A stretch of DNA of 64,000 bases. Origin: a virus. Where the stretch lies: positions 34,650-98,649 of IMG/VR virus record IMGVR_UViG_3300046820_001050; one strand, 5' to 3'. The notes below the pieces were generated by a model. That model was not told the DNA's origin. It searched no databases and saw nothing but the letters and a program-made list of their open reading frames with translations. Made by a program: the position numbers and the translations under genes. Shown piece by piece: positions 1 through 64,000 of the stretch (positions within the stretch are counted from its first letter, which is position 1; each line of letters starts with the position of its first letter).

Positions 1-320
1 CCTGCTGCAGCATGAGAATAGTGATGACCAAAGTTTTTTCTTGGAAGATCATCTAATTCTGTACCTTCAAACCATGGAGTACCTCCACCAAAACCACCCC
101 TAGTCTTTACTCTAAGTTTTTTAAGCAAAGGCTTTTCATAGTATGCAATTTGGTCTGGATATCCGTACTGAAGAGCATCTTTAATAAGTTCTCTGTTTGT
201 AAACCAGTCATTTTTTTGCTTACTATATCTTTCTGCATGCCCTGCAAAAAGTATCTCACCATTTTTTATTAGGGATACTGAAGCATCATGGGTGGTTTCA
301 TTTATACCAAGAATTATCAT
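1..320 (-). CDS. Carbamoyltransferase (NodU/CmcH/TobZ family), N-terminal part; runs off the window edge
   Basis: Not in the ORF track. Manual translation from ATG at 320: MIILGINETTHDASVSLIKNGEILFAGHAERYSKQKND...IAYYEKP...HHYSHAAAG, with the family motifs HDAS, ER.S+.K and HH.SHAA. ATGA overlap with the upstream gene. Confidence 0.9.
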   Translation of the reverse strand, partial: MIILGINETTHDASVSLIKNGEILFAGHAERYSKQKNDWFTNRELIKDALQYGYPDQIAYYEKPLLKKLRVKTRGGFGGGTPWFEGTELDDLPRKNFGHHYSHAAA

Positions 321-988
321 TCTGCACCATACGACTCTCTTTTTTCATCAAATTTTATATTATGATACCAGTTTGGTAGAGCATATCTTGGTCCTTTTGT
401 AACTGGGTGAACCTCATGAACATATAGGAAGTTGGATGGAAAAAATAAAATGCTGCCAGCCTTTGGTTTTATCTTAATTCCAGAGTGCTTAAACTCTATC
501 TCTCCACCCTCATAGTCATCATTTAAATAAAGCAAAACGGAAAGCACACGACTGCTAACCCCTTGATCTTGATGTGCTGGCAGGTATCCACTTTCCTGAT
601 ACTTTAATATATGCATTTTTGATTCTCTAGATTTAATATTTTTTTCTGCAAATGGATATAGTTCAGTAGAATAGTGGCTAAGTGTTTTTTCTAGTGCTCC
701 AAAAAGTTGATCGGATATACTTTTTTGCTCTTCATAATAAGGATCTTTTAAGTCAATATTCTCAACTTGTGGTATAAACTTTTGCAAACAAAACATTAGT
801 TCATTTTTACCCTTGCCAAAAGTTCTAGGGATCCAAGGCTTAACACATGTATCTTTGTAATTTTCTGATACACACTTACTATCTAATTCTTCTATTTGCT
901 TAATTAAAAAATCTGGATTTTCTATTACATTTGTATAGTATACCAACCCTAGGTCAAGCACCTCACAGTTAAAATCTGGCATGTCCAT
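317..988 (-). CDS. 2OG-Fe(II) oxygenase, prolyl-4-hydroxylase-like
   Basis: HQD facial-triad motif, LYLNDDYEGGE, distal His (HEVHPV) and 2OG-binding Arg (GPRY). Confidence 0.9.
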   Translation of the reverse strand: MDMPDFNCEVLDLGLVYYTNVIENPDFLIKQIEELDSKCVSENYKDTCVKPWIPRTFGKGKNELMFCLQKFIPQVENIDLKDPYYEEQKSISDQLFGALEKTLSHYSTELYPFAEKNIKSRESKMHILKYQESGYLPAHQDQGVSSRVLSVLLYLNDDYEGGEIEFKHSGIKIKPKAGSILFFPSNFLYVHEVHPVTKGPRYALPNWYHNIKFDEKRESYGAE

Positions 989-1000
989 GTCCCTTCTTAA

Positions 1001-1087
1001 CTAGTAGATAAAGTTATTATCTCTAGGATTTTTTCTAATTTTTCTTTTAATAAAATAATATCTTATAGTTCTGATTATTTTTTTCAT
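1001..1087 (-). CDS. Small basic hypothetical protein, 28 aa (MKKIIRTIRYYFIKRKIRKNPRDNNFIY)
   Basis: Manual translation; GGGAG SD upstream; fills the gap between two oxygenase genes. Confidence 0.55.
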   Translation of the reverse strand: MKKIIRTIRYYFIKRKIRKNPRDNNFIY

Positions 1088-1099
1088 AATTTTCTCCCA

Positions 1100-1663
1100 C
1101 TAGTTTAAATCTGGATCTATTGTAACATAGCCCTTTGGATGCTCTGTTTGAGTTGTATGCATATAAAGCAGTGTTGATCTGTGTCCACTTTCTATTGGAG
1201 ATATTCCATGCCTCCACAATTCCCCATCACTTGGGAAAAATACTCCATCATATTTTTTTGGTTTATAAGTAAAATTAAGTGCTGGAAAATATAAATCTCC
1301 ACCAGTAAAATTGTCATCAAGATATATTACAGTGCTATACTCTATAAATTCCTCTGGCGGTTGATCATCAACGTGTGCATCTCCCTGCATTCCTGTTTGC
1401 CAGACCGAACCAAATGACTTGAATGTCTTTATTTTTTTTGTTTCTTCTGGATGCAGTCTATGGTGAACATCAATAGATAGTAAAGAATATTTTTTTTGAA
1501 TAGCAAGAACAGTCTTGTTGTATGGATAGGCAGTTCCTCCGTACCTAGTGCTGTAGTATTCTGGGTATGGATTTTTTTCTGAAGGGCTTTTTATTTCACT
1601 CAATAAAATATCAGCATCTGCAGGACTAATAAAATTCTCAATTATAACTGGCTGCTTTATCAT
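1100..1663 (-). CDS. 2OG-Fe(II) oxygenase, prolyl-4-hydroxylase-like
   Basis: HVD, YLDDNFTGGDL, HGISPI and distal Arg (GHRST). Confidence 0.88.
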   Translation of the reverse strand: MIKQPVIIENFISPADADILLSEIKSPSEKNPYPEYYSTRYGGTAYPYNKTVLAIQKKYSLLSIDVHHRLHPEETKKIKTFKSFGSVWQTGMQGDAHVDDQPPEEFIEYSTVIYLDDNFTGGDLYFPALNFTYKPKKYDGVFFPSDGELWRHGISPIESGHRSTLLYMHTTQTEHPKGYVTIDPDLN

Positions 1664-1696
1664 TTCTTTCTCCCTAAACTAATTATAGCACAGACA

Positions 1697-2530
1697 TCAA
1701 TAAATACTTTTTTGCACTTCATGAAATCTTCTTTCGGACATGCCGTCTAGATTTGTTAGTGGTACATACTCAACATCATCCATAGGGTATGGAAAATATG
1801 CCAACCTGCTGAAATCATAATCAATAATTTTCATAAGTTGATCAACCCCTAAAATATCAGAACTCTTATTTTTAAAAGAGTCTATGATTTTTGAATAGTT
1901 GTGTCGCAATGCAAATGGTACAAAATCTTTTTCCAGTATACTAGGTTCTTCATCATTGACTAAACTAGTCGCAACTGATAGGATTGGAATGCTTTCATGT
2001 GCAGCAAACATAGACAAACACTCCTCAACCCCATAGTACTTAAACATTGATATATCTGGCAACCTTTTAAATAATCCAAAAGGAATAAAGAAAAACTCTT
2101 TAACTAGCCAATTGGTTAGTGTTGCTGAGCCTGTCTCTATCTTTTTATATTCTGGATAAAACTTGTAATTGTTTTTATCAAATACAATATTATGATTGCC
2201 AGATATAATTATCTCTGCTTGATTACTGTTTAACAATAATTCAGAATCCCAATTTTTTTCAAACATTTTAGCGCCATCAATATACATAAAAAAATCAAAG
2301 CCTTTTCTTTTCTTTAAGTAATTTAAATGTATAAATCTAGATATTAAACTGTCCCAGTGTATATGGTTATATTCTATGTCTAAAAATTTATCTGGCCTTG
2401 ATACATTTGTCTGATCATATACGATGATATGAACAGAGTTTTCACCACTTTGATTTTTTATAAGTTGCTCTACTGCTTGTGGTAACAACTTACTTTTGTA
2501 GCCATAAAAATAAACCAGTATACTTTTCAT
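1697..2530 (-). CDS. Divergent GT-A glycosyltransferase-like protein (GT60/Gnt1-like)
   Basis: FFMYIDGAKMFEKNWDSELL resembles the GT60 motif YYLQIDSHMRF..WD; also YYGVEE.LS. Likely start is ATG 2530 (MKSILV), abutting the upstream stop. Confidence 0.5.
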   Translation of the reverse strand: MKSILVYFYGYKSKLLPQAVEQLIKNQSGENSVHIIVYDQTNVSRPDKFLDIEYNHIHWDSLISRFIHLNYLKKRKGFDFFMYIDGAKMFEKNWDSELLLNSNQAEIIISGNHNIVFDKNNYKFYPEYKKIETGSATLTNWLVKEFFFIPFGLFKRLPDISMFKYYGVEECLSMFAAHESIPILSVATSLVNDEEPSILEKDFVPFALRHNYSKIIDSFKNKSSDILGVDQLMKIIDYDFSRLAYFPYPMDDVEYVPLTNLDGMSERRFHEVQKSIY

Positions 2531-2531
2531 T

Positions 2532-3197
2532 TTACAACAATGGTATCCAGTGCTGCTCGATTGTTTGATCTCCACCTCTAAGTAAAGACTCTAAAGGCTG
2601 AATGTCATAGGCAACTGTAATTCTTGATCCAGACCAGTCCCAATCACCCTGTGCATGCGGATGACCCATTTCAGAAACAATCATCCTATTGTCAATATTA
2701 TGATTTGCAACTTCTTTGTTTGGATCCCCATAAAGTCTATAGTATGTTATTGATGGCTCAGCCTTTACACAATAATACCCATGAAAATTAGGAGCACCAG
2801 GTGCGCCGTGATCATGCCAGTTTAACTTTCCATTTCCTGCTTTATTTATATTGAACCAACCCTGAACGTAGTACTGTTGCTTTTCAAAATCTACACCATA
2901 ATATTCGCAGGCTTCCTTAACAGTTTTTGACAGTTCAGAATACAACTTGTATAAAGAAGGATGGTAAAGTTGAAATACATTATATTCTCTCCACTTTACA
3001 GTTGACAAACTTCCAGACTCTAGCCAGTACCCTGGATCATTTTCCATTGTTTCAACGCCACGAAGTTTTGCGTTTTCAATCAGTTTGTACTTTTCTTCTA
3101 AAAACCTAGCCAGTTCTTCTAGATCATTGTCTAGATATTTTTCAAAAAACTTATGTTCTTTGTTGTTTCTTAACATAGGCCCGTTTGAGTTTAGCAT
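2532..3197 (-). CDS. Putative 2OG-Fe(II) oxygenase (HxH type)
   Basis: WFNIN...WHDH...GYYCV...HPH...RITVAYDI double-stranded beta-helix pattern. Confidence 0.75.
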   Translation of the reverse strand: MLNSNGPMLRNNKEHKFFEKYLDNDLEELARFLEEKYKLIENAKLRGVETMENDPGYWLESGSLSTVKWREYNVFQLYHPSLYKLYSELSKTVKEACEYYGVDFEKQQYYVQGWFNINKAGNGKLNWHDHGAPGAPNFHGYYCVKAEPSITYYRLYGDPNKEVANHNIDNRMIVSEMGHPHAQGDWDWSGSRITVAYDIQPLESLLRGGDQTIEQHWIPLL

Positions 3198-3961
3198 TAC
3201 TTATCTCCTTTATTATTTACTTGCTCTTTATTGTATTTTGCATATTCTTTTTTTCTCCATGCAAATTTTCTGTAGTGTGCAGTTATATCAGACCTTCTGT
3301 TTTCTGATCTTAACTGATGCTTTTCTATAGAATCAGATGAGTCATCAACTACCAGATTCCAAGGCTCTCTTTTGATTGGAATCATTTGAAACACTGGTGT
3401 TCCCATAGGTATTACTCCTTCAAAATCTTTTTTTATAAAGAATGGTATAAATGCAGGCAGTCCCCAAATATCTGAGTCTACTAATCCAGAAGGAACCCAA
3501 AACGGTAGATCTGGTCTGTTTATTGGCATTGTTAGCAATATAGAATATCCTTCAGGTGTTTCATAAAACCAATTCATCTTTACACCAAAATGTATTGGAT
3601 GAACATCTTTTGGAATTGCCATATCAACATTTGGTCTTTTGTCCATCAACATAAAATCTTTTTTCCAAGACAGAGAAGGCTTTCCGTGTAAATCTAGTTT
3701 TACCTCTAGATCATCTTCTAGTACATACATATACCCAAGAGACATTGCATCCTGGAATGGTAAACAAAGTTTTGTAGAAACATTTGATCCATCCCCACCT
3801 CTATCATTTACTGGGTGCAAATCTTTTAAGTCATTGCTGTTAAAATGTTTTGCTAAATCTCTATACCACTGAGGTATTTTTTTATATGACGGCTCTGGAG
3901 ATATAAAATTGTCAATGTTCCCGCTTGGAATAAAGGTTAACTCTAAATCATTGTTTTCCAT
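3197..3961 (-). CDS. Conserved phage protein, possibly dUTPase-like beta fold; paralog of 60374..61087
   Basis: Shared motifs IP.WY+, K.C..F.DAMS.GY, T.EGYS.L...P, VD.D and GTP..Q..P.KRE.W. Confidence 0.6.
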   Translation of the reverse strand: MENNDLELTFIPSGNIDNFISPEPSYKKIPQWYRDLAKHFNSNDLKDLHPVNDRGGDGSNVSTKLCLPFQDAMSLGYMYVLEDDLEVKLDLHGKPSLSWKKDFMLMDKRPNVDMAIPKDVHPIHFGVKMNWFYETPEGYSILLTMPINRPDLPFWVPSGLVDSDIWGLPAFIPFFIKKDFEGVIPMGTPVFQMIPIKREPWNLVVDDSSDSIEKHQLRSENRRSDITAHYRKFAWRKKEYAKYNKEQVNNKGDK

Positions 3962-4607
3962 AATCTTCTTTTAACCTTTCTATCTCTTCATCACTTAAAA
4001 TAACAGACATGTCATACATTGGAGTATTCTTACTAATGATAGCATACTTTTCTTTTAGATGATATACACCAGTATTTTTAATTTTAAAATCAACAAATTC
4101 TGTATTTGCGTATGGGACATTGCTTTCGACTATTTTTCCCTTAAAAATTTTTTGAACTACATAAAAAGGAGTTTGCTCATCCATCACTGGATCAATAATA
4201 ATATTAGCATTCTTATTTATAAACCAGGGTACATAAAATTTATATGTTGGCTTAAAGCATTCATTACTTTCTAGATTATTTTCAGAAGGATAGAACTGTC
4301 TTTGATTGCATTTGTCTAAGGCGTATATGACATCTTTGTCTTTTTCCTCAACCCATATCTCTGCGTGAGTTCTTTGTCTAAAAGTAACCAAATTATTATC
4401 TATTTTTAATATTGTTGGCCTTGTGTATAAACTAAATGCATATCTGTTTATTGGGTGCAAAACACTTTTGATATTTTGCATGTATCCTGAGTCATACCTG
4501 GCCCAATGATCTGGCATTTTTGATTGACGGACTATTACTGAAAAAGGTAAGTTTTCAGAATTAAGCCACCATTCAGATCCTGAAATATAATTCTTGCTTT
4601 TTATCAT
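3948..4607 (-). CDS. Hypothetical protein
   Basis: 219-aa ORF with AAGGG SD, overlapping the next gene; TATAAT upstream. Confidence 0.7.
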   Translation of the reverse strand: MIKSKNYISGSEWWLNSENLPFSVIVRQSKMPDHWARYDSGYMQNIKSVLHPINRYAFSLYTRPTILKIDNNLVTFRQRTHAEIWVEEKDKDVIYALDKCNQRQFYPSENNLESNECFKPTYKFYVPWFINKNANIIIDPVMDEQTPFYVVQKIFKGKIVESNVPYANTEFVDFKIKNTGVYHLKEKYAIISKNTPMYDMSVILSDEEIERLKEDYGKQ

Positions 4608-4654
4608 TTTCCCTTATTCTAAAATATTAATACAATAATTATACACCACTCTTG

Positions 4655-4727
4655 CTGCCCCACCTGGCCTCGATCCAGGGACATCCGAATTAACAGTTCG
4701 GCACTCTACCAACTGAGTTATAGGGCA
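4655..4727 (-). tRNA. tRNA-Asn (GTT)
   Basis: Cloverleaf: acceptor TGCCCTA/TGGGGCA, D arm ACTC-AGTTGGTA-GAGT, anticodon arm CCGAA-CTGTTAA-TTCGG, T arm CCTGG-ATCGAGG-CCAGG, discriminator G. CCA is not encoded (CAA follows). Confidence 0.93.
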
Positions 4728-4762
4728 ATAGGGCAGTTTTAAGTCATGCCTAGGACTATTTT

Positions 4763-5662
4763 TTAATTACGAATATATGATGCAGAACCAATCAAAATCT
4801 TTGGCAGAGAAGTTAGATAATCTCCAAAAGTTTTGTCTGTATTTCTACTCACGTATGATGCTGCTGATACCACGGTTGCTACAGAACTTCCAGCAGTATC
4901 TGTTGTTGAGCCATTGTACTTGGTAATAGTTACCTTTCCAGGTGCAACCATATCAAGTCCAGGACCTGTATTTGTTGCTGTCTCTAGTTGCGTTGCAATA
5001 GAAAAAGGTCCTGAAACAGTATTAGCCAAAGCACCAACACCAATTACTCCCTCAATACATGCAGGAAATCCAACAATATCTCTTCGTCTGTCATTGCCTG
5101 TTGCAACAAATACTGGGATATTGCTCTTACCTAAAGATGCTACTGCATTAATAGCGACTGTGTTTGTTGAGCATAGTGCAAGGTTACCTGCACTGACTGA
5201 AGACTGACTAATCGATAGAGCATCAATGCTGTACTTTGCTGCGTTCTGTGATACCCAATTCATTGCTGAAACTAATGATGTTACCTGGCTAGAAAGCATA
5301 TTTTGATTTCCATTTTTGTCTGTATTTGAAATTCTTATGAATACAATTTTAATATTGGGGTTAGCAGTAAGGGCAGACTTAACCATCTGATCTCCATGAT
5401 AAATTCCATTATTAATAGATGTTGGCCATGCTACTGCTGCTGCACCTTTGCCTTCCATAAAAGTGTTGCCGTTGGGACATGCTACTGGATTTGCAATCAC
5501 ATTTTGTCCTGTAAAACAAACCTCATGAATAATTGATGGAAAGTTATTTGAGTTAATAGCAGAGTCAATGACTGCTAATACTCTTTCATCTTGTGCTTGC
5601 GCTGGCTGAATTGCTGTAAATGCAATTGTAATTGATAGTAGTGCTAGTAGTAACTTCTTCAT
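4763..5662 (-). CDS. Secreted subtilisin-like (S8) serine protease
   Basis: Signal peptide MKKLLLALLSITIAFTAIQPAQA after an AAGGAG SD (start 5662). Triad Asp (AVIDS), His (HGDQM), Ser (AGSSVA); oxyanion Asn (ATGND). Confidence 0.8.
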   Translation of the reverse strand: MKKLLLALLSITIAFTAIQPAQAQDERVLAVIDSAINSNNFPSIIHEVCFTGQNVIANPVACPNGNTFMEGKGAAAVAWPTSINNGIYHGDQMVKSALTANPNIKIVFIRISNTDKNGNQNMLSSQVTSLVSAMNWVSQNAAKYSIDALSISQSSVSAGNLALCSTNTVAINAVASLGKSNIPVFVATGNDRRRDIVGFPACIEGVIGVGALANTVSGPFSIATQLETATNTGPGLDMVAPGKVTITKYNGSTTDTAGSSVATVVSAASYVSRNTDKTFGDYLTSLPKILIGSASYIRN

Positions 5663-5682
5663 TATTTTCTCCTTGTTATTAT

Positions 5683-5901
5683 TTATTGTTTGATTTTTAA
5701 AACTAATTGGCATGGGTCTCCGCCTTCTTCCCACTCTTGCTGTTCTTCTTTAGTCATGTAAGGATCTCCTTCATGTGTATTGCAGAATGGCTCTGTTATC
5801 CATCCCCGCTCAATTCCATTTTCAAGCCAGATCTCAAACTCATCAAAGTCTGACTCCATATTCTGAATGTCCTTTAGGATCTCTTCAAATTCTTCGTTCA
5901 T
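5683..5901 (-). CDS. Small acidic hypothetical protein with C.TH...C motif
   Basis: 72-aa ORF; TATACT 6 nt upstream of the ATG (leaderless). Confidence 0.7.
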   Translation of the reverse strand: MNEEFEEILKDIQNMESDFDEFEIWLENGIERGWITEPFCNTHEGDPYMTKEEQQEWEEGGDPCQLVLKIKQ

Positions 5902-5916
5902 ATACTAAGTATACTC

Positions 5917-6441
5917 CTAAGCGCTTATGATGTCAACTGGGCCCATGCATGACGGGTTAAATTTGATTGCTGCAGAAACTGCTTGATTAACTCTGTTCCT
6001 TGCATTTTTTTGCTTATCTGTTGCATATAAAACCCCATATGCATACTCTGATCCAGAGCCAATAGAAACATATGGCAATGAGTATTTAGATAATGACATA
6101 TCTCCAGAACTGTGCTCATAGATTTCACCACGAATACCAATAATTAAACTAAGTTCGCCCTCTTTTGATGTGTCAATCCAGAACTCGTTGTAAAACTCAC
6201 GAAGTTCTTTGATAAACTTTGTATGCATAAATTTATCTGTATCTTTAATGTTGGGTGCTGATGGTCTAAAGTTGTGTCTAATTCTGTCGCCATCCATTGA
6301 TCCAGCATAACCAATTAGATATGGACCGACTCTCCAAACCTTTGGGGATTCAAGTGAAAGAATAACTCCATCATCTGATGCTCCACGATCTCCAGCCATA
6401 TAAATCTTATCTTCATGGCGCAAAGCAACAATACAGGTCAT
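5917..6441 (-). CDS. HslV/proteasome-beta-like Ntn protease
   Basis: N-terminal MTCIVA (Thr nucleophile), AGD, K, GYAGS and SIGSGSEYAYG motifs. Confidence 0.85.
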   Translation of the reverse strand: MTCIVALRHEDKIYMAGDRGASDDGVILSLESPKVWRVGPYLIGYAGSMDGDRIRHNFRPSAPNIKDTDKFMHTKFIKELREFYNEFWIDTSKEGELSLIIGIRGEIYEHSSGDMSLSKYSLPYVSIGSGSEYAYGVLYATDKQKNARNRVNQAVSAAIKFNPSCMGPVDIISA

Positions 6442-6472
6442 GACAAAGCCCTCTCCAGATAGGTGATACTTA

Positions 6473-6502
6473 AGTATACCATTGCCCAGAGAGGGCTGTC
6501 AA
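6473..6502 (-). promoter_or_regulatory. Sigma70/SigA-type promoter for the HslV-like gene
   Basis: TTGACA-18 nt-TATACT with extended TGn. Confidence 0.8.
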
Positions 6503-6518
6503 CTACCGTCAATAATGA

Positions 6519-6803
6519 CTAATTAGCCTTTTTGTCTACCGTCTTAAACGCATCATTGATCTCTGCCAATGTGAGTTTTCCATCGTCCAAAAAAGCCCTT
6601 GCAAGCCTTTCAATAACGGTGGCTACTCCTAATAGTCCTGCAAGCATTACTGCCTGAATTGTATCAATTCCAACTACTGCTCCAGCACCAAGTACTGATA
6701 GACCAGATGCTGCGAACACTGCTACAATTCTCATTAGTACATTTGTTAATGCCTTCTGTGGGTGCTCCTTCTTAGGAGGCTCTACTACCTTTTTAGTTGC
6801 CAT
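6519..6803 (-). CDS. Small membrane protein (2 TM, holin-like)
   Basis: Start MATKK at 6803 after GGAGG; two hydrophobic segments and a charged C-terminus. Confidence 0.65.
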   Translation of the reverse strand: MATKKVVEPPKKEHPQKALTNVLMRIVAVFAASGLSVLGAGAVVGIDTIQAVMLAGLLGVATVIERLARAFLDDGKLTLAEINDAFKTVDKKAN

Positions 6804-6805
6804 AT

Positions 6806-7012
6806 TTAGTCCTCCTTTCTTAGCGGGATTGTGATAAGCCAAATTACTGTGGTTGCAAGTACTGCAATACCAACAATGTCTCTTGCTGATCCCGTCAAAG
6901 TTAGCCATGCGATGAAGAAGCCAAGGAGAGTAAAGGCCTGTGCAATCACTTCCACCCCTGCATCTTTAAGCCATGTGAAGAATCCCTTCACAACCTTTTT
7001 GATTATTTTCAT
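6806..7012 (-). CDS. Small membrane protein (2 TM)
   Basis: 68 aa, two hydrophobic helices, GGAGG SD. Confidence 0.7.
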   Translation of the reverse strand: MKIIKKVVKGFFTWLKDAGVEVIAQAFTLLGFFIAWLTLTGSARDIVGIAVLATTVIWLITIPLRKED

Positions 7013-7014
7013 TT

Positions 7015-9150
7015 TTACCTCCTCATCCCAATCATTACATTTGCAATCTGTGAAACAATGATTACTGGGATAATGACTTCCTGGGCTTTTTCTCTCTGAT
7101 CGTCTGTCATGTCCATACCCAACTCAGAGAAATTGGATAGGAGTTCTGTAACATCCACATTGAATACTGCTCCAAGTGGATCTTCAAGAAATGCTTCTGT
7201 TTGTACTTCTGTTACTGCGTCTGCTAATGTAAATGGCATTGGGGTTTCTCCTGCATCCCCTGCTCTTTCTGCGAACTCAACAAACGCTGAAGCAAGTGCT
7301 GGATTGCCCTTCATCTGCTCAGCAATCTGTGCGACTTCTGATGCCTTGATACCAAGGTCTCCAGCAATTTCTGCCTTTGCTTCTTGTGTTAAAGACTTTA
7401 GAGTTTGGCTAACTGCTGCTACCTGCTCTGCAGAAAGTTTAACTAATTTGTTATCCTTGCTTGTAAGGTTAGCAATAACTCCAGATAAATCTTCTGATGT
7501 ACCAGTTCCCTTTTCAGGAATAAGTGCAGCAAGTTCTTCATCCTTTATTTCAGGATTCTTTTCTGGCTCTGGTGTTGGTTCTGGCAATGGCTCTGGAGAA
7601 GGCTCTATAGAAGGCTCTATGGTAGGCTCTGGCTTTGGCTTAGGCTCTTCTGTAGGTGTTGGCTTTGGCTCCTCTGGCTTTGTAGGTTCAGGCTTTGGAT
7701 TCTCTGTTGGATCTGGCTTAGGGCCTGGCTGTGTTGGCTTTGGACCTGGCTCTTCTGTTCCAGTAACATTAGTTGGCTTTGGCTCTGGTTTATCTGTTGG
7801 TGGTGTAGAAGGCTTTGGCTTTTCTGGTTCAACAGTAGGCTTTGGTGAAGGCTCTGGCTTAGGTTGATTTGCTGCAGCGTTTGCTGCTGCTTGCGCTATA
7901 GCCATTTGAATTTCTCTTTGCAACTGCTTGTCATAATAATTCCAGGCATCTTGAATTGCATTATTAACATCATTAACTGCTTCATTAAAATCATTTATCG
8001 CATTATCTTTTTCAGACAAAGCATCTGCTGTATTATTTACTGCGTTGTCGTACTCAGATTCTTTGTTTATTAGTGTTTGATTCAAGGAGTTTAGTATTGC
8101 GACTTCTTGGTTGTATACATTTAACTTATCATTATATTCTGACAAGGCATTATTATAATCTTGTTGTGCTGCATTTCGTGTTGCAAGTGCTTGATTATAG
8201 GCATCTATTTCTGACTGTGTTGGTCCTGATCCAGATGAGAATGTATTAAGATTACAAGAGAATCCTACTCCCCATCCACCAGTATAATCACAACCTGCTC
8301 CAGTCCACCCTCCAGGTATTGCCCATCCAAGATGATAAGATCCTGGTCCGCCTCCGTTATACCACCATACCTCTACATTTAAAGTTTTGTTTTGACTTAC
8401 ATCATATACTGGAGAGTATGCACTCCATGTTGCCCCTTGCTCACGCCAGTTATTAACTGCAAGATTTCCATTAACAAACATTCTAAAACCATCGTCTGTG
8501 TATCCTGCAAAATATGTTGATGTCCAGTGATTCGGCACTGTTATTTGTCCAGTAAACTTAACTATAAAATTTTGATATCTATTTCCACAAACTGGAAGTT
8601 GCATTGAGTTAGAGTTCCAAGTTCCTTCGCATAGCACAGATCCTGGGGTAGCGACATTACCCTGTCTAACAAGAGTATAAACAGTGTATGCCAAACCTGG
8701 ACCTCCAGAAGACTGCATATTAGACTGTGTGGTTTGGAGATTGATGTTGGCTATATTCAGAGAATCCTGGGCATCGTTCTTATCCTTAAAGGCATTGTTT
8801 CTATTCTCAAGAGCAATTGCTACTGTGGCTGTCTGCCCATCTACATTTGACTGGGCAAGTTCTACTTCTTCTAATGCTAATTCTTCTGCTTCTACTGCAT
8901 CTTCATAGTCTTTAATTGAGGCATCTCTTACATCCAGCAGATTTTTGGCGTACATAAACTTGTTCTCTGCTATGTCAATCATGTCTATTAGACCATCTTT
9001 ATAGTCTAATTTATCTACTGCGCTATTGAGGTTTTCAATCTGCTTGGCTGCAACAGTTAGAGGGTCGTCAGAATGAGCCTCTGTAGGGGCTATTATGAGC
9101 CATCCAAAGGCTAATATTGTAGCGATTGCTATGCGTGATAATCGTTTTAT
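7015..9150 (-). CDS. Membrane-anchored surface protein: signal peptide, coiled coil, PA14 domain, Pro-rich stalk, C-terminal TM
   Basis: PA14 motifs FTGQI, TDDGFRMFVNG, W.EQG and WWYNGGG; KPEP/PTP repeats; C-terminal VIIPVIIV...MRR. The frame is open upstream of ATG 8982 to an ATA at 9150 that begins a signal peptide. Confidence 0.75.
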   Translation of the reverse strand: MKRLSRIAIATILAFGWLIIAPTEAHSDDPLTVAAKQIENLNSAVDKLDYKDGLIDMIDIAENKFMYAKNLLDVRDASIKDYEDAVEAEELALEEVELAQSNVDGQTATVAIALENRNNAFKDKNDAQDSLNIANINLQTTQSNMQSSGGPGLAYTVYTLVRQGNVATPGSVLCEGTWNSNSMQLPVCGNRYQNFIVKFTGQITVPNHWTSTYFAGYTDDGFRMFVNGNLAVNNWREQGATWSAYSPVYDVSQNKTLNVEVWWYNGGGPGSYHLGWAIPGGWTGAGCDYTGGWGVGFSCNLNTFSSGSGPTQSEIDAYNQALATRNAAQQDYNNALSEYNDKLNVYNQEVAILNSLNQTLINKESEYDNAVNNTADALSEKDNAINDFNEAVNDVNNAIQDAWNYYDKQLQREIQMAIAQAAANAAANQPKPEPSPKPTVEPEKPKPSTPPTDKPEPKPTNVTGTEEPGPKPTQPGPKPDPTENPKPEPTKPEEPKPTPTEEPKPKPEPTIEPSIEPSPEPLPEPTPEPEKNPEIKDEELAALIPEKGTGTSEDLSGVIANLTSKDNKLVKLSAEQVAAVSQTLKSLTQEAKAEIAGDLGIKASEVAQIAEQMKGNPALASAFVEFAERAGDAGETPMPFTLADAVTEVQTEAFLEDPLGAVFNVDVTELLSNFSELGMDMTDDQREKAQEVIIPVIIVSQIANVMIGMRR

Positions 9151-9208
9151 TTGCCTTCCCCCTTGCAGACGACATGTCTGATAGGATGATTATACCATTT
9201 TATTGCAC

Positions 9209-9241
9209 AAAAAAAGGGCTACCGTAATTGGTAACCCCTTT
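9209..9241 (-). terminator. Rho-independent terminator
   Basis: GGGGTTACC-AATTAC-GGTAGCCCT followed by a T run, just after the 9255 stop. Confidence 0.8.
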
Positions 9242-9254
9242 AATGTTGGACTAA

Positions 9255-10394
9255 TTACTTAACAAGAGTAACCTTAGCCTTTGGATTCTTTGCATTCCAT
9301 TGGCGAGCCAACTTGTTGAAAGCATCCTTAAGTGACTTGATTGCTGCAGCATTATCTGCTGTCAACTTAGCAACGACTGCATCATGTGCAACCTTTACAT
9401 CAGCAAGTGCCTTATCTGAAGCAACCTTTGCATCTGCTAGTGCCTTTGCTGAAGCAGCCTTCTCTGCTGCTAGAGCAGCATCTGAAGCAACCTTTGCAGC
9501 AGCAGCATCCACAGCAGCCTTTAGAACTGCAGCATCTGCTACAGCCTTAGCAGCAAGTGCTGCATCCTTAGCAGCCTTTTCTGCAGCAAGTTCTGTGATT
9601 AGATCACGAACAGCAATTTCTGCAAATGGTGCAAGTGTACGAGCAGTTAGACCTACTACGTCTGCAGAAGCAGCATCAGAAGATGTTGTTGGTGCAAATG
9701 TGATAAGTGCTCGTGAGCCAGTTGTTGGAAGAGTTGCCTTGAAGGTTGCTGTTCCAAAATCTGCAAGTGTAGCACCAGTTGTTACTGTTGCTGTGTCTAG
9801 TGTTGCTGTTGCAGCAAAGACTGTTGCAGTAATTGACTTACCAGATACCTTATTACCAAATGCATCTGTTGCAGTTACTGTAATGTCCTGCTTTGTTCCT
9901 GCTGCACCTGATGTAGGTGCTGCAACTGTTAGGTTATTAATCTTTCCAGCAGTTCCCTGTACATAGTATGTAAGGGTTGTTCCACCGTTGTTGATTACAA
10001 CTGTACCAATTGCTGTTGTCTTTGTGTAGACAAAAAATGTTGCAGTTGTTCCAGTACCTGTTGCAATTGTCAAAGATGATGATCCTGACGATGCTCCTAC
10101 TGGTGCTGCTGATGTGTTTAGTGCTGATACGATTGTTGCGTTAGTTGCTACTGCAGAAACTGATGTTCCTGCTGCTACTGTTGCTACAAAACGCAATGCA
10201 TCTGTTGCATCAATTACGTTATCTTCTGGGACTGGCAATGCAGCAGGTGTAGCAATTACACCGTTAGTGGTGTTTGCTGTACCATTTAGCGTTACTGCGA
10301 CTGTCATTACTGTAGCATTTGCAGGTGCTACTGCGACCATGCCCAAAGTCATGGCTGCAACCACGGCTAGTGCGATCTTCTTGAATGAATTCAT
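9255..10394 (-). CDS. Secreted Ala/Thr-rich surface (S-layer-like) protein with Ig-like region and C-terminal coiled coil
   Basis: Signal peptide MNSFKKIALAVVAAMTLGMVAVAPANA; Ig-like TVTATDAFGNKV; AAEKAA coiled coil; AAGGAG SD. Confidence 0.7.
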   Translation of the reverse strand: MNSFKKIALAVVAAMTLGMVAVAPANATVMTVAVTLNGTANTTNGVIATPAALPVPEDNVIDATDALRFVATVAAGTSVSAVATNATIVSALNTSAAPVGASSGSSSLTIATGTGTTATFFVYTKTTAIGTVVINNGGTTLTYYVQGTAGKINNLTVAAPTSGAAGTKQDITVTATDAFGNKVSGKSITATVFAATATLDTATVTTGATLADFGTATFKATLPTTGSRALITFAPTTSSDAASADVVGLTARTLAPFAEIAVRDLITELAAEKAAKDAALAAKAVADAAVLKAAVDAAAAKVASDAALAAEKAASAKALADAKVASDKALADVKVAHDAVVAKLTADNAAAIKSLKDAFNKLARQWNAKNPKAKVTLVK

Positions 10395-10410
10395 TCGTAT
10401 TTCTCCTTAT

Positions 10411-12192
10411 TTATAGTAGATTAAATCTATCCAGATAATCTTTTACATCATCTGGCATAGGTTTATATTGTATCACGTTGTCAGGTAGTTCGTCAACTCG
10501 CTTAGATCTATCTCTAAAAGTGTGAACCTCTACCTCAGTGTCTATATTTTTAGGGGTATGAGATATAGCCCCAAAAATAGCACCACACACAGCATCAGCC
10601 AAGTCCTTTGACTTTTTGCGTGGGTGGTCAACTCTATCATTTTTCATAATTTTTAACTGTGTTAGTTCATCAAATAATAAATCAATTGCTGGCATGGCAA
10701 GTCTTTCCTCGTAAACAAGCATAGCCATATCTTCGTAGTGCTTCTTAGCAACAGAAACAGTATCTGTTCTCATTCCAACCTGCTTCAACTCATTCTGAAT
10801 ATCAAAGGATTGCCAGCGGTCAAAAGAAACCATGCCAATATCAAACCCAAGTCTTCTAAGGTTCTGAATCCACTGTTTAACCTCAGATAGGTTAACTGGG
10901 CCCTCAACCTTTGGCTCCCACCATGCTACTGCATCTACTACTACTATAGGGGCCACCTGTTCATAATTGTTAATTACTTGAATGTTTACCCATTTTTCTA
11001 CATGTGCAATTGCTACGGCACACTTGTCATGCTTTTGTGCAAGGTCAGCGTGTACATAATATTTCTTAGTTGGGTCTGGTTTAAATGCTTCATCAAACCT
11101 TTTAAATGTATCTACTGGGTTTCTTAATGTCATGCAGGCTCTTACTTTATCTGCCTGCTTAAAGAATGCATCCGATGCAAATGTTGGTACACATGCAAAA
11201 CGCATCATTGCATCACCAAGGTCTGTCATGAATGCAATCATGAAATCATCTATCTTACGAGTAGGGTTTACTTCCCATGTAGGTCTCTTTAGTGCAAATA
11301 CTCCAGGATATTTGTATGATGTAATCTGATCTTCATCCCACGAAATTTCAAATGTGTTGTCTGGGCTATCTTCTGGAAGCAATGGATTAATAGTAAACTT
11401 GTGTGTTCTTTCTATTACTTCCTTTTCAGCAACAACATCATCATATCTTTCTGAAATAAAGTCACCTGGATAGCGTGGGAATGAAAGCAAAACAACCTTG
11501 CCAAGGTCTGGGAATCGAGAGTCTACTGATCCACGGAAAGCCTTGTAGATATTATCAGCAGTCTTTCCTTGTTCATTGCCTGTTCCGACCTCAGATGCAA
11601 AACCAGAAATCTCATCAAGCACTGCAAGAAGAAGGTTCAAGCCCTCATGTGATTCACGCTCTGAGTGACCAGAGTAAACAGTAATTGATTTATCAAATTC
11701 AATTGAGTCAGCCTTTGCATAATACTTTCCAGCAAACCAAGGAGATCTTTCAATCTTTGATTTAAAACCTTTAAAGAAAACATTCTTAGCCTGTTGAGCG
11801 TTAATCGCTACGTTAATCAAGTCAATAGCATCTCCAGAGGGCTTACCAAAATACTTTGCTGGGTCTTTAAGGCATAGAAGTTTATATACGATATATGAAC
11901 AGGCTACAGTTGATGTGAAGTCTTTTCCAGATCCCTTGCCAAGTTGCAGGATAATCTCGTTCTTTGTGTACTTATTATAGTACTGGGTTCCTTTTTCTTC
12001 CCCCATAATATTTATCAAATCCTCTTTGCGGTAGATCTGACTCATTGCTTCTACGATATCGTATTGAATATCAGAAAGTGGGGGCTGTCCAAGGTATGCT
12101 TCACCTTCTACAAACGTTCTTGCATCTACTGGGGTCTCATTAAAATGATCATCCTGTAGTGCCTCTAAGAACTCATTGAACATCGTGGACAA
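10411..12192 (-). CDS. terL: Terminase large subunit
   Basis: Walker A GKGSGKD, Walker B AVLDE, nuclease acidic residues (HADLA, FDRWQS, KDLADA). Confidence 0.9.
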   Translation of the reverse strand: MSTMFNEFLEALQDDHFNETPVDARTFVEGEAYLGQPPLSDIQYDIVEAMSQIYRKEDLINIMGEEKGTQYYNKYTKNEIILQLGKGSGKDFTSTVACSYIVYKLLCLKDPAKYFGKPSGDAIDLINVAINAQQAKNVFFKGFKSKIERSPWFAGKYYAKADSIEFDKSITVYSGHSERESHEGLNLLLAVLDEISGFASEVGTGNEQGKTADNIYKAFRGSVDSRFPDLGKVVLLSFPRYPGDFISERYDDVVAEKEVIERTHKFTINPLLPEDSPDNTFEISWDEDQITSYKYPGVFALKRPTWEVNPTRKIDDFMIAFMTDLGDAMMRFACVPTFASDAFFKQADKVRACMTLRNPVDTFKRFDEAFKPDPTKKYYVHADLAQKHDKCAVAIAHVEKWVNIQVINNYEQVAPIVVVDAVAWWEPKVEGPVNLSEVKQWIQNLRRLGFDIGMVSFDRWQSFDIQNELKQVGMRTDTVSVAKKHYEDMAMLVYEERLAMPAIDLLFDELTQLKIMKNDRVDHPRKKSKDLADAVCGAIFGAISHTPKNIDTEVEVHTFRDRSKRVDELPDNVIQYKPMPDDVKDYLDRFNLL

Positions 12193-12709
12193 CGGTAATC
12201 ACCTCATTGTTTTTTGCAAATGAAGATAGCCTACGCATAATCTCATCACGAACCTGTGGGTACTCTGAGGCAATATCTTTTAGAATAAGAACAAGGATCT
12301 CTTGACGCTTTTCAATTTCCATCATCTCTTCTGCAAGTTCTTTATTCTCAAGAAGTCCAGCCTTTTGTAGCATGTCAATACGCTTAGACTCAATGTCCAT
12401 TACAAGTTTGATGGCAGCAGTCTTTGCGCTAAGGTTATTTGTCATAGACGCTTCATCAATAACTTCGTATGTACGAGACACTAACTTGCTATAGTGTGTG
12501 TCTGCTGCTGCTAGTGCCTCTTTAGCACGAGCACGGATAGCATCGTTAGCAGATGCCATAACCTTCCACTCATTGATAAGTGTAACGACTCTTTGTCTTG
12601 GAATATCAAGTTGTTTTGAAATTACAGTTGGGTCGTTGCCCTTTAGGTATTCTTCTACTACTTGATTAACTTGGTCAAGGTGCTTAACTAAATCATCTTC
12701 AGTTGACAT
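12173..12709 (-). CDS. Helical protein, candidate terminase small subunit
   Basis: N-terminal HTH-like segment, helical body, overlaps the terL start. Confidence 0.5.
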   Translation of the reverse strand: MSTEDDLVKHLDQVNQVVEEYLKGNDPTVISKQLDIPRQRVVTLINEWKVMASANDAIRARAKEALAAADTHYSKLVSRTYEVIDEASMTNNLSAKTAAIKLVMDIESKRIDMLQKAGLLENKELAEEMMEIEKRQEILVLILKDIASEYPQVRDEIMRRLSSFAKNNEVITVVHDVQ

Positions 12710-12941
12710 ACTTGCCCTCTAGCCTATTTATTTCATCTTTTATGTAGAAGATTGCTTTCTCAAGATCCTGAATGGTTTTTGATTCATCCTTGATTCCTGC
12801 TCTCCATAAATACTTAAATGCATTTCCAATGTTGAAGTTGCGATGTCTTGTTATCTGAATACACTCTACACCAGAAGGATCTGTTGTGTAGTGAGTTGGA
12901 TGATTGACTTGATCAACAGTTATATTTAGGCTCTCACTCAT
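12699..12941 (-). CDS. DUF3310-family phage protein
   Basis: VNHPTHY, IGNAFKYLWRAG.K and DLEKA.FY motifs; start MSESL at 12941. Confidence 0.85.
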   Translation of the reverse strand: MSESLNITVDQVNHPTHYTTDPSGVECIQITRHRNFNIGNAFKYLWRAGIKDESKTIQDLEKAIFYIKDEINRLEGKYVN

Positions 12942-13056
12942 CGTCTTCCTCCCAATCAAACTCCTGTGGCATATTCCGCAGTGTTGCAGTTGCATACGAA
13001 ATACCAACTGCTGCTACCAATGATAATACAAAAAGAATGTACTTAATCTTTTTCAT
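12934..13056 (-). CDS. Small membrane/secreted peptide, 40 aa
   Basis: Manual translation MKKIKYILFVLSLVAAVGISYATATLRNMPQEFDWEEDDE; overlaps both neighbours. Confidence 0.6.
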   Translation of the reverse strand: MKKIKYILFVLSLVAAVGISYATATLRNMPQEFDWEEDDE

Positions 13057-13208
13057 CGCTTTGATTTCCTTAATCCAAATTTAGCAAGGTAAACATAGAC
13101 AGTTTCTAATGAGCATCCACATTCCTTTGCAATATCTTCTGGTGTTTTTTTATCCATAAGATATCTCTTACGCATAAATGTTTCACTTGTATATAGTTTA
13201 GCACCCAT
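13053..13208 (-). CDS. Small HTH DNA-binding protein, 51 aa
   Basis: Manual translation MGAKLYTSETFMRKRYLMDKKTPEDIAKECGCSLETVYVYLAKFGLRKSKR. Confidence 0.7.
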   Translation of the reverse strand: MGAKLYTSETFMRKRYLMDKKTPEDIAKECGCSLETVYVYLAKFGLRKSKR

Positions 13209-13219
13209 GAGATTAATTG

Positions 13220-13858
13220 TCAAGCCTCCATCTCATTAATTTCATAATTGAATCTGTCAGAGTTTTCTAAGATCCATTTATCCTGATTTTCAACGTCATA
13301 TTTTCTTTCATTAATTATTCTATCAATCAAGTATTCTTTTTCAAGGGTAAATGAAGGCTCATAAATACGCACTCTATTGTTAGGTTGAATCGCAAAGTTT
13401 CCGTCATCTCTTTGTATTACGTGTCCACACTTATGATCTGCAGGGCTTTCAGAGTATCCGTCATCTAAAACATTTGTATCTGGATTGTGCCAGTCTAATG
13501 TAAATAGATATGTACCCTTGTGCATTGTCTTTGTTCTGTCAATGTAAGACATTCTAAGATTTGTTAGATTTTCAAATCTTGTTACAGCAATGTGATGACT
13601 GAAAGAATTCCATAATACCAGGTTGTGTAGGTCTGGCTCAGGTATACCTGGCTCTGTGCAAAAGGCAGAGATAGGAAGTCTCCACCAAAGACCACCATCT
13701 GGCATCATAATATGAAATAGTGGGCTTCTAGACTTTAAACTTGATACGCCAAAGACGACACACTCAAAGTATTTGTCATGACTATCTTGGTGATTTCTTA
13801 AATAATTTCCTCTTACATAGCAATGTATTGGTGGTATGTTTGCATTTAACTCTGGCAT
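13220..13858 (-). CDS. Conserved phage hypothetical protein
   Basis: 212-aa ORF translationally coupled to the resolvase gene; HKCGH and QPNNR motifs. Confidence 0.75.
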   Translation of the reverse strand: MPELNANIPPIHCYVRGNYLRNHQDSHDKYFECVVFGVSSLKSRSPLFHIMMPDGGLWWRLPISAFCTEPGIPEPDLHNLVLWNSFSHHIAVTRFENLTNLRMSYIDRTKTMHKGTYLFTLDWHNPDTNVLDDGYSESPADHKCGHVIQRDDGNFAIQPNNRVRIYEPSFTLEKEYLIDRIINERKYDVENQDKWILENSDRFNYEINEMEA

Positions 13859-14454
13859 TATTCAGTCCCTCCTACTGCTTTATTCCAATTCTTCATTGCC
13901 CAGTGGCCAATACCACAGGCATCTGCTACATCATTATCTGTAATTGTTCTATCGTATTGCATGTTAATAAAACTAATCGTTCTTTGCTTTCGTATTTCTC
14001 TTTCGTAAGACTTGAGCCATGACTCTGACTTCCCTGGATTTTGTGACTTAATAAATAGTTTTTCATCTTTAGAAATCTTCTTGTTTCCAATAAAGTTCTG
14101 CCAAGTAATTGGTGCTACCTTGCCTATAATCTTAGTACCAGACTGTCCTGCTGCTCCAAGTATTGCACCCTGAACAAGAGCAAGATCTGCAGCAGTCTTA
14201 GGGCTATTCATAAATACTGTGTGCTCAATAACGATAGCCTCAAAGCCTTCATATATATCAAGGAAAGCCTTTACTTTTTGTCCAGCATCCATAACCTTTT
14301 CGTAGGTATTCTTGCCTTTAAAATTAATCTTGCCTACCGACTTTAATGTTTTTTCTTGAGTATTGAAAATAGCAAAGGCAAGACTATTAGTGCTTGCATC
14401 TATAGCACAAATAGTTTTTGGAGGTTTATTTCCTATTGCCTCTGCTAGTTTCAT
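13858..14454 (-). CDS. ruvC: RuvC-like Holliday junction resolvase
   Basis: AIDAS, VIE and DVADA acidic catalytic motifs. Confidence 0.8.
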   Translation of the reverse strand: MKLAEAIGNKPPKTICAIDASTNSLAFAIFNTQEKTLKSVGKINFKGKNTYEKVMDAGQKVKAFLDIYEGFEAIVIEHTVFMNSPKTAADLALVQGAILGAAGQSGTKIIGKVAPITWQNFIGNKKISKDEKLFIKSQNPGKSESWLKSYEREIRKQRTISFINMQYDRTITDNDVADACGIGHWAMKNWNKAVGGTE

Positions 14455-14726
14455 TTTAAATTATCCTTTATTTCTTTTAGTGCTTTTGCTACGTCAGAAG
14501 GATTTACATTACACTTTACACAAAGACTTTCATCATTATATATTGACAAAGGTTCTTTGCATGACTTGCAAGTTCTTTCCTTCCCCTTTCTTTTTTGTCG
14601 TCTATAAATTATATACCTTGCAGCAATTTTTTCTTTAGTAGACATATCTCTACATTCAGGTGAACAATATATCTGATAAGTTATATCTGTTTTAAATTGT
14701 TTGTCACACCATTGACAATGTTTCAT
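14451..14726 (-). CDS. Cys-rich zinc-finger protein
   Basis: CxxC, YCSPEC, CxxC and CxxC. Confidence 0.7.
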   Translation of the reverse strand: MKHCQWCDKQFKTDITYQIYCSPECRDMSTKEKIAARYIIYRRQKRKGKERTCKSCKEPLSIYNDESLCVKCNVNPSDVAKALKEIKDNLK

Positions 14727-15504
14727 CTAGTGGCTCCAAGGACTTTAGTTTAAAGTCTCCCTTACCAGCATCTGCACAAGCCTTTTTAATAGGACATGAT
14801 TTGCAAATTTTTGAATTTGAGCGATAGTTCTTTTCAGGAAGGGTTCTGTCGACCCAAGCCTTACGAACTGATCTCATCCATTCAAACGTCTGGTCTACCC
14901 ACCGACGATAATAATCATTTACTTCTACTGGAAGGATTAGCAACTCATGGTTATTTTTATTCTCATAAATAAGAACTGCCTTAGCCTTCTTCAGAATTTT
15001 CATATAAATTAACAACTGAATAAGGTGACCGCTCTTAGGCTTATTGTGTGCCTTGCGGTATTCAAACCCTTCGTTCATCATTGTTTTAATTTCACCAAGG
15101 AGTTCTTCTCCCTGCCAATTAACAATAACATCTCCATAGCCAAAGATTGGTGGATCATTATGTGTGATCTTAAATTCAGAATCTACAAGGAAGTCTGGAA
15201 CATTACCCATTGCTTCTTGAATTCTTTCGTGTGACTTTGTTCCTGCAGTCATGTTTGCTGCGCTGTATGGTGTTGCATCATCTTCAAACATTTGTCCATC
15301 AAAAGCAAGGTACCAGTATCTTGGGCACTCTCCATGCCCATAGGCAATGGTTGATGGAGCAAAGGTTTTCTTTTGTGTTTGCTTGTCTATGCGGGTTACA
15401 GTATAGCCAGACTGAATTTTTTCAGTAAGACCAGCAACATCTATTGCGTGTACTGGTGGCTTTTCCTGCTTAACCATAATCTGCTGTAATAAACTTTTTG
15501 TCAT
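14704..15504 (-). CDS. Cas4-like PD-(D/E)XK exonuclease
   Basis: CPR, GT..H, GD...EIKT, Q...Y and C-terminal CxxCxxxxxC Fe-S ligands. Confidence 0.85.
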   Translation of the reverse strand: MTKSLLQQIMVKQEKPPVHAIDVAGLTEKIQSGYTVTRIDKQTQKKTFAPSTIAYGHGECPRYWYLAFDGQMFEDDATPYSAANMTAGTKSHERIQEAMGNVPDFLVDSEFKITHNDPPIFGYGDVIVNWQGEELLGEIKTMMNEGFEYRKAHNKPKSGHLIQLLIYMKILKKAKAVLIYENKNNHELLILPVEVNDYYRRWVDQTFEWMRSVRKAWVDRTLPEKNYRSNSKICKSCPIKKACADAGKGDFKLKSLEPLDETLSMV

Positions 15505-15539
15505 GTTTTACTCGTTTCTATTAGTATAAGTATAGCAGA

Positions 15540-15845
15540 TTAACGTGTGATGTACTTGAGTGCAGACACCAAATTATTAAGCGACTCTGCTGCCGTATAA
15601 TAAAGATTCTTCTTTCCACGATCCGATTTGTCTACATTAGCCATCCATGTTGCCTTAAATGCCATCTTTGCTGCGATGGCCTGCAATCTTACAATCTCCA
15701 CGTGGGCAACATTGATTGGAATATCTGGCTTTATAATTAGTTTAGCAATCATTGTTAGTGCTATTGTTAATTCTTCGTCTTGCATATAGTCTGCAATCTC
15801 TGACAAACCATTTACCATATCAATTGTAGTATTTTCGTTTTGCAA
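15540..15845 (-). CDS. Hypothetical helical protein
   Basis: About 100-aa ORF in operon orientation; start uncertain (TTG). Confidence 0.7.
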   Translation of the reverse strand: MQNENTTIDMVNGLSEIADYMQDEELTIALTMIAKLIIKPDIPINVAHVEIVRLQAIAAKMAFKATWMANVDKSDRGKKNLYYTAAESLNNLVSALKYITR

Positions 15846-15900
15846 TTTTTTTCCGATCTAGTAGTTATTTTAAATTATTATAAATTATTTACCGATATTG

Positions 15901-16569
15901 TTATTGTAAAGACTGTTCTTTTTTACTAAAGTCTTCTTTATATTTTGCAAATACTGGATCTGCATTCCATTTATCAAGTCTTTCTTTTCTTGCTTCTGGA
16001 GATCTAGCAGGAAGGTTTAATTCTTCAAAGTCTTTCTTTGTTGAAAAATGCATAGTCAAAACCTCAGTGTTGTTTCCTTCTTTAAAAAGCACTGGCTCTC
16101 TCCAATGTGCCTGACCTGCACCCCAAAAAACAAGAAGGTCTCCATACTGAAGATTAAAACTTTCATCTTCAATTACTATTGGCCAATCAATATTTGCGTC
16201 TAACTGATAGTCCATTGTTAGTTTAGAAAAATAATTATCTGAATCATAGTGCACTGGAAGTTTTGGATTTACTCCTGGACTATGCTCTTGATTATAACTA
16301 AGGTAACTATTGTGGTACATAAAAACATCTTCTCCAACTAATGTTGAAGCAAACTTTTCAAGTTTTCTACGTATGTGCTCTGGGTACATAACTTCTATTT
16401 GCATTCTTGCCATAGTTGGCAAAACAAGTGGAGAATAAAACTCACTTAAATCTTTAGCATTTTTTTGATACTTAATAATTGCAAGAAGAACTTCTATTTC
16501 TTCATCAGTAAAAAAGTTTTTAACAATGTGTGGAACTATCTTATTTTTTGGTTCATGTCCTGTATTCAT
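15901..16569 (-). CDS. 2OG-Fe(II) oxygenase-like protein
   Basis: LPVHYD, GDLLVFWG and HWRE; leaderless start MNTGH at 16569. Confidence 0.75.
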   Translation of the reverse strand: MNTGHEPKNKIVPHIVKNFFTDEEIEVLLAIIKYQKNAKDLSEFYSPLVLPTMARMQIEVMYPEHIRRKLEKFASTLVGEDVFMYHNSYLSYNQEHSPGVNPKLPVHYDSDNYFSKLTMDYQLDANIDWPIVIEDESFNLQYGDLLVFWGAGQAHWREPVLFKEGNNTEVLTMHFSTKKDFEELNLPARSPEARKERLDKWNADPVFAKYKEDFSKKEQSLQ

Positions 16570-16576
16570 AATACTA

Positions 16577-16864
16577 TTATACACCATCCTCTGAAAGTTG
16601 TTCTAAAATGCTCATCTCAATTATAGCAAGTCTTACCTTTGCATTCCCCTCGCCTATTACTACAACAATGGCTGGATCTTTTCCGTTCTTCATAGCATCT
16701 GTTGTGGCCTTAGCCCAAACCTCTTTATTCAAAGTAAAAGATTTTCCAACCTCTTTAAAGTCTACAACAAAGTTTTTCCAGGATGCATCACCCTTTTGAG
16801 TATTACGACCAGAATTCTTATGCTGCTTAGCACCTATTCTCTTGGACTCACTCTTCTCTGTCAT
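16577..16864 (-). CDS. Small PD-(D/E)XK nuclease, Holliday-junction-resolvase-like
   Basis: SG....KGD...VVDFKE motif; start MTEKSE at 16864. Confidence 0.65.
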   Translation of the reverse strand: MTEKSESKRIGAKQHKNSGRNTQKGDASWKNFVVDFKEVGKSFTLNKEVWAKATTDAMKNGKDPAIVVVIGEGNAKVRLAIIEMSILEQLSEDGV

Positions 16865-17024
16865 TACCCTTCCATTTCTGCTTTCCAAACTTAACACTGC
16901 TTAGGTGTTTGCTGGGGCACATCCATGTTGCAGTCTTTGTGTCTGCATAAAGTCTTAAAGATCTTACCTCTGCCTTGCACTCGTGGCATGTAAACTTGCC
17001 AGTATATACTGTGTAACTAGCCAT
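16848..17024 (-). CDS. Small zinc-ribbon protein, 58 aa
   Basis: Manual translation MASYTVYTGKFTCHECKAEV...WMCPSKHLS; overlaps the recA stop. Confidence 0.65.
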   Translation of the reverse strand: MASYTVYTGKFTCHECKAEVRSLRLYADTKTATWMCPSKHLSSVKFGKQKWKGNDREE

Positions 17025-18033
17025 TTAGTTTTGCCTTGATTGATTCTTGCAAGTCAAGATCCTCTCTTACACGATTAACGAATGCTTCTTTACCCTGGAC
17101 CTTTGACCCATCAGGAAGTATGTACCAAGCACCTGTGCGCTCCACGATGCCGTTTAGTTCTGCTGTAGTAACCAGATCACCAATGGTATCAAGACCAATA
17201 TTGTCACCTCTAAAGTAAAAATCATACTCACCAGACTGGAACCCTGGAGAGGTTTTGGAGAACTGGAGTTCCCACTTAATAGTTCTACCAATTTTTTCTT
17301 CAATTAATTTATCTCCTACCTTGATCTTGCCCTTAATCGCTTGATTGTCTGACTCTGAAGAAAAGAGTTTAACAATACATGAGGAATAAAACTTAGTAGC
17401 CTGACCACCAGAAGGCTGCTGGCTAGTATACATAGCATTAATATTATTACGAGACTGAGAAATGAGAACAAGCAAAGTTGGCTTAACTTTATTGTTTGCA
17501 TAGTTAAGCATTTTCCATGCGTTACTAAAGTCACGGGATTCTGCTCCAATCTGTTTTGTATTTTCTAATGCTTTCATTTCATCTGTATCTTTTTCAAAAT
17601 AAATTGCTGGAAGCATTGATGTAATAGAGTCTACCACAATTAGGTCAACGCCAGCGTTCATTAATCCAACACCTACATCCACCATGTCGCTAATAGTTCT
17701 TGCTTGCGAATAGATTAGTTTTTCTGGATCTACCCCAAGAGTTCTGGCCCAGTCTTCTGAGTATGACATCTCTGAGTCAATCCACGCACACAGTTTGCCA
17801 TCTGCCTGTGCAAGAGCAATCATCTGAAGGCACATAGAAGACTTTGCAGAAGACTTAGAGCCCCAGATCAGTACCTGCCTTCCATAAGGAAGACCACCAC
17901 CAAGAGCACGGTTTAATCCAAAACTAGGAGTAGGTTGGTATTCATAGTTAACACCAACCCCACTACCCAATCTCTTTCTTAACTTAGGGTCTAACTGTGC
18001 TAATGCTTCTTCGATACTAACTGACATGTACAT
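17017..18033 (-). CDS. recA: RecA-like recombinase
   Basis: ALGGGLPYGR, variant P-loop GSKSSAKS, WIDSE, VVDS, GGQA.KFYSS and GAWY. Confidence 0.92.
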   Translation of the reverse strand: MYMSVSIEEALAQLDPKLRKRLGSGVGVNYEYQPTPSFGLNRALGGGLPYGRQVLIWGSKSSAKSSMCLQMIALAQADGKLCAWIDSEMSYSEDWARTLGVDPEKLIYSQARTISDMVDVGVGLMNAGVDLIVVDSITSMLPAIYFEKDTDEMKALENTKQIGAESRDFSNAWKMLNYANNKVKPTLLVLISQSRNNINAMYTSQQPSGGQATKFYSSCIVKLFSSESDNQAIKGKIKVGDKLIEEKIGRTIKWELQFSKTSPGFQSGEYDFYFRGDNIGLDTIGDLVTTAELNGIVERTGAWYILPDGSKVQGKEAFVNRVREDLDLQESIKAKLNG

Positions 18034-21000
18034 CCTCCAATGTTACTGTTCCGTCTTTAGTCTTGCCAAAATCAAACTTATAAGATTTGCCTTCTTCAAT
18101 ATGCATATACGCTTTTGCAAAAGATGTAGGAAATACTGTAATAGAATGTAGGTCTCTACTTGTATCTGCAAGTGTAAGTGATGCCATTTTCTTTCCAGTC
18201 TTTGTAATTCTTGGTTTAAAAGAAACTACAAACATTTCATCATCTTTATATGGAAGTTGCTTATAACTTAAGAACTTCACAAGAGCATGGGATGATTCTT
18301 TTATCTCATCTGAAGGTATGAAAGAAACAATCCTGTTATCATTACACAGAACCAGATAAGAGCGACCTGTCTCAATAGTTGTATTTTCATCATCAAATAT
18401 ACCGACACTGCCAGTTTTGTCCAAAATTTCAACTCGTGACCATCCTGTTCCTCGTTTAATAGATTTTACCATACCCATAAAAATGTATGATCCTTTTTCT
18501 TCAAAGTCTACAATATCTTGAATAAATGCATAGTAGTGAGAGGGAATAGTAATATTAAACTCTGGAAGGTTTAAGTATTCATACAGGTTCTCTTTAATCT
18601 CCTGGTCATTTCTAGGATTGTCATTAAATGTTGCTGCACCAATGACCCTTAGTGCTTGTAGTGCACGACTGTTTACTCCGTTTCCTTTTGTAAAGGTAAA
18701 CTCTTCAAGTTCTTTATATGAACTAAATGGTCGTGCTGATATATATCTTTCACCAATTTTGTCAGATATAAACTTGATAGCGCTGAGTCCAAACCGAATA
18801 CCTTTACCCTCAATCTTAAAATCAATATCCGAATCATTAATGTGAGGCAACTTAATGCTAATGCCCATTCTCTTTGCTTCAATAAGATATTCAGTTCTTG
18901 CATCTTTATCCTTTTCGTTCTTTAGCACTGAGTACATAAACTCAAGTGGGTAATAATACTTTAGCCATGCTGTCCAATAGGATAGCGTTGAGTATGCTAC
19001 TGCGTGAGATTTGTTAAATGAATACCCTGCGTGAGCCTCAAAGTCATGCCATAGATCACGAGCAGCATTAGGAGCAATAAACTTAGATGCTCCCTCTACG
19101 AACTTCTCTTTAAACTGATCAAATTCTTTAGCATCCTTTTTCTTTCCAATGATCTTTCTAACTTTATCTGCTTCCGACATGGACATACCGCCAAGGTGTA
19201 CGCATGCTTGCATAACCTGTTCCTGGTAAAGAATACAGCCATAAGTGTCCTCCGTAAATTGTTTTAGTACTTGGTGTGTATAAGATATGTTTTGACGACC
19301 ATGTTTACGATCAACATAGTCCTTTCCGATAGTGTTCATTGCACCTGGACGGACAAGAGCATTAGATGCTGCAAGTTCATTTAAATTCTTTACACCCATC
19401 TTAACAAGAAGGTTTGTATATGGTGCTGCTTCACACTGGAATACGCCCTTAGTGTATCCATCTGAAAGCATCTGATAAACATTTGCATCATCCATCTTGA
19501 TTTTAAGAAGGTCAATCTTCTTGCCGTCTCTTTCTTTAATAATATCAATTGTGTTCTTGAGAACAGACAATGTTTTCAGTCCCAAAGCATCAATCTTGAT
19601 TAGACCAATTCTTTCAGCCTCTTCCATGTCAACACCAACTACTGGAATTCTTTCGTCAGATCCAGTAGACGATCTTGTTTCAAGTGGTGCATATCTAAAG
19701 ATTGGTTCCTTTGCAGTCACAACACCTGCTGCGTGGATACCTGTACCACGGATACGACCACGAAGTTGTTCTCCGTAAATCTCTACCTCTGGATACTTCT
19801 CACGAAACTCTCTTGTTGATTTAGATGTGCAGAAATCATCCCATGTATCTACGGTTTTTAACACCTTATTTACATCTGATAGAGGAATATTTAATACTCG
19901 TGCAACATCTCTAACAATTCCCTTGCCTGTAAACTCAAGAAAGGTAGCGATAGATGCAACATGTCTATACTGTCTAACAAGATAGTCTTTTACTTCTTCA
20001 CGACGAGTATCCTGAATGTCTGTGTCAATATCTGGAAAGTCATTACGCTCTGGATTAATAAAGCGAAAGAACAAAAGGTTGTGCTCAATAGGATCAATGT
20101 CTGTAATCTTTAGTGCATAACAAACAAGAGAGCCAGCAGATGATCCACGACCAGGACCAACCATGATCTCTTCTTTCTTAGCCCAGTTGATCATGTTACT
20201 CACAACAAGGAAGTATGGAGCAAACTTCTTATCTTTAATGATCTTTAACTCTTCTTCAAGTCTATCAAGATACTCTTGATTTTCTGACAAACCTCGCTCT
20301 GCCAAACCTTCCAATGCAGCCTTTGCAAGTTCCTTGTCAGGACTCTTATACTGTACTGGTAAAAGGTTTAATCCTTCTTGAATGCCATAGTCTCCTACTG
20401 TCTCTGCTAATAGGAGTGTGTTTGAATATATGTCAGGTCGATCAATACCCTGCGCTTCCATGGCTGCTTTAATCTCTTCATATGAGAGCAGGTGTATGTC
20501 AAACTTGTTAAATGTAATCTGACGGTCTTCGCCATAAAGGTAGTCAAGGCGTTCCATCATGCTGCCCTTTTTCTTTGACTTTTCATATGTTGCATCTTTT
20601 ACGAACTTGCCGTGTGTGTTCATGAGCAACTTAAACTCTTGAACTTCTTTTTGTGATGGATCAACATGGTGGCAGTCTGGTGTAACAATAACTTTAATAC
20701 CAAACTCGTCTGCTAGTTCTATCAGATACTTATTAATGTGTGCTTCATTATGAGGCATAACTTCAACGTAGTAGTCATCTCCAAAGCGTTCCTTGAACCA
20801 AGTTAAATACTTCTTGGCAAGAGCAAACTCTTCTTCTTCTAATGCTTTTACAAGTACGCTACTTGGGCAAGCAGAGGATACGATAATCCCCTCTTTATAC
20901 TTTTCTAGTATAGTAAAATCAAATCGTGGCTTCTTAAAGAAACCATCTGTCCAGGATAGTTCACTAATCTTGTTAAGGTTTTCTAAACCAATTTGATTCT

Positions 21001-21292
21001 TGGCTAGAAGGATAATGTGATTATAGACAAGATCTTGCTGACCTTCTCTTTCAGACTTATCTCGTGTGTCAGATATGTCTGCACACATGTATCCTTCTAG
21101 ACCTAGAATTGGCTTAATGCCCTTTGCTTTTGCAATACGGTGCAGTTCCCTATGCCCAGATAAAGTACCGTGGTCAGTGATGGCAATTGCTGGCATCCCT
21201 AACTCAACTGCACGGTCAACGTATTCTTCTGGAGTAGCAATCCCATCAAATAAACTAAAATGGGTATGGACATGTAAGCCGACGTAGTTCAT
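18017..21292 (-). CDS. dnaE: DNA polymerase III alpha subunit
   Basis: PHP domain HVHTHFS/TDHG, GRGSSAGSLV, catalytic PDIDTD, YSFNKSHA; likely start MNYVG at 21292. Confidence 0.96.
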   Translation of the reverse strand: MNYVGLHVHTHFSLFDGIATPEEYVDRAVELGMPAIAITDHGTLSGHRELHRIAKAKGIKPILGLEGYMCADISDTRDKSEREGQQDLVYNHIILLAKNQIGLENLNKISELSWTDGFFKKPRFDFTILEKYKEGIIVSSACPSSVLVKALEEEEFALAKKYLTWFKERFGDDYYVEVMPHNEAHINKYLIELADEFGIKVIVTPDCHHVDPSQKEVQEFKLLMNTHGKFVKDATYEKSKKKGSMMERLDYLYGEDRQITFNKFDIHLLSYEEIKAAMEAQGIDRPDIYSNTLLLAETVGDYGIQEGLNLLPVQYKSPDKELAKAALEGLAERGLSENQEYLDRLEEELKIIKDKKFAPYFLVVSNMINWAKKEEIMVGPGRGSSAGSLVCYALKITDIDPIEHNLLFFRFINPERNDFPDIDTDIQDTRREEVKDYLVRQYRHVASIATFLEFTGKGIVRDVARVLNIPLSDVNKVLKTVDTWDDFCTSKSTREFREKYPEVEIYGEQLRGRIRGTGIHAAGVVTAKEPIFRYAPLETRSSTGSDERIPVVGVDMEEAERIGLIKIDALGLKTLSVLKNTIDIIKERDGKKIDLLKIKMDDANVYQMLSDGYTKGVFQCEAAPYTNLLVKMGVKNLNELAASNALVRPGAMNTIGKDYVDRKHGRQNISYTHQVLKQFTEDTYGCILYQEQVMQACVHLGGMSMSEADKVRKIIGKKKDAKEFDQFKEKFVEGASKFIAPNAARDLWHDFEAHAGYSFNKSHAVAYSTLSYWTAWLKYYYPLEFMYSVLKNEKDKDARTEYLIEAKRMGISIKLPHINDSDIDFKIEGKGIRFGLSAIKFISDKIGERYISARPFSSYKELEEFTFTKGNGVNSRALQALRVIGAATFNDNPRNDQEIKENLYEYLNLPEFNITIPSHYYAFIQDIVDFEEKGSYIFMGMVKSIKRGTGWSRVEILDKTGSVGIFDDENTTIETGRSYLVLCNDNRIVSFIPSDEIKESSHALVKFLSYKQLPYKDDEMFVVSFKPRITKTGKKMASLTLADTSRDLHSITVFPTSFAKAYMHIEEGKSYKFDFGKTKDGTVTLEDVHVS

Positions 21293-21293
21293 A

Positions 21294-21947
21294 TTACCAA
21301 TCAGCGTTAGTTGCTGAAGTGGCAGATGGGCCATCAAAGCCCAAGTAGAACGCTTCTTGTTCTGCGTAAGGAACCTTGCGTAGTGCAGACTCTAGTGGGT
21401 AAGGCTTAATCTCTCCCCAGTTGAATGGCTCCTTGTCTGGTGCAGATGGAATCAATGTGTAATTGGTTTCAGTTCCCTGTCCGTTACGCTTTAACTTCCA
21501 CTGTACATTTGAGATGCTTCCTGTTTCAAGAGCATACTCACGAATTGTGTTGAATGATGATTGCTTACTGATACCCATTGACCAGATTGCAACATATGGT
21601 GCTTCGATGCCGTCGTCTACAAGAACGTTGCAGTAGAAACGAAGACGTGCTCTCCAGCCAGCCTTTGGATCCTTGCGGTGCATCTCTTCAGCCCAGTCAC
21701 GACCTTCTGTATCCATTGTATCTACAGCCTTACGCTTGTAGTCCTTTGGGTTTGTATGTTCTGATACAACAATTGCTAGTCCACGCTCTGCGTTATAGTT
21801 TGCTGAATCTTCATCGAGTTCTTCTAAGAACCTAATCTTTACTGATTGTCCATCGGCAAGTTTTAACCACTTAACCTTTGGGCCATCTCCACCCTTTGGG
21901 CCATCTAGTACTGGACCCATTTCCTTTATTCCTCTTAGTATTGCCAT
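21294..21947 (-). CDS. Single-stranded DNA-binding protein (gp32-like)
   Basis: KLADGQSVKIRF, KRNGQGTETNY and an acidic/aromatic tail; lies between primase and polymerase. Confidence 0.7.
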   Translation of the reverse strand: MAILRGIKEMGPVLDGPKGGDGPKVKWLKLADGQSVKIRFLEELDEDSANYNAERGLAIVVSEHTNPKDYKRKAVDTMDTEGRDWAEEMHRKDPKAGWRARLRFYCNVLVDDGIEAPYVAIWSMGISKQSSFNTIREYALETGSISNVQWKLKRNGQGTETNYTLIPSAPDKEPFNWGEIKPYPLESALRKVPYAEQEAFYLGFDGPSATSATNADW

Positions 21948-21972
21948 GTGTTTTCTCCTTTGTGTTGTTATG

Positions 21973-22917
21973 TTAGTTTAGCATAGACTGTATTGATTTG
22001 TCAAACTGGAAGTCCAGTTCTTGAATTGACTTATCGTCCATGTCGCCTATATCTTTGTATTGTTTATTTAGTTGTATTACAGATACACGAGAACCAAGTT
22101 TTTCAACTATCTTAGTTTTCATATTTCCACCTGCTTCATCGTTGTCTGCAATAACAATTATATCATTAAAGTACTTCTGAAGCAATTCTATTTGTATATT
22201 TGATACATTGGACCCAAGTGTTGCTACTGCAGCGAAACCACACTGGTCAAGCCTGATAGCATCAAATGATGACTCTACAACGTATACCTTGCCATAACTT
22301 TTTACTCTATGCAAATTAAACAGTGTTTTTGATTTTGGTAAGCCTGGAGTATTCTTAAATTCTTTTCCTTCAATTGATCTTCCAACAAATCCAATTGGCA
22401 AACCTTCTGGGCTATGAACTGGAACTGTAACCATGTCTTGCTTGTCTGAGTATCCCAAAGAAAACTTTGATGCAGAAGTCTTTGTTATTTTTCTATAATT
22501 AAAATAATCTTTTGCTCTATCAGATGAAAGAAGATTATTGTGCAAGCGCTTAAGAACTAATTCATCAAACATTGCAAACTCAGGCTTCTGATAAAGAGCC
22601 TTATCGATATCTGTTTCAATGCTTGTTTCTGTTTCTTTACTTTTGATAAATCTTGCAGCCTCAAAGTAGGTCCTGTTAGACATATGCATAACAAATTCAA
22701 TAAATCCAGTTACGTGATGACATGCAAAACAAAAAAATGTTCCGTTATTCTTATCTATTTCTCCTGCTGGGGTTCTGTTGTTATTGTGATATGGACAAAA
22801 AATAATATAGTCTGAGTCGACCTCAGACTCAATAGTTACACCTGTTCCTGTGAGAACTCTTTTGATTTGCTCTTTTGTGTATACACTACTTTGCTTCCGT
22901 CTATTCCTGCTATCCAT
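21973..22917 (-). CDS. dnaG: DNA primase
   Basis: CHC2 zinc finger (CPYH...CFAC) and TOPRIM (VVES.FD, DNDEAG). Confidence 0.9.
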   Translation of the reverse strand: MDSRNRRKQSSVYTKEQIKRVLTGTGVTIESEVDSDYIIFCPYHNNNRTPAGEIDKNNGTFFCFACHHVTGFIEFVMHMSNRTYFEAARFIKSKETETSIETDIDKALYQKPEFAMFDELVLKRLHNNLLSSDRAKDYFNYRKITKTSASKFSLGYSDKQDMVTVPVHSPEGLPIGFVGRSIEGKEFKNTPGLPKSKTLFNLHRVKSYGKVYVVESSFDAIRLDQCGFAAVATLGSNVSNIQIELLQKYFNDIIVIADNDEAGGNMKTKIVEKLGSRVSVIQLNKQYKDIGDMDDKSIQELDFQFDKSIQSMLN

Positions 22918-23162
22918 TCGCTTTGTTTTCTCCCCGTATATGTTCCGTGTACTGTTAATTCAAATTCAAAATATTTTTTCTTATGGTTATAGTCTAATGT
23001 AAAATCTGGGTCTATATCAAGTCTTGGCACATATCCAGACAGGCGCATCTCAGACTCAAGTAGTCTGATATATTCCTGCTTAAGCCTGCCAAGTGCTGAT
23101 TCATCATGAATGACTCCACTCAAGTTGAACTTCTTGATAGGCTTGTGGTGATAGTTTGCCAT
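22836..23162 (-). CDS. Hypothetical protein
   Basis: 108-aa ORF; TATAAT 7 nt before the ATG. Confidence 0.7.
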   Translation of the reverse strand: MANYHHKPIKKFNLSGVIHDESALGRLKQEYIRLLESEMRLSGYVPRLDIDPDFTLDYNHKKKYFEFELTVHGTYTGRKQSEWIAGIDGSKVVYTQKSKSKEFSQEQV

Positions 23163-23176
23163 GTAACATATTATAC

Positions 23177-24397
23177 CTACTTATCTTCATAGTCTTTATA
23201 TCTGTAGTATCCCTTGTCAAAATCGACCTGCACAAGGAAATCTCCCATAAATCCATTACGGTTCTTTCTAAATGCACACTCAATGATGTCGCTATTAGAG
23301 GCTCTTCCCAAAGCAATAACCCAGTCAGCATCATAGGCAATTTGTCTTGACCAAGCAGTCTGTCCAAGTGTTGGTACTCCGCTTAGGTCATTAACATCAT
23401 CTGGTGTAGCAGATGAGATAGCAATAATAGGAACTTCTTCACCAATAGCCATAAGTTTAAGTTCTCGTGAAAGGTTCTTCATTCTTACCGTTTCATTATC
23501 TGACTTCTGATTAGGAGCCATCAACTGTAGGTAGTCTACAATTACAAAGTCTGGCTTATACTGATCAATCTTTCCACGAAGGACAGATGGGTTGATTTCT
23601 CCACCTTGATCATTTGAGATGATGTGAAACTCTGGCTTGCCCTTTAGATGTCTTTCATGCCATGCCTTAAGTGTGTCTAACTCAACATCTCCGTTAGATA
23701 GTTTTCTATGTGACCAAAGACCTTCTCCCATAATTGTGAATACACGATTACGAACTTCTGTTTCAGACATCTCAAGCGAGATTACGAGTGGTGTCTTTCC
23801 CTGCTTCCAAGCCTGTACAGCGAAGTATAGAGCCATCCATGACTTTCCTATACCTGGATATGCTAAGAAAACTCCTAACTGCCCTGGCATAATTCCAGAT
23901 GGAAGATAGTTATCAAACCCTGGAAGATTAGTTTTAATGCCAACATGTCCTGCTGCTTGCTGAATCTTTAAGTTTTCAAAGTATGCAATTGCAGATTCAA
24001 GGTCTGTAACATCGATGTCTCGGATTGCAGAAGTGTTTTTCTTTAACTCTGATGTTTGTGTAATTAAATCATTTAATGCAACATTGCCCTGATTATTCTG
24101 AACATTGGTTGCTGCTGATCTTAGAATATCTTTAAGGCTATCATTTAGATATTCTCCCTGTAACTCTTCAAGGTGATGCTTTGTTGCACCGACATTATCT
24201 ATTGGAGAAAAATCTCTAAACTTTTCTGTTACAAGTTCTGCAGGAGGAAGAGACTTATTATTTTCAAAGTAAAGCCTAATGAAGTTCCAGATATCTCCGT
24301 GTGTTCTAAGAAGGTTATCTACATTTGCCTGTAAAAGAACATGGATCTGCTTATCCTGAAGAACTGCAGTAATTAGTTTGGACTCTGTATTATTCAC
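23177..24397 (-). CDS. dnaB: Replicative DnaB-like helicase
   Basis: AYPGIGKS Walker A, SLEMS, VDYLQLM, IAYDAD and KNRNG. Confidence 0.93.
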   Translation of the reverse strand: MNNTESKLITAVLQDKQIHVLLQANVDNLLRTHGDIWNFIRLYFENNKSLPPAELVTEKFRDFSPIDNVGATKHHLEELQGEYLNDSLKDILRSAATNVQNNQGNVALNDLITQTSELKKNTSAIRDIDVTDLESAIAYFENLKIQQAAGHVGIKTNLPGFDNYLPSGIMPGQLGVFLAYPGIGKSWMALYFAVQAWKQGKTPLVISLEMSETEVRNRVFTIMGEGLWSHRKLSNGDVELDTLKAWHERHLKGKPEFHIISNDQGGEINPSVLRGKIDQYKPDFVIVDYLQLMAPNQKSDNETVRMKNLSRELKLMAIGEEVPIIAISSATPDDVNDLSGVPTLGQTAWSRQIAYDADWVIALGRASNSDIIECAFRKNRNGFMGDFLVQVDFDKGYYRYKDYEDK

Positions 24398-24698
24398 TTA
24401 GCCACTCCTTAGCCATTCTTCTACGCTCTGCTCTCTCTTCGTCGTCTCTTTTTTTATCTTTTTGTGCCTGCAATATTTTTTCTGCGTTGTATGCAAAGTA
24501 GTTCCATGATGGATTCTCTGAAACCTTAAAGTAATACTCAAGTATATCGTAACAGCCAGATAGTCCGTATGACTCTACAAGGCCATCAGAGGCCCACTGC
24601 TCTACGTTTAGATTCAGAGATGGCTTTGATTCGTACCTTGCGGTATGATACTTACTGTATCTTGAAAGCAAAGCCATACGGTCTTTGCGTTCAGCCAT
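24390..24698 (-). CDS. Hypothetical protein, possibly helicase-associated
   Basis: 102-aa ORF overlapping the dnaB start. Confidence 0.7.
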   Translation of the reverse strand: MAERKDRMALLSRYSKYHTARYESKPSLNLNVEQWASDGLVESYGLSGCYDILEYYFKVSENPSWNYFAYNAEKILQAQKDKKRDDEERAERRRMAKEWLSE

Positions 24699-24904
24699 TA
24701 CTCGTTGATTTCAGACTTTGCTTCGTTAATCTTTTCAGTTAACTTGTCTTCAACAAACTTATAGACTCGCTCAAATGCTTGGTCTGGGCTTTCACCATTC
24801 CGTCTTGAGTCAACAACTCCAAGGTCAAGTCTTAGTGATTGAAAATTGCCAAGGTTAAGTGTATATCCTAATGTAACAGATATCTTTGTGTCTTCGTTTT
24901 CCAT
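24698..24904 (-). CDS. Conserved small phage protein
   Basis: Start MENEDT at 24904 after an AAGG SD; TLNLGNFQSLRLD motif. Confidence 0.7.
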   Translation of the reverse strand: MENEDTKISVTLGYTLNLGNFQSLRLDLGVVDSRRNGESPDQAFERVYKFVEDKLTEKINEAKSEINE

Positions 24905-24917
24905 TTCATACCTTTCG

Positions 24918-25460
24918 TTAAATAGATTCAGACCAGATTGGAATGAATCGACCATCTTCAGTTCTCGTATATGTAAGTATACCATCGCCCATTCTTCGTG
25001 TCAACTCTTGTTTGCTGGGCGTAATATCATTTGTAATTAAATTATCTTTTCTTGGTCTACCAATATGGTACGTAGCAAGTATATCACGAATCTCTCTTAC
25101 TTGCGATTCTGAGTAATATGATCTTACTTGGAAGCCTCTTGCTCCACCTTTTTGAGATCCCATTGGGAAAGGAATAACTCCTCGTCTCATTAGTGATGGC
25201 ATATATTTTTTATGACGATTAACTAAATCAGCAGTCTCTCTAACCGTGTATGCTCTTTCACGTTTCTTTTTAAAATCAGAAATTAAACAACTTTCAATTT
25301 GATCTTTAGTGATATTATAAACAGACATAATTCCATTAGACTTATTGAGATGATGTATTCTTACTAAGTCTCCATTTAAGAACCAAACCTTTTTATTCCC
25401 TGGAATTACAGGGAGGACATTGTAGCCTTCGCTCTCAATACTTCCCTTTTTAACAGCCAT
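24918..25460 (-). CDS. DNA-binding protein with MerR-like HTH
   Basis: YTVRETADLVNRH...RSYYSESQV pattern; GGAGG SD. Confidence 0.6.
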   Translation of the reverse strand: MAVKKGSIESEGYNVLPVIPGNKKVWFLNGDLVRIHHLNKSNGIMSVYNITKDQIESCLISDFKKKRERAYTVRETADLVNRHKKYMPSLMRRGVIPFPMGSQKGGARGFQVRSYYSESQVREIRDILATYHIGRPRKDNLITNDITPSKQELTRRMGDGILTYTRTEDGRFIPIWSESI

Positions 25461-25597
25461 GACCCCTCCGTAGAACTTTCTGGTGGGTTATAAAAGTTTC
25501 GTGATCCACAAGACATGCAGTATGTTTCAAGGTGGCCGACTGTGCTGTATTGTCTATCAAGAAACATTCTCCCTTTGCATTTTATACACGTTAGCAT
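25406..25597 (-). CDS. Small zinc-ribbon protein
   Basis: CIKC...CMSCG. Confidence 0.65.
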   Translation of the reverse strand: MLTCIKCKGRMFLDRQYSTVGHLETYCMSCGSRNFYNPPESSTEGSWLLKREVLRAKATMSSL

Positions 25598-26040
25598 TAG
25601 TTTGGTACGCCAATGATAATAAGATTAACATCAACAGACACATCTCCAGAGGTGTTAAATCTAACGACCCCTTCAAGACCTGAAGTTGTTACGCTCTTAA
25701 GAACAACCGTTACATTTTTACCAGCAACTGTGTTTCCAGTATTAATTGGTGTGGCTGTTGCAATTGGGGAGTACTTAAACTCTCCTGGGAAAGAATATGT
25801 AAAGGATTTTTCCTCACCTGCTGTTATAGTCCCGCTATTAACAACACGAACATATCCACCAATTACTCTTGCCTCTGTTGCTTTAATGTTTTGCTTACCA
25901 GCGTTAGGAGTGTCTATAGAAGTATACTTATAGGTTGATGGAGATATTGCTGTTGACAATTCATTGACTGCCTGGGCCAACTGAGAAATATAAGTAACAT
26001 CTAAAGGTTGTCCTCTTTCGGGTAAAGGTATTTTTGCCAT
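25597..26040 (-). CDS. Putative tail-tip/structural protein
   Basis: Beta-rich C-terminal domain; end of the tail module. Confidence 0.55.
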   Translation of the reverse strand: MAKIPLPERGQPLDVTYISQLAQAVNELSTAISPSTYKYTSIDTPNAGKQNIKATEARVIGGYVRVVNSGTITAGEEKSFTYSFPGEFKYSPIATATPINTGNTVAGKNVTVVLKSVTTSGLEGVVRFNTSGDVSVDVNLIIIGVPN

Positions 26041-26058
26041 GGTTATATAATTATACCA

Positions 26059-26490
26059 CTAAACCGCTATTGGCGATGAGGTAAATAATGCAGCCCCAGA
26101 GAAATATTGCTTAGGATATGTTGGAAGTTGCACAGCAACACGCAGAGTTGAGACTGAATCTGCAATCAAGGTTGAAAACTGGGTTGATGATGAACTTGAT
26201 ATGTATGCCCAATCAGCACTATCTAATTTAAAATAAATATCATATTGCTTAATTGCTGAGCCTGTAGGCTGCTTCCAAACCATATTTACTACATTTGCAG
26301 TTACCGTTACAGAACATTCTAATTGCTCTGGAGATGGATTTGATACATAATAATATGGCGACCAATGAGAGGATCTGTTCTTGTCTTCTGAGATTATTCT
26401 ATATCTTACAGAGTGCTTCTGTGTGGTTCCATTAAATGCTGGAAGATCTTCCTTTTTGATAACTACCTTTTTTATTTGTGAGTCTGCCAC
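26059..26490 (-). CDS. Putative tail protein with FN3-like C-terminal half
   Basis: VRYRIISEDKNR.S.WSP and W...YDIY pattern; position in the tail module. Confidence 0.55.
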   Translation of the reverse strand: MADSQIKKVVIKKEDLPAFNGTTQKHSVRYRIISEDKNRSSHWSPYYYVSNPSPEQLECSVTVTANVVNMVWKQPTGSAIKQYDIYFKLDSADWAYISSSSSTQFSTLIADSVSTLRVAVQLPTYPKQYFSGAALFTSSPIAV

Positions 26491-27608
26491 TATAGAACAT
26501 CCATCCCAAACCTAAACTCAATATGATTAGTTGTATTAGCAGTCTTAGTAATCGTCTCTGCATTTTTATTTTTAATGACTGAGTATCCTGTTAAACCATA
26601 GACTGGGTTTGAAGATGTAGTATTTTCTAATCGCAACGCATCTAAGCATACGTAGTAATCATTTGATACTGCGCCATTCTTAATTACTGCAACATAAAAC
26701 TTTACAACATCAACTACGCTCCAAGTAAAACCATTGCTCTTGTATAAATCTTGGAATGACTTCTGTGAAACAAAATATCTGTTAGTTGCAAAATCTATAC
26801 CAGCATCAGACTCTTTAACTACTGTCTCAAACCTTGCCCATTCTCCAGTTCCATGAACATCAGACTCTGCAAACTCTATCATTATTCTAACCTCATCTGG
26901 CTGAACATTTGATTCTCCGTCTTTGTTGACTACAGAAAATGCAAGTCTGAGATCATCTGTTGGTGCATTCTTATTAAAGTCAAGTGCTGCGCCAGTAAGG
27001 TGTATATGCTTTGAGGCAGGTGGAACAACTAAATGGCCACCAGATACAGAAAGATTTGTCATATCTCCTCTTATAACCATAATGTTATTTAAGAATCTGC
27101 ATCTTTCATACCTGTTCACACGTTCTTGGTTTGTAAAAATCTTGTTGTTTGCATTTGTTTGAAACACTTGATCCGTAATATTGATAATGTTGTCGTCTGA
27201 ATCTAACGGTGTATAGTATACGGGAATCGCTGTTGCTGTTGTTGTTCCATGGTATTCCCAGTTTTCATTTGAAGTAAATGAATAAATGTTCTTGCTATCA
27301 TATGCTCCTGCTGTTGGATTTGATCCCGCAGACCAAACACCAACCTCTGTAATCTCATATCTTTCTGCCGTAGGAAGTTCTGCAGTAAAGACTATCTTTG
27401 ACTGTCCGCCCTCTGTAACATAGCCACGAGATGTAATTGGCACACGAAACATTTCAAAATCTAATGCTTGTTTGCCTGAGTAGTCTCCAAGAGTTGCGTC
27501 TGTGTTTAGTGGCTTTGCTCCACAGCCTATGGCAATATATGAAGCATATGCAGGTGCTTGACCTACAAGATACTTTGCCAGAATGTTCTTACCTGTATTA
27601 GTTATCAT
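26490..27608 (-). CDS. Tail/baseplate protein
   Basis: MITNTGK..LA...YIAIG and EITEVG pattern typical of tail-fibre attachment/baseplate proteins. Confidence 0.6.
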   Translation of the reverse strand: MITNTGKNILAKYLVGQAPAYASYIAIGCGAKPLNTDATLGDYSGKQALDFEMFRVPITSRGYVTEGGQSKIVFTAELPTAERYEITEVGVWSAGSNPTAGAYDSKNIYSFTSNENWEYHGTTTATAIPVYYTPLDSDDNIINITDQVFQTNANNKIFTNQERVNRYERCRFLNNIMVIRGDMTNLSVSGGHLVVPPASKHIHLTGAALDFNKNAPTDDLRLAFSVVNKDGESNVQPDEVRIMIEFAESDVHGTGEWARFETVVKESDAGIDFATNRYFVSQKSFQDLYKSNGFTWSVVDVVKFYVAVIKNGAVSNDYYVCLDALRLENTTSSNPVYGLTGYSVIKNKNAETITKTANTTNHIEFRFGMDVL

Positions 27609-27611
27609 TTT

Positions 27612-28106
27612 TTATACCGCCCCATATATTGTACCATTAAGTATCTCACCGTTGTTTACTATTTGAACCTCTATTTGCTCATCTGAATCAAGGTTAGTTA
27701 CATTGATTACCAAGTCACCTGTTGCTTGATCTATATAGACTATCTGTCCAGCAGGTCCTGAGCCTACTGATGGTATCTTGTTCTCAAGTCTAATTGGAAA
27801 GTTCTTAAAATAAGTATCTGCTGTGTTCTCAAGTTTAATTATATTGTTAGGGTTGTATTCTAAGTAAAGGCTTTGCAGGTTTTTAATTGGGCTATACAAA
27901 ACATCCTGTCCATTAATGATGTCATTTCTTGATATGTTAATTAATTCTTGGCCTCCTATATTTTCAAATATAAGATCTGACATAATATCAATTTCAAGTG
28001 GTGGGTTGCTAAGAGCAATCAAGGAAGGAGTTGCAACCTTAACCGCTGGATTAACTACTGGCTTTGCCTGGGACGCTGGTTGATTTGCTACTGAATCAGT
28101 TGCCAT
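27612..28106 (-). CDS. Putative tail structural protein
   Basis: Coupled to the large tail gene. Confidence 0.55.
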   Translation of the reverse strand: MATDSVANQPASQAKPVVNPAVKVATPSLIALSNPPLEIDIMSDLIFENIGGQELINISRNDIINGQDVLYSPIKNLQSLYLEYNPNNIIKLENTADTYFKNFPIRLENKIPSVGSGPAGQIVYIDQATGDLVINVTNLDSDEQIEVQIVNNGEILNGTIYGAV

Positions 28107-31100
28107 TAAACTACCTCACTTAAAAATAATGTCATTTCTGGACCATCTTTTTCTTTAGAATATTCTATATTATATACCACAAACCTTGCGTCTTTAGATC
28201 CGATCTTATCTATTTGATTTTCAACGTAGTCAACAGATACAATGTCTCCAAGTTGAATCATTGGGTTTGCAAAAACCTTAACGCCTATAGACTTTCTTGG
28301 CTTCATTATTTTTTTAATTACCCAAGCCAAAAGGTTTTCTGCGTCATCGTGTGACTGAATATATGGAGCCTCTAATGAAAAATCCTTTTTGCCATAAGTC
28401 ATGCGACTTAATTTTATGTCCTCATAATCTTTTGCAATTTTATTAGGATATGATACTAGCGAATTACCAACAAACTGTGGGTCTGCTAAATTGCTATTCT
28501 TTGAAAAGTATTCGTCAACAGTAAGATCGTTGTTTGATTGCTGAGTAAATGTAATGCCTTGAATTCTTAGATAGTTTCCGCTTGTCTCATCAAGGCTGAG
28601 TGCTGTGTCTGTAGAATTAAATATTAAAAATTCTGCTCCATATGCCCCTGCTCTAAATCCTGAAATAGCATAACCCTTTAATCTATTAAATGTTGGAGAT
28701 AACTTTGCATACAAAGCAGGATATGCCTTGTCATATTTAAAATTAAATGATGCTGCTTCTCTCATTATTGTTCCAAACTCTTCAAAGTACATGCTAAACT
28801 TTGGAGGCTCAGCAGAACTAATACCAGTAAGATAGGTTGATTGAACTGCACCTGACATGGCGTATTTCATAAATGAATCGTTTGCATTTATTTCAGAATC
28901 TCCAAATGCTGAACTAATCGGTGCATCAATTTGAAACGCTGTATTTTGTGAATAGTTGTTTGCCAATGCATAGATATTTTCAAACATAACTCTTGAAGAT
29001 CCACGAACAAACAATGACATATTGTTATATATTGGAAGCGGGTCAGTGTCATCTATTGTAGCGATTAGGTTATTGTTTAGATACAGAAAGAACCTTCTGC
29101 GTGAGCCTATCTCTTGATACTCAACTGCTAAGTCATATACTGTTGGGTTTTCTTCTGCAGCCATTCTGTACTGTCCCGTGAATTTTCCATCGTCTACAAT
29201 TATGTTTGTAAGTCCTTCATACAGTTTTACTGGCACTGCAGATGTAGTTGCTGTTCCAGTAGTAGCAGCCTTTAGTTTATAGAATATAACATTATGAACA
29301 TTGTCTTGCTCAGAATTATTAAGGTTGTTTGCTCCCAGCGCAATGATTTCAAAATAGTATCCGTTGTTTGTTTCTGGGTTTATCATAACACCAAGACCAC
29401 CTGAGCCACCAACAATGCTTATGTTCTTGTCTGGAGTAGTTCCTGGAACAGTGTAGTAAGTAGATCCACCTACTGGTGTCTGACCACGATTAATATCATT
29501 TTCAATTTTACCAACAATTCTCATTCTAGTTCCAAAGTGCTTATACTTATTTGCTAATGGCTTATACACATATGATATAAAATCAATTGGTGACTCTGTT
29601 GTTGTAAACCCTGGACCATTCATAATCAAAGCAGAAGACTGGACTGTTCCAGTTTGTGTTGAAAGCATTGCATTAATACTTGTCTCTGCAATATACTTTG
29701 ATGAAAGAAAGTTTTTAATAATACCGTTTCTTGTTGTTTTCTGTGCAAGAGTGTTGCTTAGGCCTGCTGCAAAAACCCTTGTGTCTGGCAATGTTTGATC
29801 TGATTTAAATAAATACTTTGACTCCATTGTGCATCCACGAACATTTGCGTTATCTGACCAGTATGGATTTAGACCAGCAGTATGCAATGTTACTGGAGTT
29901 CCAAACTGTCCTCTTCCATGCTTTGCAACAGGACCATTTTTTAATTTTATAATTCCAGAAACTTCTTCATAGTTTGGCTCAGCGTATATTCTTACTAAGC
30001 CCGTTGGATAAATCTTTCCGTTAAAAGGAAGAGATGAAAAGTACTTATCATATTCCTGAACATTGTTAATCCAAACATCTCCATTACCAGAAATATTATA
30101 TTGAACAGCATCATACTTTATAATCTCTCCATTAGAATAAAAGTATCCATTGTATCTTGTTATCCAGTAAACGCCCTCTCCTAAATCCATAACATTATTA
30201 ACAACTACGTTATTAGAAACATTTGGAACTGTGGCAGAAAGATTAGAATTTAATGGTATTGCGCTTAGCATGTATGTAGACTGGTTTCCAATCTCTCCAT
30301 TAGTAGACTTGGTATTTTCTGTACCTGCAACTTCCCATAAAAGAACTGGTTTATAAATCCAAGTCTTTTCATTATCAATTAGGTTTGCCTGCTTTATGCT
30401 TCCAATAGATCTTTGAATATGTCTTGTTGTATAAACAATCTTTCCATCATTGTAAACATCGTTGTCCTCAGATGTTACCTCTAAAATATTTGCAAGTTTT
30501 GTTTTTGTTCTTTCGTTTTTAACTACTCCAGAATCTTGTGAATCAGAAGATCCGTAAAGAACTATGTCTGTTGGTCTTTGCGCTAATGATGGCATTATAT
30601 AGTTTTTACTCATCATTACAAAATTATTGTACTCGTCAAAAAACATGGCTGTTTGTGTTGAGATTGCTATATCTTCTAATATCTCAGCAACAGTCTTTTC
30701 TGGTGGTATAAAGAAATATGGAATAATTGTTTCTGATTCTCCGTCTACCCTTTTAAATACATAGTTTGAAAATCCTATAGAGTCTAAAAGAAGTGAAACG
30801 GCTGCGCTAACAGATGTGTTTGTTGAAAGAATTTCTGGGGCAGTTTGAGATTCAAAGTAGAAATATAAATCTCTTAGTTCAATAGATACCTGCTTTGAAT
30901 CATTTGATGTTTTTGGAAATCCATCTGAGTACATGGTTTTGATTGGAACGTAGTAGTCAACGCCTGCAACATCCACAATTATCTCGTAAAGTTTTACCTG
31001 TATATTTTTTGATACATACTTTCCAATAATACTGTTTGTGTTGTTTGCATTAAAGGCATCGTCAAAATCAAAGAGTTCAAGTTTACCAGTAGATGCAAGT

Positions 31101-32386
31101 AGTTGTCCAACAGGAAGTCCACTTGCACCAAGGTCTGATGCGCTTTTGTTAACTGAAAAACTCAATACCCTATCTGAAATATCTGCTGATAGTCTAGAAG
31201 ACATTTCAATTAAATCAAATGTTGAGTCAAACTTATTCATGCTTTCAACCACGATTCTAATTCCAGAAATATATTCAAACTCTTTATATTTTTTAGCAGT
31301 ACCAGAGTTGTAGTATTTTGGAGATGTTAAATCAGTTACAAAGTTTGTTAGACTGTCTACAGAACTTTCTTCAAGTTTCCAACCATATGTTGGAGTAAAA
31401 GTTTTCCATTCAGAATCGTACCAGATATAATACGTACCAAGTTCCCCATCATTTTGTATTACTAAAAATGAATGTCCTTCTTCTGCAGTATCTGGTCTAA
31501 GAGTTACAGAAGGTAGTTCTCCTTTAAAAATAAATATATCTGAATATAACTTAGGAACTATGAGGCCATAGGAAAGTTCAACATATCCGTCAGACTTGAT
31601 GATGTCTGTTCCATCTTTTCTTTTATCTTTGTCTGTAAACGATACAGCATCTACCCAGTTGTTATTCTTTAAAACCTGAATCTTCCATCTATCTGGAGTT
31701 GTTTTATTTGTATCACCAAAGTATGGATCTAAAAATGTATCTGCTGAGTTTGAAAATGTTCCATAATCAAGTTCTCCAACATTAGTTTGCATCTTTACAA
31801 TAACTCTATTTGCTGGCACTTGCTGCTTGTACACAACAAATGGGGCAGTGTCTTCTATTCTGTGTCTTCCATTTATAGTCTTATTTGCAACACCATACTC
31901 AATTTTATTTTCAGTTCTAAAAGATGTCCAGTATTTAAATGGGTCATTCTTGTCTGGCATATAGTATCTTGGTCTTTTTGCCATATTAATATTTGGGTTG
32001 TGCAAGTATCTACCGTTTAAATATGTTGCTTTATTAATTCCAGATCTTGGTCTTTGAGGTTTTAAACAATCTTCCAAAGAGTAAAGCATCTTTAACTTTT
32101 CTTTATAAGCAGTAAGAGTCGTTGGCTCTCCATTATCATCAAAGCCACCATCAATTTTTACATCTGCATCTGTTGCTCCAGTGTAATAGTTTCCAGCATC
32201 TGCTTGATCAAAGGTGTTTGGAATTCCTCTATATGGAGAATCTTGGCTGGTTGGTCTATATCTATAGTTTCCAACAGTAGAGATGTTTGATGGTATGTTC
32301 ATGTTCCATTCAACTACAACTGCAGATTGTGTTTTTACAGAAGAACTTGTCTCTAAATGATTTTGTAATTCTTTACCCTGAAACAT
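28106..32386 (-). CDS. Large tail-tip/hub protein
   Basis: About 1426 aa, second gene after the TMP; C-terminal IQLGDIVSV hub-like motif; likely start MFQGK at 32386. Confidence 0.7.
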   Translation of the reverse strand: MFQGKELQNHLETSSSVKTQSAVVVEWNMNIPSNISTVGNYRYRPTSQDSPYRGIPNTFDQADAGNYYTGATDADVKIDGGFDDNGEPTTLTAYKEKLKMLYSLEDCLKPQRPRSGINKATYLNGRYLHNPNINMAKRPRYYMPDKNDPFKYWTSFRTENKIEYGVANKTINGRHRIEDTAPFVVYKQQVPANRVIVKMQTNVGELDYGTFSNSADTFLDPYFGDTNKTTPDRWKIQVLKNNNWVDAVSFTDKDKRKDGTDIIKSDGYVELSYGLIVPKLYSDIFIFKGELPSVTLRPDTAEEGHSFLVIQNDGELGTYYIWYDSEWKTFTPTYGWKLEESSVDSLTNFVTDLTSPKYYNSGTAKKYKEFEYISGIRIVVESMNKFDSTFDLIEMSSRLSADISDRVLSFSVNKSASDLGASGLPVGQLLASTGKLELFDFDDAFNANNTNSIIGKYVSKNIQVKLYEIIVDVAGVDYYVPIKTMYSDGFPKTSNDSKQVSIELRDLYFYFESQTAPEILSTNTSVSAAVSLLLDSIGFSNYVFKRVDGESETIIPYFFIPPEKTVAEILEDIAISTQTAMFFDEYNNFVMMSKNYIMPSLAQRPTDIVLYGSSDSQDSGVVKNERTKTKLANILEVTSEDNDVYNDGKIVYTTRHIQRSIGSIKQANLIDNEKTWIYKPVLLWEVAGTENTKSTNGEIGNQSTYMLSAIPLNSNLSATVPNVSNNVVVNNVMDLGEGVYWITRYNGYFYSNGEIIKYDAVQYNISGNGDVWINNVQEYDKYFSSLPFNGKIYPTGLVRIYAEPNYEEVSGIIKLKNGPVAKHGRGQFGTPVTLHTAGLNPYWSDNANVRGCTMESKYLFKSDQTLPDTRVFAAGLSNTLAQKTTRNGIIKNFLSSKYIAETSINAMLSTQTGTVQSSALIMNGPGFTTTESPIDFISYVYKPLANKYKHFGTRMRIVGKIENDINRGQTPVGGSTYYTVPGTTPDKNISIVGGSGGLGVMINPETNNGYYFEIIALGANNLNNSEQDNVHNVIFYKLKAATTGTATTSAVPVKLYEGLTNIIVDDGKFTGQYRMAAEENPTVYDLAVEYQEIGSRRRFFLYLNNNLIATIDDTDPLPIYNNMSLFVRGSSRVMFENIYALANNYSQNTAFQIDAPISSAFGDSEINANDSFMKYAMSGAVQSTYLTGISSAEPPKFSMYFEEFGTIMREAASFNFKYDKAYPALYAKLSPTFNRLKGYAISGFRAGAYGAEFLIFNSTDTALSLDETSGNYLRIQGITFTQQSNNDLTVDEYFSKNSNLADPQFVGNSLVSYPNKIAKDYEDIKLSRMTYGKKDFSLEAPYIQSHDDAENLLAWVIKKIMKPRKSIGVKVFANPMIQLGDIVSVDYVENQIDKIGSKDARFVVYNIEYSKEKDGPEMTLFLSEVV

Positions 32387-33042
32387 TACGCCTCTTCCAG
32401 TGTTAGGGCGACATTCCAAAAGTCAAAGTTAAGACCGCTTCTTTTTACAACAGAATACTTAAAGTCTGAGAAAAATACTTCTACAATCTCATTATACTTA
32501 TTTATATTATTAAACCTGTTGTCTGCTTCAGTTAAATCTGTATCTTCAAAGTTTGTGTACTTATCATAAGCCAAGTAAACCCAAAAAGATCCTTTATGGT
32601 TTTCATACCAGTCAAGCAGTTCTACTCCGCCTGCTCCACCATCTGTAGTAAATTCTAATGGCTTTGGTCTTGATGGTGATGATTCCATGTCTGCATTTCC
32701 ACTGGTATTAAAGTCTGCCTTGGTGTCATATGCTCTTGATGGCAGCATATCCCAAGAAACAGATATGTTTAATTTATCTGCAATGTGGTATGACCTCATA
32801 CGTCCATTGATCATTCTTTCACGTTTTTCAATTCTAACGGGAGTAAAGTCTATCTCTGATCTATTATCATCAGAGAGTATTAGAAAGTCTCTAGTATTGG
32901 CTGCAGAGCCTGCATATGCCCCTACCTCGTACCCGTCTGGGACGTAAAAACCATTAACCTTTGTTCCAGGGTTGTCTGCAAATAGCATTGCTTGTGGTCT
33001 TGAATATTTTTTTCTTCCAGACATATATGTATTAGTTGCCAT
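32386..33042 (-). CDS. Distal tail protein-like
   Basis: Directly follows the TMP; RMINGRMR, ends LTLEEA. Confidence 0.6.
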   Translation of the reverse strand: MATNTYMSGRKKYSRPQAMLFADNPGTKVNGFYVPDGYEVGAYAGSAANTRDFLILSDDNRSEIDFTPVRIEKRERMINGRMRSYHIADKLNISVSWDMLPSRAYDTKADFNTSGNADMESSPSRPKPLEFTTDGGAGGVELLDWYENHKGSFWVYLAYDKYTNFEDTDLTEADNRFNNINKYNEIVEVFFSDFKYSVVKRSGLNFDFWNVALTLEEA

Positions 33043-36000
33043 TATAATCTATTCCCCCTGAGTTTTTGTGAATCAATACCCTTTATTTGTGTCATTACAA
33101 CTCTTGCAATTTCATCTGGGTTTGCATCTGATTTTACATTAACACTAATACTATAATTATACACTGAGTCTCCTGCTGATTGGCCACTATTTATTGCTCT
33201 CATTGTGTCTGCACCATGAGACTGAACAGCATATCTACTCATTACAAATTCTCCTGGTGTTAGCATTGCAGGGACTGTGTCTGTTCCAGAAGCATATCCA
33301 CCTTCTGCAAAGTATTTTGGAACTAGTCCGCCCTTAGAAAACATTTGAAGTCCATAAAAACCATTTCCGCTTCCACCCATTGATGCTCCAGAACCAACTA
33401 ATGGCCTTAAACTCTTGTCTACATCCATTGGATTGCTAATGCTCTTTTTAGGCTGTTCTGCTAGTTGATGGAAATAGTCTGAGAAGTTTGCTACCTTGCC
33501 GTTAAATGGAAGACCTGGGATCTCTGTTCCTCCCCATGGATCTTTTCCAGCATCATTAAATATTGGCTTACCTTTAGTATCAAATCCTAATGGTGACTGC
33601 TGATGAAGTCTTTCTAGTTCTCCCCAATACCTTGATGTTGGACTTCCAGTTGGCTTATTGTCTGAATCATATGCAGATTTTGGCTTAGGTGGAAAATATT
33701 CGTCTGCTCTAGCCTCTGATGTCTTGAACAAAGAAAGACCAGTAATTGCAGCAGCAAGTGCTGATGCTTTAGCGATCAGAGACTTGTTGGTTCCAATTTT
33801 TTGAGTGTTATTTAGATTTGGCTCAACGATTTTAGGGATATCTGTTCGTGGAACAAAAACTGTTTTTCCATCTTTTACAACTGCTTTAAGGTCTGGACCA
33901 TCTTTAAACTTTAATCGCATTCCAGGAATATTTCCAACACCCCAATTGGTGTATGCATCTCCATGTCTATATCCAATATATCCATCTCTCATAAGTGATT
34001 GCATAAATGGGTCAGTTGTATCAGCATTTATATTTCCCATATCTCTTGGCTGAGTCCCTGTTGTTTTAATATAATTCTCTTTATATTTTGCCATTTTTGG
34101 TGGATCTATAAATCCTTTACTTGTTAAAACTTTAAACATTGCTTTTGGTGTCAAATCTATACCGTACTGATTATCTCCAAAAGTATTAAAGAATTGTTTA
34201 GAAGTTGCTGGACTAGTTGCACTATACAGGCCTGGCCCATATGCGTTCATTGGTGTTTTTGCTCCATCAAATTTTGATGCTAAGAATCTTTCTAAAGGAG
34301 ATGGAAGATCCTCTATAAGTTTTCCATGTCGATGAATGCCTCTTTTCATTTGAATTAATGCACCAAGTCCGCCAGGAATTGAATCTAATATTGCTTGAGT
34401 CTTGTAGTGCTTTACTAATTCATCTGCATTGTCTCCACCAACATCAGCAATCTGACGAGAAAGAGACATATTTCTTCCAAAGTTTGTTTTTTCGTATTTG
34501 CCTATTAAGAAGTTTGTTGCAGAATCTTTAACTTTATTAAATCTTGAAGTAATTGGGCTTGTAATATCAGAAGCAATATTTTTAAATGCGTTACCATATG
34601 AAGCAGTTTTCTTTCCATTTTCTCCTGAAACCATAGACCTTTGAAGATATGAACGCTCATCTAAAGGAGTGTCTATAAGTCTTTTAGGGTTAAGTGCTTT
34701 TCCTAAATCAGCAACAGTTGGTGCTACCTTTGCTGCCACAAGGCTTCCAAGTTTTGTGCTTAAAAATGAATTATTTATTGTTGGTTCTTTTTCTCCTAGC
34801 CTCCAAGCCTGACTTATTTTAGGGCTAAGATTTTCAAAAAATCTTCTAGGAGAATATACAGCATTTGCTATTTTGTTACGGATTGGGTTCATCCCTTGTA
34901 TTTTCATTCCAAGTCTTGTGTCCCAAGGTTGTTTTGGCATTACCCAATTATCTGAATCCCAACTTCCCCAATCATCCATATTTGATTCTTTTGAAGATAC
35001 TGTATTAGTATTAGTGGTTAGTTTTTCTTCTACCAAACTTGTATTTGGTTTTGTTGTTGTTACAGCATTTGCCTTATTTAGTATTTTATTAAATATATCG
35101 ATACCATTTTTTCCAAGGGATTCTTTTATGGTTTTAGGAATAATGCTACCTAACTTGTTAATTGCTGGCTTTACTGCTTTTAAACCTGGAACTGGTGCAA
35201 CTGCTAAAGCAGCATTTAAATTATCTTTTAGGCTAGACTTTGTTTCTGCACCCATTGCTTTAGCAGCAAACATTTGAGGAATACCGCCATACTTTGCAAT
35301 GTCCAAAGCAGTTTTTGCTATTGATGGAAGTGAAAAGAAGTTAGCAGTTTTTTCCCATATCTTCTTATCAAATAATGATGTTGCTCTTTCATCTTGGGTA
35401 TTGGTGCTTCTAGAGCCCATTGATGACATCCCTAGACCATGTGGTGCACCTACGGTTCCACCAGTTGAGAATCTTTGAACATTTATATCATTTAAGAAGT
35501 CTTGGCCATATTGATCAACTGCAGACTTTCTAACTACAAACTCTCCTGGAGTTAACATTGCAGGTACAGTATCTGTACCCTTTGGTATGAAGCCACCATC
35601 TGCTTGATATAGCATTCCGTACTTTCCTGTTAGACCTCCTCCAGGTTTTGCATTTGGATCAACTTCTGGAAGTGTTGCATCGTATGCCGACTGGATTGCA
35701 GCAAGAGCAATTCCTGCATTTCTAACTCTATACATGTTTCCACTTGCAACGGCTGATTCGTATGCTGCAATTGCTGCATCAAGTGCTTGTACTGTGTTAT
35801 CAAACTTTTCTGCTTCACTTATTGTTGCTTGTGTCTCTTGAGGTGCTACATAGGCTTCTGCGCCTACTCCTCCAATTTGATTCATTGCATTTTGAACTGC
35901 GCCAGGAATTCCATTTGCATATTGAGCCATCTTTGCAAGAATATCTGCCCATGTCATGTTTAATGTCTCTGCTGCTGAAAGTAGTGCTGCTAAGTCTGCT

Positions 36001-39000
36001 GATTGAGCAAGGGCTCGCTTTGTTGCTGCATCCATATCAAGCATTGCATTGATTCTATCCCACTCGTCCCTGGTTTTTCCAAGAACTCTTAGTCCTTCAA
36101 TTTGCTTGTCGATACTATCCTGCAATAATTTATTTGTATAGTTAAGAGCATCAATTCTTTCTTGAAGTGGTTCAATAGAATTTTCTTCAATATTCCAAAT
36201 TTTATCTTCAAGATCTCTAATCTTACGTAATGCGGCTTCACGCAGTTCTTCTTTTTTGTATATTTCATCTTGCTTATCCTGAATCTGCTTTAATATTTCA
36301 AGTCTACGTGGATCAGTTTCCATACGATAAATTGCTTGTGCATTTTGGAATTGTTTTTCACTTATCTGATCCTGAGTCAATCCGCTTTGTGGCCCTACAA
36401 GACTACCAAGTGCATTTTTTCTTGCCTGCTCCAATGCATCTGATTGACCTGATGCAAACTGTGAGGCGCTTGTTGCTCTCATATCTTGTGCTGCTTGGGC
36501 TGCTGCTGAAATATCACCTTGAGTCAAGGCATCAGCAAGACCAAGTTGTTGCTTCTGCTGATCAAGAATATTTTGATTTATTTCTTGAACCTTTGAAAGC
36601 GCTTCTGCTTGCTCGTCGTATCTCTTGTTAACTTCATCTGCTGCATGATTTATAATTTCAAGATCATTTGAAAGCATTGTATTTTCATCTTGAATCTTCT
36701 TTATTGCACGGTCACCAAAGAAAGGATTCATTTCTAGATCACGGTTTAGGTCATTAATCTCTTCGTTTAAATCTTCTATTGGTCTTGTGTATGATTCTTC
36801 AATTACTCTTTGACCATCTTCAATTTCATCATTTAGTTCTGCAATTCTTCTTTGGAATGGAGCAATCTGTCCTTCAAGATCTCTGATTTGTCTTTGATTG
36901 CCCTTTAGTTGCATTGCCTCTGGGCCTGTACGAATAAGTGCTTCCTGTGCTGCAAAGAGTTCGTCTACAACTTCTCTTCCCTTATCGCTGGCTTCTTTAA
37001 GTGCTCCCTTGTTAAGCAAAATCTGAATATCAATAATTTTTCTTGCTTCAATGTTATTTAGAGTCTCTGCAATTTCTTTAGCCTCTAACTTTCCATCCTT
37101 CAAATCTTCTACTAAGAATTTTGCTAACTCTGGGTCTCCAAGAACTGCATCAATCTGATCTGTGCTATACCCAAGTTCCTTCATCTTAGAAACTAGTTCT
37201 GGCATTTTTGCATAAAGACCAAACTCCTCGTTTGCCTTTATTGCTTTATTTAAAACTGCTTGGCGCTCAAGTTCTGTATTTGCTGTCTTTATATTATTAA
37301 TATATGTTTGCCATGCTGGTGATGATGTATCTATTGCTCCCGCTGCAATTGCTGCTGCTTGACCTGTGTCTGCAACAACCTCTAATGCTTTTGCTGCAGA
37401 TAGTCCGCTACCAACAAGAATAGCATATGCCTTAGTTTGATTCTCTATATCCTTTATTATTGTTGCATTAGCAATGTCAAAGTTACCAAGGTCTTTTGCT
37501 TTGATTGCTTTGTCTGTTGCTTCGCCAAGTGGACCAAGACCAGATATTGAATCCTTTGATCTTGGCTTTCCTTTTTCAAAGGTAAACATAGCCTTATCTT
37601 TTGGTAGTGCTGCAACCTTTGCAAAATCTTCTGCAGACATAGATGCAACAGCATCTCTTAGTTCTTGACCAACACCAAGTTTTAGAAGCCTATGTTGTAT
37701 ACCATCAAATAAAGTAAAAGCATTCTTCTTTGTTTTATTATCTTTTAATAATTCTAGTAATGATTTTACTGGTGTGAGGGCATTAAATGCATTGTCTCTT
37801 ACATTCTTTAAAGCCATTGCCAATGGTGCTAAGAATGCTAGTGGATCATTTCCTGCTCCGCTGCCACCACCTGAATCTGCATTGCCTGAAGAGTTAACAA
37901 CAACCTCTCCATTTTCACCAATATAAGTTTTTGTGCTTGCAGCAACTCGGTCAACAAGTGTTTCATCTGCATTTTTTGCATTATACATAAGCGATGTTAA
38001 GTGGCCTGTAGCAGTTGTATCTCCGCCTGTAGCCTTTTGTGCATACTTGCTATAAAATGCCAACCTGGATGCTTCATCAGCAAACACTGTTTCCATTATA
38101 GTTTTAAATTTAGAGACTGCTTCTTTTTGTGCAAAGTCTGGAAGTTTATCAAAGTCTTTCCATTTGCTAAATAATACTTCAAGGTTGCTTTCTGTCATAC
38201 CCTTCATACCCTTGCCCTTGCCATTAACAAAGTAATCAAGGATAATAGCCTTATCTATTTTCTTTGGCATTCCATCAATTGTTTTTAAATCTTGAGAAAG
38301 TTTGACAAGCATATCATAACCAATTGGTTTGCCATCAGAATCTTTCATGCTAAGGAATGCTTCCATATTAATTTCATGACCGTCTAATACTCTTAGAACT
38401 GCCAGGGTTTCACCTATTTCATTAAATGTTTTTTTATCACTATTAATAATTTTTGTAGAAATCGTGGCTGCAGCATCGCCATCTTTAAACGCTGAAAAGT
38501 ATTCTAAAATTTCTATAGTTGGTCCAGCACCCTGTCTTTGCATTCCAACCTTTAGTGTTTGACTAAGTTCTGGTAATTTTCCTTCAAACATAAGTAAGAA
38601 GGTGTCCATTTGGTCTGGATTTAAAACCTTGTTTGCTAGAAGAAGCGACATGTCAACTTCAAAATCTTGAGCAGCCATTTGGGTCTTAAATCCTCCCTTT
38701 GTTGCATTTCCGTCACCTAATTTCAAGGTCTTGTCGCTTAACTTAGCCAATTTTTCAAGGGTTGTTCCTACTGATGTTTCAAATCCTGTACCTTTATAGG
38801 TATCTTTAACTTTAGATTTTAGGGAAGAAAAGTAGGCGGTTTCTTTTTTGTTTGATTTAAAACTATCTACATTCTGAATATTGTCTTTAAATCTTTTCTT
38901 TTCTCTGTCCATTTGAACAACGACTGCATTATTTGCAACCACCATATCGTCTGCCATTTTTTCTTCTAATCCAGCAATCTTTTCTTTTATTTTTAAAAGT

Positions 39001-42000
39001 TTTTCTGCATTTGAAGTGGACTCTAACTCTTTTTCTAATAACTGAATTTGTTTTCTATATTGAAACTCTGTTGCATCAGCCTGTGCTTTTGCAACAGAAA
39101 TATTGTTTACAGAAAGTGCTGCAAGTTGTGCAGCCTCTGTTCTACCACCATCCATACTCATTGGTGAGTAGTTTTTATTCATTGCATCGATAACTCTATC
39201 AGATCTCTTGTTTGTCTCCTGAACAATTTGCATTCTAACCTTTAGAGGATTATTTGCTAGATCTTCTCCGTTTACACCAATAACTTCTCTTAAGTTTCCA
39301 ACAATATCAGCAGTGTACTTTCTGCTGCCTAGTTGTACTCCTATTTGATCAGCAATGTCTGCTGCTTGTGCTGCATCTAAAACTCCATCTGAAACATATG
39401 TTGATAATTGTAAAGCAAAATCTTTTGCTGCTGCCTGTGAACCAGATTTGGACATTTCTTTTACAAAGCCATCCACCATTTTCTTTCCAATTTCTGACCT
39501 TAAGAATGTATCTCCAAAGCCAGTTCCTGCTCGTTCAACATCGTTGTATGAACCAAATGATCCCTTCTTTCTTACTTCGTCCATTGCACGAGAAGCGCCA
39601 ACCTTGTCTGTTATCTTTCCTATCTCGTCCATCTTATTAGTTGTTGCTGATATTGAATCTACATACTGGGCTTGCTTTTTAGCAGAATTTTCAAAATGCT
39701 TATTTAATAAAAACAGTCCTGCACCTGCTGCTACTATTGCAGTTGTAACCCAGCCAGTTGGCCCCATACCCGCAAGCATTGGAGCCATACCTGCAACTGT
39801 TGAAGCGCCCAGCATTGCCATACCGCCCGATGTATTGCCAGACATCATCATTGCAGATCCAGCCATGCCAAGCCCCATAGCCAATCCGCCTGATGCTACT
39901 CCAACTTTTTGTGCACGATAGTCTCTTTTTTCTTTAATCTTATTTTTTCGTGCTTGTGCATCTTGTTTTTGTGACTGCTTAAGATTGTTTAGTTTTCTTC
40001 TTTCATCTTCGTCTAATGCTTCTTGATAATACCTTGCCTGATTATAGTTAAGATTTGAAAGATGTTGCTGCTTTCTAAATCTGGCTCTTGCTTCATTAGT
40101 CTGTCTTCTGCGGTCTGCATCATCTAACTTTTGATTTCTTACTTGTTGGGTTACGGATTCTGATTTACCCTTAGCAAGTTTTGCTTCATCCTTTGCAACC
40201 TTTCTTAATACTTTATCAATTTCATCTTGGCTATATCCCTTTGCACGAAGATCTGCTGCTACTCTACCCTGGCGAACTGTAGGGTTTGGCATTGGTCTGT
40301 CTGCTTGAGAATCAAATCTTGGATCACCCGTAGCCATTCCAGGCATAGAGAATCCAGGTACAGATGCAAAACCTCTACGGAAATTTGCAAACTGTCTTCT
40401 AGTTACAACTGTTTGGTTTGGTGTTAATGATGTTCCTCTGCTATCTTTACGACTTCCGCTGCTTGGAACTGCTCCAGCCTTTGCTGCAGTAGTATTAGAA
40501 TCTGTTAATTTTTCTGTTCTTATTACTCTTTTGGTTTTTGGATCAATTGTCATCTTGGTCTCACTACCGTCAGGGTTTACTAAGACTGGCAATGTTTTAT
40601 CTGATCCACTCTTAAGGTTGAACTCTGGTTGAGGAGAACTATAGTACTTTGTGCCAAATCTATCATCGAGAACAGCCAAGACTCCCTTAGCAGTTTTTGC
40701 TGGTCCTAGTTTTGGGAACCTCTTTGGCTTTCTTCCTGCTTTTGCTTCACTGTCTTTGTATTGCTGCGCTAGAACATCAAGTTCTGCTGCTTTTTGGACT
40801 AACCTTGCTTCTCTTTCATTTGTTGGATGACCACCCTTTGACATGAACTCAGCAGCCTCAGTATAAATTCCAATCTGATTTTTTGGAATAAACGGGTGTC
40901 CATTTTTTGCACTCCAGTCTAAAATCTTGCCGTGTCTAACTGAAGCGTTCATAAACTTATTTAATATACCTAAATCAAACATAGCAGAGCCTGTTAACCA
41001 TTTAGCAGGGCCCTTACCAGGTTTTCCAGTTTTACTTATATGGGATAGTTCAGTTCTTAGTGCAGTATCAATTTCTTTTGGTTTGTATCCCAAAGCAACA
41101 AGTTTTTCTCTTACTGGCTTTAATGGATCATTTTTTCCTGCAATTTTATTTTGTTCTGTAAAGGCCTTTTCTTCAGCATCTAAAACTTGATACAACTCAG
41201 AATCTCTAGGAACGTTTCCTCTCCAAGATCCACTTTCTTTTCCTACAGGGCTAACTGCATTTCTTAATCTAGAGGCAGCATTAATTTTTTTATCGCTTAC
41301 AAATTCTCCATCTTTTTGTCTTACACCCATCTGATAAAAAACTTTTTGCATTACTTCTTCATATGTTCTTCCATAAACTCTTCCAGCATCTAAAGTTTTT
41401 TTGTCGTGATAAAGTCCATCTTTGTAAATAAGTTCCTCGTCAACAAACTTAAGCATATTGCTTTGGCTCAGATAATCTTCTAAGGTCTGTGGACCAATTA
41501 CTGCTGGTGTCCTTGCATTCATTTTTTGTTTTGCAATTGCATCTAGTACTCTTCTTTGTTGCTCTTCAGGTAGTTGCTTAAAATCTCTAGCAGCCTGAGC
41601 AGCAAGACCTTTTCTTAGTGTTGATATCTGTCTTTGTGATTCTGGAATATTTTTAAACTTTTCAAAATCTCCAAGTGCAAGTTTTTTAACACCTTCTGAT
41701 GCACGAGCATGAACTGGATGAAGTTCATCCCAGTGTACTTTTGCTCCAGCCTTAAGTCTTTCAAGCATGTTGTTGTAAACAACTTGCTCTTCTGGATTTA
41801 AATCCCCACTCCAAGACTTAATAAGTCTTTCTAGTTTTGGAATAGAACTATTAATCTCTCCTTTAATTGCATCATCATATTGTTTTGGTGTCATGCTTGC
41901 TGCAACACCTGATGTTTCTTGTGCAAAGAACTTCTTTGCGCCTCCCTTTACACCAAGCAAGTTAACAACTGCTTGCTCCTCCATGCTTGGCATTGCTTTT

Positions 42001-44915
42001 GAGAAATCTCTAAAACCAGATGCTCTATCAAACACTCCAGCCGTTCCAACATCTGCTAACACATTTCCAGACAAATTTGGTTGCTGTAAATCTTTGTCTC
42101 CTCTTAATGTTGAAGCAACTAACTGCTTAACCATATCAGACTTGCTAAACTTGCCATCCATTGCTGCTATTCTTGGATCATACGGTGATTCAATTACTAT
42201 AAACTTTCTTTGACCTGATGGATCTGTTGGGTCAATCATTGTTCTAATACTTTGTTTTGGTGCAACTAGACCATGAACCTGTCTTGCAATTTCAGTAGCA
42301 CGAACTTCTGCTAACGCAGTCTTTTCATCTATTGTTGGTTTTACTACAACAATCTTTCCATTAGGCTTTCTGTATATACCGCCAACTCCTTGAACAGGGA
42401 AACTTCTTCCAGAAAATGGCTGAAGCAGTGTCCCAAAGTTTGATGGAGGCAAAGTTCCAAATCTTCCGACACTTACTTGATCACTAATTTTTTCTACTAT
42501 CTGCCTTGACTGAGATGTTTTATCGCTTGACTTTGGCATTCCAACAAATACTGGACCAGTTGGAACTTCTGGATGAGGCTCGTTATATCCTTGTCTTGCA
42601 TCATCTCTTCTTCTATACTTTGCTTGCTGTGCTTTTCTAACTGCTGCTGGTCCATCAGATAGTGGTATTCCTCTACCTGGTCCACCAGGAAGTCTTCCAG
42701 CCATAAAACCTGGAACCTTATCCTGGAACATGGCACTAATAAGTCCTCTATATTTGTTTGTTGTATCTGTAGGAATAACTGCTTCTCCTGGAGAAAGCAT
42801 TGCTGGAACAACATCTCCTGCACCCTTTGGACCTGGAACACTCAGGATTCCCTCTGCATACTTTTTAACTGGTGGCAACTTGCTTACTGCACGTCGTGCA
42901 CCTGGTACTCCACCTGCAAACAATGAAGGATTCTGTGCAGCCATAGTTCTCATTTGTGTGCTAAGAGCATGATAGGATGCAGCAAGATTATTTACGGAAA
43001 CCTTTTCAACATTAAATACTTCGATCAATCTTGTATGTGTTTGGTGTAACTGTTGAGAGGCAGCAGCAGATTCTATCTGCTCTTGAGTCATGTAGTTAAA
43101 TCCTGCACCCATTACAGATGTCTGTCCATTTAACTTTGCTATTCCTCCACGCAGCATTGCAAAGAATTTAATAACATTTGCTACGCCGTTTGCAAGTAAA
43201 CCAAATGTCATAAGAAGTACTGGTCCAAGACCTGCAACAACTCCAACTATGACAGCAACTACCTTTTTAGTTTGATCGCTTAATCCATTAAACTTTTCAA
43301 ATATGTTACCAAAAAACTTAACAACTGGAGTTAGTGCTTCAAGAAACGCTTTACCTAATGGCATGATCTCTTGCTTGAACTGTTCTATTGCTGCCTGAAA
43401 CTTAACCCCTACTGAGTCTTCAATCTTCTTCATTTCTCGCTCAGACAAGACTGCTAATTCTTCTATAGTAGATCCTGCTAAGTCAAGTGCTCTTGATGCC
43501 TGAGTTCCATCTTTTGCAACATTTTGGAACAAGGTAGAAAGACGAGCAAACTGGAACTTTCCAAACATTTGCTCAATTGCTCTTGCACGATTAAGTGGAT
43601 CGAGTGTATCAAGTGCTTGAGCAAATCCAATAACTGTTGCCTTGATATCTCCCTGGTTTGCTTCTACAATTCCTTTAACATTGATACCAAGATCTGCAAG
43701 GAATCCTGCTGCCTTCTTGGATGGGTTAATTAGGGATGCTAGACCAGACTTTAATGCGTTAGCACCTTCAGATGCGTTGATTCCACCTTCTTTCATTGCA
43801 GTCATAAAGAATGCAAGGTCTTCAACGTTTCCGCCAAGTTGTTTAATTACTGGTGCTGCTTTTGGAATAGCGATTGTTAAATCTTCAATTGAAAGAACGG
43901 TCTGGTTTTCTACTGCGTTAAGGAAGTCAATCTTTTTTGCAAGTTCTTCGCTAGACAAACCAAAAGCATTTTGTAAAGACATAGTTGTTTCAAGTGCTTG
44001 CTGTTGTTCTACTTGTCCAAGCACTGCTAGTTTAGTTGCAGTTTCAACCTGAGTATTTAATGCTGCTCCTGCAAAACCTGCTGCTGCTGCTGTTCCAGCC
44101 ATCTCCATTGTTTTTGTAACAGAGACTCCGTACTTTGTATATTCAGTTGCTAACTTTCTAATGTTTTCAACTGCAGCATTTACTTCTGCATCATTTGTAA
44201 CTGCTGTTCCATACACACGCTTAAACTTAACAATCTCTGTTTCAAGTTCTCTAAATGCTTTTGCAGCAGATGCACCAAATAAAGCAAGTGGCATTGTAAG
44301 ACCAACCATCAACTGGCGACCTGCCCACTGAGTATTCTTACCGAAGTTCAGGAGTTGTGTTGATCCCTGCTTTAGTAATTGATTTAAGAACTGCTGTCTT
44401 TGTGCAGCATACTGAATTCTTGCTCCAAGTTCAGTAAATCTTCCACTAGCCATCTGAAGATTTTTTGGCATAATGCGAATAGCATCCATAAAGCCAGCAT
44501 TGGCTTTGTTCATCTGGATGTATTGTGCTTGTAAAGCCTTTACTCTGTCTCGTCTTGCACGGTTGATAATTTCTCGCTCTTGTGCAAAAGCCCTGCCCAT
44601 AACACGAGTGTTGGCAGTTGCTGCTGCCATTGTGTATCTGTAGTATTCACGAAGCGAAAGTTTATTTTTTTCTAAAGCAGATGTAAATGCTAGTGTACTT
44701 CCTGCAACCTTAACTTGGCTTGCAGAGAACTTTCCTGTTGCTCCAAGAGACTGAAGCAGTTGTGCGTTTAAACCTTTTTGTGCATTTGCAGCAGCCAGGT
44801 TGCCCTCAGCAAGTGATTGATGAAACTTACTGAGGCCTGCCTGAAGTTGTCGAAGTTGTGCAAGGGCGGCAGCCGTATTAAAATTAATATTTATATTAGA
44901 GTTTACATCTGCCAA
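33042..44915 (-). CDS. Tape measure protein (3957 aa) with inserted cargo domains
   Basis: TP901-type TMP core (EGGINASEGANALKSGL), TM segments, long coiled coils; follows the tail chaperones; TTG start with GGGGG SD. Confidence 0.9.
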   Translation of the reverse strand: MADVNSNININFNTAAALAQLRQLQAGLSKFHQSLAEGNLAAANAQKGLNAQLLQSLGATGKFSASQVKVAGSTLAFTSALEKNKLSLREYYRYTMAAATANTRVMGRAFAQEREIINRARRDRVKALQAQYIQMNKANAGFMDAIRIMPKNLQMASGRFTELGARIQYAAQRQQFLNQLLKQGSTQLLNFGKNTQWAGRQLMVGLTMPLALFGASAAKAFRELETEIVKFKRVYGTAVTNDAEVNAAVENIRKLATEYTKYGVSVTKTMEMAGTAAAAGFAGAALNTQVETATKLAVLGQVEQQQALETTMSLQNAFGLSSEELAKKIDFLNAVENQTVLSIEDLTIAIPKAAPVIKQLGGNVEDLAFFMTAMKEGGINASEGANALKSGLASLINPSKKAAGFLADLGINVKGIVEANQGDIKATVIGFAQALDTLDPLNRARAIEQMFGKFQFARLSTLFQNVAKDGTQASRALDLAGSTIEELAVLSEREMKKIEDSVGVKFQAAIEQFKQEIMPLGKAFLEALTPVVKFFGNIFEKFNGLSDQTKKVVAVIVGVVAGLGPVLLMTFGLLANGVANVIKFFAMLRGGIAKLNGQTSVMGAGFNYMTQEQIESAAASQQLHQTHTRLIEVFNVEKVSVNNLAASYHALSTQMRTMAAQNPSLFAGGVPGARRAVSKLPPVKKYAEGILSVPGPKGAGDVVPAMLSPGEAVIPTDTTNKYRGLISAMFQDKVPGFMAGRLPGGPGRGIPLSDGPAAVRKAQQAKYRRRDDARQGYNEPHPEVPTGPVFVGMPKSSDKTSQSRQIVEKISDQVSVGRFGTLPPSNFGTLLQPFSGRSFPVQGVGGIYRKPNGKIVVVKPTIDEKTALAEVRATEIARQVHGLVAPKQSIRTMIDPTDPSGQRKFIVIESPYDPRIAAMDGKFSKSDMVKQLVASTLRGDKDLQQPNLSGNVLADVGTAGVFDRASGFRDFSKAMPSMEEQAVVNLLGVKGGAKKFFAQETSGVAASMTPKQYDDAIKGEINSSIPKLERLIKSWSGDLNPEEQVVYNNMLERLKAGAKVHWDELHPVHARASEGVKKLALGDFEKFKNIPESQRQISTLRKGLAAQAARDFKQLPEEQQRRVLDAIAKQKMNARTPAVIGPQTLEDYLSQSNMLKFVDEELIYKDGLYHDKKTLDAGRVYGRTYEEVMQKVFYQMGVRQKDGEFVSDKKINAASRLRNAVSPVGKESGSWRGNVPRDSELYQVLDAEEKAFTEQNKIAGKNDPLKPVREKLVALGYKPKEIDTALRTELSHISKTGKPGKGPAKWLTGSAMFDLGILNKFMNASVRHGKILDWSAKNGHPFIPKNQIGIYTEAAEFMSKGGHPTNEREARLVQKAAELDVLAQQYKDSEAKAGRKPKRFPKLGPAKTAKGVLAVLDDRFGTKYYSSPQPEFNLKSGSDKTLPVLVNPDGSETKMTIDPKTKRVIRTEKLTDSNTTAAKAGAVPSSGSRKDSRGTSLTPNQTVVTRRQFANFRRGFASVPGFSMPGMATGDPRFDSQADRPMPNPTVRQGRVAADLRAKGYSQDEIDKVLRKVAKDEAKLAKGKSESVTQQVRNQKLDDADRRRQTNEARARFRKQQHLSNLNYNQARYYQEALDEDERRKLNNLKQSQKQDAQARKNKIKEKRDYRAQKVGVASGGLAMGLGMAGSAMMMSGNTSGGMAMLGASTVAGMAPMLAGMGPTGWVTTAIVAAGAGLFLLNKHFENSAKKQAQYVDSISATTNKMDEIGKITDKVGASRAMDEVRKKGSFGSYNDVERAGTGFGDTFLRSEIGKKMVDGFVKEMSKSGSQAAAKDFALQLSTYVSDGVLDAAQAADIADQIGVQLGSRKYTADIVGNLREVIGVNGEDLANNPLKVRMQIVQETNKRSDRVIDAMNKNYSPMSMDGGRTEAAQLAALSVNNISVAKAQADATEFQYRKQIQLLEKELESTSNAEKLLKIKEKIAGLEEKMADDMVVANNAVVVQMDREKKRFKDNIQNVDSFKSNKKETAYFSSLKSKVKDTYKGTGFETSVGTTLEKLAKLSDKTLKLGDGNATKGGFKTQMAAQDFEVDMSLLLANKVLNPDQMDTFLLMFEGKLPELSQTLKVGMQRQGAGPTIEILEYFSAFKDGDAAATISTKIINSDKKTFNEIGETLAVLRVLDGHEINMEAFLSMKDSDGKPIGYDMLVKLSQDLKTIDGMPKKIDKAIILDYFVNGKGKGMKGMTESNLEVLFSKWKDFDKLPDFAQKEAVSKFKTIMETVFADEASRLAFYSKYAQKATGGDTTATGHLTSLMYNAKNADETLVDRVAASTKTYIGENGEVVVNSSGNADSGGGSGAGNDPLAFLAPLAMALKNVRDNAFNALTPVKSLLELLKDNKTKKNAFTLFDGIQHRLLKLGVGQELRDAVASMSAEDFAKVAALPKDKAMFTFEKGKPRSKDSISGLGPLGEATDKAIKAKDLGNFDIANATIIKDIENQTKAYAILVGSGLSAAKALEVVADTGQAAAIAAGAIDTSSPAWQTYINNIKTANTELERQAVLNKAIKANEEFGLYAKMPELVSKMKELGYSTDQIDAVLGDPELAKFLVEDLKDGKLEAKEIAETLNNIEARKIIDIQILLNKGALKEASDKGREVVDELFAAQEALIRTGPEAMQLKGNQRQIRDLEGQIAPFQRRIAELNDEIEDGQRVIEESYTRPIEDLNEEINDLNRDLEMNPFFGDRAIKKIQDENTMLSNDLEIINHAADEVNKRYDEQAEALSKVQEINQNILDQQKQQLGLADALTQGDISAAAQAAQDMRATSASQFASGQSDALEQARKNALGSLVGPQSGLTQDQISEKQFQNAQAIYRMETDPRRLEILKQIQDKQDEIYKKEELREAALRKIRDLEDKIWNIEENSIEPLQERIDALNYTNKLLQDSIDKQIEGLRVLGKTRDEWDRINAMLDMDAATKRALAQSADLAALLSAAETLNMTWADILAKMAQYANGIPGAVQNAMNQIGGVGAEAYVAPQETQATISEAEKFDNTVQALDAAIAAYESAVASGNMYRVRNAGIALAAIQSAYDATLPEVDPNAKPGGGLTGKYGMLYQADGGFIPKGTDTVPAMLTPGEFVVRKSAVDQYGQDFLNDINVQRFSTGGTVGAPHGLGMSSMGSRSTNTQDERATSLFDKKIWEKTANFFSLPSIAKTALDIAKYGGIPQMFAAKAMGAETKSSLKDNLNAALAVAPVPGLKAVKPAINKLGSIIPKTIKESLGKNGIDIFNKILNKANAVTTTKPNTSLVEEKLTTNTNTVSSKESNMDDWGSWDSDNWVMPKQPWDTRLGMKIQGMNPIRNKIANAVYSPRRFFENLSPKISQAWRLGEKEPTINNSFLSTKLGSLVAAKVAPTVADLGKALNPKRLIDTPLDERSYLQRSMVSGENGKKTASYGNAFKNIASDITSPITSRFNKVKDSATNFLIGKYEKTNFGRNMSLSRQIADVGGDNADELVKHYKTQAILDSIPGGLGALIQMKRGIHRHGKLIEDLPSPLERFLASKFDGAKTPMNAYGPGLYSATSPATSKQFFNTFGDNQYGIDLTPKAMFKVLTSKGFIDPPKMAKYKENYIKTTGTQPRDMGNINADTTDPFMQSLMRDGYIGYRHGDAYTNWGVGNIPGMRLKFKDGPDLKAVVKDGKTVFVPRTDIPKIVEPNLNNTQKIGTNKSLIAKASALAAAITGLSLFKTSEARADEYFPPKPKSAYDSDNKPTGSPTSRYWGELERLHQQSPLGFDTKGKPIFNDAGKDPWGGTEIPGLPFNGKVANFSDYFHQLAEQPKKSISNPMDVDKSLRPLVGSGASMGGSGNGFYGLQMFSKGGLVPKYFAEGGYASGTDTVPAMLTPGEFVMSRYAVQSHGADTMRAINSGQSAGDSVYNYSISVNVKSDANPDEIARVVMTQIKGIDSQKLRGNRL

Positions 44916-44934
44916 TTCTCATGCACCCCCTTAT

Positions 44935-45261
44935 TTATTTGTTTAGCGAATTAAGCAATGCTCCTGCATCGGAGTTTTGAAGTCCTGATGCTACATCGAT
45001 AATTTGATAAACAGTTGGAAGGTCTAGAAGATCCTCTAGCGCTTCTCTGTCTTCTGCCAATTCTGGCTTGAATTGCTTTAGTGCGATTTGTGCACAATCA
45101 ATAAGGATATCCATTGACTTATCATTATCATCTGATGACTCTGCTAATAGAGAAAACTTAGCCATGAATGGTCTAAGCAATGATAACTTAAGTGGTCTTG
45201 CTACAATCTCTGTACCGTCGATTAGTGTGATACTTTTGCTGTTTAAAGGCTTGTCAGCCAT
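44935..45261 (-). CDS. Tail assembly chaperone, short (gpG-like)
   Basis: Immediately before the TMP; strong AAGGAGG SD; paralogous to the N-terminal half of 45291..45995. Confidence 0.7.
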   Translation of the reverse strand: MADKPLNSKSITLIDGTEIVARPLKLSLLRPFMAKFSLLAESSDDNDKSMDILIDCAQIALKQFKPELAEDREALEDLLDLPTVYQIIDVASGLQNSDAGALLNSLNK

Positions 45262-45290
45262 AGTGTTCCTCCTTGTAGGTTAACAATTAA

Positions 45291-45995
45291 TTATACCATG
45301 CTGGAGGGTGTAGATTCGTCTAATTTTTCGTAGGTTAATCCCATGCCAATTCCAAAACCAGCCTTTTGTGCATTATATCCCTGAAGTGCAACAATATCTT
45401 TAGAATCAGATGCTTGTCCACCACTGAATACTCTGGCTTTCATTTCTTCCCAGGCATTTTGTTTTCCACTGGCTTCGTCTAAGTTAACACCTTGCATAGC
45501 AGCAAGAAACTTCTTTTGAGAATAATCAAGATCTCTCTTAGTCTTAAGTGTTGCCATTATCTCTGGCATTGACATAGATGATTCTAACTCATCGTAGTCT
45601 TTCCAAATCCCCAGCAAAAATACCTCTGCTTCTATCTCTGCTAAATCTAAGTCATCCCAAGTAGAGCCACTTTCAGTTGCTTGCTCTTTTACTGGCTCTT
45701 CTGATTTTTCGTTTATTTTTATTCCTGCTGAATAATCTAATAGTTTATATATTGTTGGCATGTCAATATTATCCTCAAGTTGCTCTTGAGTCTTTATGCT
45801 TGGATAATATTGTCTCATTGTTATTGTTGCACATCTACATAAAGAGTCAATTGCCTCTGTATCATTTCTTGCTTCTTTAACACTTTCAAACTCACTTAAA
45901 AATAACTTTAAGTATTTTATCTTTAATGGCGTTATATACAACTCTGTTCCATCAAAGAGTTCGATGGTGGAGGTTTTGTATATTTCTGTAGGCAT
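45291..45995 (-). CDS. Tail assembly chaperone, long (gpGT-like)
   Basis: Between major tail and TMP; G-like N-terminal half plus T-like C-terminal half (W..Y.ELE..MS..E); leaderless start MPTEI. Confidence 0.7.
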   Translation of the reverse strand: MPTEIYKTSTIELFDGTELYITPLKIKYLKLFLSEFESVKEARNDTEAIDSLCRCATITMRQYYPSIKTQEQLEDNIDMPTIYKLLDYSAGIKINEKSEEPVKEQATESGSTWDDLDLAEIEAEVFLLGIWKDYDELESSMSMPEIMATLKTKRDLDYSQKKFLAAMQGVNLDEASGKQNAWEEMKARVFSGGQASDSKDIVALQGYNAQKAGFGIGMGLTYEKLDESTPSSMV

Positions 45996-46009
45996 TGTAT
46001 AAGTATACC

Positions 46010-46046
46010 AAACAGAAAGGCCCAACCCCGAAGGATTGAGCCTCTC
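46010..46046 (-). terminator. Terminator after major tail gene
   Basis: AGGCTCAATCC-TTCG-GGGTTGGGCCT stem with a cUUCGg tetraloop, then TTCTGTTT. Confidence 0.8.
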
Positions 46047-46061
46047 GTATATTAAGTTATA

Positions 46062-46685
46062 TTATGCTGCTGGGATAGTGCGGTCTACGATCTTACCGTA
46101 TGATGCATTATCATTTGGAAGAAGACGGAATGATACTTCGAACATTGTCGCTTCGTCTCTCTTTGCAGATACTGTTACGCTCTCGATTGAGAGTGCACGG
46201 TATGCTACGTAAACTCTTTCGAGTTCGTCTCCAATTGCACAATCTCCAGTTCCTGGACCAACTGCAACCAAACCACGTTCGACTGGGCATTCGCCGATGT
46301 CTCCTGCTGAAAGATTAAGTGTTGGGTTTCCTGATACTGTTGCTAGATCTGCATCCTTGCCTGCTAGTGCAAACAATAGGTTCTCTAGTGTTGATTCTGC
46401 GAATGTAGTATTTAGGTTTACCTGCATGCCTTGCTTGAACAACTTAGCAACGTCAAGTACCTGGTCTACTGCTACTTCACCGAAATCTGGCTGGAATTGA
46501 ATTTCCAAACCATTCATTGTGTAACCAACATTGCGGAAGTCTGCATCATTAGAAAGTGTCTCTCTGTATGATGTTCCTGCCACATATGCTGGAAGTGCGT
46601 TATCTGTTAGTACGCCATCTTCATGTGTGAAGAGGGCTGCTGCTCCAACAATAATATTGTTGCTGCTACCACGTGTATATGCCAT
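46062..46685 (-). CDS. Major tail (tube) protein
   Basis: VGYT..GLE...QPD...V.VDQ motif; strong GAGGTGA SD; followed by a terminator. Confidence 0.85.
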   Translation of the reverse strand: MAYTRGSSNNIIVGAAALFTHEDGVLTDNALPAYVAGTSYRETLSNDADFRNVGYTMNGLEIQFQPDFGEVAVDQVLDVAKLFKQGMQVNLNTTFAESTLENLLFALAGKDADLATVSGNPTLNLSAGDIGECPVERGLVAVGPGTGDCAIGDELERVYVAYRALSIESVTVSAKRDEATMFEVSFRLLPNDNASYGKIVDRTIPAA

Positions 46686-46755
46686 TTATTTCACCTCTTT
46701 ATTTTCTTATGGATTAAAGGGGCTTGTTTCCTCATATTAAGTATAACATGCCTTT

Positions 46756-47316
46756 TTATGGGTTTACAATTGAGTTTTCTTGGTGGTACTCGAAGTCTAT
46801 AATTATCTTGTTTCCGCCATATGTTCTGGCTGTTCCGAAATCTATTATATCTCTGACTTCTTCTAATTGATATACCCTAAACTTATGGAAAAAGAATTTA
46901 CAATCCATTCCATCTATTGGTCCTTTGGCCTTGGCCCATTTGTTAATCTCTTCTGCGGTCTCATCTTCACGATCCATTAGTCTTAGTACTGCCTCCTGTA
47001 CCCTAACCATTTGCTCAGTAACTTCTGACTCTGTTGCATAAAAATAGTATAACAACTGCTCTTGCTTTATGTGTGGGAAAGGTGATCGACGCATTCGCAC
47101 TAATCTATCCCAGGTGGCCATAATTCCTTTATATGGATATATGTTGTTTTCTACTGTTATCCAAGATTCTGTTAATTCGTCAATAGATGCTGGTCTTGAT
47201 GGGAAAAAAGGAACACCTATACCAACATCAAGTGTTTCATCTGCTGCCATCTTTTCTTGTAAATATTTGTTGATCCAGAGTGTTGGTGTATTAAAAGTTG
47301 AACTTGATTCTGCCAT
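46756..47316 (-). CDS. Putative tail terminator/completion protein
   Basis: Synteny (gene before major tail) and size. Confidence 0.55.
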   Translation of the reverse strand: MAESSSTFNTPTLWINKYLQEKMAADETLDVGIGVPFFPSRPASIDELTESWITVENNIYPYKGIMATWDRLVRMRRSPFPHIKQEQLLYYFYATESEVTEQMVRVQEAVLRLMDREDETAEEINKWAKAKGPIDGMDCKFFFHKFRVYQLEEVRDIIDFGTARTYGGNKIIIDFEYHQENSIVNP

Positions 47317-47993
47317 TATGCAATCCTCCCTGCATTAGCCACCCATTGGTATCCAGTCTTTAATCCTAAAGACCTACCGCCTCTTTTTGCTGCTGATAAA
47401 TTTTTCTTATAAAACTCTGGATACTTAAAGTACTGAAGAAGCCCACTTGCGTTTAAGAATGATTGTCTAAAGTATACACCAAAAAAGTTATTAAGAACAT
47501 TTTCAAACTGTCCCTGTGTTTGTCCACCAGGATTGTCAACAACAACATCTCTTGAAGTATAAACCTCTTCGCCATTAATTTCAAAACGTAGAGCGTTTGC
47601 TCTTACAGGCTTAATAGTGACCGCAACACCTTCTTCCATAATCTTTGCTTTATTATAGAAAGGAACATTTGAGCCATTTTTAATTGAAGTTGACTGCTTT
47701 AAAGACGATGTAAATGTTATGCCAATCTTGCTAATTTTGTAATCTAAATCAAATAGTCTTGCTTCTGGACTTCCAACTTTTTCCCACTCATAGATGTGGT
47801 GAAGTAATTCTGGAGACATTCTTGCATTTACGTCAATGAACTGTGACGCTAGTTCTGTTATCTTTGGTGCTAATGCCATATAGAATTCAGACTTACCATT
47901 CTGTATACCCTCGACAAATCCAGTCGAGTATTTCATTATGTTATTAATTTCTTTTTCAAATTGCCTATTATCAAATACCACTTTTAACATCAT
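47316..47993 (-). CDS. Putative neck/tail completion protein
   Basis: Synteny in the head-tail block. Confidence 0.5.
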   Translation of the reverse strand: MMLKVVFDNRQFEKEINNIMKYSTGFVEGIQNGKSEFYMALAPKITELASQFIDVNARMSPELLHHIYEWEKVGSPEARLFDLDYKISKIGITFTSSLKQSTSIKNGSNVPFYNKAKIMEEGVAVTIKPVRANALRFEINGEEVYTSRDVVVDNPGGQTQGQFENVLNNFFGVYFRQSFLNASGLLQYFKYPEFYKKNLSAAKRGGRSLGLKTGYQWVANAGRIA

Positions 47994-48436
47994 ACATCTA
48001 CCGCCTGATTTTCGGACCTGCGAATTACCAGGTTGTAGTATTCGATTCCACCAAAAGGTCCTACAAAAGGCTCCTGTGTAGCAATCTCAAATATAGTTGA
48101 CTTGCCTGATCTTGGACCAGATGTTTCCATATAAATTTCGTTGCAGTTCTTGTCACGAATGTTAGTTAAAATAATGTTTGTTATAGAATGAGGGGCATCT
48201 AAACTTGATATTCTTAGGTCTGTCTTTGCTCTTCCAATTAAACTTGATCTTTGGGTAATATTTACATTGGGTCTTACTTCTTCGTTTCCTGCAGAACCTA
48301 CTGCATTAAAATTAGCAGCAATAGTCTTATCTAAAACCCAAGTCTTTTTAACATTGCCATAGGTTCCTTGCTCAACAATTGGATAGTAAATATCCGCTTG
48401 CAATGGAAATATAAAATCTGGCTCTTCGCATATCAT
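47990..48436 (-). CDS. Putative head closure protein
   Basis: Synteny; beta-rich, 148 aa. Confidence 0.55.
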   Translation of the reverse strand: MICEEPDFIFPLQADIYYPIVEQGTYGNVKKTWVLDKTIAANFNAVGSAGNEEVRPNVNITQRSSLIGRAKTDLRISSLDAPHSITNIILTNIRDKNCNEIYMETSGPRSGKSTIFEIATQEPFVGPFGGIEYYNLVIRRSENQAVDV

Positions 48437-49344
48437 TAAATCATCCCTGGTTTAAGAATAGTATTTGCATACTTATCTAATATCTTATCTACTAGCATAT
48501 TTCCAGTTCCATTAAGAACTGACTTATCAAATTGAATCCTAAACTGATCTGTATTGTATGCAGTCACATATCTCTTATAATAATCCAACTTTCCACATTT
48601 TATATCTTCCATTAATGTTTTTGTTGCATACTCTACGTCAGATGGAATTGTTTTATACCCGCAGTCAAGAACAAATGTATAGTCATATCCCGCTGGAAAA
48701 GAGGCAAACTGAAACCCAAAGTATCCAAGGTCTCCTCTTCCTATTGGAAGGTTTGGAACAGCCTGCTCAGATCTGTTATATACACCAGAAATAACTCTTT
48801 GAATTGCAGAATTATCTAATGTAATCAAATATTCATACTCATTTAGTTCTGGAGTATCGACATCATAAACTAAAACATTGTTTTCATAAACTTTTAAAAC
48901 CTTGCTTGTGTCGTACCATAATGGGAAATAATCAGATCCCTGACCAACTGCCTGAACAATCTTTTTGTAATTGTAAAATCCATTTGGAATAATTGTGTCA
49001 ATAATTGATCTTGATACAAGTTCAAGCATTCTGTATTCTGCAATTTCTGATGCTGTAGTGCCAAGTTTATTTGCATTTACATATGGACGAATAACATCTA
49101 AATTGCTTTCATAAAGAATATGCTCACGCTCTGCATCATAAAAACGAATAAGAAACTTTCTATCAAACTGTATTTTTTCTAATTGTAATACGTATTCAAC
49201 TATGCCATCGGCATCTGACTGTACTTCTGTTTCTATTACTGAGTGATCCACCAAATCCTCAACATATTGAATATATGTGTAGTTTGGTATGGGTAATTCC
49301 CATACTGTCACAATAGGATAAGGTGGAACTCTCATAACCTCCAT
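48436..49344 (-). CDS. Putative head-tail adaptor
   Basis: GY..IPSDVEYA..L motif, C-terminal VDKILDKY; synteny. Confidence 0.6.
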   Translation of the reverse strand: MEVMRVPPYPIVTVWELPIPNYTYIQYVEDLVDHSVIETEVQSDADGIVEYVLQLEKIQFDRKFLIRFYDAEREHILYESNLDVIRPYVNANKLGTTASEIAEYRMLELVSRSIIDTIIPNGFYNYKKIVQAVGQGSDYFPLWYDTSKVLKVYENNVLVYDVDTPELNEYEYLITLDNSAIQRVISGVYNRSEQAVPNLPIGRGDLGYFGFQFASFPAGYDYTFVLDCGYKTIPSDVEYATKTLMEDIKCGKLDYYKRYVTAYNTDQFRIQFDKSVLNGTGNMLVDKILDKYANTILKPGMI

Positions 49345-49347
49345 TGC

Positions 49348-49857
49348 TTACTTACCGAATTCCTTAGCAACTTCTTCTGGTGTTGCTACACGAACATGTG
49401 AACGAGTAAGCCACTTTTCAGCAGCATCCTTTTCAACAATGTTGTAGCCACGATAAACCTTGCCTACCTCTGACCATGTAACATTTTTTGTTGAGTAAAT
49501 TGCTACCTTTTCTACAACTGAGGCTTCTGCCTTCTTCTTTGCTGGTCTTGGTTGACGAACTGCTGTCGTTGCTCCAATTGCACCATCTCCTACTGTGCCA
49601 AGTGCTGGAACTTCCTCTATATGTGATTCATATGAAGGCGTTGTGATTGCAGTTACTGGCTCTTCAACAACTGGTGCTGGAGCCTCTACTTCAGGTTCTG
49701 CTGGAGTTTCTGTCACAGGTGCTTCTTCAACAACTGGTGCCTCGTGGACCACAGGTGCTTCTTCAACAACTGGTGCCTCGTGGACCACAGGTGCTTCTTC
49801 AACAACTGGTGATTCAACTACTGCTTCTTCTGGTGCAGGATTATTTAAATTTTCCAT
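49348..49857 (-). CDS. Acidic Glu/Ala/Pro/Val-rich protein with a small C-terminal domain
   Basis: VVEEAPVVHEAP repeats; AGGAGG SD; follows the capsid terminator. Confidence 0.75.
   Translation of the reverse strand: MENLNNPAPEEAVVESPVVEEAPVVHEAPVVEEAPVVHEAPVVEEAPVTETPAEPEVEAPAPVVEEPVTAITTPSYESHIEEVPALGTVGDGAIGATTAVRQPRPAKKKAEASVVEKVAIYSTKNVTWSEVGKVYRGYNIVEKDAAEKWLTRSHVRVATPEEVAKEFGK
49714..49810. repeat. 36-bp in-frame tandem repeat (about 2.5 copies)
   Basis: Unit ggtgcctcgtggaccacaggtgcttcttcaacaact. Confidence 0.85.
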
Positions 49858-49892
49858 GTTTTCCTCCTAAATAGTATTATATCATTATAAGT

Positions 49893-49929
49893 AATAAGGG
49901 GAGCAGGAGAACTAACTCCTACTCCCCCT
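49893..49929 (-). terminator. Terminator after major capsid gene
   Basis: GGGGAGTAGGAG-TTAGTT-CTCCTGCTCCCC followed by TTATT. Confidence 0.8.
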
Positions 49930-49948
49930 AAAATGTACTGTTTACAGA

Positions 49949-51094
49949 TTATGCATCTGATGCAGCGTCAGCGAATGCGATTGCATCCTGCTCTTCCCAC
50001 TGAATACCGAAGCGAACAAAGACTGTGTATTCTACAGTATCCTTCTTTGGCTTGTATTCGCGGTTTACAGTGATGTCACGCTGGAATCCCCATACACGGT
50101 TCTGTGGGAATGTCAAGTCAACATATCCTGCAGGGTAGTATGGAACTTCCTGTACGTCAATTCCGAGAACACGTGTTGTACGTGCTCCACCGAATGTCTG
50201 TGCTCCACCATCAAGGTATGCCTGACGGTTTGTTGGAGTACCACCAGCACGTGATGCAAATGCTTCAGCAACTGCGTCTGCTAGTGTACCGTTATTCTTG
50301 ACGATACCCTGGAATGCGTCTGTACCAGCATAGAACTTCAAGTTAGACTTGATAGCACGATACTTACGTGGCATTGCTAGGATAATGTTCTGCATTACAT
50401 CTGTTGTCCAGGCGTTATTAGCGACTGTTACAACTGACTCATGAGCATCTCCGTCTGTCTTAACACGGTTTACGAAACCTTCCATAATTGAAAGGAAGTT
50501 TCCTGTTGCGCCATCGCCATTGATTGCAAGGTCTTCGATATCGTTACCGAAAGCATTTGTCATCAAACGGACAATGTGATCTTCTAGTGCTGCACCTTCG
50601 ATATTATCTTCTAGTGCTTCTGCAGATACTTCCCAGTCAAGACGAATCTTCTTTGTAGTCAATTCAACCTTTGAGAATGTTGCACCTGCGTTTGTGTAAT
50701 CGCCAACTGCTTGCGCTGCTGCACGAATGACACGCTCTCCGACGTTTACCTTTTCGAGTTCCATTGTGTTGGCTCTCATTGTAACGCGACGGCCATCTTG
50801 GGCGAGAATGGTTGCATCCCACACGTAGTCAATAAAACGACGTGCCTGCTCTGGGCGTAGGATACCTGATCCAGCCTCACCTGAAGGGTTAACTGCATTT
50901 GGTCCAGATGTAACGCCTGATAGTGCTGTTGGGATATTTCCTAACACGCCACCATCGGTGTAATTACCTGGTACGTTTGAACCTGCTTCAGATCCAGATG
51001 CGAATGCACCTTGTCCCTGATACAGTCCTGGTGCTGTTCCACCAAGATTACCTGATGTTCCAGGCTGGTTCTTTTCTATATTTTGTTCCGACAT
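49949..51094 (-). CDS. Major capsid protein (HK97 fold)
   Basis: GILRPEQARRFID, EALEDNIEG and DIEDLAINGD; strong SD AGGAGGTGA; highly expressed codon bias. Confidence 0.92.
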   Translation of the reverse strand: MSEQNIEKNQPGTSGNLGGTAPGLYQGQGAFASGSEAGSNVPGNYTDGGVLGNIPTALSGVTSGPNAVNPSGEAGSGILRPEQARRFIDYVWDATILAQDGRRVTMRANTMELEKVNVGERVIRAAAQAVGDYTNAGATFSKVELTTKKIRLDWEVSAEALEDNIEGAALEDHIVRLMTNAFGNDIEDLAINGDGATGNFLSIMEGFVNRVKTDGDAHESVVTVANNAWTTDVMQNIILAMPRKYRAIKSNLKFYAGTDAFQGIVKNNGTLADAVAEAFASRAGGTPTNRQAYLDGGAQTFGGARTTRVLGIDVQEVPYYPAGYVDLTFPQNRVWGFQRDITVNREYKPKKDTVEYTVFVRFGIQWEEQDAIAFADAASDA

Positions 51095-51129
51095 ATTGTC
51101 ACCTCCTGTGATTTTTACTTATTTGTTTT

Positions 51130-52446
51130 TTAATTGAATAAGTCGGCTGTTTTGAGGAAACTACCGCCCCATAGGGATTTTTCAACCGTTTCAGGTTGAT
51201 TCTGTACTATCTCGCCGAGATCGCCAGACTTTCGGAAAGCAGTGTCTTGCTCTACAAGTTCCACACGCTTACCAAATTCATTGAATGTATTTGTTGCTGC
51301 TGCAATATCTTTTGCAACTGCTTCAAATGATTGTTTTGCTGTTTCAACATCTACCTTTGAAGACTTAAGCATTTCTACTTCTGCCTGCAAAGACTTTACT
51401 GTTGAAACTAGATCGCTAAAGGCTGATTCTAGAGTATTTTTGATTTCTTCAACTGATTCAACAATTGTTTCATCTGATTTAGATACCTCTGTAACTTCTT
51501 CAACTACATCAACTGCAGGAGCCTCTTCAGGCTTTGCAACTTCTTCTACTGCTACGACTTCATCAGCCTTAACAACATCTTCTGTAGGTGCATCTACTAC
51601 GGCATCAACCTCTGGAGCGACCTCTGACTTTTCTACTTCTACTGCTGCTTCTGTTTCAATAACTTCTGCAACTGCTTCTGTGTTTTCTGTCATAGGTTGT
51701 ACCTCCTTGTTAATCTTAGAAGTATTAATGCCTTTAGCACTATCAACTAAGAATTTTATCATTGTTGTTTTTTCACTATCCGTTTTTTCAACGAACCCTA
51801 TGTTTTCCATTTGCTCACCAGTAATTGGGCTAAGTTCTGATTCATTTTCAGATGCTATAACTATTCCATTTTCCTTGTCGTAAAAAACATTTTCTAGCAC
51901 TGTTTCGTCTGCCTTGATAACATCTACGCCATCAACCTTTTCAACAGATACTATATTTGCAAATTGATTTGCTGGGGAATCTACAAGACTCAACTCAACC
52001 AAATCATATTCCTTAATAACTCTAATTGTTTTGTCTGCCTTCTCATCATAGGCATCGTCCCACTTGTTCATTCGTCCACCAATAGAAAAACCAGTCAAAG
52101 TTCCATCAAGAACTTTCTCCCATGTATCCTGTGCACCCTTTGAAACATATGCAGATACAAATACGCCCTTATAAAACTTCTTTGTTTCTGGATCAAAATA
52201 CTTATCTTCTTTAAAGTCTACCATCTTGCCTACTGCTACTGGCTGATGCATTTCTCTAATGTTCCCACGGAATTTTGCAAAGGCTGCCATTGATGCTTCT
52301 GCGGTTACGATGTCATCCTGCTTATCAATATTGTCAAGGGATGCAAAACCAGATACAATTCTGCGTTCTTTATCTACCTTGGTTAAAGGCATAGATAGGC
52401 GAATATTATCACCATCTGAATTCCAATGCGCTTTTGATATAATCAT
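51130..52446 (-). CDS. Prohead protease fused to an acidic scaffold-like region
   Basis: IREMH, GFSIGG and ELSLVDSPAN protease motifs; Glu/Val-rich coiled C-terminal half. Confidence 0.88.
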   Translation of the reverse strand: MIISKAHWNSDGDNIRLSMPLTKVDKERRIVSGFASLDNIDKQDDIVTAEASMAAFAKFRGNIREMHQPVAVGKMVDFKEDKYFDPETKKFYKGVFVSAYVSKGAQDTWEKVLDGTLTGFSIGGRMNKWDDAYDEKADKTIRVIKEYDLVELSLVDSPANQFANIVSVEKVDGVDVIKADETVLENVFYDKENGIVIASENESELSPITGEQMENIGFVEKTDSEKTTMIKFLVDSAKGINTSKINKEVQPMTENTEAVAEVIETEAAVEVEKSEVAPEVDAVVDAPTEDVVKADEVVAVEEVAKPEEAPAVDVVEEVTEVSKSDETIVESVEEIKNTLESAFSDLVSTVKSLQAEVEMLKSSKVDVETAKQSFEAVAKDIAAATNTFNEFGKRVELVEQDTAFRKSGDLGEIVQNQPETVEKSLWGGSFLKTADLFN

Positions 52447-52484
52447 GGTTATTATATTATATACCCTTTTTTGCTAAAGTATCA

Positions 52485-54092
52485 CTATTCGGACATTTCG
52501 GTCAGATCATCAACCTTACGGCCTTCGCCTTTGGGATTTCTTCCACTTACTGTGGCTTGTCCATCAGACTGGTTGTTTGTTCTTTCAGTGTCCCTTGCTC
52601 TGTTAGCATTATCGTTTGCTGTCTGTTCTGGCTTTGGATCAAACGGCTCGTTGCCACCCTCGATTTGAGGAAGTCCAAGAAGTTCTCGACCTTCGTTTGG
52701 TAGCATAACCTGTGTCTTAACAAGTCTTTCGATAATCTGTGATTGAGCAATTTCATCTGTAAGTGTAAGTTCATTGAACTTAAACTCAAGAATATCTGTC
52801 TTTTCTTTTACGATCTTGTTGATCATTTTTTCAAGATTTCTTTGTGCTGGTCTTGCAACCTGCTCTTTAAATGTTCTATCCTGTGCAAGTGCTGCAGCAA
52901 TAGCAGAAGAGTCTCCTCCGCCAATTTTTGACAAAGGCACCTGGTGAGCAACAAGAATATCATCTCTATTTTGCTTACGATATTCCTTAAAGGATGCTTC
53001 CTGAACACCATTTTCAACTGGGTCCATTTTAAACTCTACCTTGTTTGTGTCAGAGTCTCCTGGAAGAGGAATGTAAAGTGTTCTATGGTTTTGTCCCTTA
53101 AGTCCAGTCTGTAAAAATCTAAACATCTTGTCTTCTGCTTCTGGAGATAACTTTGCACCTTTAAGAGTTACAACATATCTTGGCGTTGCCTTATTCTGGA
53201 AATAATCAATGTTATATTGTGACGCAAGTTGATCACCATGAAGAGATCCAATTGCTGACATTATATCTGGGACACCATAAAAAGTATTTAGTGGTGAGTA
53301 TTCTTTAAAATGAATAATCTCATTTGGTCTTGTGTCTGCTCCTACTGGGTTTGGATTTGTTGCTCCGAAATTACGGAAGTATACAACCTTGTTTCCAATA
53401 ACCTGAACAAACCCATCACGAAGACGACGCACACGCATTGTAGTTGATGGGATGTGCCCTACATAACCAATATCTCCACGAACTGTTCTACCTATTTCAA
53501 GATATGCATTTCCTGTTGACTGTAGGTCAGTAAATACCTTTTCCATAGTTGTAGTAAATGAGTCTTCATCGTTTAAAGATTCTAGCCAATCAGTTAACTC
53601 AATCTTTGCTCTTTCAATTCTTTTCCTTGCATTTTCTGCTGTCTTTGGTTCTGATGCCTCTAACTTAAGCATTGTTCTCTTAGAGACCTTAAACTCATAT
53701 CCAAGTCCAACAATGTTTTCTACCTTTGCATCAATTGCAGCATGGTTTGCAAATGAAGTGTCGTAAAAACTTGCTAGTTCGTACAAGTTCCATGGTGGCG
53801 TAATTACATCAAATAAGCCGTATGCATTTCTGTATACAGTTCCTGAATTAATTTCTTTTGATCTTGCACCATCAATACCGACGCTCTCTGCTCTCGAACT
53901 ATCGATGTATCCCTGTGTTGCTTCAGTTTTTACAATACGAGATGTTCTTCTTTTAAAGTTGTTGTCTAAGCCTTGCAAATCTTTAATTACATCCCATGTT
54001 TGATTAAAAGGGTCTTGCTTTGTAAAAGTATCATCTGCTGGTAGTGGAGAATCTGTTTTTGCTCTAATAAAGAATTCTTTTTCTTCACTCAT
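52485..54092 (-). CDS. Portal protein
   Basis: GNAYLE, EIIHFK.YSP...YGVP, YFQN.ATP and PNEGRELLGL. Confidence 0.92.
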   Translation of the reverse strand: MSEEKEFFIRAKTDSPLPADDTFTKQDPFNQTWDVIKDLQGLDNNFKRRTSRIVKTEATQGYIDSSRAESVGIDGARSKEINSGTVYRNAYGLFDVITPPWNLYELASFYDTSFANHAAIDAKVENIVGLGYEFKVSKRTMLKLEASEPKTAENARKRIERAKIELTDWLESLNDEDSFTTTMEKVFTDLQSTGNAYLEIGRTVRGDIGYVGHIPSTTMRVRRLRDGFVQVIGNKVVYFRNFGATNPNPVGADTRPNEIIHFKEYSPLNTFYGVPDIMSAIGSLHGDQLASQYNIDYFQNKATPRYVVTLKGAKLSPEAEDKMFRFLQTGLKGQNHRTLYIPLPGDSDTNKVEFKMDPVENGVQEASFKEYRKQNRDDILVAHQVPLSKIGGGDSSAIAAALAQDRTFKEQVARPAQRNLEKMINKIVKEKTDILEFKFNELTLTDEIAQSQIIERLVKTQVMLPNEGRELLGLPQIEGGNEPFDPKPEQTANDNANRARDTERTNNQSDGQATVSGRNPKGEGRKVDDLTEMSE

Positions 54093-54496
54093 TAGTCATC
54101 ACTTCCATACTTAGCAATAGTATCCTTTGCTGCTTGAACAGCACCAAGGTCGTTCATAGAAGGAATCAATCCTTCTGCTAGTCTTTGCTTTTGCTCAGAG
54201 TATTCTTCTTCTGAGATTCTTGTTAATCCTGGTACGAAGATGCATTCACCATCTCCTTCATCCCCGTAATATTTTGCAGCATCCTTTAGTTTAGAAATCT
54301 GAAGGATATCACCTTTCATTGACTCAATATTTAAAACAGAACCATTTCCATCTGTAAACCACTTGCCATTGGCCTTTTTGTATACATATAGACCCCAATC
54401 ATAATGCTTTTCAATAATTTTTGCACGGGACTCTCCCACTTGCCCCTTCATTTTGGGCAGTTGCTTCTTCTTTTTGCGTGGATCTTCCATATTCAT
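54092..54496 (-). CDS. Hypothetical protein upstream of portal
   Basis: 134-aa ORF coupled to the portal; leaderless promoter. Confidence 0.7.
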   Translation of the reverse strand: MNMEDPRKKKKQLPKMKGQVGESRAKIIEKHYDWGLYVYKKANGKWFTDGNGSVLNIESMKGDILQISKLKDAAKYYGDEGDGECIFVPGLTRISEEEYSEQKQRLAEGLIPSMNDLGAVQAAKDTIAKYGSDD

Positions 54497-54514
54497 ATAC
54501 TCAAGTATACCATA

Positions 54515-57500
54515 TTAGACAGCATCAACAGTAGTTTGTTGCAAAGTTATACCTTTATAGACATTATATTCATATCCGTTTACCGTAAACACCTTTTCGG
54601 TATCAATAATAATCTTGTTAGTTCCAGTATAACTCTTGTAAACTGTCTCTGGATTTACGCCATAATAACTACTTGAGGCCAAAACTAATACCCCGTCCCA
54701 AATAAAGGCTGAAGACTTCCAATAATCCCATTCAAGAGTAAGTGGGCTTGCATACTTCACAGCAAACCATGGGCGAATCTCTACCTGCTGGACCTCCTGA
54801 AGGTTTGTAGACTGGTAGTATGAAATAGTATTAAACGTAATAGGTCCATTAAGATTTATTGATCCAACTCTATTTTTAAAGTCTAAAATATTTGGAAAAG
54901 ATATTCCCAAGAATCCCCACTCTTTTACTGTAATAACTGGCTCTTTTACAAGTTTGCCATTCCAATAAAAAGATATTCCATCTTCTAATCTTCCAGTTTT
55001 TGCATTAATTGCATAGATCTTTGCTCTTTCTCCACTTGGGTGAATTGCAACCATATAAAACTTTATGTGAGTATTCCTTGATTGTATCTCAAATATTTCT
55101 GTTGATCCATATGGAAATGCATCTTGGTCATATCTTATGGCTGTTTGTAAGGCTATAACTTTGTAGTTTTCTGCCATTGTTTTATTTATTGGAATAGAAA
55201 GACCACGGTTAATTAGTGGGTCATAAACACCCTTTAACTCTATCCCAGTATATCTTGTTAGATATAGGTATGGAGAACTACCCTTATAAATCGTAAAAGG
55301 ATTTCTTTCTTTATAATCATAATAGAAACCAGATTTTTTATATGGATATATCTCATTGCCAAACCTTGTTCCAATAGGGTTTGGAGATGTTGCGTTAAAT
55401 GCTTGAGATGCGTACTCAAGGTTTCTAACCTTAATTCTATTTTTCAATATTCCCTTGACATTAAAATCTAAGTGTGTGACTATTGCAAGGTCCAGAGTTC
55501 TTGCATTTGATGGTGGGTAAATAATCATGTTATTAACTACTTCATATTTTGTGTTAATCCAGTTTTCTCCTGGGACAACAAAAGAATCGTTTGATGGTTT
55601 TTCACTATTAACAAAATTTGACTCTGGCAGATTTGTTCCATTTTCAATATATTGAAAAGTAATATATGATTTTACCAAAGCATTTGACGTATCATACTTA
55701 TAATTTTTGTAGGCTCTATTTTTTAAATCATCATAATTTAAATATCCAGTAAATAACTGATTATCTAATGATGAGTATGTTCTCTGAGTTGGCACATTGT
55801 ATTGGTCATACAATTGTTCATATGTCCAAGAACCAGTTTGCTCTTCTTCAACAAAGACTGATGGGGCTGGGTAATTTATATTAAACTGAATTAGGTCTAA
55901 ATCATATACATCTTTGCCTTTTTCATCTTTAATGTATTGGGCAAAATATGTAAGAGGAATGTAGTCTTCCCAATAACCTTGAATGTCAATGTCTAAAGTG
56001 TAGTTGTCAAAATATGAAGATGGTGATAAAGTATAACTTGCTGTATGTCCTTGGAAACTTTCTACTGGATAAGAATTTACACTGCCTGAGTCAACAATTT
56101 CGTCCCACTCTGCAGGATTTGTTCCAAAATAATTATCTGTTGAGTTGTATTCTACATCAATTGTGTCTGCATATAAATCAAAAACATTTTCATCGCCTAC
56201 AGGGATTCCTTTTTCATTAAACAGGTACTCAATTTTTTTGTGATTTCTTGCCGTACAAAAACCAACCTTATAAATTTTTCCAGAGAATGTTTCTGTAAGA
56301 TTTGATTTTCCACCTATATAGAACTTAAGGGTGTTTACATTTCCAAAGAATGATGCAACATTTCCTCCAAAGTATTTAGAAACTTTATCTATATCTATTC
56401 CTACAGAAAACATCTCATTTACAGTAATTCCAGCAAGCGTATTTTCGTTAGACCATGAAAATTTTGCAAGTGTTATTGGCTCAGTTGATCCAGACTTTAA
56501 GATATAAACTACATCGTTACTAAGCGTAGATATTTCAAAGTAATCTGAAGAGTTCTGAGACTCTATTCTGAAAAGTATTTGCTTGGTTGTAGGCTCTTGT
56601 AAAAACTTAAACGATCCATAAAAGGATCTAATCTTTTGATTTAAAAAATTTAAATTATCAAAATACATGTAACCGTTTTGTGCTGGGTTAAAAGAAAAAA
56701 ACTTTTCAGTTTCATTTTGCATTGTTCCTAATTGAGAATATAAACTATGAATATCAGAAGATGCTAGTACTATTTCTGGCAAAGAGTATTCTGGTGTACA
56801 AAGCATGTTATTTTCTACGGCAAGGTTATCAATTACTGCCTGACTCCACTTTCCAATATTTGGATAAGAGTAATTGTTTGTATAATCTGCAAATGGATAA
56901 TCTATATAAACTGATGATCCACTATATGCTTGATTAATTCCCTCTGGAAATTCAACTCCTTGTCCATATATAAATCTTTTCTTTGCTAATACTAGTGGTA
57001 CTTGATAAGTATAAATTGCAACGCAGTCAAGTTCTACTGGAGACACATCTTCGTATGCATAAAACCCAATCCAGTCTTGATCTTTTCCAAGTGAATTAAG
57101 TTTTGATGGTAGTTGTAATTCTGAAGTTATATAGTTAAGAGATATAACTTCTTCGCCATTTATAAGCATAGATGCATAGTTTTCTGAAATACGAACATGC
57201 ATTAACATTGGCCTTGTCCATTCACCAACATAATAAGAACCAGAAATATTTCCAATCTTTAAAGTAAGGAATGGCCCATCAACATAAATACCATCATCAG
57301 AACCTATTGGACCAATAATTCTTTTAATAGTAGACGAGTCAGAGTTGATTCTAAGCCAAGCCTCTAACGTGTACTCTTTGTATTGACCACCTTCAGATAA
57401 AAACCCTAGCCCTGGAATGATTAAAGAGGGGTCTCCGTTGTTTGGCAAAAGTTTTGTAAGATTTGATGCCCCGTATACAATTGGAATTCCAGTGTTCTTT

Positions 57501-58225
57501 GCCATAAGGCTGTTGTCTTTGACTAAGTAATATCCTTTGTTGTCTTGTAGACCATAAGCGTTTGCCTCAATTCCAAAATATGGACTTAATGCTATGTCTG
57601 ATGGTATTGATATTTTTTGAACACCTAAAGATGATGAATTAAATTCTTCACACCACTGACCAGCGGTGATTCCATTAACAAGAAATTGATAATCATCTAC
57701 AGTTGATGCTCCGCCAATATAGTTGATCTTTAATACAATTCTAAATTCTGTATTATCTTCTGGGATGTCAAATGTCTCAGAGATAAAAAACCATTTATCT
57801 TTAACAGATGTTGTGTATGACTTAAGTCTTTGAATTGTACTTCCAGATGTTGTGTCATAGTACTCATAGCCAATTTCAAAACTAGAAGCATAGGCGCTTA
57901 TTGAATTAAAAAATGCACCAATTGAGAATGTGGACAGGTTGTCATTTAGAGATGAAAAGTTAACTATATTGTTGCTTATGCAAACAATTTGTCCAAAGTC
58001 ATTTTCTGTAAGAGTTCCTGTAATTTTTACTGTTTGACTACCAATAAAAGGCTCGTCAGTCGTAATGTGGTTCACTGCCGTTCCATTGCTTATTGTCCAA
58101 GAAGTTACATTTCTGTCAGCCTCATCAACTAAACTAATGTAATCTGCAACGTCATCTAATGCCCAAAGAGCGATGGGATGTTCTGCATATATTTTTTCTG
58201 CATAGAGGTTGGATGAACTAGACAT
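54515..58225 (-). CDS. Large virion protein with LamG/concanavalin-like domains
   Basis: HPIALWALD N-terminus and YTLEAWLRI; beta-rich and aromatic, 1236 aa. Confidence 0.6.
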   Translation of the reverse strand: MSSSSNLYAEKIYAEHPIALWALDDVADYISLVDEADRNVTSWTISNGTAVNHITTDEPFIGSQTVKITGTLTENDFGQIVCISNNIVNFSSLNDNLSTFSIGAFFNSISAYASSFEIGYEYYDTTSGSTIQRLKSYTTSVKDKWFFISETFDIPEDNTEFRIVLKINYIGGASTVDDYQFLVNGITAGQWCEEFNSSSLGVQKISIPSDIALSPYFGIEANAYGLQDNKGYYLVKDNSLMAKNTGIPIVYGASNLTKLLPNNGDPSLIIPGLGFLSEGGQYKEYTLEAWLRINSDSSTIKRIIGPIGSDDGIYVDGPFLTLKIGNISGSYYVGEWTRPMLMHVRISENYASMLINGEEVISLNYITSELQLPSKLNSLGKDQDWIGFYAYEDVSPVELDCVAIYTYQVPLVLAKKRFIYGQGVEFPEGINQAYSGSSVYIDYPFADYTNNYSYPNIGKWSQAVIDNLAVENNMLCTPEYSLPEIVLASSDIHSLYSQLGTMQNETEKFFSFNPAQNGYMYFDNLNFLNQKIRSFYGSFKFLQEPTTKQILFRIESQNSSDYFEISTLSNDVVYILKSGSTEPITLAKFSWSNENTLAGITVNEMFSVGIDIDKVSKYFGGNVASFFGNVNTLKFYIGGKSNLTETFSGKIYKVGFCTARNHKKIEYLFNEKGIPVGDENVFDLYADTIDVEYNSTDNYFGTNPAEWDEIVDSGSVNSYPVESFQGHTASYTLSPSSYFDNYTLDIDIQGYWEDYIPLTYFAQYIKDEKGKDVYDLDLIQFNINYPAPSVFVEEEQTGSWTYEQLYDQYNVPTQRTYSSLDNQLFTGYLNYDDLKNRAYKNYKYDTSNALVKSYITFQYIENGTNLPESNFVNSEKPSNDSFVVPGENWINTKYEVVNNMIIYPPSNARTLDLAIVTHLDFNVKGILKNRIKVRNLEYASQAFNATSPNPIGTRFGNEIYPYKKSGFYYDYKERNPFTIYKGSSPYLYLTRYTGIELKGVYDPLINRGLSIPINKTMAENYKVIALQTAIRYDQDAFPYGSTEIFEIQSRNTHIKFYMVAIHPSGERAKIYAINAKTGRLEDGISFYWNGKLVKEPVITVKEWGFLGISFPNILDFKNRVGSINLNGPITFNTISYYQSTNLQEVQQVEIRPWFAVKYASPLTLEWDYWKSSAFIWDGVLVLASSSYYGVNPETVYKSYTGTNKIIIDTEKVFTVNGYEYNVYKGITLQQTTVDAV

Positions 58226-58250
58226 TATAAGTCTATTTTACCACAGAAGG

Positions 58251-60284
58251 CTACTTGTTTATTTTAATTTCACAATAGTCTGTAGTGCAGTACATCTCTC
58301 CCTGAGCCTCAAGGTTTTCTGCTCCATCATAGATAGCAGAAAAATCAATGTGCTTCAATTTGCCGATATATGACTCGTATTGCTCTTCAGTAATCTGGGT
58401 GTATGGCTGTTGTGGATATGTGTGATTTCCCATTGGCAGGAATGAAACTGCCTTTAATTGTCCCTCGTACATATGCAGTGCTGGAACAACATGCTTTGAC
58501 TCTGTTTCCTTATCAAATGAAAGCGTTACAGAAACTCCATTATCAGACCAGTACTTCTGAGCAGTTGCAGCAAGTGCAATCTTTTCAAATAACGTAACAT
58601 CCTTTTCAGATCGTGGATGACCTGACTTGATTGGGAAGTATACAACTGATGTGTTTGCTGATACAACGTCGTCTTCTATTGTGTACCCCGCTGCTTTGAA
58701 CAAGTGCATCATTGGATCTGTGTTTCCAAATCGAACTGCACGAAGGAAGAAGTTTCCTCCAGGTCCCCAGTGAACTCCAGGAGTTGCACCAGAAAGAATT
58801 GAAACTGATCCTGATGGCTTAACTGTTGTTACACGAATTGACTCACGAACACATAGCCACTCTGAATACTGGTGGTCATAGTGACGAATCTTATTGTATC
58901 CTTCATCCATCCATTCACGAACAACTGGCAAACCCTTCTGATCTGCAAATGATGCAATACCAGTGAGTGATGTACCAATACGACGATTGCGTTGCATGAT
59001 ACCGTTTGTTTGTGGCCAGTGTGTTGGAACAAGCGTTACAGTCTTTCCATAAAGGTATGCAAACTTCAGGGTACGCAGGAAGTCTTCCTTAGATTCATGA
59101 CGATTTAAGTGCACTTCTACAAGTGTACACAGTTCGTATGATTCTAATGGCTGCTCCGCACATGGGTTGAATCCCATCACACGATAATCCTTACCGTCTG
59201 GCGCATCCTTTAGTCGTCCATAATTACGAGCAACATCAAGCCAGATAAAACCTGGTTCTCCGTTTTCCGTAATTAAATCTACATAGTCTTCATAATTTGT
59301 TCCTACTTCTGCTGAAATAGAATTGTTAGACATCCAAGCCCAACCTGGAGTCTCTGGATCAAATGAGTTACGCTCTGGGAACATCTCTGAGTTCTTTAGA
59401 TTCATAAATGTTTCATCCCCTGCATTACCCAAAGCAAGAGTTGCTGATCGTCTTACGTTTCCTGATACCACACAGGTACCAATAAGATTTACAAGGTCTA
59501 CGATAGCACGAGAGTCTAGGGTTTCTCCGCCTCTGGAGCCGATTACACGGTCTATCTGGTCGTGCAACTTGATAAGAGGTGCAGGTCCTGATGCAACGCC
59601 TCCAAAGCCCTTGATAGGGGCTCCTAGGGGTCTGATCAAATCGTAGTTAAACTTCTGAATACTCTGGTTTGCTCTTAAGTAAGAGTTGATGAGAAGGCGT
59701 ACTGATTCTACCCAGCCTTCACGAGTGTCTGGAATTTCGAACACCTGTTCTGGCTCTGTTGGGGTATAGATTGAGAAATTCTTATCCTGTCCCACTGTGT
59801 CAAACCCTACACCAATGCCAAGCATCAATGCATCCATAACCCAAGCAAATAATGCTCCTGGATCATTCTTATCAAGGTCCTTGGTTGAAACCATGGCACA
59901 GTTTTGTAGTGCTGCTGAGTTCTTTTTCTCCATAGTCATAGGAGTTCCAAATGCCCACATGCCACGACCTGGTGGTGTCCACTTTAATTCAAACATTCTT
60001 TGGAATGCTTCTTGTGCTGACTTCTGAGCCTTATAGTCATTCCATGGCAAACGGTTTTCTTTAGCATGATTCTTCTGAACTGAATACATACCCTCGATTA
60101 CACGGCGACAAACTTCATTCCATCTTTCTTTAGTTCCATCTTCCTTCATACGAGAATATGTACGAATAAAAGTAATTTCTCCAAGTGAATTTTCTGCTGC
60201 ATCCTTGAATCCAAATGGGCTTTCTACATTTTTGTACTTTTCTACAAAATCTTCTGGAAGTTTAAAACTAAAAAAATCTGACAT
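58251..60284 (-). CDS. nrdJ: Class II (adenosylcobalamin-dependent) ribonucleotide reductase
   Basis: RTYSR, PPGRG, NCA, GNVRRSA, catalytic NPCAE, TTVKPSG, and C-terminal CTTDYC redox pair. Confidence 0.92.
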   Translation of the reverse strand: MSDFFSFKLPEDFVEKYKNVESPFGFKDAAENSLGEITFIRTYSRMKEDGTKERWNEVCRRVIEGMYSVQKNHAKENRLPWNDYKAQKSAQEAFQRMFELKWTPPGRGMWAFGTPMTMEKKNSAALQNCAMVSTKDLDKNDPGALFAWVMDALMLGIGVGFDTVGQDKNFSIYTPTEPEQVFEIPDTREGWVESVRLLINSYLRANQSIQKFNYDLIRPLGAPIKGFGGVASGPAPLIKLHDQIDRVIGSRGGETLDSRAIVDLVNLIGTCVVSGNVRRSATLALGNAGDETFMNLKNSEMFPERNSFDPETPGWAWMSNNSISAEVGTNYEDYVDLITENGEPGFIWLDVARNYGRLKDAPDGKDYRVMGFNPCAEQPLESYELCTLVEVHLNRHESKEDFLRTLKFAYLYGKTVTLVPTHWPQTNGIMQRNRRIGTSLTGIASFADQKGLPVVREWMDEGYNKIRHYDHQYSEWLCVRESIRVTTVKPSGSVSILSGATPGVHWGPGGNFFLRAVRFGNTDPMMHLFKAAGYTIEDDVVSANTSVVYFPIKSGHPRSEKDVTLFEKIALAATAQKYWSDNGVSVTLSFDKETESKHVVPALHMYEGQLKAVSFLPMGNHTYPQQPYTQITEEQYESYIGKLKHIDFSAIYDGAENLEAQGEMYCTTDYCEIKINK

Positions 60285-60373
60285 GTGTTTCGTCCTTTCT
60301 AAAACGGAATAGTGTTAAGTATAGCAGAGTTTTTAAAAAAGCAAAACTCTCTATCTTTTGTAAAAGGTTAGTT

Positions 60374-61087
60374 TTACTTGTATGTTTTCTTTTGCCAAAA
60401 CTTAAGCCTATATCCATGCTGAAAACTAGACCTAACTTTTATTCTTTGCTCTTCTATTTTCTTTAAATCAAAACTTTTGTCTACTTCCATTTCCCATTCT
60501 TCTCTCTTAAAAGGAAAAATTTGAGACATTGGAGTTCCTTGCTTTATGGTTCCCTTAAAATTTTTCTTTACCAAGAAAGAAAGATGACCATCAGTAAAAT
60601 AAGTATCTGTATCGACTACTGCGTCAATTGCTTTTAGTGGTGATACATTTTGGTGCATAGGACTTGTAAATAAAGTGCTATATCCTTCTTCAGTTTGAAC
60701 CATCCATGTTGGATGTATTCTTAATATTTTATCACAATAAATTTCTCTATCAATTGGAAGATGTGAAACTTGCTCTATTCCGTGTTCGCTTATTAGTGCT
60801 GCCTGATATTTATTCATATGTGCAGGTAATTGAAGTTTAAAATCTCCGTCAGTTGTATCTATATATATATCTACTGGAACTTTTAAAATATAACCCATTG
60901 ACATGGCATCAAAGAATGCTTGACATTTTTTTACAGTGAGTTTTAGTTGTCCTTTTTCAGGTGTGTCTTCTCCTACAACTCCTGGCTGTTCTTTGTACCA
61001 TGCAGGAATATTTTTTGTTCCTGGCTCTGGCAGTGGTGCTACATTTGCTAAAGGAGGATACATCTGTAAAAATTTAATGATATTCAT
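60374..61087 (-). CDS. Conserved phage protein; paralog of 3197..3961
   Basis: IPAWYK, TVKKCQAFFDAMSMGY, VVDTD and GTPMSQIFPFKREEW. Confidence 0.65.
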   Translation of the reverse strand: MNIIKFLQMYPPLANVAPLPEPGTKNIPAWYKEQPGVVGEDTPEKGQLKLTVKKCQAFFDAMSMGYILKVPVDIYIDTTDGDFKLQLPAHMNKYQAALISEHGIEQVSHLPIDREIYCDKILRIHPTWMVQTEEGYSTLFTSPMHQNVSPLKAIDAVVDTDTYFTDGHLSFLVKKNFKGTIKQGTPMSQIFPFKREEWEMEVDKSFDLKKIEEQRIKVRSSFQHGYRLKFWQKKTYK

Positions 61088-61169
61088 ATAAGCCTTTCTT
61101 TAGTTATAATTGTATCACACTAAAATATTTATTATTTTTTAATATTTTAGTATATCTAGAATTTAATTA

Positions 61170-62723
61170 TTAGAAATTAGTTTCTATTTGATAACCATCA
61201 TAAACTAGGAAGCGGTCTGTATAAAACATATCATAAGGCTCACAGTTAATTGAAATAACTTCGTGAGGAGTGTATGATATTATCAACTCAGTGATAGGAA
61301 CCCAAGAATTCGTGTCTGCAGACCATAGTTCGTCTGTCTCCAAAAGATCTTCAGAGGCAATCATGCTAGAAACATTATCTCTTTTTGCAAGCATATAGTG
61401 AGTTCCTGAGTAATATTCGCCATTTATTCCAACAGAAACCTGTGCTGTTGATGTTCCTATTGCAACGATTGTTGTCTCTTTGTCAGGAATAGCAACAACA
61501 TTTGTTGGAGTTTCTGTCCATGACTGAACATCTTGAACTGTAAAGTTTGATCCTAGTCCAGGGATTTCTGTAGAAACAAGAACATCTCCGACCTTAAGAT
61601 TTTTTGCTTGAGTAAGCCCATCTACAGTCAAAACTAATGTGTCTATGTTTACAGAGAAGTCAAAACTTCCTCCTGGAGAAAATCCGAATGCAGGAACAAA
61701 TCCAAATGCTCCGAATGCACCGAATGCTCCGAATGCACCGAATGGTGCAAAACCAAATGCTCCGAATGCACCGAATGCTCCGAATGCACCGAATGGTGCA
61801 AAACCAAATGCTCCGAATGCTCCGAATGCTCCGAATGGTGCGAATGAGAACACTGTTGTAACATTTCCTGATGCACCTGATGTTCCAGAACTTCCGTTTG
61901 CATTGTCTGCACGAACTGTGTATGTCTGTGAACTTCCCTGTTCTTGAGATACGTTTACAGATGTTGACCCTGTATTTCCAGACTTACCGTCAGATGCTGC
62001 CCAGAAATAATTGGTGATAGCCTTACCGCCATTATTTGGTGCTGACCATGAGACAGAGTCAGTTCCTGCTGATGGTGATGATGCGGAAGGTGCACCTGGA
62101 GTTGCAGGTACTGTAGTTGCAGTAATAGCATTTGAAGCAGCAGATGTTGCTGAGTTTCCATTAGCATTAGTTGCTACTACTGTAAAAGTATAAGATGTTC
62201 CTGATTGAAGTCCTTGTACTGTAATTGGAAAACCATCAGTTCCAGTATAGCCACCAGAAGATGCTGTAGCAGTATAAACACTTACTGCTTTACCACCTGT
62301 AGCCCCTGCAGTATAACTAACTGTTGCTGCGCCGTTATTAAATGACCTACCTGTTCCAACATCTGTAGCAGTTACGCCAACTGGTGTTTGAGGAACAGTA
62401 GTAACTGTTACAGAATTAGATCCAGCAGATGTTGGGCCAACTCCTGAAGCGTTTGTTCCTGTTACTGTAAATGTTGGAGTTGCTCCTGAAGAAATTCCAG
62501 TTACAACAATTGGAGATGATGATCCTGTTGCTGATTGTCCAGTGCTTGCTGTTACAGTAAATGATGTTGCAGCGTTTGGACCTGTAGGAGTAAATGTCAC
62601 TGATACAGCACCATTGTTAAATGGTCTTGCTGTTCCAACATCTGTTGCTGTACCTATTGTTGGTGCGTATGGAGTTAGGAAGTCATTTGCTCCCTGACTC
62701 ATTCTACCTGCTTGCTTTGACAT
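61170..62723 (-). CDS. Putative tail-fibre adhesin: three FN3 domains, (GAF)n repeat, C-terminal Hint domain
   Basis: FN3 motifs (YTFTVVATNANG); FGAFGAF repeats; Hint signatures SVNIDTLV...G...AKNLKVGD and VISINCEPYDMFYTDRFLVYD. Confidence 0.75.
   Translation of the reverse strand: MSKQAGRMSQGANDFLTPYAPTIGTATDVGTARPFNNGAVSVTFTPTGPNAATSFTVTASTGQSATGSSSPIVVTGISSGATPTFTVTGTNASGVGPTSAGSNSVTVTTVPQTPVGVTATDVGTGRSFNNGAATVSYTAGATGGKAVSVYTATASSGGYTGTDGFPITVQGLQSGTSYTFTVVATNANGNSATSAASNAITATTVPATPGAPSASSPSAGTDSVSWSAPNNGGKAITNYFWAASDGKSGNTGSTSVNVSQEQGSSQTYTVRADNANGSSGTSGASGNVTTVFSFAPFGAFGAFGAFGFAPFGAFGAFGAFGAFGFAPFGAFGAFGAFGAFGFVPAFGFSPGGSFDFSVNIDTLVLTVDGLTQAKNLKVGDVLVSTEIPGLGSNFTVQDVQSWTETPTNVVAIPDKETTIVAIGTSTAQVSVGINGEYYSGTHYMLAKRDNVSSMIASEDLLETDELWSADTNSWVPITELIISYTPHEVISINCEPYDMFYTDRFLVYDGYQIETNF
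61676..61850. repeat. 9-bp tandem repeats nested in a 51-bp higher-order repeat, encoding FAP(FGA)nFG
   Basis: ccgaatgc(t/a) units in three blocks separated by ggtgcaaaacca. Confidence 0.9.
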
Positions 62724-62753
62724 ATTTAATCTCCCTTGTTTCTTTAATTTTTA

Positions 62754-64000
62754 TTATGCTGACAAGTCTCCGAAGACTAACCATCCTGCTGAAGTCTTCA
62801 TTGCTGTTACTACTGAGTTAGTTGTTCTAAAGTTACGTCCTGGTGTTCCAACAACTCCGTTTGTTGCTTCAAAACGTGCTCCAGTTCCTGACTCTTGATA
62901 GAAATCAATTGACTGTCCAGTTGAGTATCCTGATGCTGGAAGAGTAATTACTACTGCTCCAGTTAGTGGGATCAACTGATCTGCCCGACCTGTTGCAAGT
63001 GAGTGTGCACCTGCTGCGATTGCAGTTGGAATTGTTGTAATTGAAGGAACTCCAGCCTTTGTCTGTGTACCGTCTGAGAAGACGATTCCAGATGATGCTG
63101 TTACAGCACCTGAGAATGTTGGTGCATCTGCAACTGCAATTGTTGAACCAGACTTTGTAATGTTTGTACCAGCAGTTACTGCTTCAGAAGCGTTGAACTG
63201 TGCGTAGTTAACATTTGTAGTTCCGATTGTAATTGTTCCAGTTGTGCTCAAGATGTATCCCTTAGAGCCATTTGTTGATCCAGATGTTACGAATACGAAG
63301 TCACCTGTCGCCAATTCTCCTGAAGGATTGTTATCTGCATCTACTGCACGAGTTACAACCCACTTTGCTGATGCTCCACCTACGTTAGTAATTGTGTAAA
63401 TACCGTTTTGTGTTGCGTCTGTTTGTGCACGAAGAAGGATTCTGTTACCAACAGAAACTGATGCTCCGTCAATTGTTCCGATTGCGCCATTGGCAGATGC
63501 TGTAAGTGTTGCACCTACACCGTTTGTACCATTGTCGTAAACTCCAGCAAGATTTCCTGTTGATGCTGCAACTACTGGCTGATGGAAGTTAATTCCTGCT
63601 GCAAGTCCATCAACGTACTGCTTTGTTGCTGCATGAAGATCTGATGTTGGGGCACCTGATAGTGTAAGTGCTCCTGTAAGTGTTCCGCCAGCAAGATTTA
63701 ACTTAGCATTAAGTGCTGTTTGTGTAGCAGTTGAAACTGGCTTGTCTGCATCTGCTGTGTTGCTAACATTTGCAAGGCCAACCATTGACTTTGTGATACC
63801 TGAAACTGTTCCAGTAAATGTTGGATTTGCGAGAGGTGCCTTAAGGTCAAGTGCTGTTTGTGTTGCTGTAGAGACTGGCTTGTTGGCGTCAGATGTATTG
63901 TCTACATTTGCAAGACCAACTGAAGACTTTGTTAGTGCTGATACTGCAGTTGTTACTGCTCCGTCAGCATATGTCTTTGTAGCAAGTGCTGCTGTGTCTG
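62754..64000 (-). CDS. Tail fibre protein, C-terminal part (start lies beyond the window)
   Basis: Frame is open to the window edge; two VGLANV.NT.DA.KPVSTATQTAL repeats, HAATKQYVD, QNGIY, C-terminal WLVFGDLSA. Confidence 0.85.
   Translation of the reverse strand, partial: DTAALATKTYADGAVTTAVSALTKSSVGLANVDNTSDANKPVSTATQTALDLKAPLANPTFTGTVSGITKSMVGLANVSNTADADKPVSTATQTALNAKLNLAGGTLTGALTLSGAPTSDLHAATKQYVDGLAAGINFHQPVVAASTGNLAGVYDNGTNGVGATLTASANGAIGTIDGASVSVGNRILLRAQTDATQNGIYTITNVGGASAKWVVTRAVDADNNPSGELATGDFVFVTSGSTNGSKGYILSTTGTITIGTTNVNYAQFNASEAVTAGTNITKSGSTIAVADAPTFSGAVTASSGIVFSDGTQTKAGVPSITTIPTAIAAGAHSLATGRADQLIPLTGAVVITLPASGYSTGQSIDFYQESGTGARFEATNGVVGTPGRNFRTTNSVVTAMKTSAGWLVFGDLSA

Follow-up and report, generated by a model that had tools for sequence, protein, structure and literature searches.

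A giant phage tape measure protein in which repeated modules probably join exchangeable kinase-like and ADP-ribosyltransferase-like cassettes

An uncultured phage encodes a giant tape measure protein (TMP) that is probably a mosaic, in which a short repeated module acts as a protein joint and the kinase-like and ADP-ribosyltransferase (ART)-like cassettes beside the joints are exchangeable and most likely delivered to the host. TMPs are usually viewed as rulers and channel formers. The gene lies in a 64,000-nucleotide stretch of DNA (the window) that forms part of a 98.6-kb virus record, and its features, given in window coordinates and in protein order, are as follows:

33042..44915, minus strand: TMP gene, TTG start, a single open frame of 3,957 aa by translation
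42843..44915, minus strand: conserved N-terminal block, aa 1–691, about 100% coverage among 41 complete relatives
42666..42842, minus strand: module 1, aa 692–750, HMM 78.6 bits, core GDVVPAMLSPGEAV, end ...QDKVPGF
41682..42665, minus strand: kinase-fold cassette (predicted fold), aa about 751–1078, directly after module 1
39954..41681, minus strand: variable block, aa 1079–1654, covered by about 54% of relatives
35886..39953, minus strand: conserved core, aa 1655–3010, coverage 0.7–0.9
35460..35600, minus strand: module 2 (internal), aa 3106–3152, HMM 66.9 bits
33366..35459, minus strand: variable cassette V2, aa 3153–3850, covered by 5–13% of relatives
33846..34373, minus strand: ART-like domain (weakly supported fold), aa about 3515–3690, IHRHG ... 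YGPGLYSA ... GYIGYRHGDAYTNW
33159..33365, minus strand: module 3 (terminal), aa 3851–3919, HMM 79.2 bits, lead-in KGGLVPKYFAEGG included
33045..33158, minus strand: conserved C-terminal tail, aa 3920–3957, coverage 0.9–0.95, several invariant columns

The gene product is a real giant tape measure protein. Residues 255–452 match the Pfam family PhageMin_Tail (PF10145; E 4.9e-26, above the family cut-off), nine PHROG TMP families match residues 14–675 (best E 4.9e-97), and the conserved N-terminal block, in which a hydrophobicity scan marks segments at residues 202–221 and 549–589, is the full-length counterpart of the conventional 625–810-aa TMP families in PHROG. Two chaperone-like phrog_10504 paralogues and a gene for an Ig-domain tail-like protein lie 5′ of the TMP gene; a 218-aa gene and the gene for a 1,437-aa minor tail protein (phrog_10359) lie 3′ of it. 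The conserved core starts with a Gly/Met-rich hydrophobic part (to about residue 1738; hydrophobic stretch 1719–1738) and continues as a long helical region. By analogy with the hub structures of λ, T5, T1 and Douge, in which the resolved part of the TMP is its last 32–42 residues, the C-terminal tail is likely the hub-docking end. A gene-wide megablast against 50,697 phage records gave no match, tblastn with the C-terminal third of the TMP returned just short module matches in seven records, and Pfam searches with five TMP segments at E ≤ 1 gave PhageMin_Tail as the sole credible domain, with no kinase and no ART.

The first-pass annotation had reported three copies of a VPAML(S/T)PGE motif, one ahead of a kinase-bearing region and two around an ART-bearing region, and the number and the arrangement are confirmed, with every copy falling within the coordinates given there. 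VPAMLSPGE occupies residues 703–711 (window 42783–42809), and GTDTVPAMLTPGE occurs at residues 3113–3125 (35541–35579) and 3877–3889 (33249–33287), so that the two copies flanking V2 share an identical 13-aa core. A degenerate DNA pattern of the motif has exactly three matches in the 98.6-kb record, all on the TMP strand, and the reversed pattern, used as a control, has none in the same record. An HMM built from the copies defines each motif as the core of a module of about 48–60 aa (spans 692–739, 3106–3152 and 3871–3919; 67–79 bits) with a Gly-rich lead-in, a hairpin-like D-x-V-P-A-M-L-T-P-G-E-F-V core and a short helix; a G/P-rich linker at residues 3079–3122 runs ahead of module 2. No Pfam family covers the module. 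Its place in PHROG TMP families is mostly towards the C-terminus, and the earlier description of it as usually one C-terminal element was largely right, with exceptions in phrog_3547, 934 and 7025, which have module matches at two profile positions each, and in the two-copy TMP of Douge. Among 50%-identity representatives of other giant TMP-like proteins, two to four modules are usual and an ART-like domain commonly lies 10–100 aa upstream of a module.

Sequence conservation indicates that the repeat functions as a protein module and is constrained at the protein level. Module cores are 91–96% identical as protein, whereas identity at third codon positions is only about 60% from phage to phage; the longest exact nucleotide run between copies is 6–10 nt within one gene and, as a median between phages, 11–17 nt. 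In a tree of modules, module-1 copies form their own clade (support 100/100) and terminal modules another (support 100/99), and internal modules sort by the type of cassette that follows them. Module 2 accordingly groups with the internal modules of three relatives that carry the same cassette (L004, L032 and L033).

Relatives place the edges of variable blocks at the modules. IMG/VR holds at least 299 relatives, of which 80 were fetched and 41 complete ones used for a coverage profile. The shortest TMP among close relatives has 2,713 aa and the longest more than 4,034; nearly all have module 1 at the corresponding position, the terminal module is universal, and a third or further module occurs only together with an extra block of 128–840 aa. 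Across the 41 complete relatives, homology coverage is about 100% to the end of module 1 and about 30% just after it, drops to 5–13% between modules 2 and 3, and at module 3 is back to about 97%, with sharp steps at residues 741–750 and 3851–3861. In a breakpoint histogram, whose counts are not phylogenetically independent, homology stops at residues 725–749 in 25 of 108 comparisons and at 3125–3174 in 14, and resumes at 3825–3874 in 24 of 69; it also resumes at 1650–1674 in 12 relatives. The alignment of relatives' TMPs that the first-pass annotation had proposed as a check thus finds them not to be colinear, with variable blocks beginning and ending at modules. Mosaicism is not confined to these places, however: further breakpoints lie off the modules, within the conserved core, at residues about 1910–1934/2344–2357 and about 2277–2617.

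The cassettes themselves come and go in closely related proteins. The kinase-fold cassette is precisely absent from two relatives (L047 and L048). V2, which contains the ART-like domain, a hydrophobic helix at 3712–3732 and G/P-rich linkers, is missing from two-module relatives such as L005 and gives way to other content in L007, L026, L029 and L069; a Pfam OmpA domain lies in the replacement cassette of L029, a hint that part of the cargo may work in the periplasm, and the other replacement cassettes have no Pfam match. The variable block at residues 1079–1654 has no Pfam or PHROG match. Because cassettes are present, absent or replaced among relatives whose N-terminal blocks are at least 86% identical, the protein combines a conserved, putative delivery part with exchangeable cassettes, a pattern shared with polymorphic toxin and effector systems.

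Structure prediction confirms that the cassette after module 1, which the first-pass annotation had called kinase-bearing, has a protein-kinase-like fold of the CtkA / PI3-PI4 kinase / HipA group. The AF2 model (pLDDT 82) best matches CtkA (VIA Z 10.6, 207 aligned residues, rmsd 4.3), followed by PI4KII-alpha (Z 10.4), LepB-N (Z 9.6) and HipT (Z 9.3); 94 chains reach Z ≥ 8, and those among the matches listed are kinases throughout. K100, D181, D183, N188 and D196 are invariant in 30 relatives at 47–91% identity, a set that fits the kinase Lys, D-x-D-x4-N and D-x-G elements, with roles assigned by order and motif rather than by superposition. The invariant residues suggest that the cassette may be an active enzyme. 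It has no Pfam, PHROG or PDB sequence match, and a near-length search for a stand-alone version returned fragments from short contigs only. The Atlas suggests candidate viral proteins of about 220 aa with features like those of this cassette.

The segment between modules 2 and 3 is weakly supported as an ART-like fold, and the claim that this region bears an ART stands to that extent. Its AF2 model has pLDDT 76, and the best match, to diphtheria toxin, is weak (Z 4.9, 140 aligned residues, rmsd 4.6); 42 of 48,161 chains score Z ≥ 2, almost all from the ART superfamily (DT, PARPs, ParT, MbcT, RES and Tpt1), and Foldseek E-values are 1 or higher. HR(H/S) and G-P-G-x-Y are conserved, as are the invariant residues G81, Y85, G101, G122, G166, G169, T177 and W179. 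The domain is carried by 62 representative clusters; the nearest named Atlas clusters, ART-PolyVal with a feature score of 0.81, are a lead only. Pfam ART models (for example ART-PolyVal, PF18760) match neither the window domain nor 25 relatives, and a PDB sequence search with the V2 cassette was empty. As the fold match is weak and the alignment contains no conserved catalytic Glu of an H-Y-E or R-S-E triad, the domain may be inactive or serve another role.

Known tail proteins show parts of this architecture. Mycobacteriophage TMPs, which embed small peptidoglycan-hydrolase motifs, differ from the window TMP in being shorter. Like the window TMP, Douge gp16 (PDB 8zdo; phrog_3547) has more than one module, with two at residues 966–1012 and 1419–1460 of 1,699; its structure resolves only residues 1658–1699 and not the module regions. 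λ gpH also resembles the window TMP, with one module copy at residues 732–782 that is moderately supported as homologous by sequence comparison (hhalign E 1.1e-4, probability 56%, 49 columns; HMM 12.6 bits). gpH matures to gpH* and gpHC by a cut in its Gly-rich C-terminal region, after which the tail tip retains the C-terminal piece, and residues 732–782 fall in the N-terminal part of gpHC that is not resolved structurally (PMC12617516). The window N-terminal block, whose roughly 690 aa precede module 1, matches gpH* approximately in size, but λ has one module with about 70 residues behind it, whereas the window TMP has three, about 3,200 residues behind the first, and two enzyme-like cassettes. 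The TMP of phage Chi carries a single copy, at residues 1342–1368.

Enzymes fused to TMPs are already known, in P23-45 gp96 and T5 pb2. gp96 is a 5,002-aa TMP with a functional injected virion RNA polymerase (Chaban et al. 2024, PMC10770324), and its relatives occur with and without the enzyme part (PMC10770324). It differs from the window TMP in that its enzyme is N-terminal and an RNA polymerase, and repeated joints or cassette exchange are not described for it; the module HMM detects no copy in gp96. During tail assembly T5 pb2 is cut after R1127 into pb2* and pb2C (Linares et al. 2023, PMC10038345), which separates the membrane-active part from an enzymatic C-terminal piece of 92 residues that stays in the hub (PMC10038345). 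pb2C starts AEGG... and the terminal unit of the window TMP, counted from its own AEGG, has 90 residues, a likeness by eye only. The module HMM does not match pb2 and hhalign gives E 0.19; with no significant similarity to the module, T5 was set aside as support for the module marking a cleavage site. Sle1-type effectors are described as having a TMP-related modular scaffold with diverse exchangeable ejected domains; they differ in being cargo of actinobacterial contractile injection systems rather than the ruler of an infectious phage (PMC13277306). No description of the motif string, or of kinases or ARTs embedded in TMPs, turned up in a literature search, and tape measures go unmentioned in two comparative-genomics papers, which treat polyvalent proteins and viral NAD systems.

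The arrangement that we favour runs from the N-terminal block through module 1, the kinase-fold cassette and the variable block to a membrane and helical core, and then through module 2, the ART-like cassette and module 3 to a C-terminal tail probably docked in the tail hub. Each module would be a joint set in flexible Gly/Pro linkers, beside which segments could be inserted, deleted or exchanged with the rest of the protein undisturbed. TMPs leave the particle before the DNA does and enter the cell envelope, and for this reason the kinase-like and ART-like segments most likely arrive in the host as pre-made enzymes. Proteolytic processing sites may also border the joints, by comparison with λ gpH and T5 pb2.

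How the modules work can be read in other ways. It is possible but unlikely that they are purely structural or assembly elements, contacting for example the tail chaperones, tube lumen or hub, with no cleavage and the whole chain acting as ruler. A 3,957-aa chain extended in the tube would then give a tail of about 0.6 micrometre, as the first-pass annotation had correctly calculated (3957 × 0.15 nm = 594 nm), and the embedded domains would either stay unfolded until after ejection or play no enzymatic part. The module keeps to specific positions and its protein sequence is under strong conservation, the spread of TMP lengths (2,713 aa at the low end, more than 4,034 aa at the high end) fits a freely varying ruler, and the 5,002-aa TMP of P23-45 is reported to set an extraordinarily long tail with its enzyme fused (PMC10770324), all of which suit such a role. 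However, module regions are disordered or not resolved in λ and Douge virions, which argues against rigid docking in the mature particle, and the invariant kinase catalytic residues favour an active enzyme. Rather doubtful, in our estimate, is a virion polyprotein in which the modules are processing signals and the chain is cut beside each of them, at tail maturation or after ejection. Such cuts would release a λ-sized ruler or channel piece and free the kinase and ART-like enzymes to work on the host ahead of all phage gene expression, and cassette exchange at the joints would yield a polymorphic arsenal of injected effectors.

The suggestion that the modules are mainly DNA-level recombination anchors for cassette swaps, with no protein function of their own, we consider very improbable. 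Breakpoints do coincide with module edges, and the V2-flanking copies have the same 13-aa core; yet the module is conserved as protein and not as DNA, which makes DNA-homology anchors unlikely, and we rejected recombination anchoring by DNA identity on the codon-position analysis and short exact runs given above. The module-1 and terminal clades are, moreover, each old and position-specific, and a single copy is kept in λ and Chi without any swapping there. An artefact of assembly or annotation, with a normal TMP fused to downstream genes, is a scarcely credible source of the giant frame: the first 750 aa or so do look like a complete conventional TMP ending in its module, but dozens of independent metagenome contigs carry the blocks in the same order within one unbroken frame, 2,700 to more than 4,000 aa long, and the conserved C-terminal tail (SVYNYSISVNV...DEIARVVM...) is found solely at the far end of giant frames.

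The phages that carry these proteins form a large and environmentally widespread group. If exchangeable enzymes are indeed loaded through a repeated joint, the tail lumen would be a general route for pre-made effectors, comparable to the strategies of T4 Alt or the N4 virion RNA polymerase yet evolvable by cassette exchange. The joint reading bears on where and why TMPs are cleaved, and it would also assign a concrete role, one that can be tested, to the short TMP module found in λ gpH. The injected kinase-like and ART-like proteins would then be new candidate anti-defence or takeover factors.

By sequence, the 3,957-codon minus-strand gene encodes a tape measure protein (TMP). Residues 255–452 match the Pfam family PhageMin_Tail (E 4.9e-26), nine PHROG TMP families match residues 14–675, and the gene is flanked by chaperone-like genes on its 5′ side and a minor tail protein on its 3′ side. 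Residues 1 to about 750 look like a whole conventional TMP with a VPAML(S/T)PGE-centred module at its customary place, as in phrog_25241, whose 810-position profile has it at 676–757. The virus record spans 98.6 kb and is about 90% complete by the CheckV estimate. Directly 5′ of the TMP gene (window 44935–46025), two paralogous chaperone-like genes of 108 and 244 aa, both phrog_10504, occupy the spot expected for a G/GT frameshift pair.

The TMP gene, its motif copies (from the TMP translation) and its modules (from an HMM built from the copies)
Window 33042–44915, minus strand: TMP gene, single uninterrupted frame, 3,957 codons
Window 42783–42809, minus strand: motif copy 1, VPAMLSPGE, residues 703–711
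Window 35541–35579, minus strand: motif copy 2, GTDTVPAMLTPGE, residues 3113–3125
Window 33249–33287, minus strand: motif copy 3, GTDTVPAMLTPGE, residues 3877–3889
Residues 692–739, 3106–3152 and 3871–3919, minus strand: modules 1, 2 (internal) and 3 (terminal)

The first-pass annotation had reported the motif as triplicated, and all three copies lie where it placed them. A degenerate DNA pattern of the motif finds three matches in the whole record, every one within the TMP gene, and a reversed control pattern finds none. Each motif is the core of a module of about 48 residues that opens with a Gly-rich lead-in (such as KGGLVPKYFAEGG), continues through the core D-x-V-P-A-M-L-T-P-G-E-F-V and closes with a short stretch ending ...G...M.AIN; Gly/Pro-rich linkers surround all three. 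No Pfam family covers the module. Many PHROG TMP families match it, chiefly toward their C-terminal end, three of them at two profile positions.

The module is kin to one in phage lambda, whose gpH carries a single copy at residues 732–782 (HMM 12.6 bits; hhalign E 1.1e-4 over 49 columns). That stretch falls in the N-terminal part, unresolved in the structure, of gpHC, the piece cut from gpH after tail assembly at a site not exactly mapped in lambda (PMC12617516). PDB profile searches, with weak E-values, place the module once in the phage Chi TMP (1342–1368 of 1,431) and twice in mycobacteriophage Douge gp16 (966–1012 and 1419–1460 of 1,699), of which only residues 1658–1699 are resolved (PMC13033339); among the sources consulted, none contains a structure of the module. 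In T5 pb2, an enzymatic C-terminal piece is cut off after R1127 (PMC10038345). The cut immediately precedes AEGGMMYPGVSYQMGEHGTEVVTPMV in T5 pb2C (L085:14125–14400), which by eye is like the module lead-in and core (KGGLVPKYFAEGG...GTDTVPAML) and is overlapped by the published 'metallopeptidase motif'; the piece begins AEGG and has 92 residues, and the terminal unit of our TMP has 90 from AEGG to its end. The similarity is not statistically significant, and we therefore do not count the resemblance as evidence.

Scanning IMG/VR with the N-terminal 700 residues yielded 299 relatives, from which we fetched 80 loci sharing 66–99% identity in that block. Module 1 near residue 700 is universal, as is a terminal module some 85 residues before the end; a third module or more is seen only with an extra block of 128–840 residues. 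Two loci (L026/L027; TMP frames from ~5206 and ~5111 to the locus end) have two internal modules, at residues ~3030 and ~3600, and their fetched DNA runs out at 4,034 aa before the frame closes; these TMPs therefore have at least four modules. Three representative proteins (P0028, P0042 and P0052) have four each.

Coverage of the TMP by 41 complete, non-identical relatives
Residues 1–740: ~1.0
Residues 741–750: 0.49
Residues 751–770: 0.31
Residues 780–1650: ~0.54
Residues 1660–2900: 0.7–0.9
Residues 3010–3090: ~0.27
Residues 3160–3840: 0.05–0.13
Residues 3851–3860: 0.57
Residues 3861 onward: ~0.97

Homology stops concentrate at 725–749 (25 of 108) and 3125–3174 (14 of 108), and restarts at 1650–1674 (12 of 69) and 3825–3874 (24 of 69), counts that are phylogenetically non-independent. 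Two relatives (L047/L048) cleanly lack residues ~751–1078, directly after ...QDKVPGF. Among relatives at least 86% identical in the N-terminal block, the segment between modules 2 and 3 is missing in L005, L011 and L012, homologous in L004 and L032–36, and of other content in L007, L026, L029 and L069. Relatives thus lack, share or replace segments at module edges, which supports the earlier reading of these segments as cargo cassettes. In this comparison, which the first-pass annotation had proposed, variable blocks do begin and end at modules, with the caveat that further mosaic breaks lie away from them (~1910–1934/2344–2357 and 2277–2617). These replacements, in the conserved helical core (window 37860–39180 and 37065–38085; residues ~1910–2357 and ~2277–2617), have no flanking module, and the TMP is therefore mosaic beyond its joints.

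When 92 distinct modules are placed in a maximum-likelihood tree, module 1 and the terminal module each form one clade (support 100/100 and 100/99), and internal modules form a grade closer to the terminal clade, sorted by the cassette that follows. Comparison with the two-module relative L005 identifies our whole terminal module, lead-in included, as the orthologous one, and the insertion comprises the internal module plus cassette. The copies are therefore old, not recent tandem duplicates. The first-pass annotation had also proposed the motifs as recombination anchors. Across relatives the 13-aa core retains 91–96% protein identity with only 58–65% identity at third codon positions, and copies flanking a cassette in the same gene share exact runs of only 6–10 nt. 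These values indicate purifying selection on the module as a protein element and make recombination through DNA identity at modules unlikely. A better account of the breakpoints at the joints is that recombinants survive when they respect domain boundaries.

The cassette after module 1 has a kinase-like fold. The model of residues 760–1075 (pLDDT 82; alignment of 30 relatives) resembles atypical kinases across most of its extent, including CtkA (Z 10.6), PI4KII-alpha (Z 10.4), the LepB N-domain (Z 9.6) and HipT (Z 9.3). The Lys of VVVKP, the loop RGDKDL...N and D-x-G are invariant in that alignment; no curated family matched the cassette.

For residues ~3515–3690, between modules 2 and 3, an ADP-ribosyltransferase (ART) fold is probable. 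The model (pLDDT 76) gives only weak structural matches, yet when 48,161 chains were compared with it in an unbiased way, nearly all of the 42 at Z≥2 were members of the ADP-ribosyltransferase superfamily (best Z 4.9). Foldseek places many ART-fold chains near the top, interspersed with unrelated folds and all at E≥1, and the closest named language-model clusters are ART-PolyVal at 0.81, a lead only. The domain keeps HR(H/S) and GPGxY, no catalytic Glu was identified, and enzymatic activity is uncertain. Its family is small and comprises 62 clusters among 1.84 billion representatives, mostly giant TMP-like proteins with 2–4 modules in which the domain often lies 10–100 residues upstream of a module. 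Six representatives (P0024, P0025, P0034, P0036, P0039 and P0059) are module-less proteins of ~390–480 aa with Pro-rich N-termini and a common, different C-terminal region (...FLRRLGLDK...); they may be free-standing proteins related to the cargo. Within our cassette, a hydrophobic helix, SLIAKASALAAAITGLSLFKT, follows the domain (window 33720–33782; residues 3712–3732) and is a possible membrane anchor for cargo. In the close relative L029, the corresponding cassette between internal and terminal module (L029:10801–13182) combines part of the ART-like domain with a peptidoglycan-binding domain of the OmpA family (Pfam E 1e-12). This points to a Gram-negative host and to a periplasmic site of action for some of the cargo.

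We infer that the cassettes ride in the tail and that infection expels them along with the TMP. A demonstrated precedent is gp96 of P23-45, a virion RNA polymerase fused to a TMP (PMC10770324), which serves as a fair functional parallel but lacks the module. For the cutting away of an enzymatic C-terminal piece, T5 pb2 offers a precedent (PMC10038345). The P23-45 precedent also favours the whole chain serving as the tail ruler, which would give a tail of about 0.59 micrometre. More speculatively, each module would mark a cut site. TMPs carrying enzymes are a known kind, of which the repeated-module TMP described here is a new form.

Follow-up and report, generated by a model that had tools for sequence, protein, structure and literature searches.

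The P0001 locus raises the question of what a Hedgehog/intein-type (Hint) domain would do at the C-terminal end of a protein encoded among phage tail-fibre genes. The window analyzed here is the whole stretch of 64,000 nucleotides taken from the IMG/VR virus record IMGVR_UViG_3300046820_001050. The P0001 gene closes a cluster of tail-fibre genes of the Mtd_N type, and the genome is siphovirus-like. The following features were assigned (positions of the window; minus, reverse strand):

62754..63998, minus: upstream tail-fibre gene, 5' end lost at the contig end (PHROG tail fibre families)
61170..62723, minus: whole P0001 gene, 517 aa, stop codon included (ORF; synteny in 80+80 related viral loci)
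62664..62723, minus: conserved N-terminal motif MSKQAGRMSQGANDFLTPYA, aa 1-20 (alignment of relatives)
62394..62663, minus: FN3 domain 1, aa ~21-110 (AF2 full-length model, pLDDT >90; profile match to titin FN3)
62109..62393, minus: FN3 domain 2, aa ~111-205 (Pfam fn3 at aa 167-198; AF2 model)
61851..62108, minus: FN3 domain 3, aa ~206-291 (alignments; AF2 model)
61656..61850, minus: low-complexity aromatic repeat, aa 292-356, FG-repeat-like with FGA/FAP units (composition; AF2 pLDDT 31-36)
61697..61837, no strand: DNA tandem repeat, 51-nt unit, 2.8 copies, 97% identity, encoding part of the aromatic repeat
61197..61655, minus: Hint domain, aa 357-509, 153 aa (profiles, AF2, Foldseek, family alignment)
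61173..61196, minus: C-terminal tail GYQIETNF, 8 aa, Gly at +1 (alignments; AF2 pLDDT <50 for aa 513-517)
60374..61087, minus: conserved downstream neighbour, phrog_7084, DUF6065-like (synteny in related loci)

Gene layout and genomic neighbourhood

The first-pass annotation of this DNA had placed the gene directly after a tail-fibre gene and recognized three FN3 domains, and both observations were confirmed. The upstream ORF matched PHROG tail fibre families (E 2.5e-22), and its orthologues in related viruses carry Mtd_N (PF18454, E 2.6e-13). The FN3 assignment was supported by a Pfam fn3 match (E 2e-8), by matches of the family profile to titin and fibronectin FN3 domains (E 4e-40) and by the three beta-sandwiches of the full-length AF2 model (pLDDT >90). 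In the alignment, FN3 domain 2 is missing from relatives with two FN3 domains, and FN3 domain 3 is the best-conserved cargo domain. The downstream neighbour is a paralogue of the gene at 3197-3961 of the window. The terms "adhesin" and "fibre tip" used in the same annotation were overstated, being drawn solely from synteny and the FN3/PASTA cargo; gene order suggests that P0001 may be a virion protein.

Among relatives, residues K3, G6, S9, Q10, N13, D14, F15, L16 and P18 of the N-terminal motif are nearly invariant, and the variants follow the pattern MAVNKxxGxxSQxxNDFL. This motif is possibly a docking peptide.

Identification of the Hint domain

When the C-terminal 163 aa were searched as a single sequence in Pfam, PHROGs and PDB, no Hint match was obtained; therefore, profile and fold evidence was needed to recognize the domain. 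None of the Pfam Hint families (PF01079 Hint, PF13403 Hint_2, PF07591 PT-HINT, PF14890 Intein_splicing and PF14623 Vint) scored above its gathering cutoff in P0001, and the scores of relatives stayed below it as well (Intein_splicing, 17-29 bits with a cutoff of 35.8; PT-HINT, 19 bits with a cutoff of 27.7). A sequence profile of the domain alone matched inteins and a bacterial-intein-like (BIL) domain in PDB (9hth, 1.1e-5; 2lwy, 1.4e-4).

The AF2 model of the C-terminal domain, built from a 77-sequence alignment, had a pLDDT of 90.0 and a pTM of 0.84 and displayed the horseshoe-like beta fold of the HINT superfamily. Foldseek returned 47 PDB matches at E<=1e-3 for this model, with TM values up to 0.81 on the target, and all of the matches listed were BIL domains, inteins or Hedgehog Hint domains. 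The best were BIL2 (6y75, 5.5e-8) and a Clostridium thermocellum BIL domain (2lwy, 1.3e-6), with the gp41-1 intein among the leaders; Hedgehog matches ranged from E 2e-4 to 6e-4.

The domain begins at F356|S357-VNIDT, where F356 is both the final residue of the aromatic repeat and Hint position -1, and ends at L-V-Y508-D509, followed by the tail (S357, 61653-61655; D509, 61197-61199). Ser357 occupies the position-1 nucleophile site of block A, and S439-G-T-H442 corresponds to the T-x-x-H of block B. A family-specific insert carries an invariant Trp402. A C-terminal Hint domain with Ser at position 1, an F|SVNIDT start and an LVYD end had already been proposed from the letters alone, and the structure prediction suggested there as a check agreed with it. 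Judged from the predicted fold and the profiles, the C-terminal domain of P0001 is a genuine Hint domain.

A viral Hint family

The family was found on 307 IMG/VR contigs with 204 distinct domains. Profile scans of genome contigs recovered members on two MAG contigs only, which are probably phage DNA in bins. The Hint family of P0001 is new and essentially viral, with hundreds of members from uncultured freshwater phages and at least one from a cultured Erwinia phage. In 50,697 phage records, tblastn gave no matches to P0001, to its C-terminal domain or to a neighbouring protein of 1236 aa, nor did a search of phage records with the relative P0207. The PASTA-type relative P0024 was the sole tblastn query that reached Erwinia phages, in which a "putative tail fiber protein" belongs to the same Hint family (hhalign 98.4%, E 6.6e-15).

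Position 1 was Ser in 178 of the 204 domains and Cys in the other 26, and block B read (S/T)xxH in 181. Ser1 co-varied with a (H/Y/F)-Asp end and Cys1 with His-Asn (23 of 26). The catalytic residues were retained at 25-70% identity across the family, and a gradual series of sequences led to members with the canonical Cys1...THPF...VHN, for example P0112. This natural Ser1/Asp-terminated variant beside Cys1/Asn relatives may be of use in mechanistic work and protein engineering. Lys was the commonest residue at -1, where P0001 has Phe. In family members Hint lies at the very C-terminus and is followed by a tail of 3-8 aa in most and of 1 aa in some, leaving no real C-extein to splice. The +1 position and the tail varied (G, S, R, T, V, K or none); GYQ was invariant in the close subfamily, and an HD|S subgroup had Ser at +1.

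The aromatic repeat

The repeat comprises 65 aa, almost wholly F, G, A and P with a few S, V and D, in line with the stretch of about 60 such residues first reported between FN3 and Hint. It is predicted to be disordered from its AF2 pLDDT. Alignments of close relatives displayed differences in repeat length and unit type, and the variable cassettes before Hint for which a homologue survey had been recommended were thus found. The nucleoporin-like Phe-Gly repeat is the probable business end of what would be a virion protein.

The description of the repeat as "collagen-like" was not upheld. A collagen triple helix requires long uninterrupted Gly-X-Y with obligatory Gly. In P0001 just 3-4 GAF triplets occur before a phase break (GFAPF), the pLDDT is 31-36, and close relatives have S, A or N in place of Gly, 5-residue units (FGFSP, SFTPY) or FFPP units at this position.

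Interchange of C-terminal modules

Orthologous FN3-repeat proteins were 61-74% identical over the N-terminal motif, FN3 and repeat regions, and they displayed four different endings, namely Hint, Peptidase_S74, a small Cys-rich cap or the bare repeat. Peptidase_S74 (PF13884) had no match in P0001 itself; it stood in the place of Hint in the orthologues P0188 and P0211 (41.5 and 49.3 bits, cutoff 22). A contig search with P0211 for the loci of the S74-capped orthologues gave unrelated or partial matches only. The orthologues ending in the repeat were complete genes with 42-61 bp to the following gene, and no Hint ORF was found at their loci. On a tree of 137 sequences, the presence or absence of Hint changed at least 16 times, compared with 30.6 for shuffled labels. 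These four endings indicate that Hint is a replaceable and dispensable C-terminal module.

The mature P0001 most likely ends in the aromatic repeat, judging from these orthologues. The first-pass annotation had inferred such an end, with Hint possibly as a cleavable chaperone, and the comparison lends this idea strong support, since orthologues indeed end in the repeat or carry S74. To our knowledge, only one kind of self-cleaving C-terminal module has been known in phage fibres so far, the Peptidase_S74 intramolecular chaperone. What is new here, as far as the compared sequences tell, is the exchange of Hint with S74, a Cys-rich cap or no cap among orthologues. Hint in the slot of S74 would tie intein/Hedgehog chemistry to the host-recognition hardware of phages.

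Proposed processing and alternative explanations

With somewhat better than even confidence, we propose from the sequence comparisons and the models that P0001 is an accessory protein of the tail-fibre module, whose C-terminal Hint is a self-processing cap that cleaves itself off and leaves the aromatic repeat as the C-terminus. Ser357 would attack the F356-S357 peptide bond in an N-to-O acyl shift assisted by the block-B His442. The resulting ester would then be resolved, with water as the most likely acceptor, and Hint would be shed together with the 8-aa tail, so that the mature FN3 protein would end in the aromatic repeat. Like Peptidase_S74 elsewhere, Hint may thus be a transient, removable module that, up to assembly, keeps a sticky C-terminus or delivers it. 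Self-cleavage of Hint is considered most likely, given that in close relatives its place is taken by a known self-cleaving chaperone domain or is empty. The fold, the conservation of the catalytic residues, the exchange of modules and the synteny are shown by the analysis; we infer the cleavage, water as the acceptor, the location in the virion and a binding role of the aromatic tail.

Some features of the domain are unfavorable for cleavage of P0001: its last two residues are Tyr-Asp in place of the usual His-Asn, and Ser, its nucleophile, in general reacts more slowly than Cys. The conserved GYQ tail and terminal Asp also fit poorly with a model of cutting N-terminally and discarding the domain, and they hint that the domain reacts at its C-terminus or keeps a function. 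We know of no Hint domains with a role as folding or oligomerisation chaperones.

Four other explanations were weighed. The mature protein could keep Hint as a knob at its distal end, with a structural or receptor-binding role; catalysis would then be absent or very slow, and no processing would occur. The non-canonical ends (Ser1, Tyr-Asp, Gly+1), the conservation of the GYQ tail and of the insert with Trp402, and a well-folded terminal domain would all suit such a knob, but a position-1 nucleophile in 204 of 204 domains and a block-B His in about 90% are unexpected for a non-catalytic scaffold at 25% identity. Orthologues without the domain, or with a known self-cleaving domain instead, also speak against it, and we consider a retained knob unlikely. 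Somewhat less probable still is conjugation, in which the Ser357 ester would be attacked by an amine or hydroxyl of a virion Lys or of a host-surface component and the C-terminus would become a covalent tether. Among solved structures, BIL2 of the Tetrahymena BUBL locus comes closest to this Hint in fold, and Lys is the most frequent -1 residue in the family, though not in P0001. Tethering of this kind is what BIL2 does for ubiquitin-like domains and Hedgehog with cholesterol. The Lys isopeptide conjugates of BIL2 form without ATP (PMC8616854). However, only 8 aa follow Hint and form no acceptor-recognition region, no acceptor candidate was found, and such conjugation would not be open to orthologues that lack Hint or are capped by S74, although their genomic slot is the same (putatively so for the S74-capped ones). 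At a similarly low probability, Hint may be an ATP-free "click" device that anchors an FG-repeat adhesive tail covalently to a nucleophile of the virion or the host envelope. If so, the three kinds of module (Hint, S74 and Cys-rich) would be exchangeable "C-terminal warheads or caps", and the protein would belong to a class of fibre accessories that has so far gone unrecognised and whose FG tail resembles that of nucleoporins. The products of a co-located island, 2OG-Fe(II) oxygenases and enzymes of unknown kind, might modify such a tail. That all neighbouring unknown families are oxygenases was rejected, as hhalign comparison with 2OG-Fe(II) oxygenases revealed no link.

Splicing or ligation was judged very unlikely. 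Asp509 would cyclise and free the tail, the amine of Gly510 would attack the ester, and the product would end in ...F356-GYQIETNF; this is the type-A BIL route, for which no +1 nucleophile is required. The conserved terminal Asp/Asn of the family, the invariant GYQ of the subfamily and Ser at +1 in the HD|S subgroup are consistent with it. The earlier statement that a Hint domain without terminal Asn cannot splice was too strong, since Asp and Gln are able to cyclise (PMC4031507), and BIL domains are capable of ligation even when they lack a +1 nucleophile (Dassa 2004; Aranko 2013; both cited in PMC4031507). In contrast, the +1 residue and the tail vary widely in the family, down to tails of 1 aa; conservation of the tail may stem in part from a ribosome-binding site that serves the next gene in relatives, and Gly at +1 argues against canonical splicing in P0001. 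Least probable, and hardly to be expected, is a (Gly-Ala-Phe)n fibre of collagen-like or other trimeric type, in which Hint would set the register or bring about trimerisation at the C-terminus and then be removed. Some relatives do have up to 20 uninterrupted GAF triplets, true GPP repeats precede Hint in P0027 and P0034, the Erwinia phage member sits downstream of collagen-like repeats, and the S74 domains that replace Hint are trimerisation chaperones. The triplet phase of P0001, however, is broken every 3-4 units, the units and Gly positions of orthologues deviate as described above, the low pLDDT does not suit a fibre, and Hint domains are monomeric in the matched solved structures.

Comparison with known systems

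Peptidase_S74 (endosialidase, T5 pb1) occupies the same C-terminal slot and presumably does the same job as the Hint of P0001. It is a helical chaperone, trimeric, with cleavage at a conserved Ser, and its fold and chemistry are unrelated, with no sequence similarity. Thus, S74 is a functional analogue of the P0001 Hint and not a relative.

BIL domains (types A and B; 2lwy; BIL2 6y75/6tmm) share the Hint fold and were the best structural matches. Both they and the P0001 Hint lie in variable, non-housekeeping proteins and have neither a homing endonuclease nor a +1 nucleophile, and BIL domains are expected to cleave themselves rather than to splice obligatorily (PMC7765530). The P0001 Hint differs in its Ser nucleophile instead of Cys, in Tyr-Asp instead of the His-Asn of type A, in its constant place at the very C-terminus after a low-complexity repeat, and in its occurrence in phage tail-fibre clusters. 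Of the type A features, P0001 has the variable host protein and lacks the +1 nucleophile, but it does not have His-Asn, which is present in the Cys1 relatives. Its motif pattern appears compatible with type B, in which the N-terminal intein motifs are present, the C-terminal motif is absent and cleavage is N-terminal.

The layout of cargo followed by a C-terminal Hint, as well as the fold, is shared with Hedgehog/Hog proteins (1at0, 6tyy). N-terminal cleavage gives the Hedgehog cargo a new C-terminus, and the same would be expected for P0001. Hedgehog is eukaryotic and conjugates to cholesterol, whereas the P0001 family comes from phages, and P0001 has a Phe-Ser instead of a Gly-Cys junction, no sterol-recognition region and no indicated lipid acceptor. 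With this junction and just 8 aa behind Hint, assignment to the Hedgehog/Hog autoprocessing domains was rejected, and the earlier suggestion of ligation to a small molecule was not borne out.

Class 1 mini-inteins (gp41-1, DnaB, NrdJ-1, PolB1) resemble the P0001 Hint in fold and in blocks A and B, and distant family members have both canonical ends, Cys1 and His-Asn. Assignment of P0001 to class 1 was rejected on the basis of Tyr508-Asp509 in place of His-Asn, Gly510 with the 8-aa tail, and Hint-less orthologues that end in the repeat. There is no conserved host protein and no functional C-extein, and with Gly at +1 and a Tyr-Asp end, splicing is not the expected outcome.

A literature search for phage fibres that carry Hint or intein-like domains, or for such domains together with FN3, gave nothing relevant. 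In the cultured jumbo myovirus Erwinia phage pEa_SNUABM_5, gp108 (YP_010302897.1) from a tail-fibre cluster carries a Hint of the same family at its C-terminus with a 10-aa tail, unannotated in the record. It displays Cys1 (junction ...QRG|C), THEH, a His-Asn end and Thr at +1, whereas P0001 has Ser1, SGTH, Tyr-Asp and Gly, and its cargo is a collagen-like fibre in place of FN3 and an FG-like repeat.

Domain organization and identification of the Hint domain

The gene for the FN3-repeat-Hint protein (P0001) was organized as follows:

61170-62723, minus strand: whole gene, ORF of 517 aa
N-terminus, ahead of the FN3 domains: conserved motif MSKQAGRMSQGANDFL
Between the N-terminal motif and residue 292: three FN3 domains (Pfam, family profile, AlphaFold)
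aa 292-356: aromatic repeat, 65 residues, nearly all Phe, Gly, Ala and Pro
aa 357-509: predicted C-terminal Hint domain, 153 residues
After D509: C-terminal tail GYQIETNF, 8 residues

Reading of the ORF and alignment of its intein blocks agreed with the first-pass annotation in the description and coordinates of both the ORF and its C-terminal domain. The FN3 part matched Pfam fn3 (E 2e-8), the family profile matched titin and fibronectin FN3 chains (E 4e-40), and the full-length AlphaFold model contained three beta-sandwiches with pLDDT >90.

Pfam, PHROGs and PDB gave no match to the C-terminal domain when it was searched as a single sequence. Among 1.84 billion representatives, searched exhaustively, 96 relatives were recovered, and with an alignment of 77 of these AlphaFold2 modelled aa 340-517 at pLDDT 90.0 and pTM 0.84. 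Foldseek returned 47 PDB matches to this model at E<=1e-3 and, among the matches listed, all were Hint domains: BIL2 of the Tetrahymena BUBL1 locus (6y75, 5.5e-8), the bacterial intein-like (BIL) domain of C. thermocellum (2lwy, 1.3e-6), the gp41-1, DnaB, NrdJ-1 and PolB1 inteins, Hedgehog (1at0, 6tyy) and Vint. The predicted fold is thus the Hint fold that had been proposed from the sequence. A domain-only sequence profile also reached PDB inteins and BIL (9hth, 1.1e-5; 2lwy, 1.4e-4). Block A, S357-VNIDTLVLTVDG, aligned with C-LxxDTxVxxxxG, and block B, S439-G-T-H442, with TxxH; blocks F and G read ISINCEPYDMFYTDRFLVY508-D509, with Tyr-Asp replacing His-Asn. The residues at -1 and +1 were Phe and Gly510. 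Sequence and model together identify the domain as a Hint domain.

Distribution and residue conservation of the Hint family

Relatives were carried by 307 IMG/VR contigs in the related-locus search, and their sample names indicated freshwater lakes. Only two MAG contigs matched among 185,579 prokaryote species genomes, therefore the family is essentially viral. None of the Pfam Hint models reached the cutoff on any member tested, and the family is an unmodelled one within the Hint superfamily. Some uncultured-phage members bear the automatic UniProt/BFVD names 'Hint domain containing protein', 'Fibronectin type III' or 'PASTA_pknB domain containing protein'.

Residue statistics were compiled for 204 distinct full-length Hint domains, and 87 representatives were tabulated as well. 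Of these, 178 had Ser at position 1 and the other 26 had Cys; block B was (S/T)xxH in 181, and nearly all domains ended in Asp or Asn. The two ends co-varied: Ser1 domains ended in His-Asp (81), Tyr-Asp (57) or Phe-Asp (26), and 23 of the 26 Cys1 domains in His-Asn. The +1 residue was Gly in about 75 domains, Ser in about 65 and various in the rest; Lys occupied -1 in about half of the family, and the tail beyond the domain was mostly 3-8 aa. The most distant members (P0103, P0107 and P0112; Cys1...THPF...VHN) were canonical at both ends, thus the family grades into ordinary Hint domains.

The metagenomic relative P0090 (1,108 aa) had two tandem C-terminal Hint domains (aa 767-925 and 949-1101). 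Some phage genomes encoded two Hint-capped proteins (L031/L045, both on contig IMGVR_UViG_3300034066_000840; L118, L119, L131 and L134), one of FN3 type and the other of about 880-900 aa, starting VAEENIDNT... and containing PT-rich linkers. A 2OG-Fe(II) oxygenase gene directly followed the latter.

The aromatic repeat

Part of the repeat is encoded by a 51-nt tandem unit (61697-61837; 2.8 copies, 97% identity), therefore indicating recent expansion at the DNA level. The first-pass annotation had called this tail collagen-like, a description that did not hold. GAF triplets ran for 3-4 units before a GFAPF break, the stretch was modelled at pLDDT 31-36, and orthologues carried non-triplet units at the same position: FGFSP, FSVFGFSP or SFTPY (5-8 residues), FFPP units, GPP and PT linkers. 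Some relatives had up to 20 unbroken GAF units; in others Ser, Ala or Asn replaced the Gly of one triplet in every few. Among close relatives the repeat varied in both unit type and length. Common to the repeats was an aromatic residue every 2-4 positions amid small residues (F 25%, G 21%, A 18%, P 13%), a pattern that most closely resembles nucleoporin FG repeats.

At locus L115 the FN3-repeat-Hint gene was split in two within the repeat (2329-3087 and the following ORF), likely because the tandem repeat carries a frameshift, which may be real slippage or an error of sequencing.

Interchange of C-terminal modules

The query in the search for orthologues was restricted to the FN3 part (aa 1-290). 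Relatives 60-74% identical shared the N-terminal motif and aromatic repeat and differed at their C-termini. Many ended in Hint, either Ser1/Asp or Cys1/Asn. In P0188 and P0211 a Peptidase_S74 domain ('chaperone of endosialidase'; 41.5 and 49.3 bits, cutoff 22) stood right behind the repeat, P0211 being 61% identical to the window protein across FN3-FN3-repeat. About 30, P0114 (74% identical) and P0139 (63% over 366 aa) among them, terminated in the repeat itself, and a few had a small Cys-rich cap at the end. Genes lacking Hint were intact: at L144-L153 the next gene started 42-61 bp past the stop, and no Hint ORF was present in any frame. These comparisons show that Hint, as a C-terminal module, can be replaced or dispensed with. 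In a FastTree phylogeny of the last FN3 domain, a short and noisy region, Hint presence or absence required at least 16 changes among 137 sequences, compared with 30.6 with shuffled labels.

The established function of Peptidase_S74 is self-cleavage off phage fibres. By analogy, its replacement of Hint is the strongest available argument that Hint would be shed and that the mature protein would end in the aromatic repeat.

Proposed processing and alternatives

The most likely course, which we favour with some reserve, would start with an N-to-O acyl shift at F356|S357; the ester would then be hydrolysed and Hint lost. With Gly at +1 and a 'C-extein' of 8 aa, canonical splicing is unlikely. The rule in the first-pass annotation that a missing terminal Asn abolishes splicing was too strong, as Asp and Gln can cyclise (PMC4031507), and references cited in PMC4031507 indicate that ligation by BIL domains does not require a nucleophile at +1.

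Conservation of Asp509 and the GYQ tail goes beyond what simple shedding explains, which keeps three alternatives alive. Hint might stay uncleaved as a terminal knob, an unlikely outcome; somewhat less likely, the Ser357 ester could be passed to another nucleophile, for which BIL2, forming Lys isopeptides (PMC8616854), offers a precedent; and ligation of the tail to the cargo is improbable. A collagen or trimer-registration role ranks last and is very improbable.

Full-text literature searches for domains of Hint or intein-like type, whether in the fibres or virions of phages or in FN3 proteins, yielded only terminase inteins and unrelated work. Autoprocessing domains of the Hint/BIL type are a known kind; the family, and its setting as a putative cleavable cap at the C-terminus of proteins from phage fibre clusters, appear new. 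Added here are the family-wide residue statistics with the Ser/Asp versus Cys/Asn coupling, the interchange of Hint, S74 and no cap, the PASTA cargo variants and a cultured member.

That member was found through P0024, a relative of the PASTA type that gave tblastn matches to Erwinia jumbo phages. Gp108 of pEa_SNUABM_5, a 477-aa 'putative tail fiber protein' encoded in a tail-fibre cluster, had long collagen-like Gly-X-Y repeats and a C-terminal part reading ...QRG|C-IVFGSDVE...FTHEHPVLVKRD...VEPYDCYYVGDILVHN|T, followed by 9 more residues. It matched the Hint-family profile at 98.4% probability (hhalign, E 6.6e-15). The design is therefore present, and testable, in an isolated phage.

Genomic context

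The IMG/VR contig is 98.6 kb long, and the window covers its last 64 kb. Its gene content looks siphovirus-like, with genes for a tape-measure protein, portal, prohead protease, major head protein, large terminase, family-B DNA polymerase, UvsX, helicase and primase. The tape-measure gene (33042-44915; PHROG TMP families, E 4.9e-97) encodes 3,957 aa, implying an exceptionally long non-contractile tail. A tail-fibre gene precedes the Hint gene (PHROG tail-fibre matches, E 2.5e-22), and the order was kept in 80 related loci:

Several Mtd_N-type tail-fibre genes, Hint gene, optional ORF (165-173 aa)
phrog_7084, class II ribonucleotide reductase, 1,236-aa LamG-like protein
134-aa protein, portal gene

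Cargo ahead of the repeat varied among two or three FN3 domains, PASTA (E 2e-15 in P0033) and PT-rich or Cys-rich regions, which fits a surface-binding accessory protein, presumably virion-located.

The optional ORF (L002:8487-8993, L062:8458-9003, L049:8392-8970; motif ...GSWFYYVFFENH...YFNDKYPSG) was conserved, at 165-190 aa, behind the Hint gene in close and distant relatives and had no Pfam match; it was missing from the window, where only 82 bp separate the Hint gene from the next gene. That next gene, phrog_7084 (60374-61087, weak DUF6065), encodes a 30%-identical paralogue of the 3197-3961 product (E 4e-27; hhalign 100%) and was weakly linked to the 3948-4607 product (52%); hhalign gave no link between the phrog_7084/3197-3961 family and 2OG oxygenases. 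The 1,236-aa protein (54515-58225) had a weak Laminin_G_3 match and no PHROG match, and its gene was kept between the ribonucleotide reductase and portal genes in all relatives.

An enzyme island lies at 317-4607, 57 kb from the Hint gene:

317-988 (PF13640, E 1.7e-18) and 1100-1663: 2OG-Fe(II) oxygenases
1697-2575, 2532-3197, 3197-3961 and 3948-4607: families without assigned function

The island enzymes may modify the Pro/aromatic repeat. In many relatives (L105, L107, L109, L114-L119, L157, L161-L163) island homologues came immediately after the FN3-repeat(-Hint) gene, and in places 5-6 oxygenase copies stood side by side.
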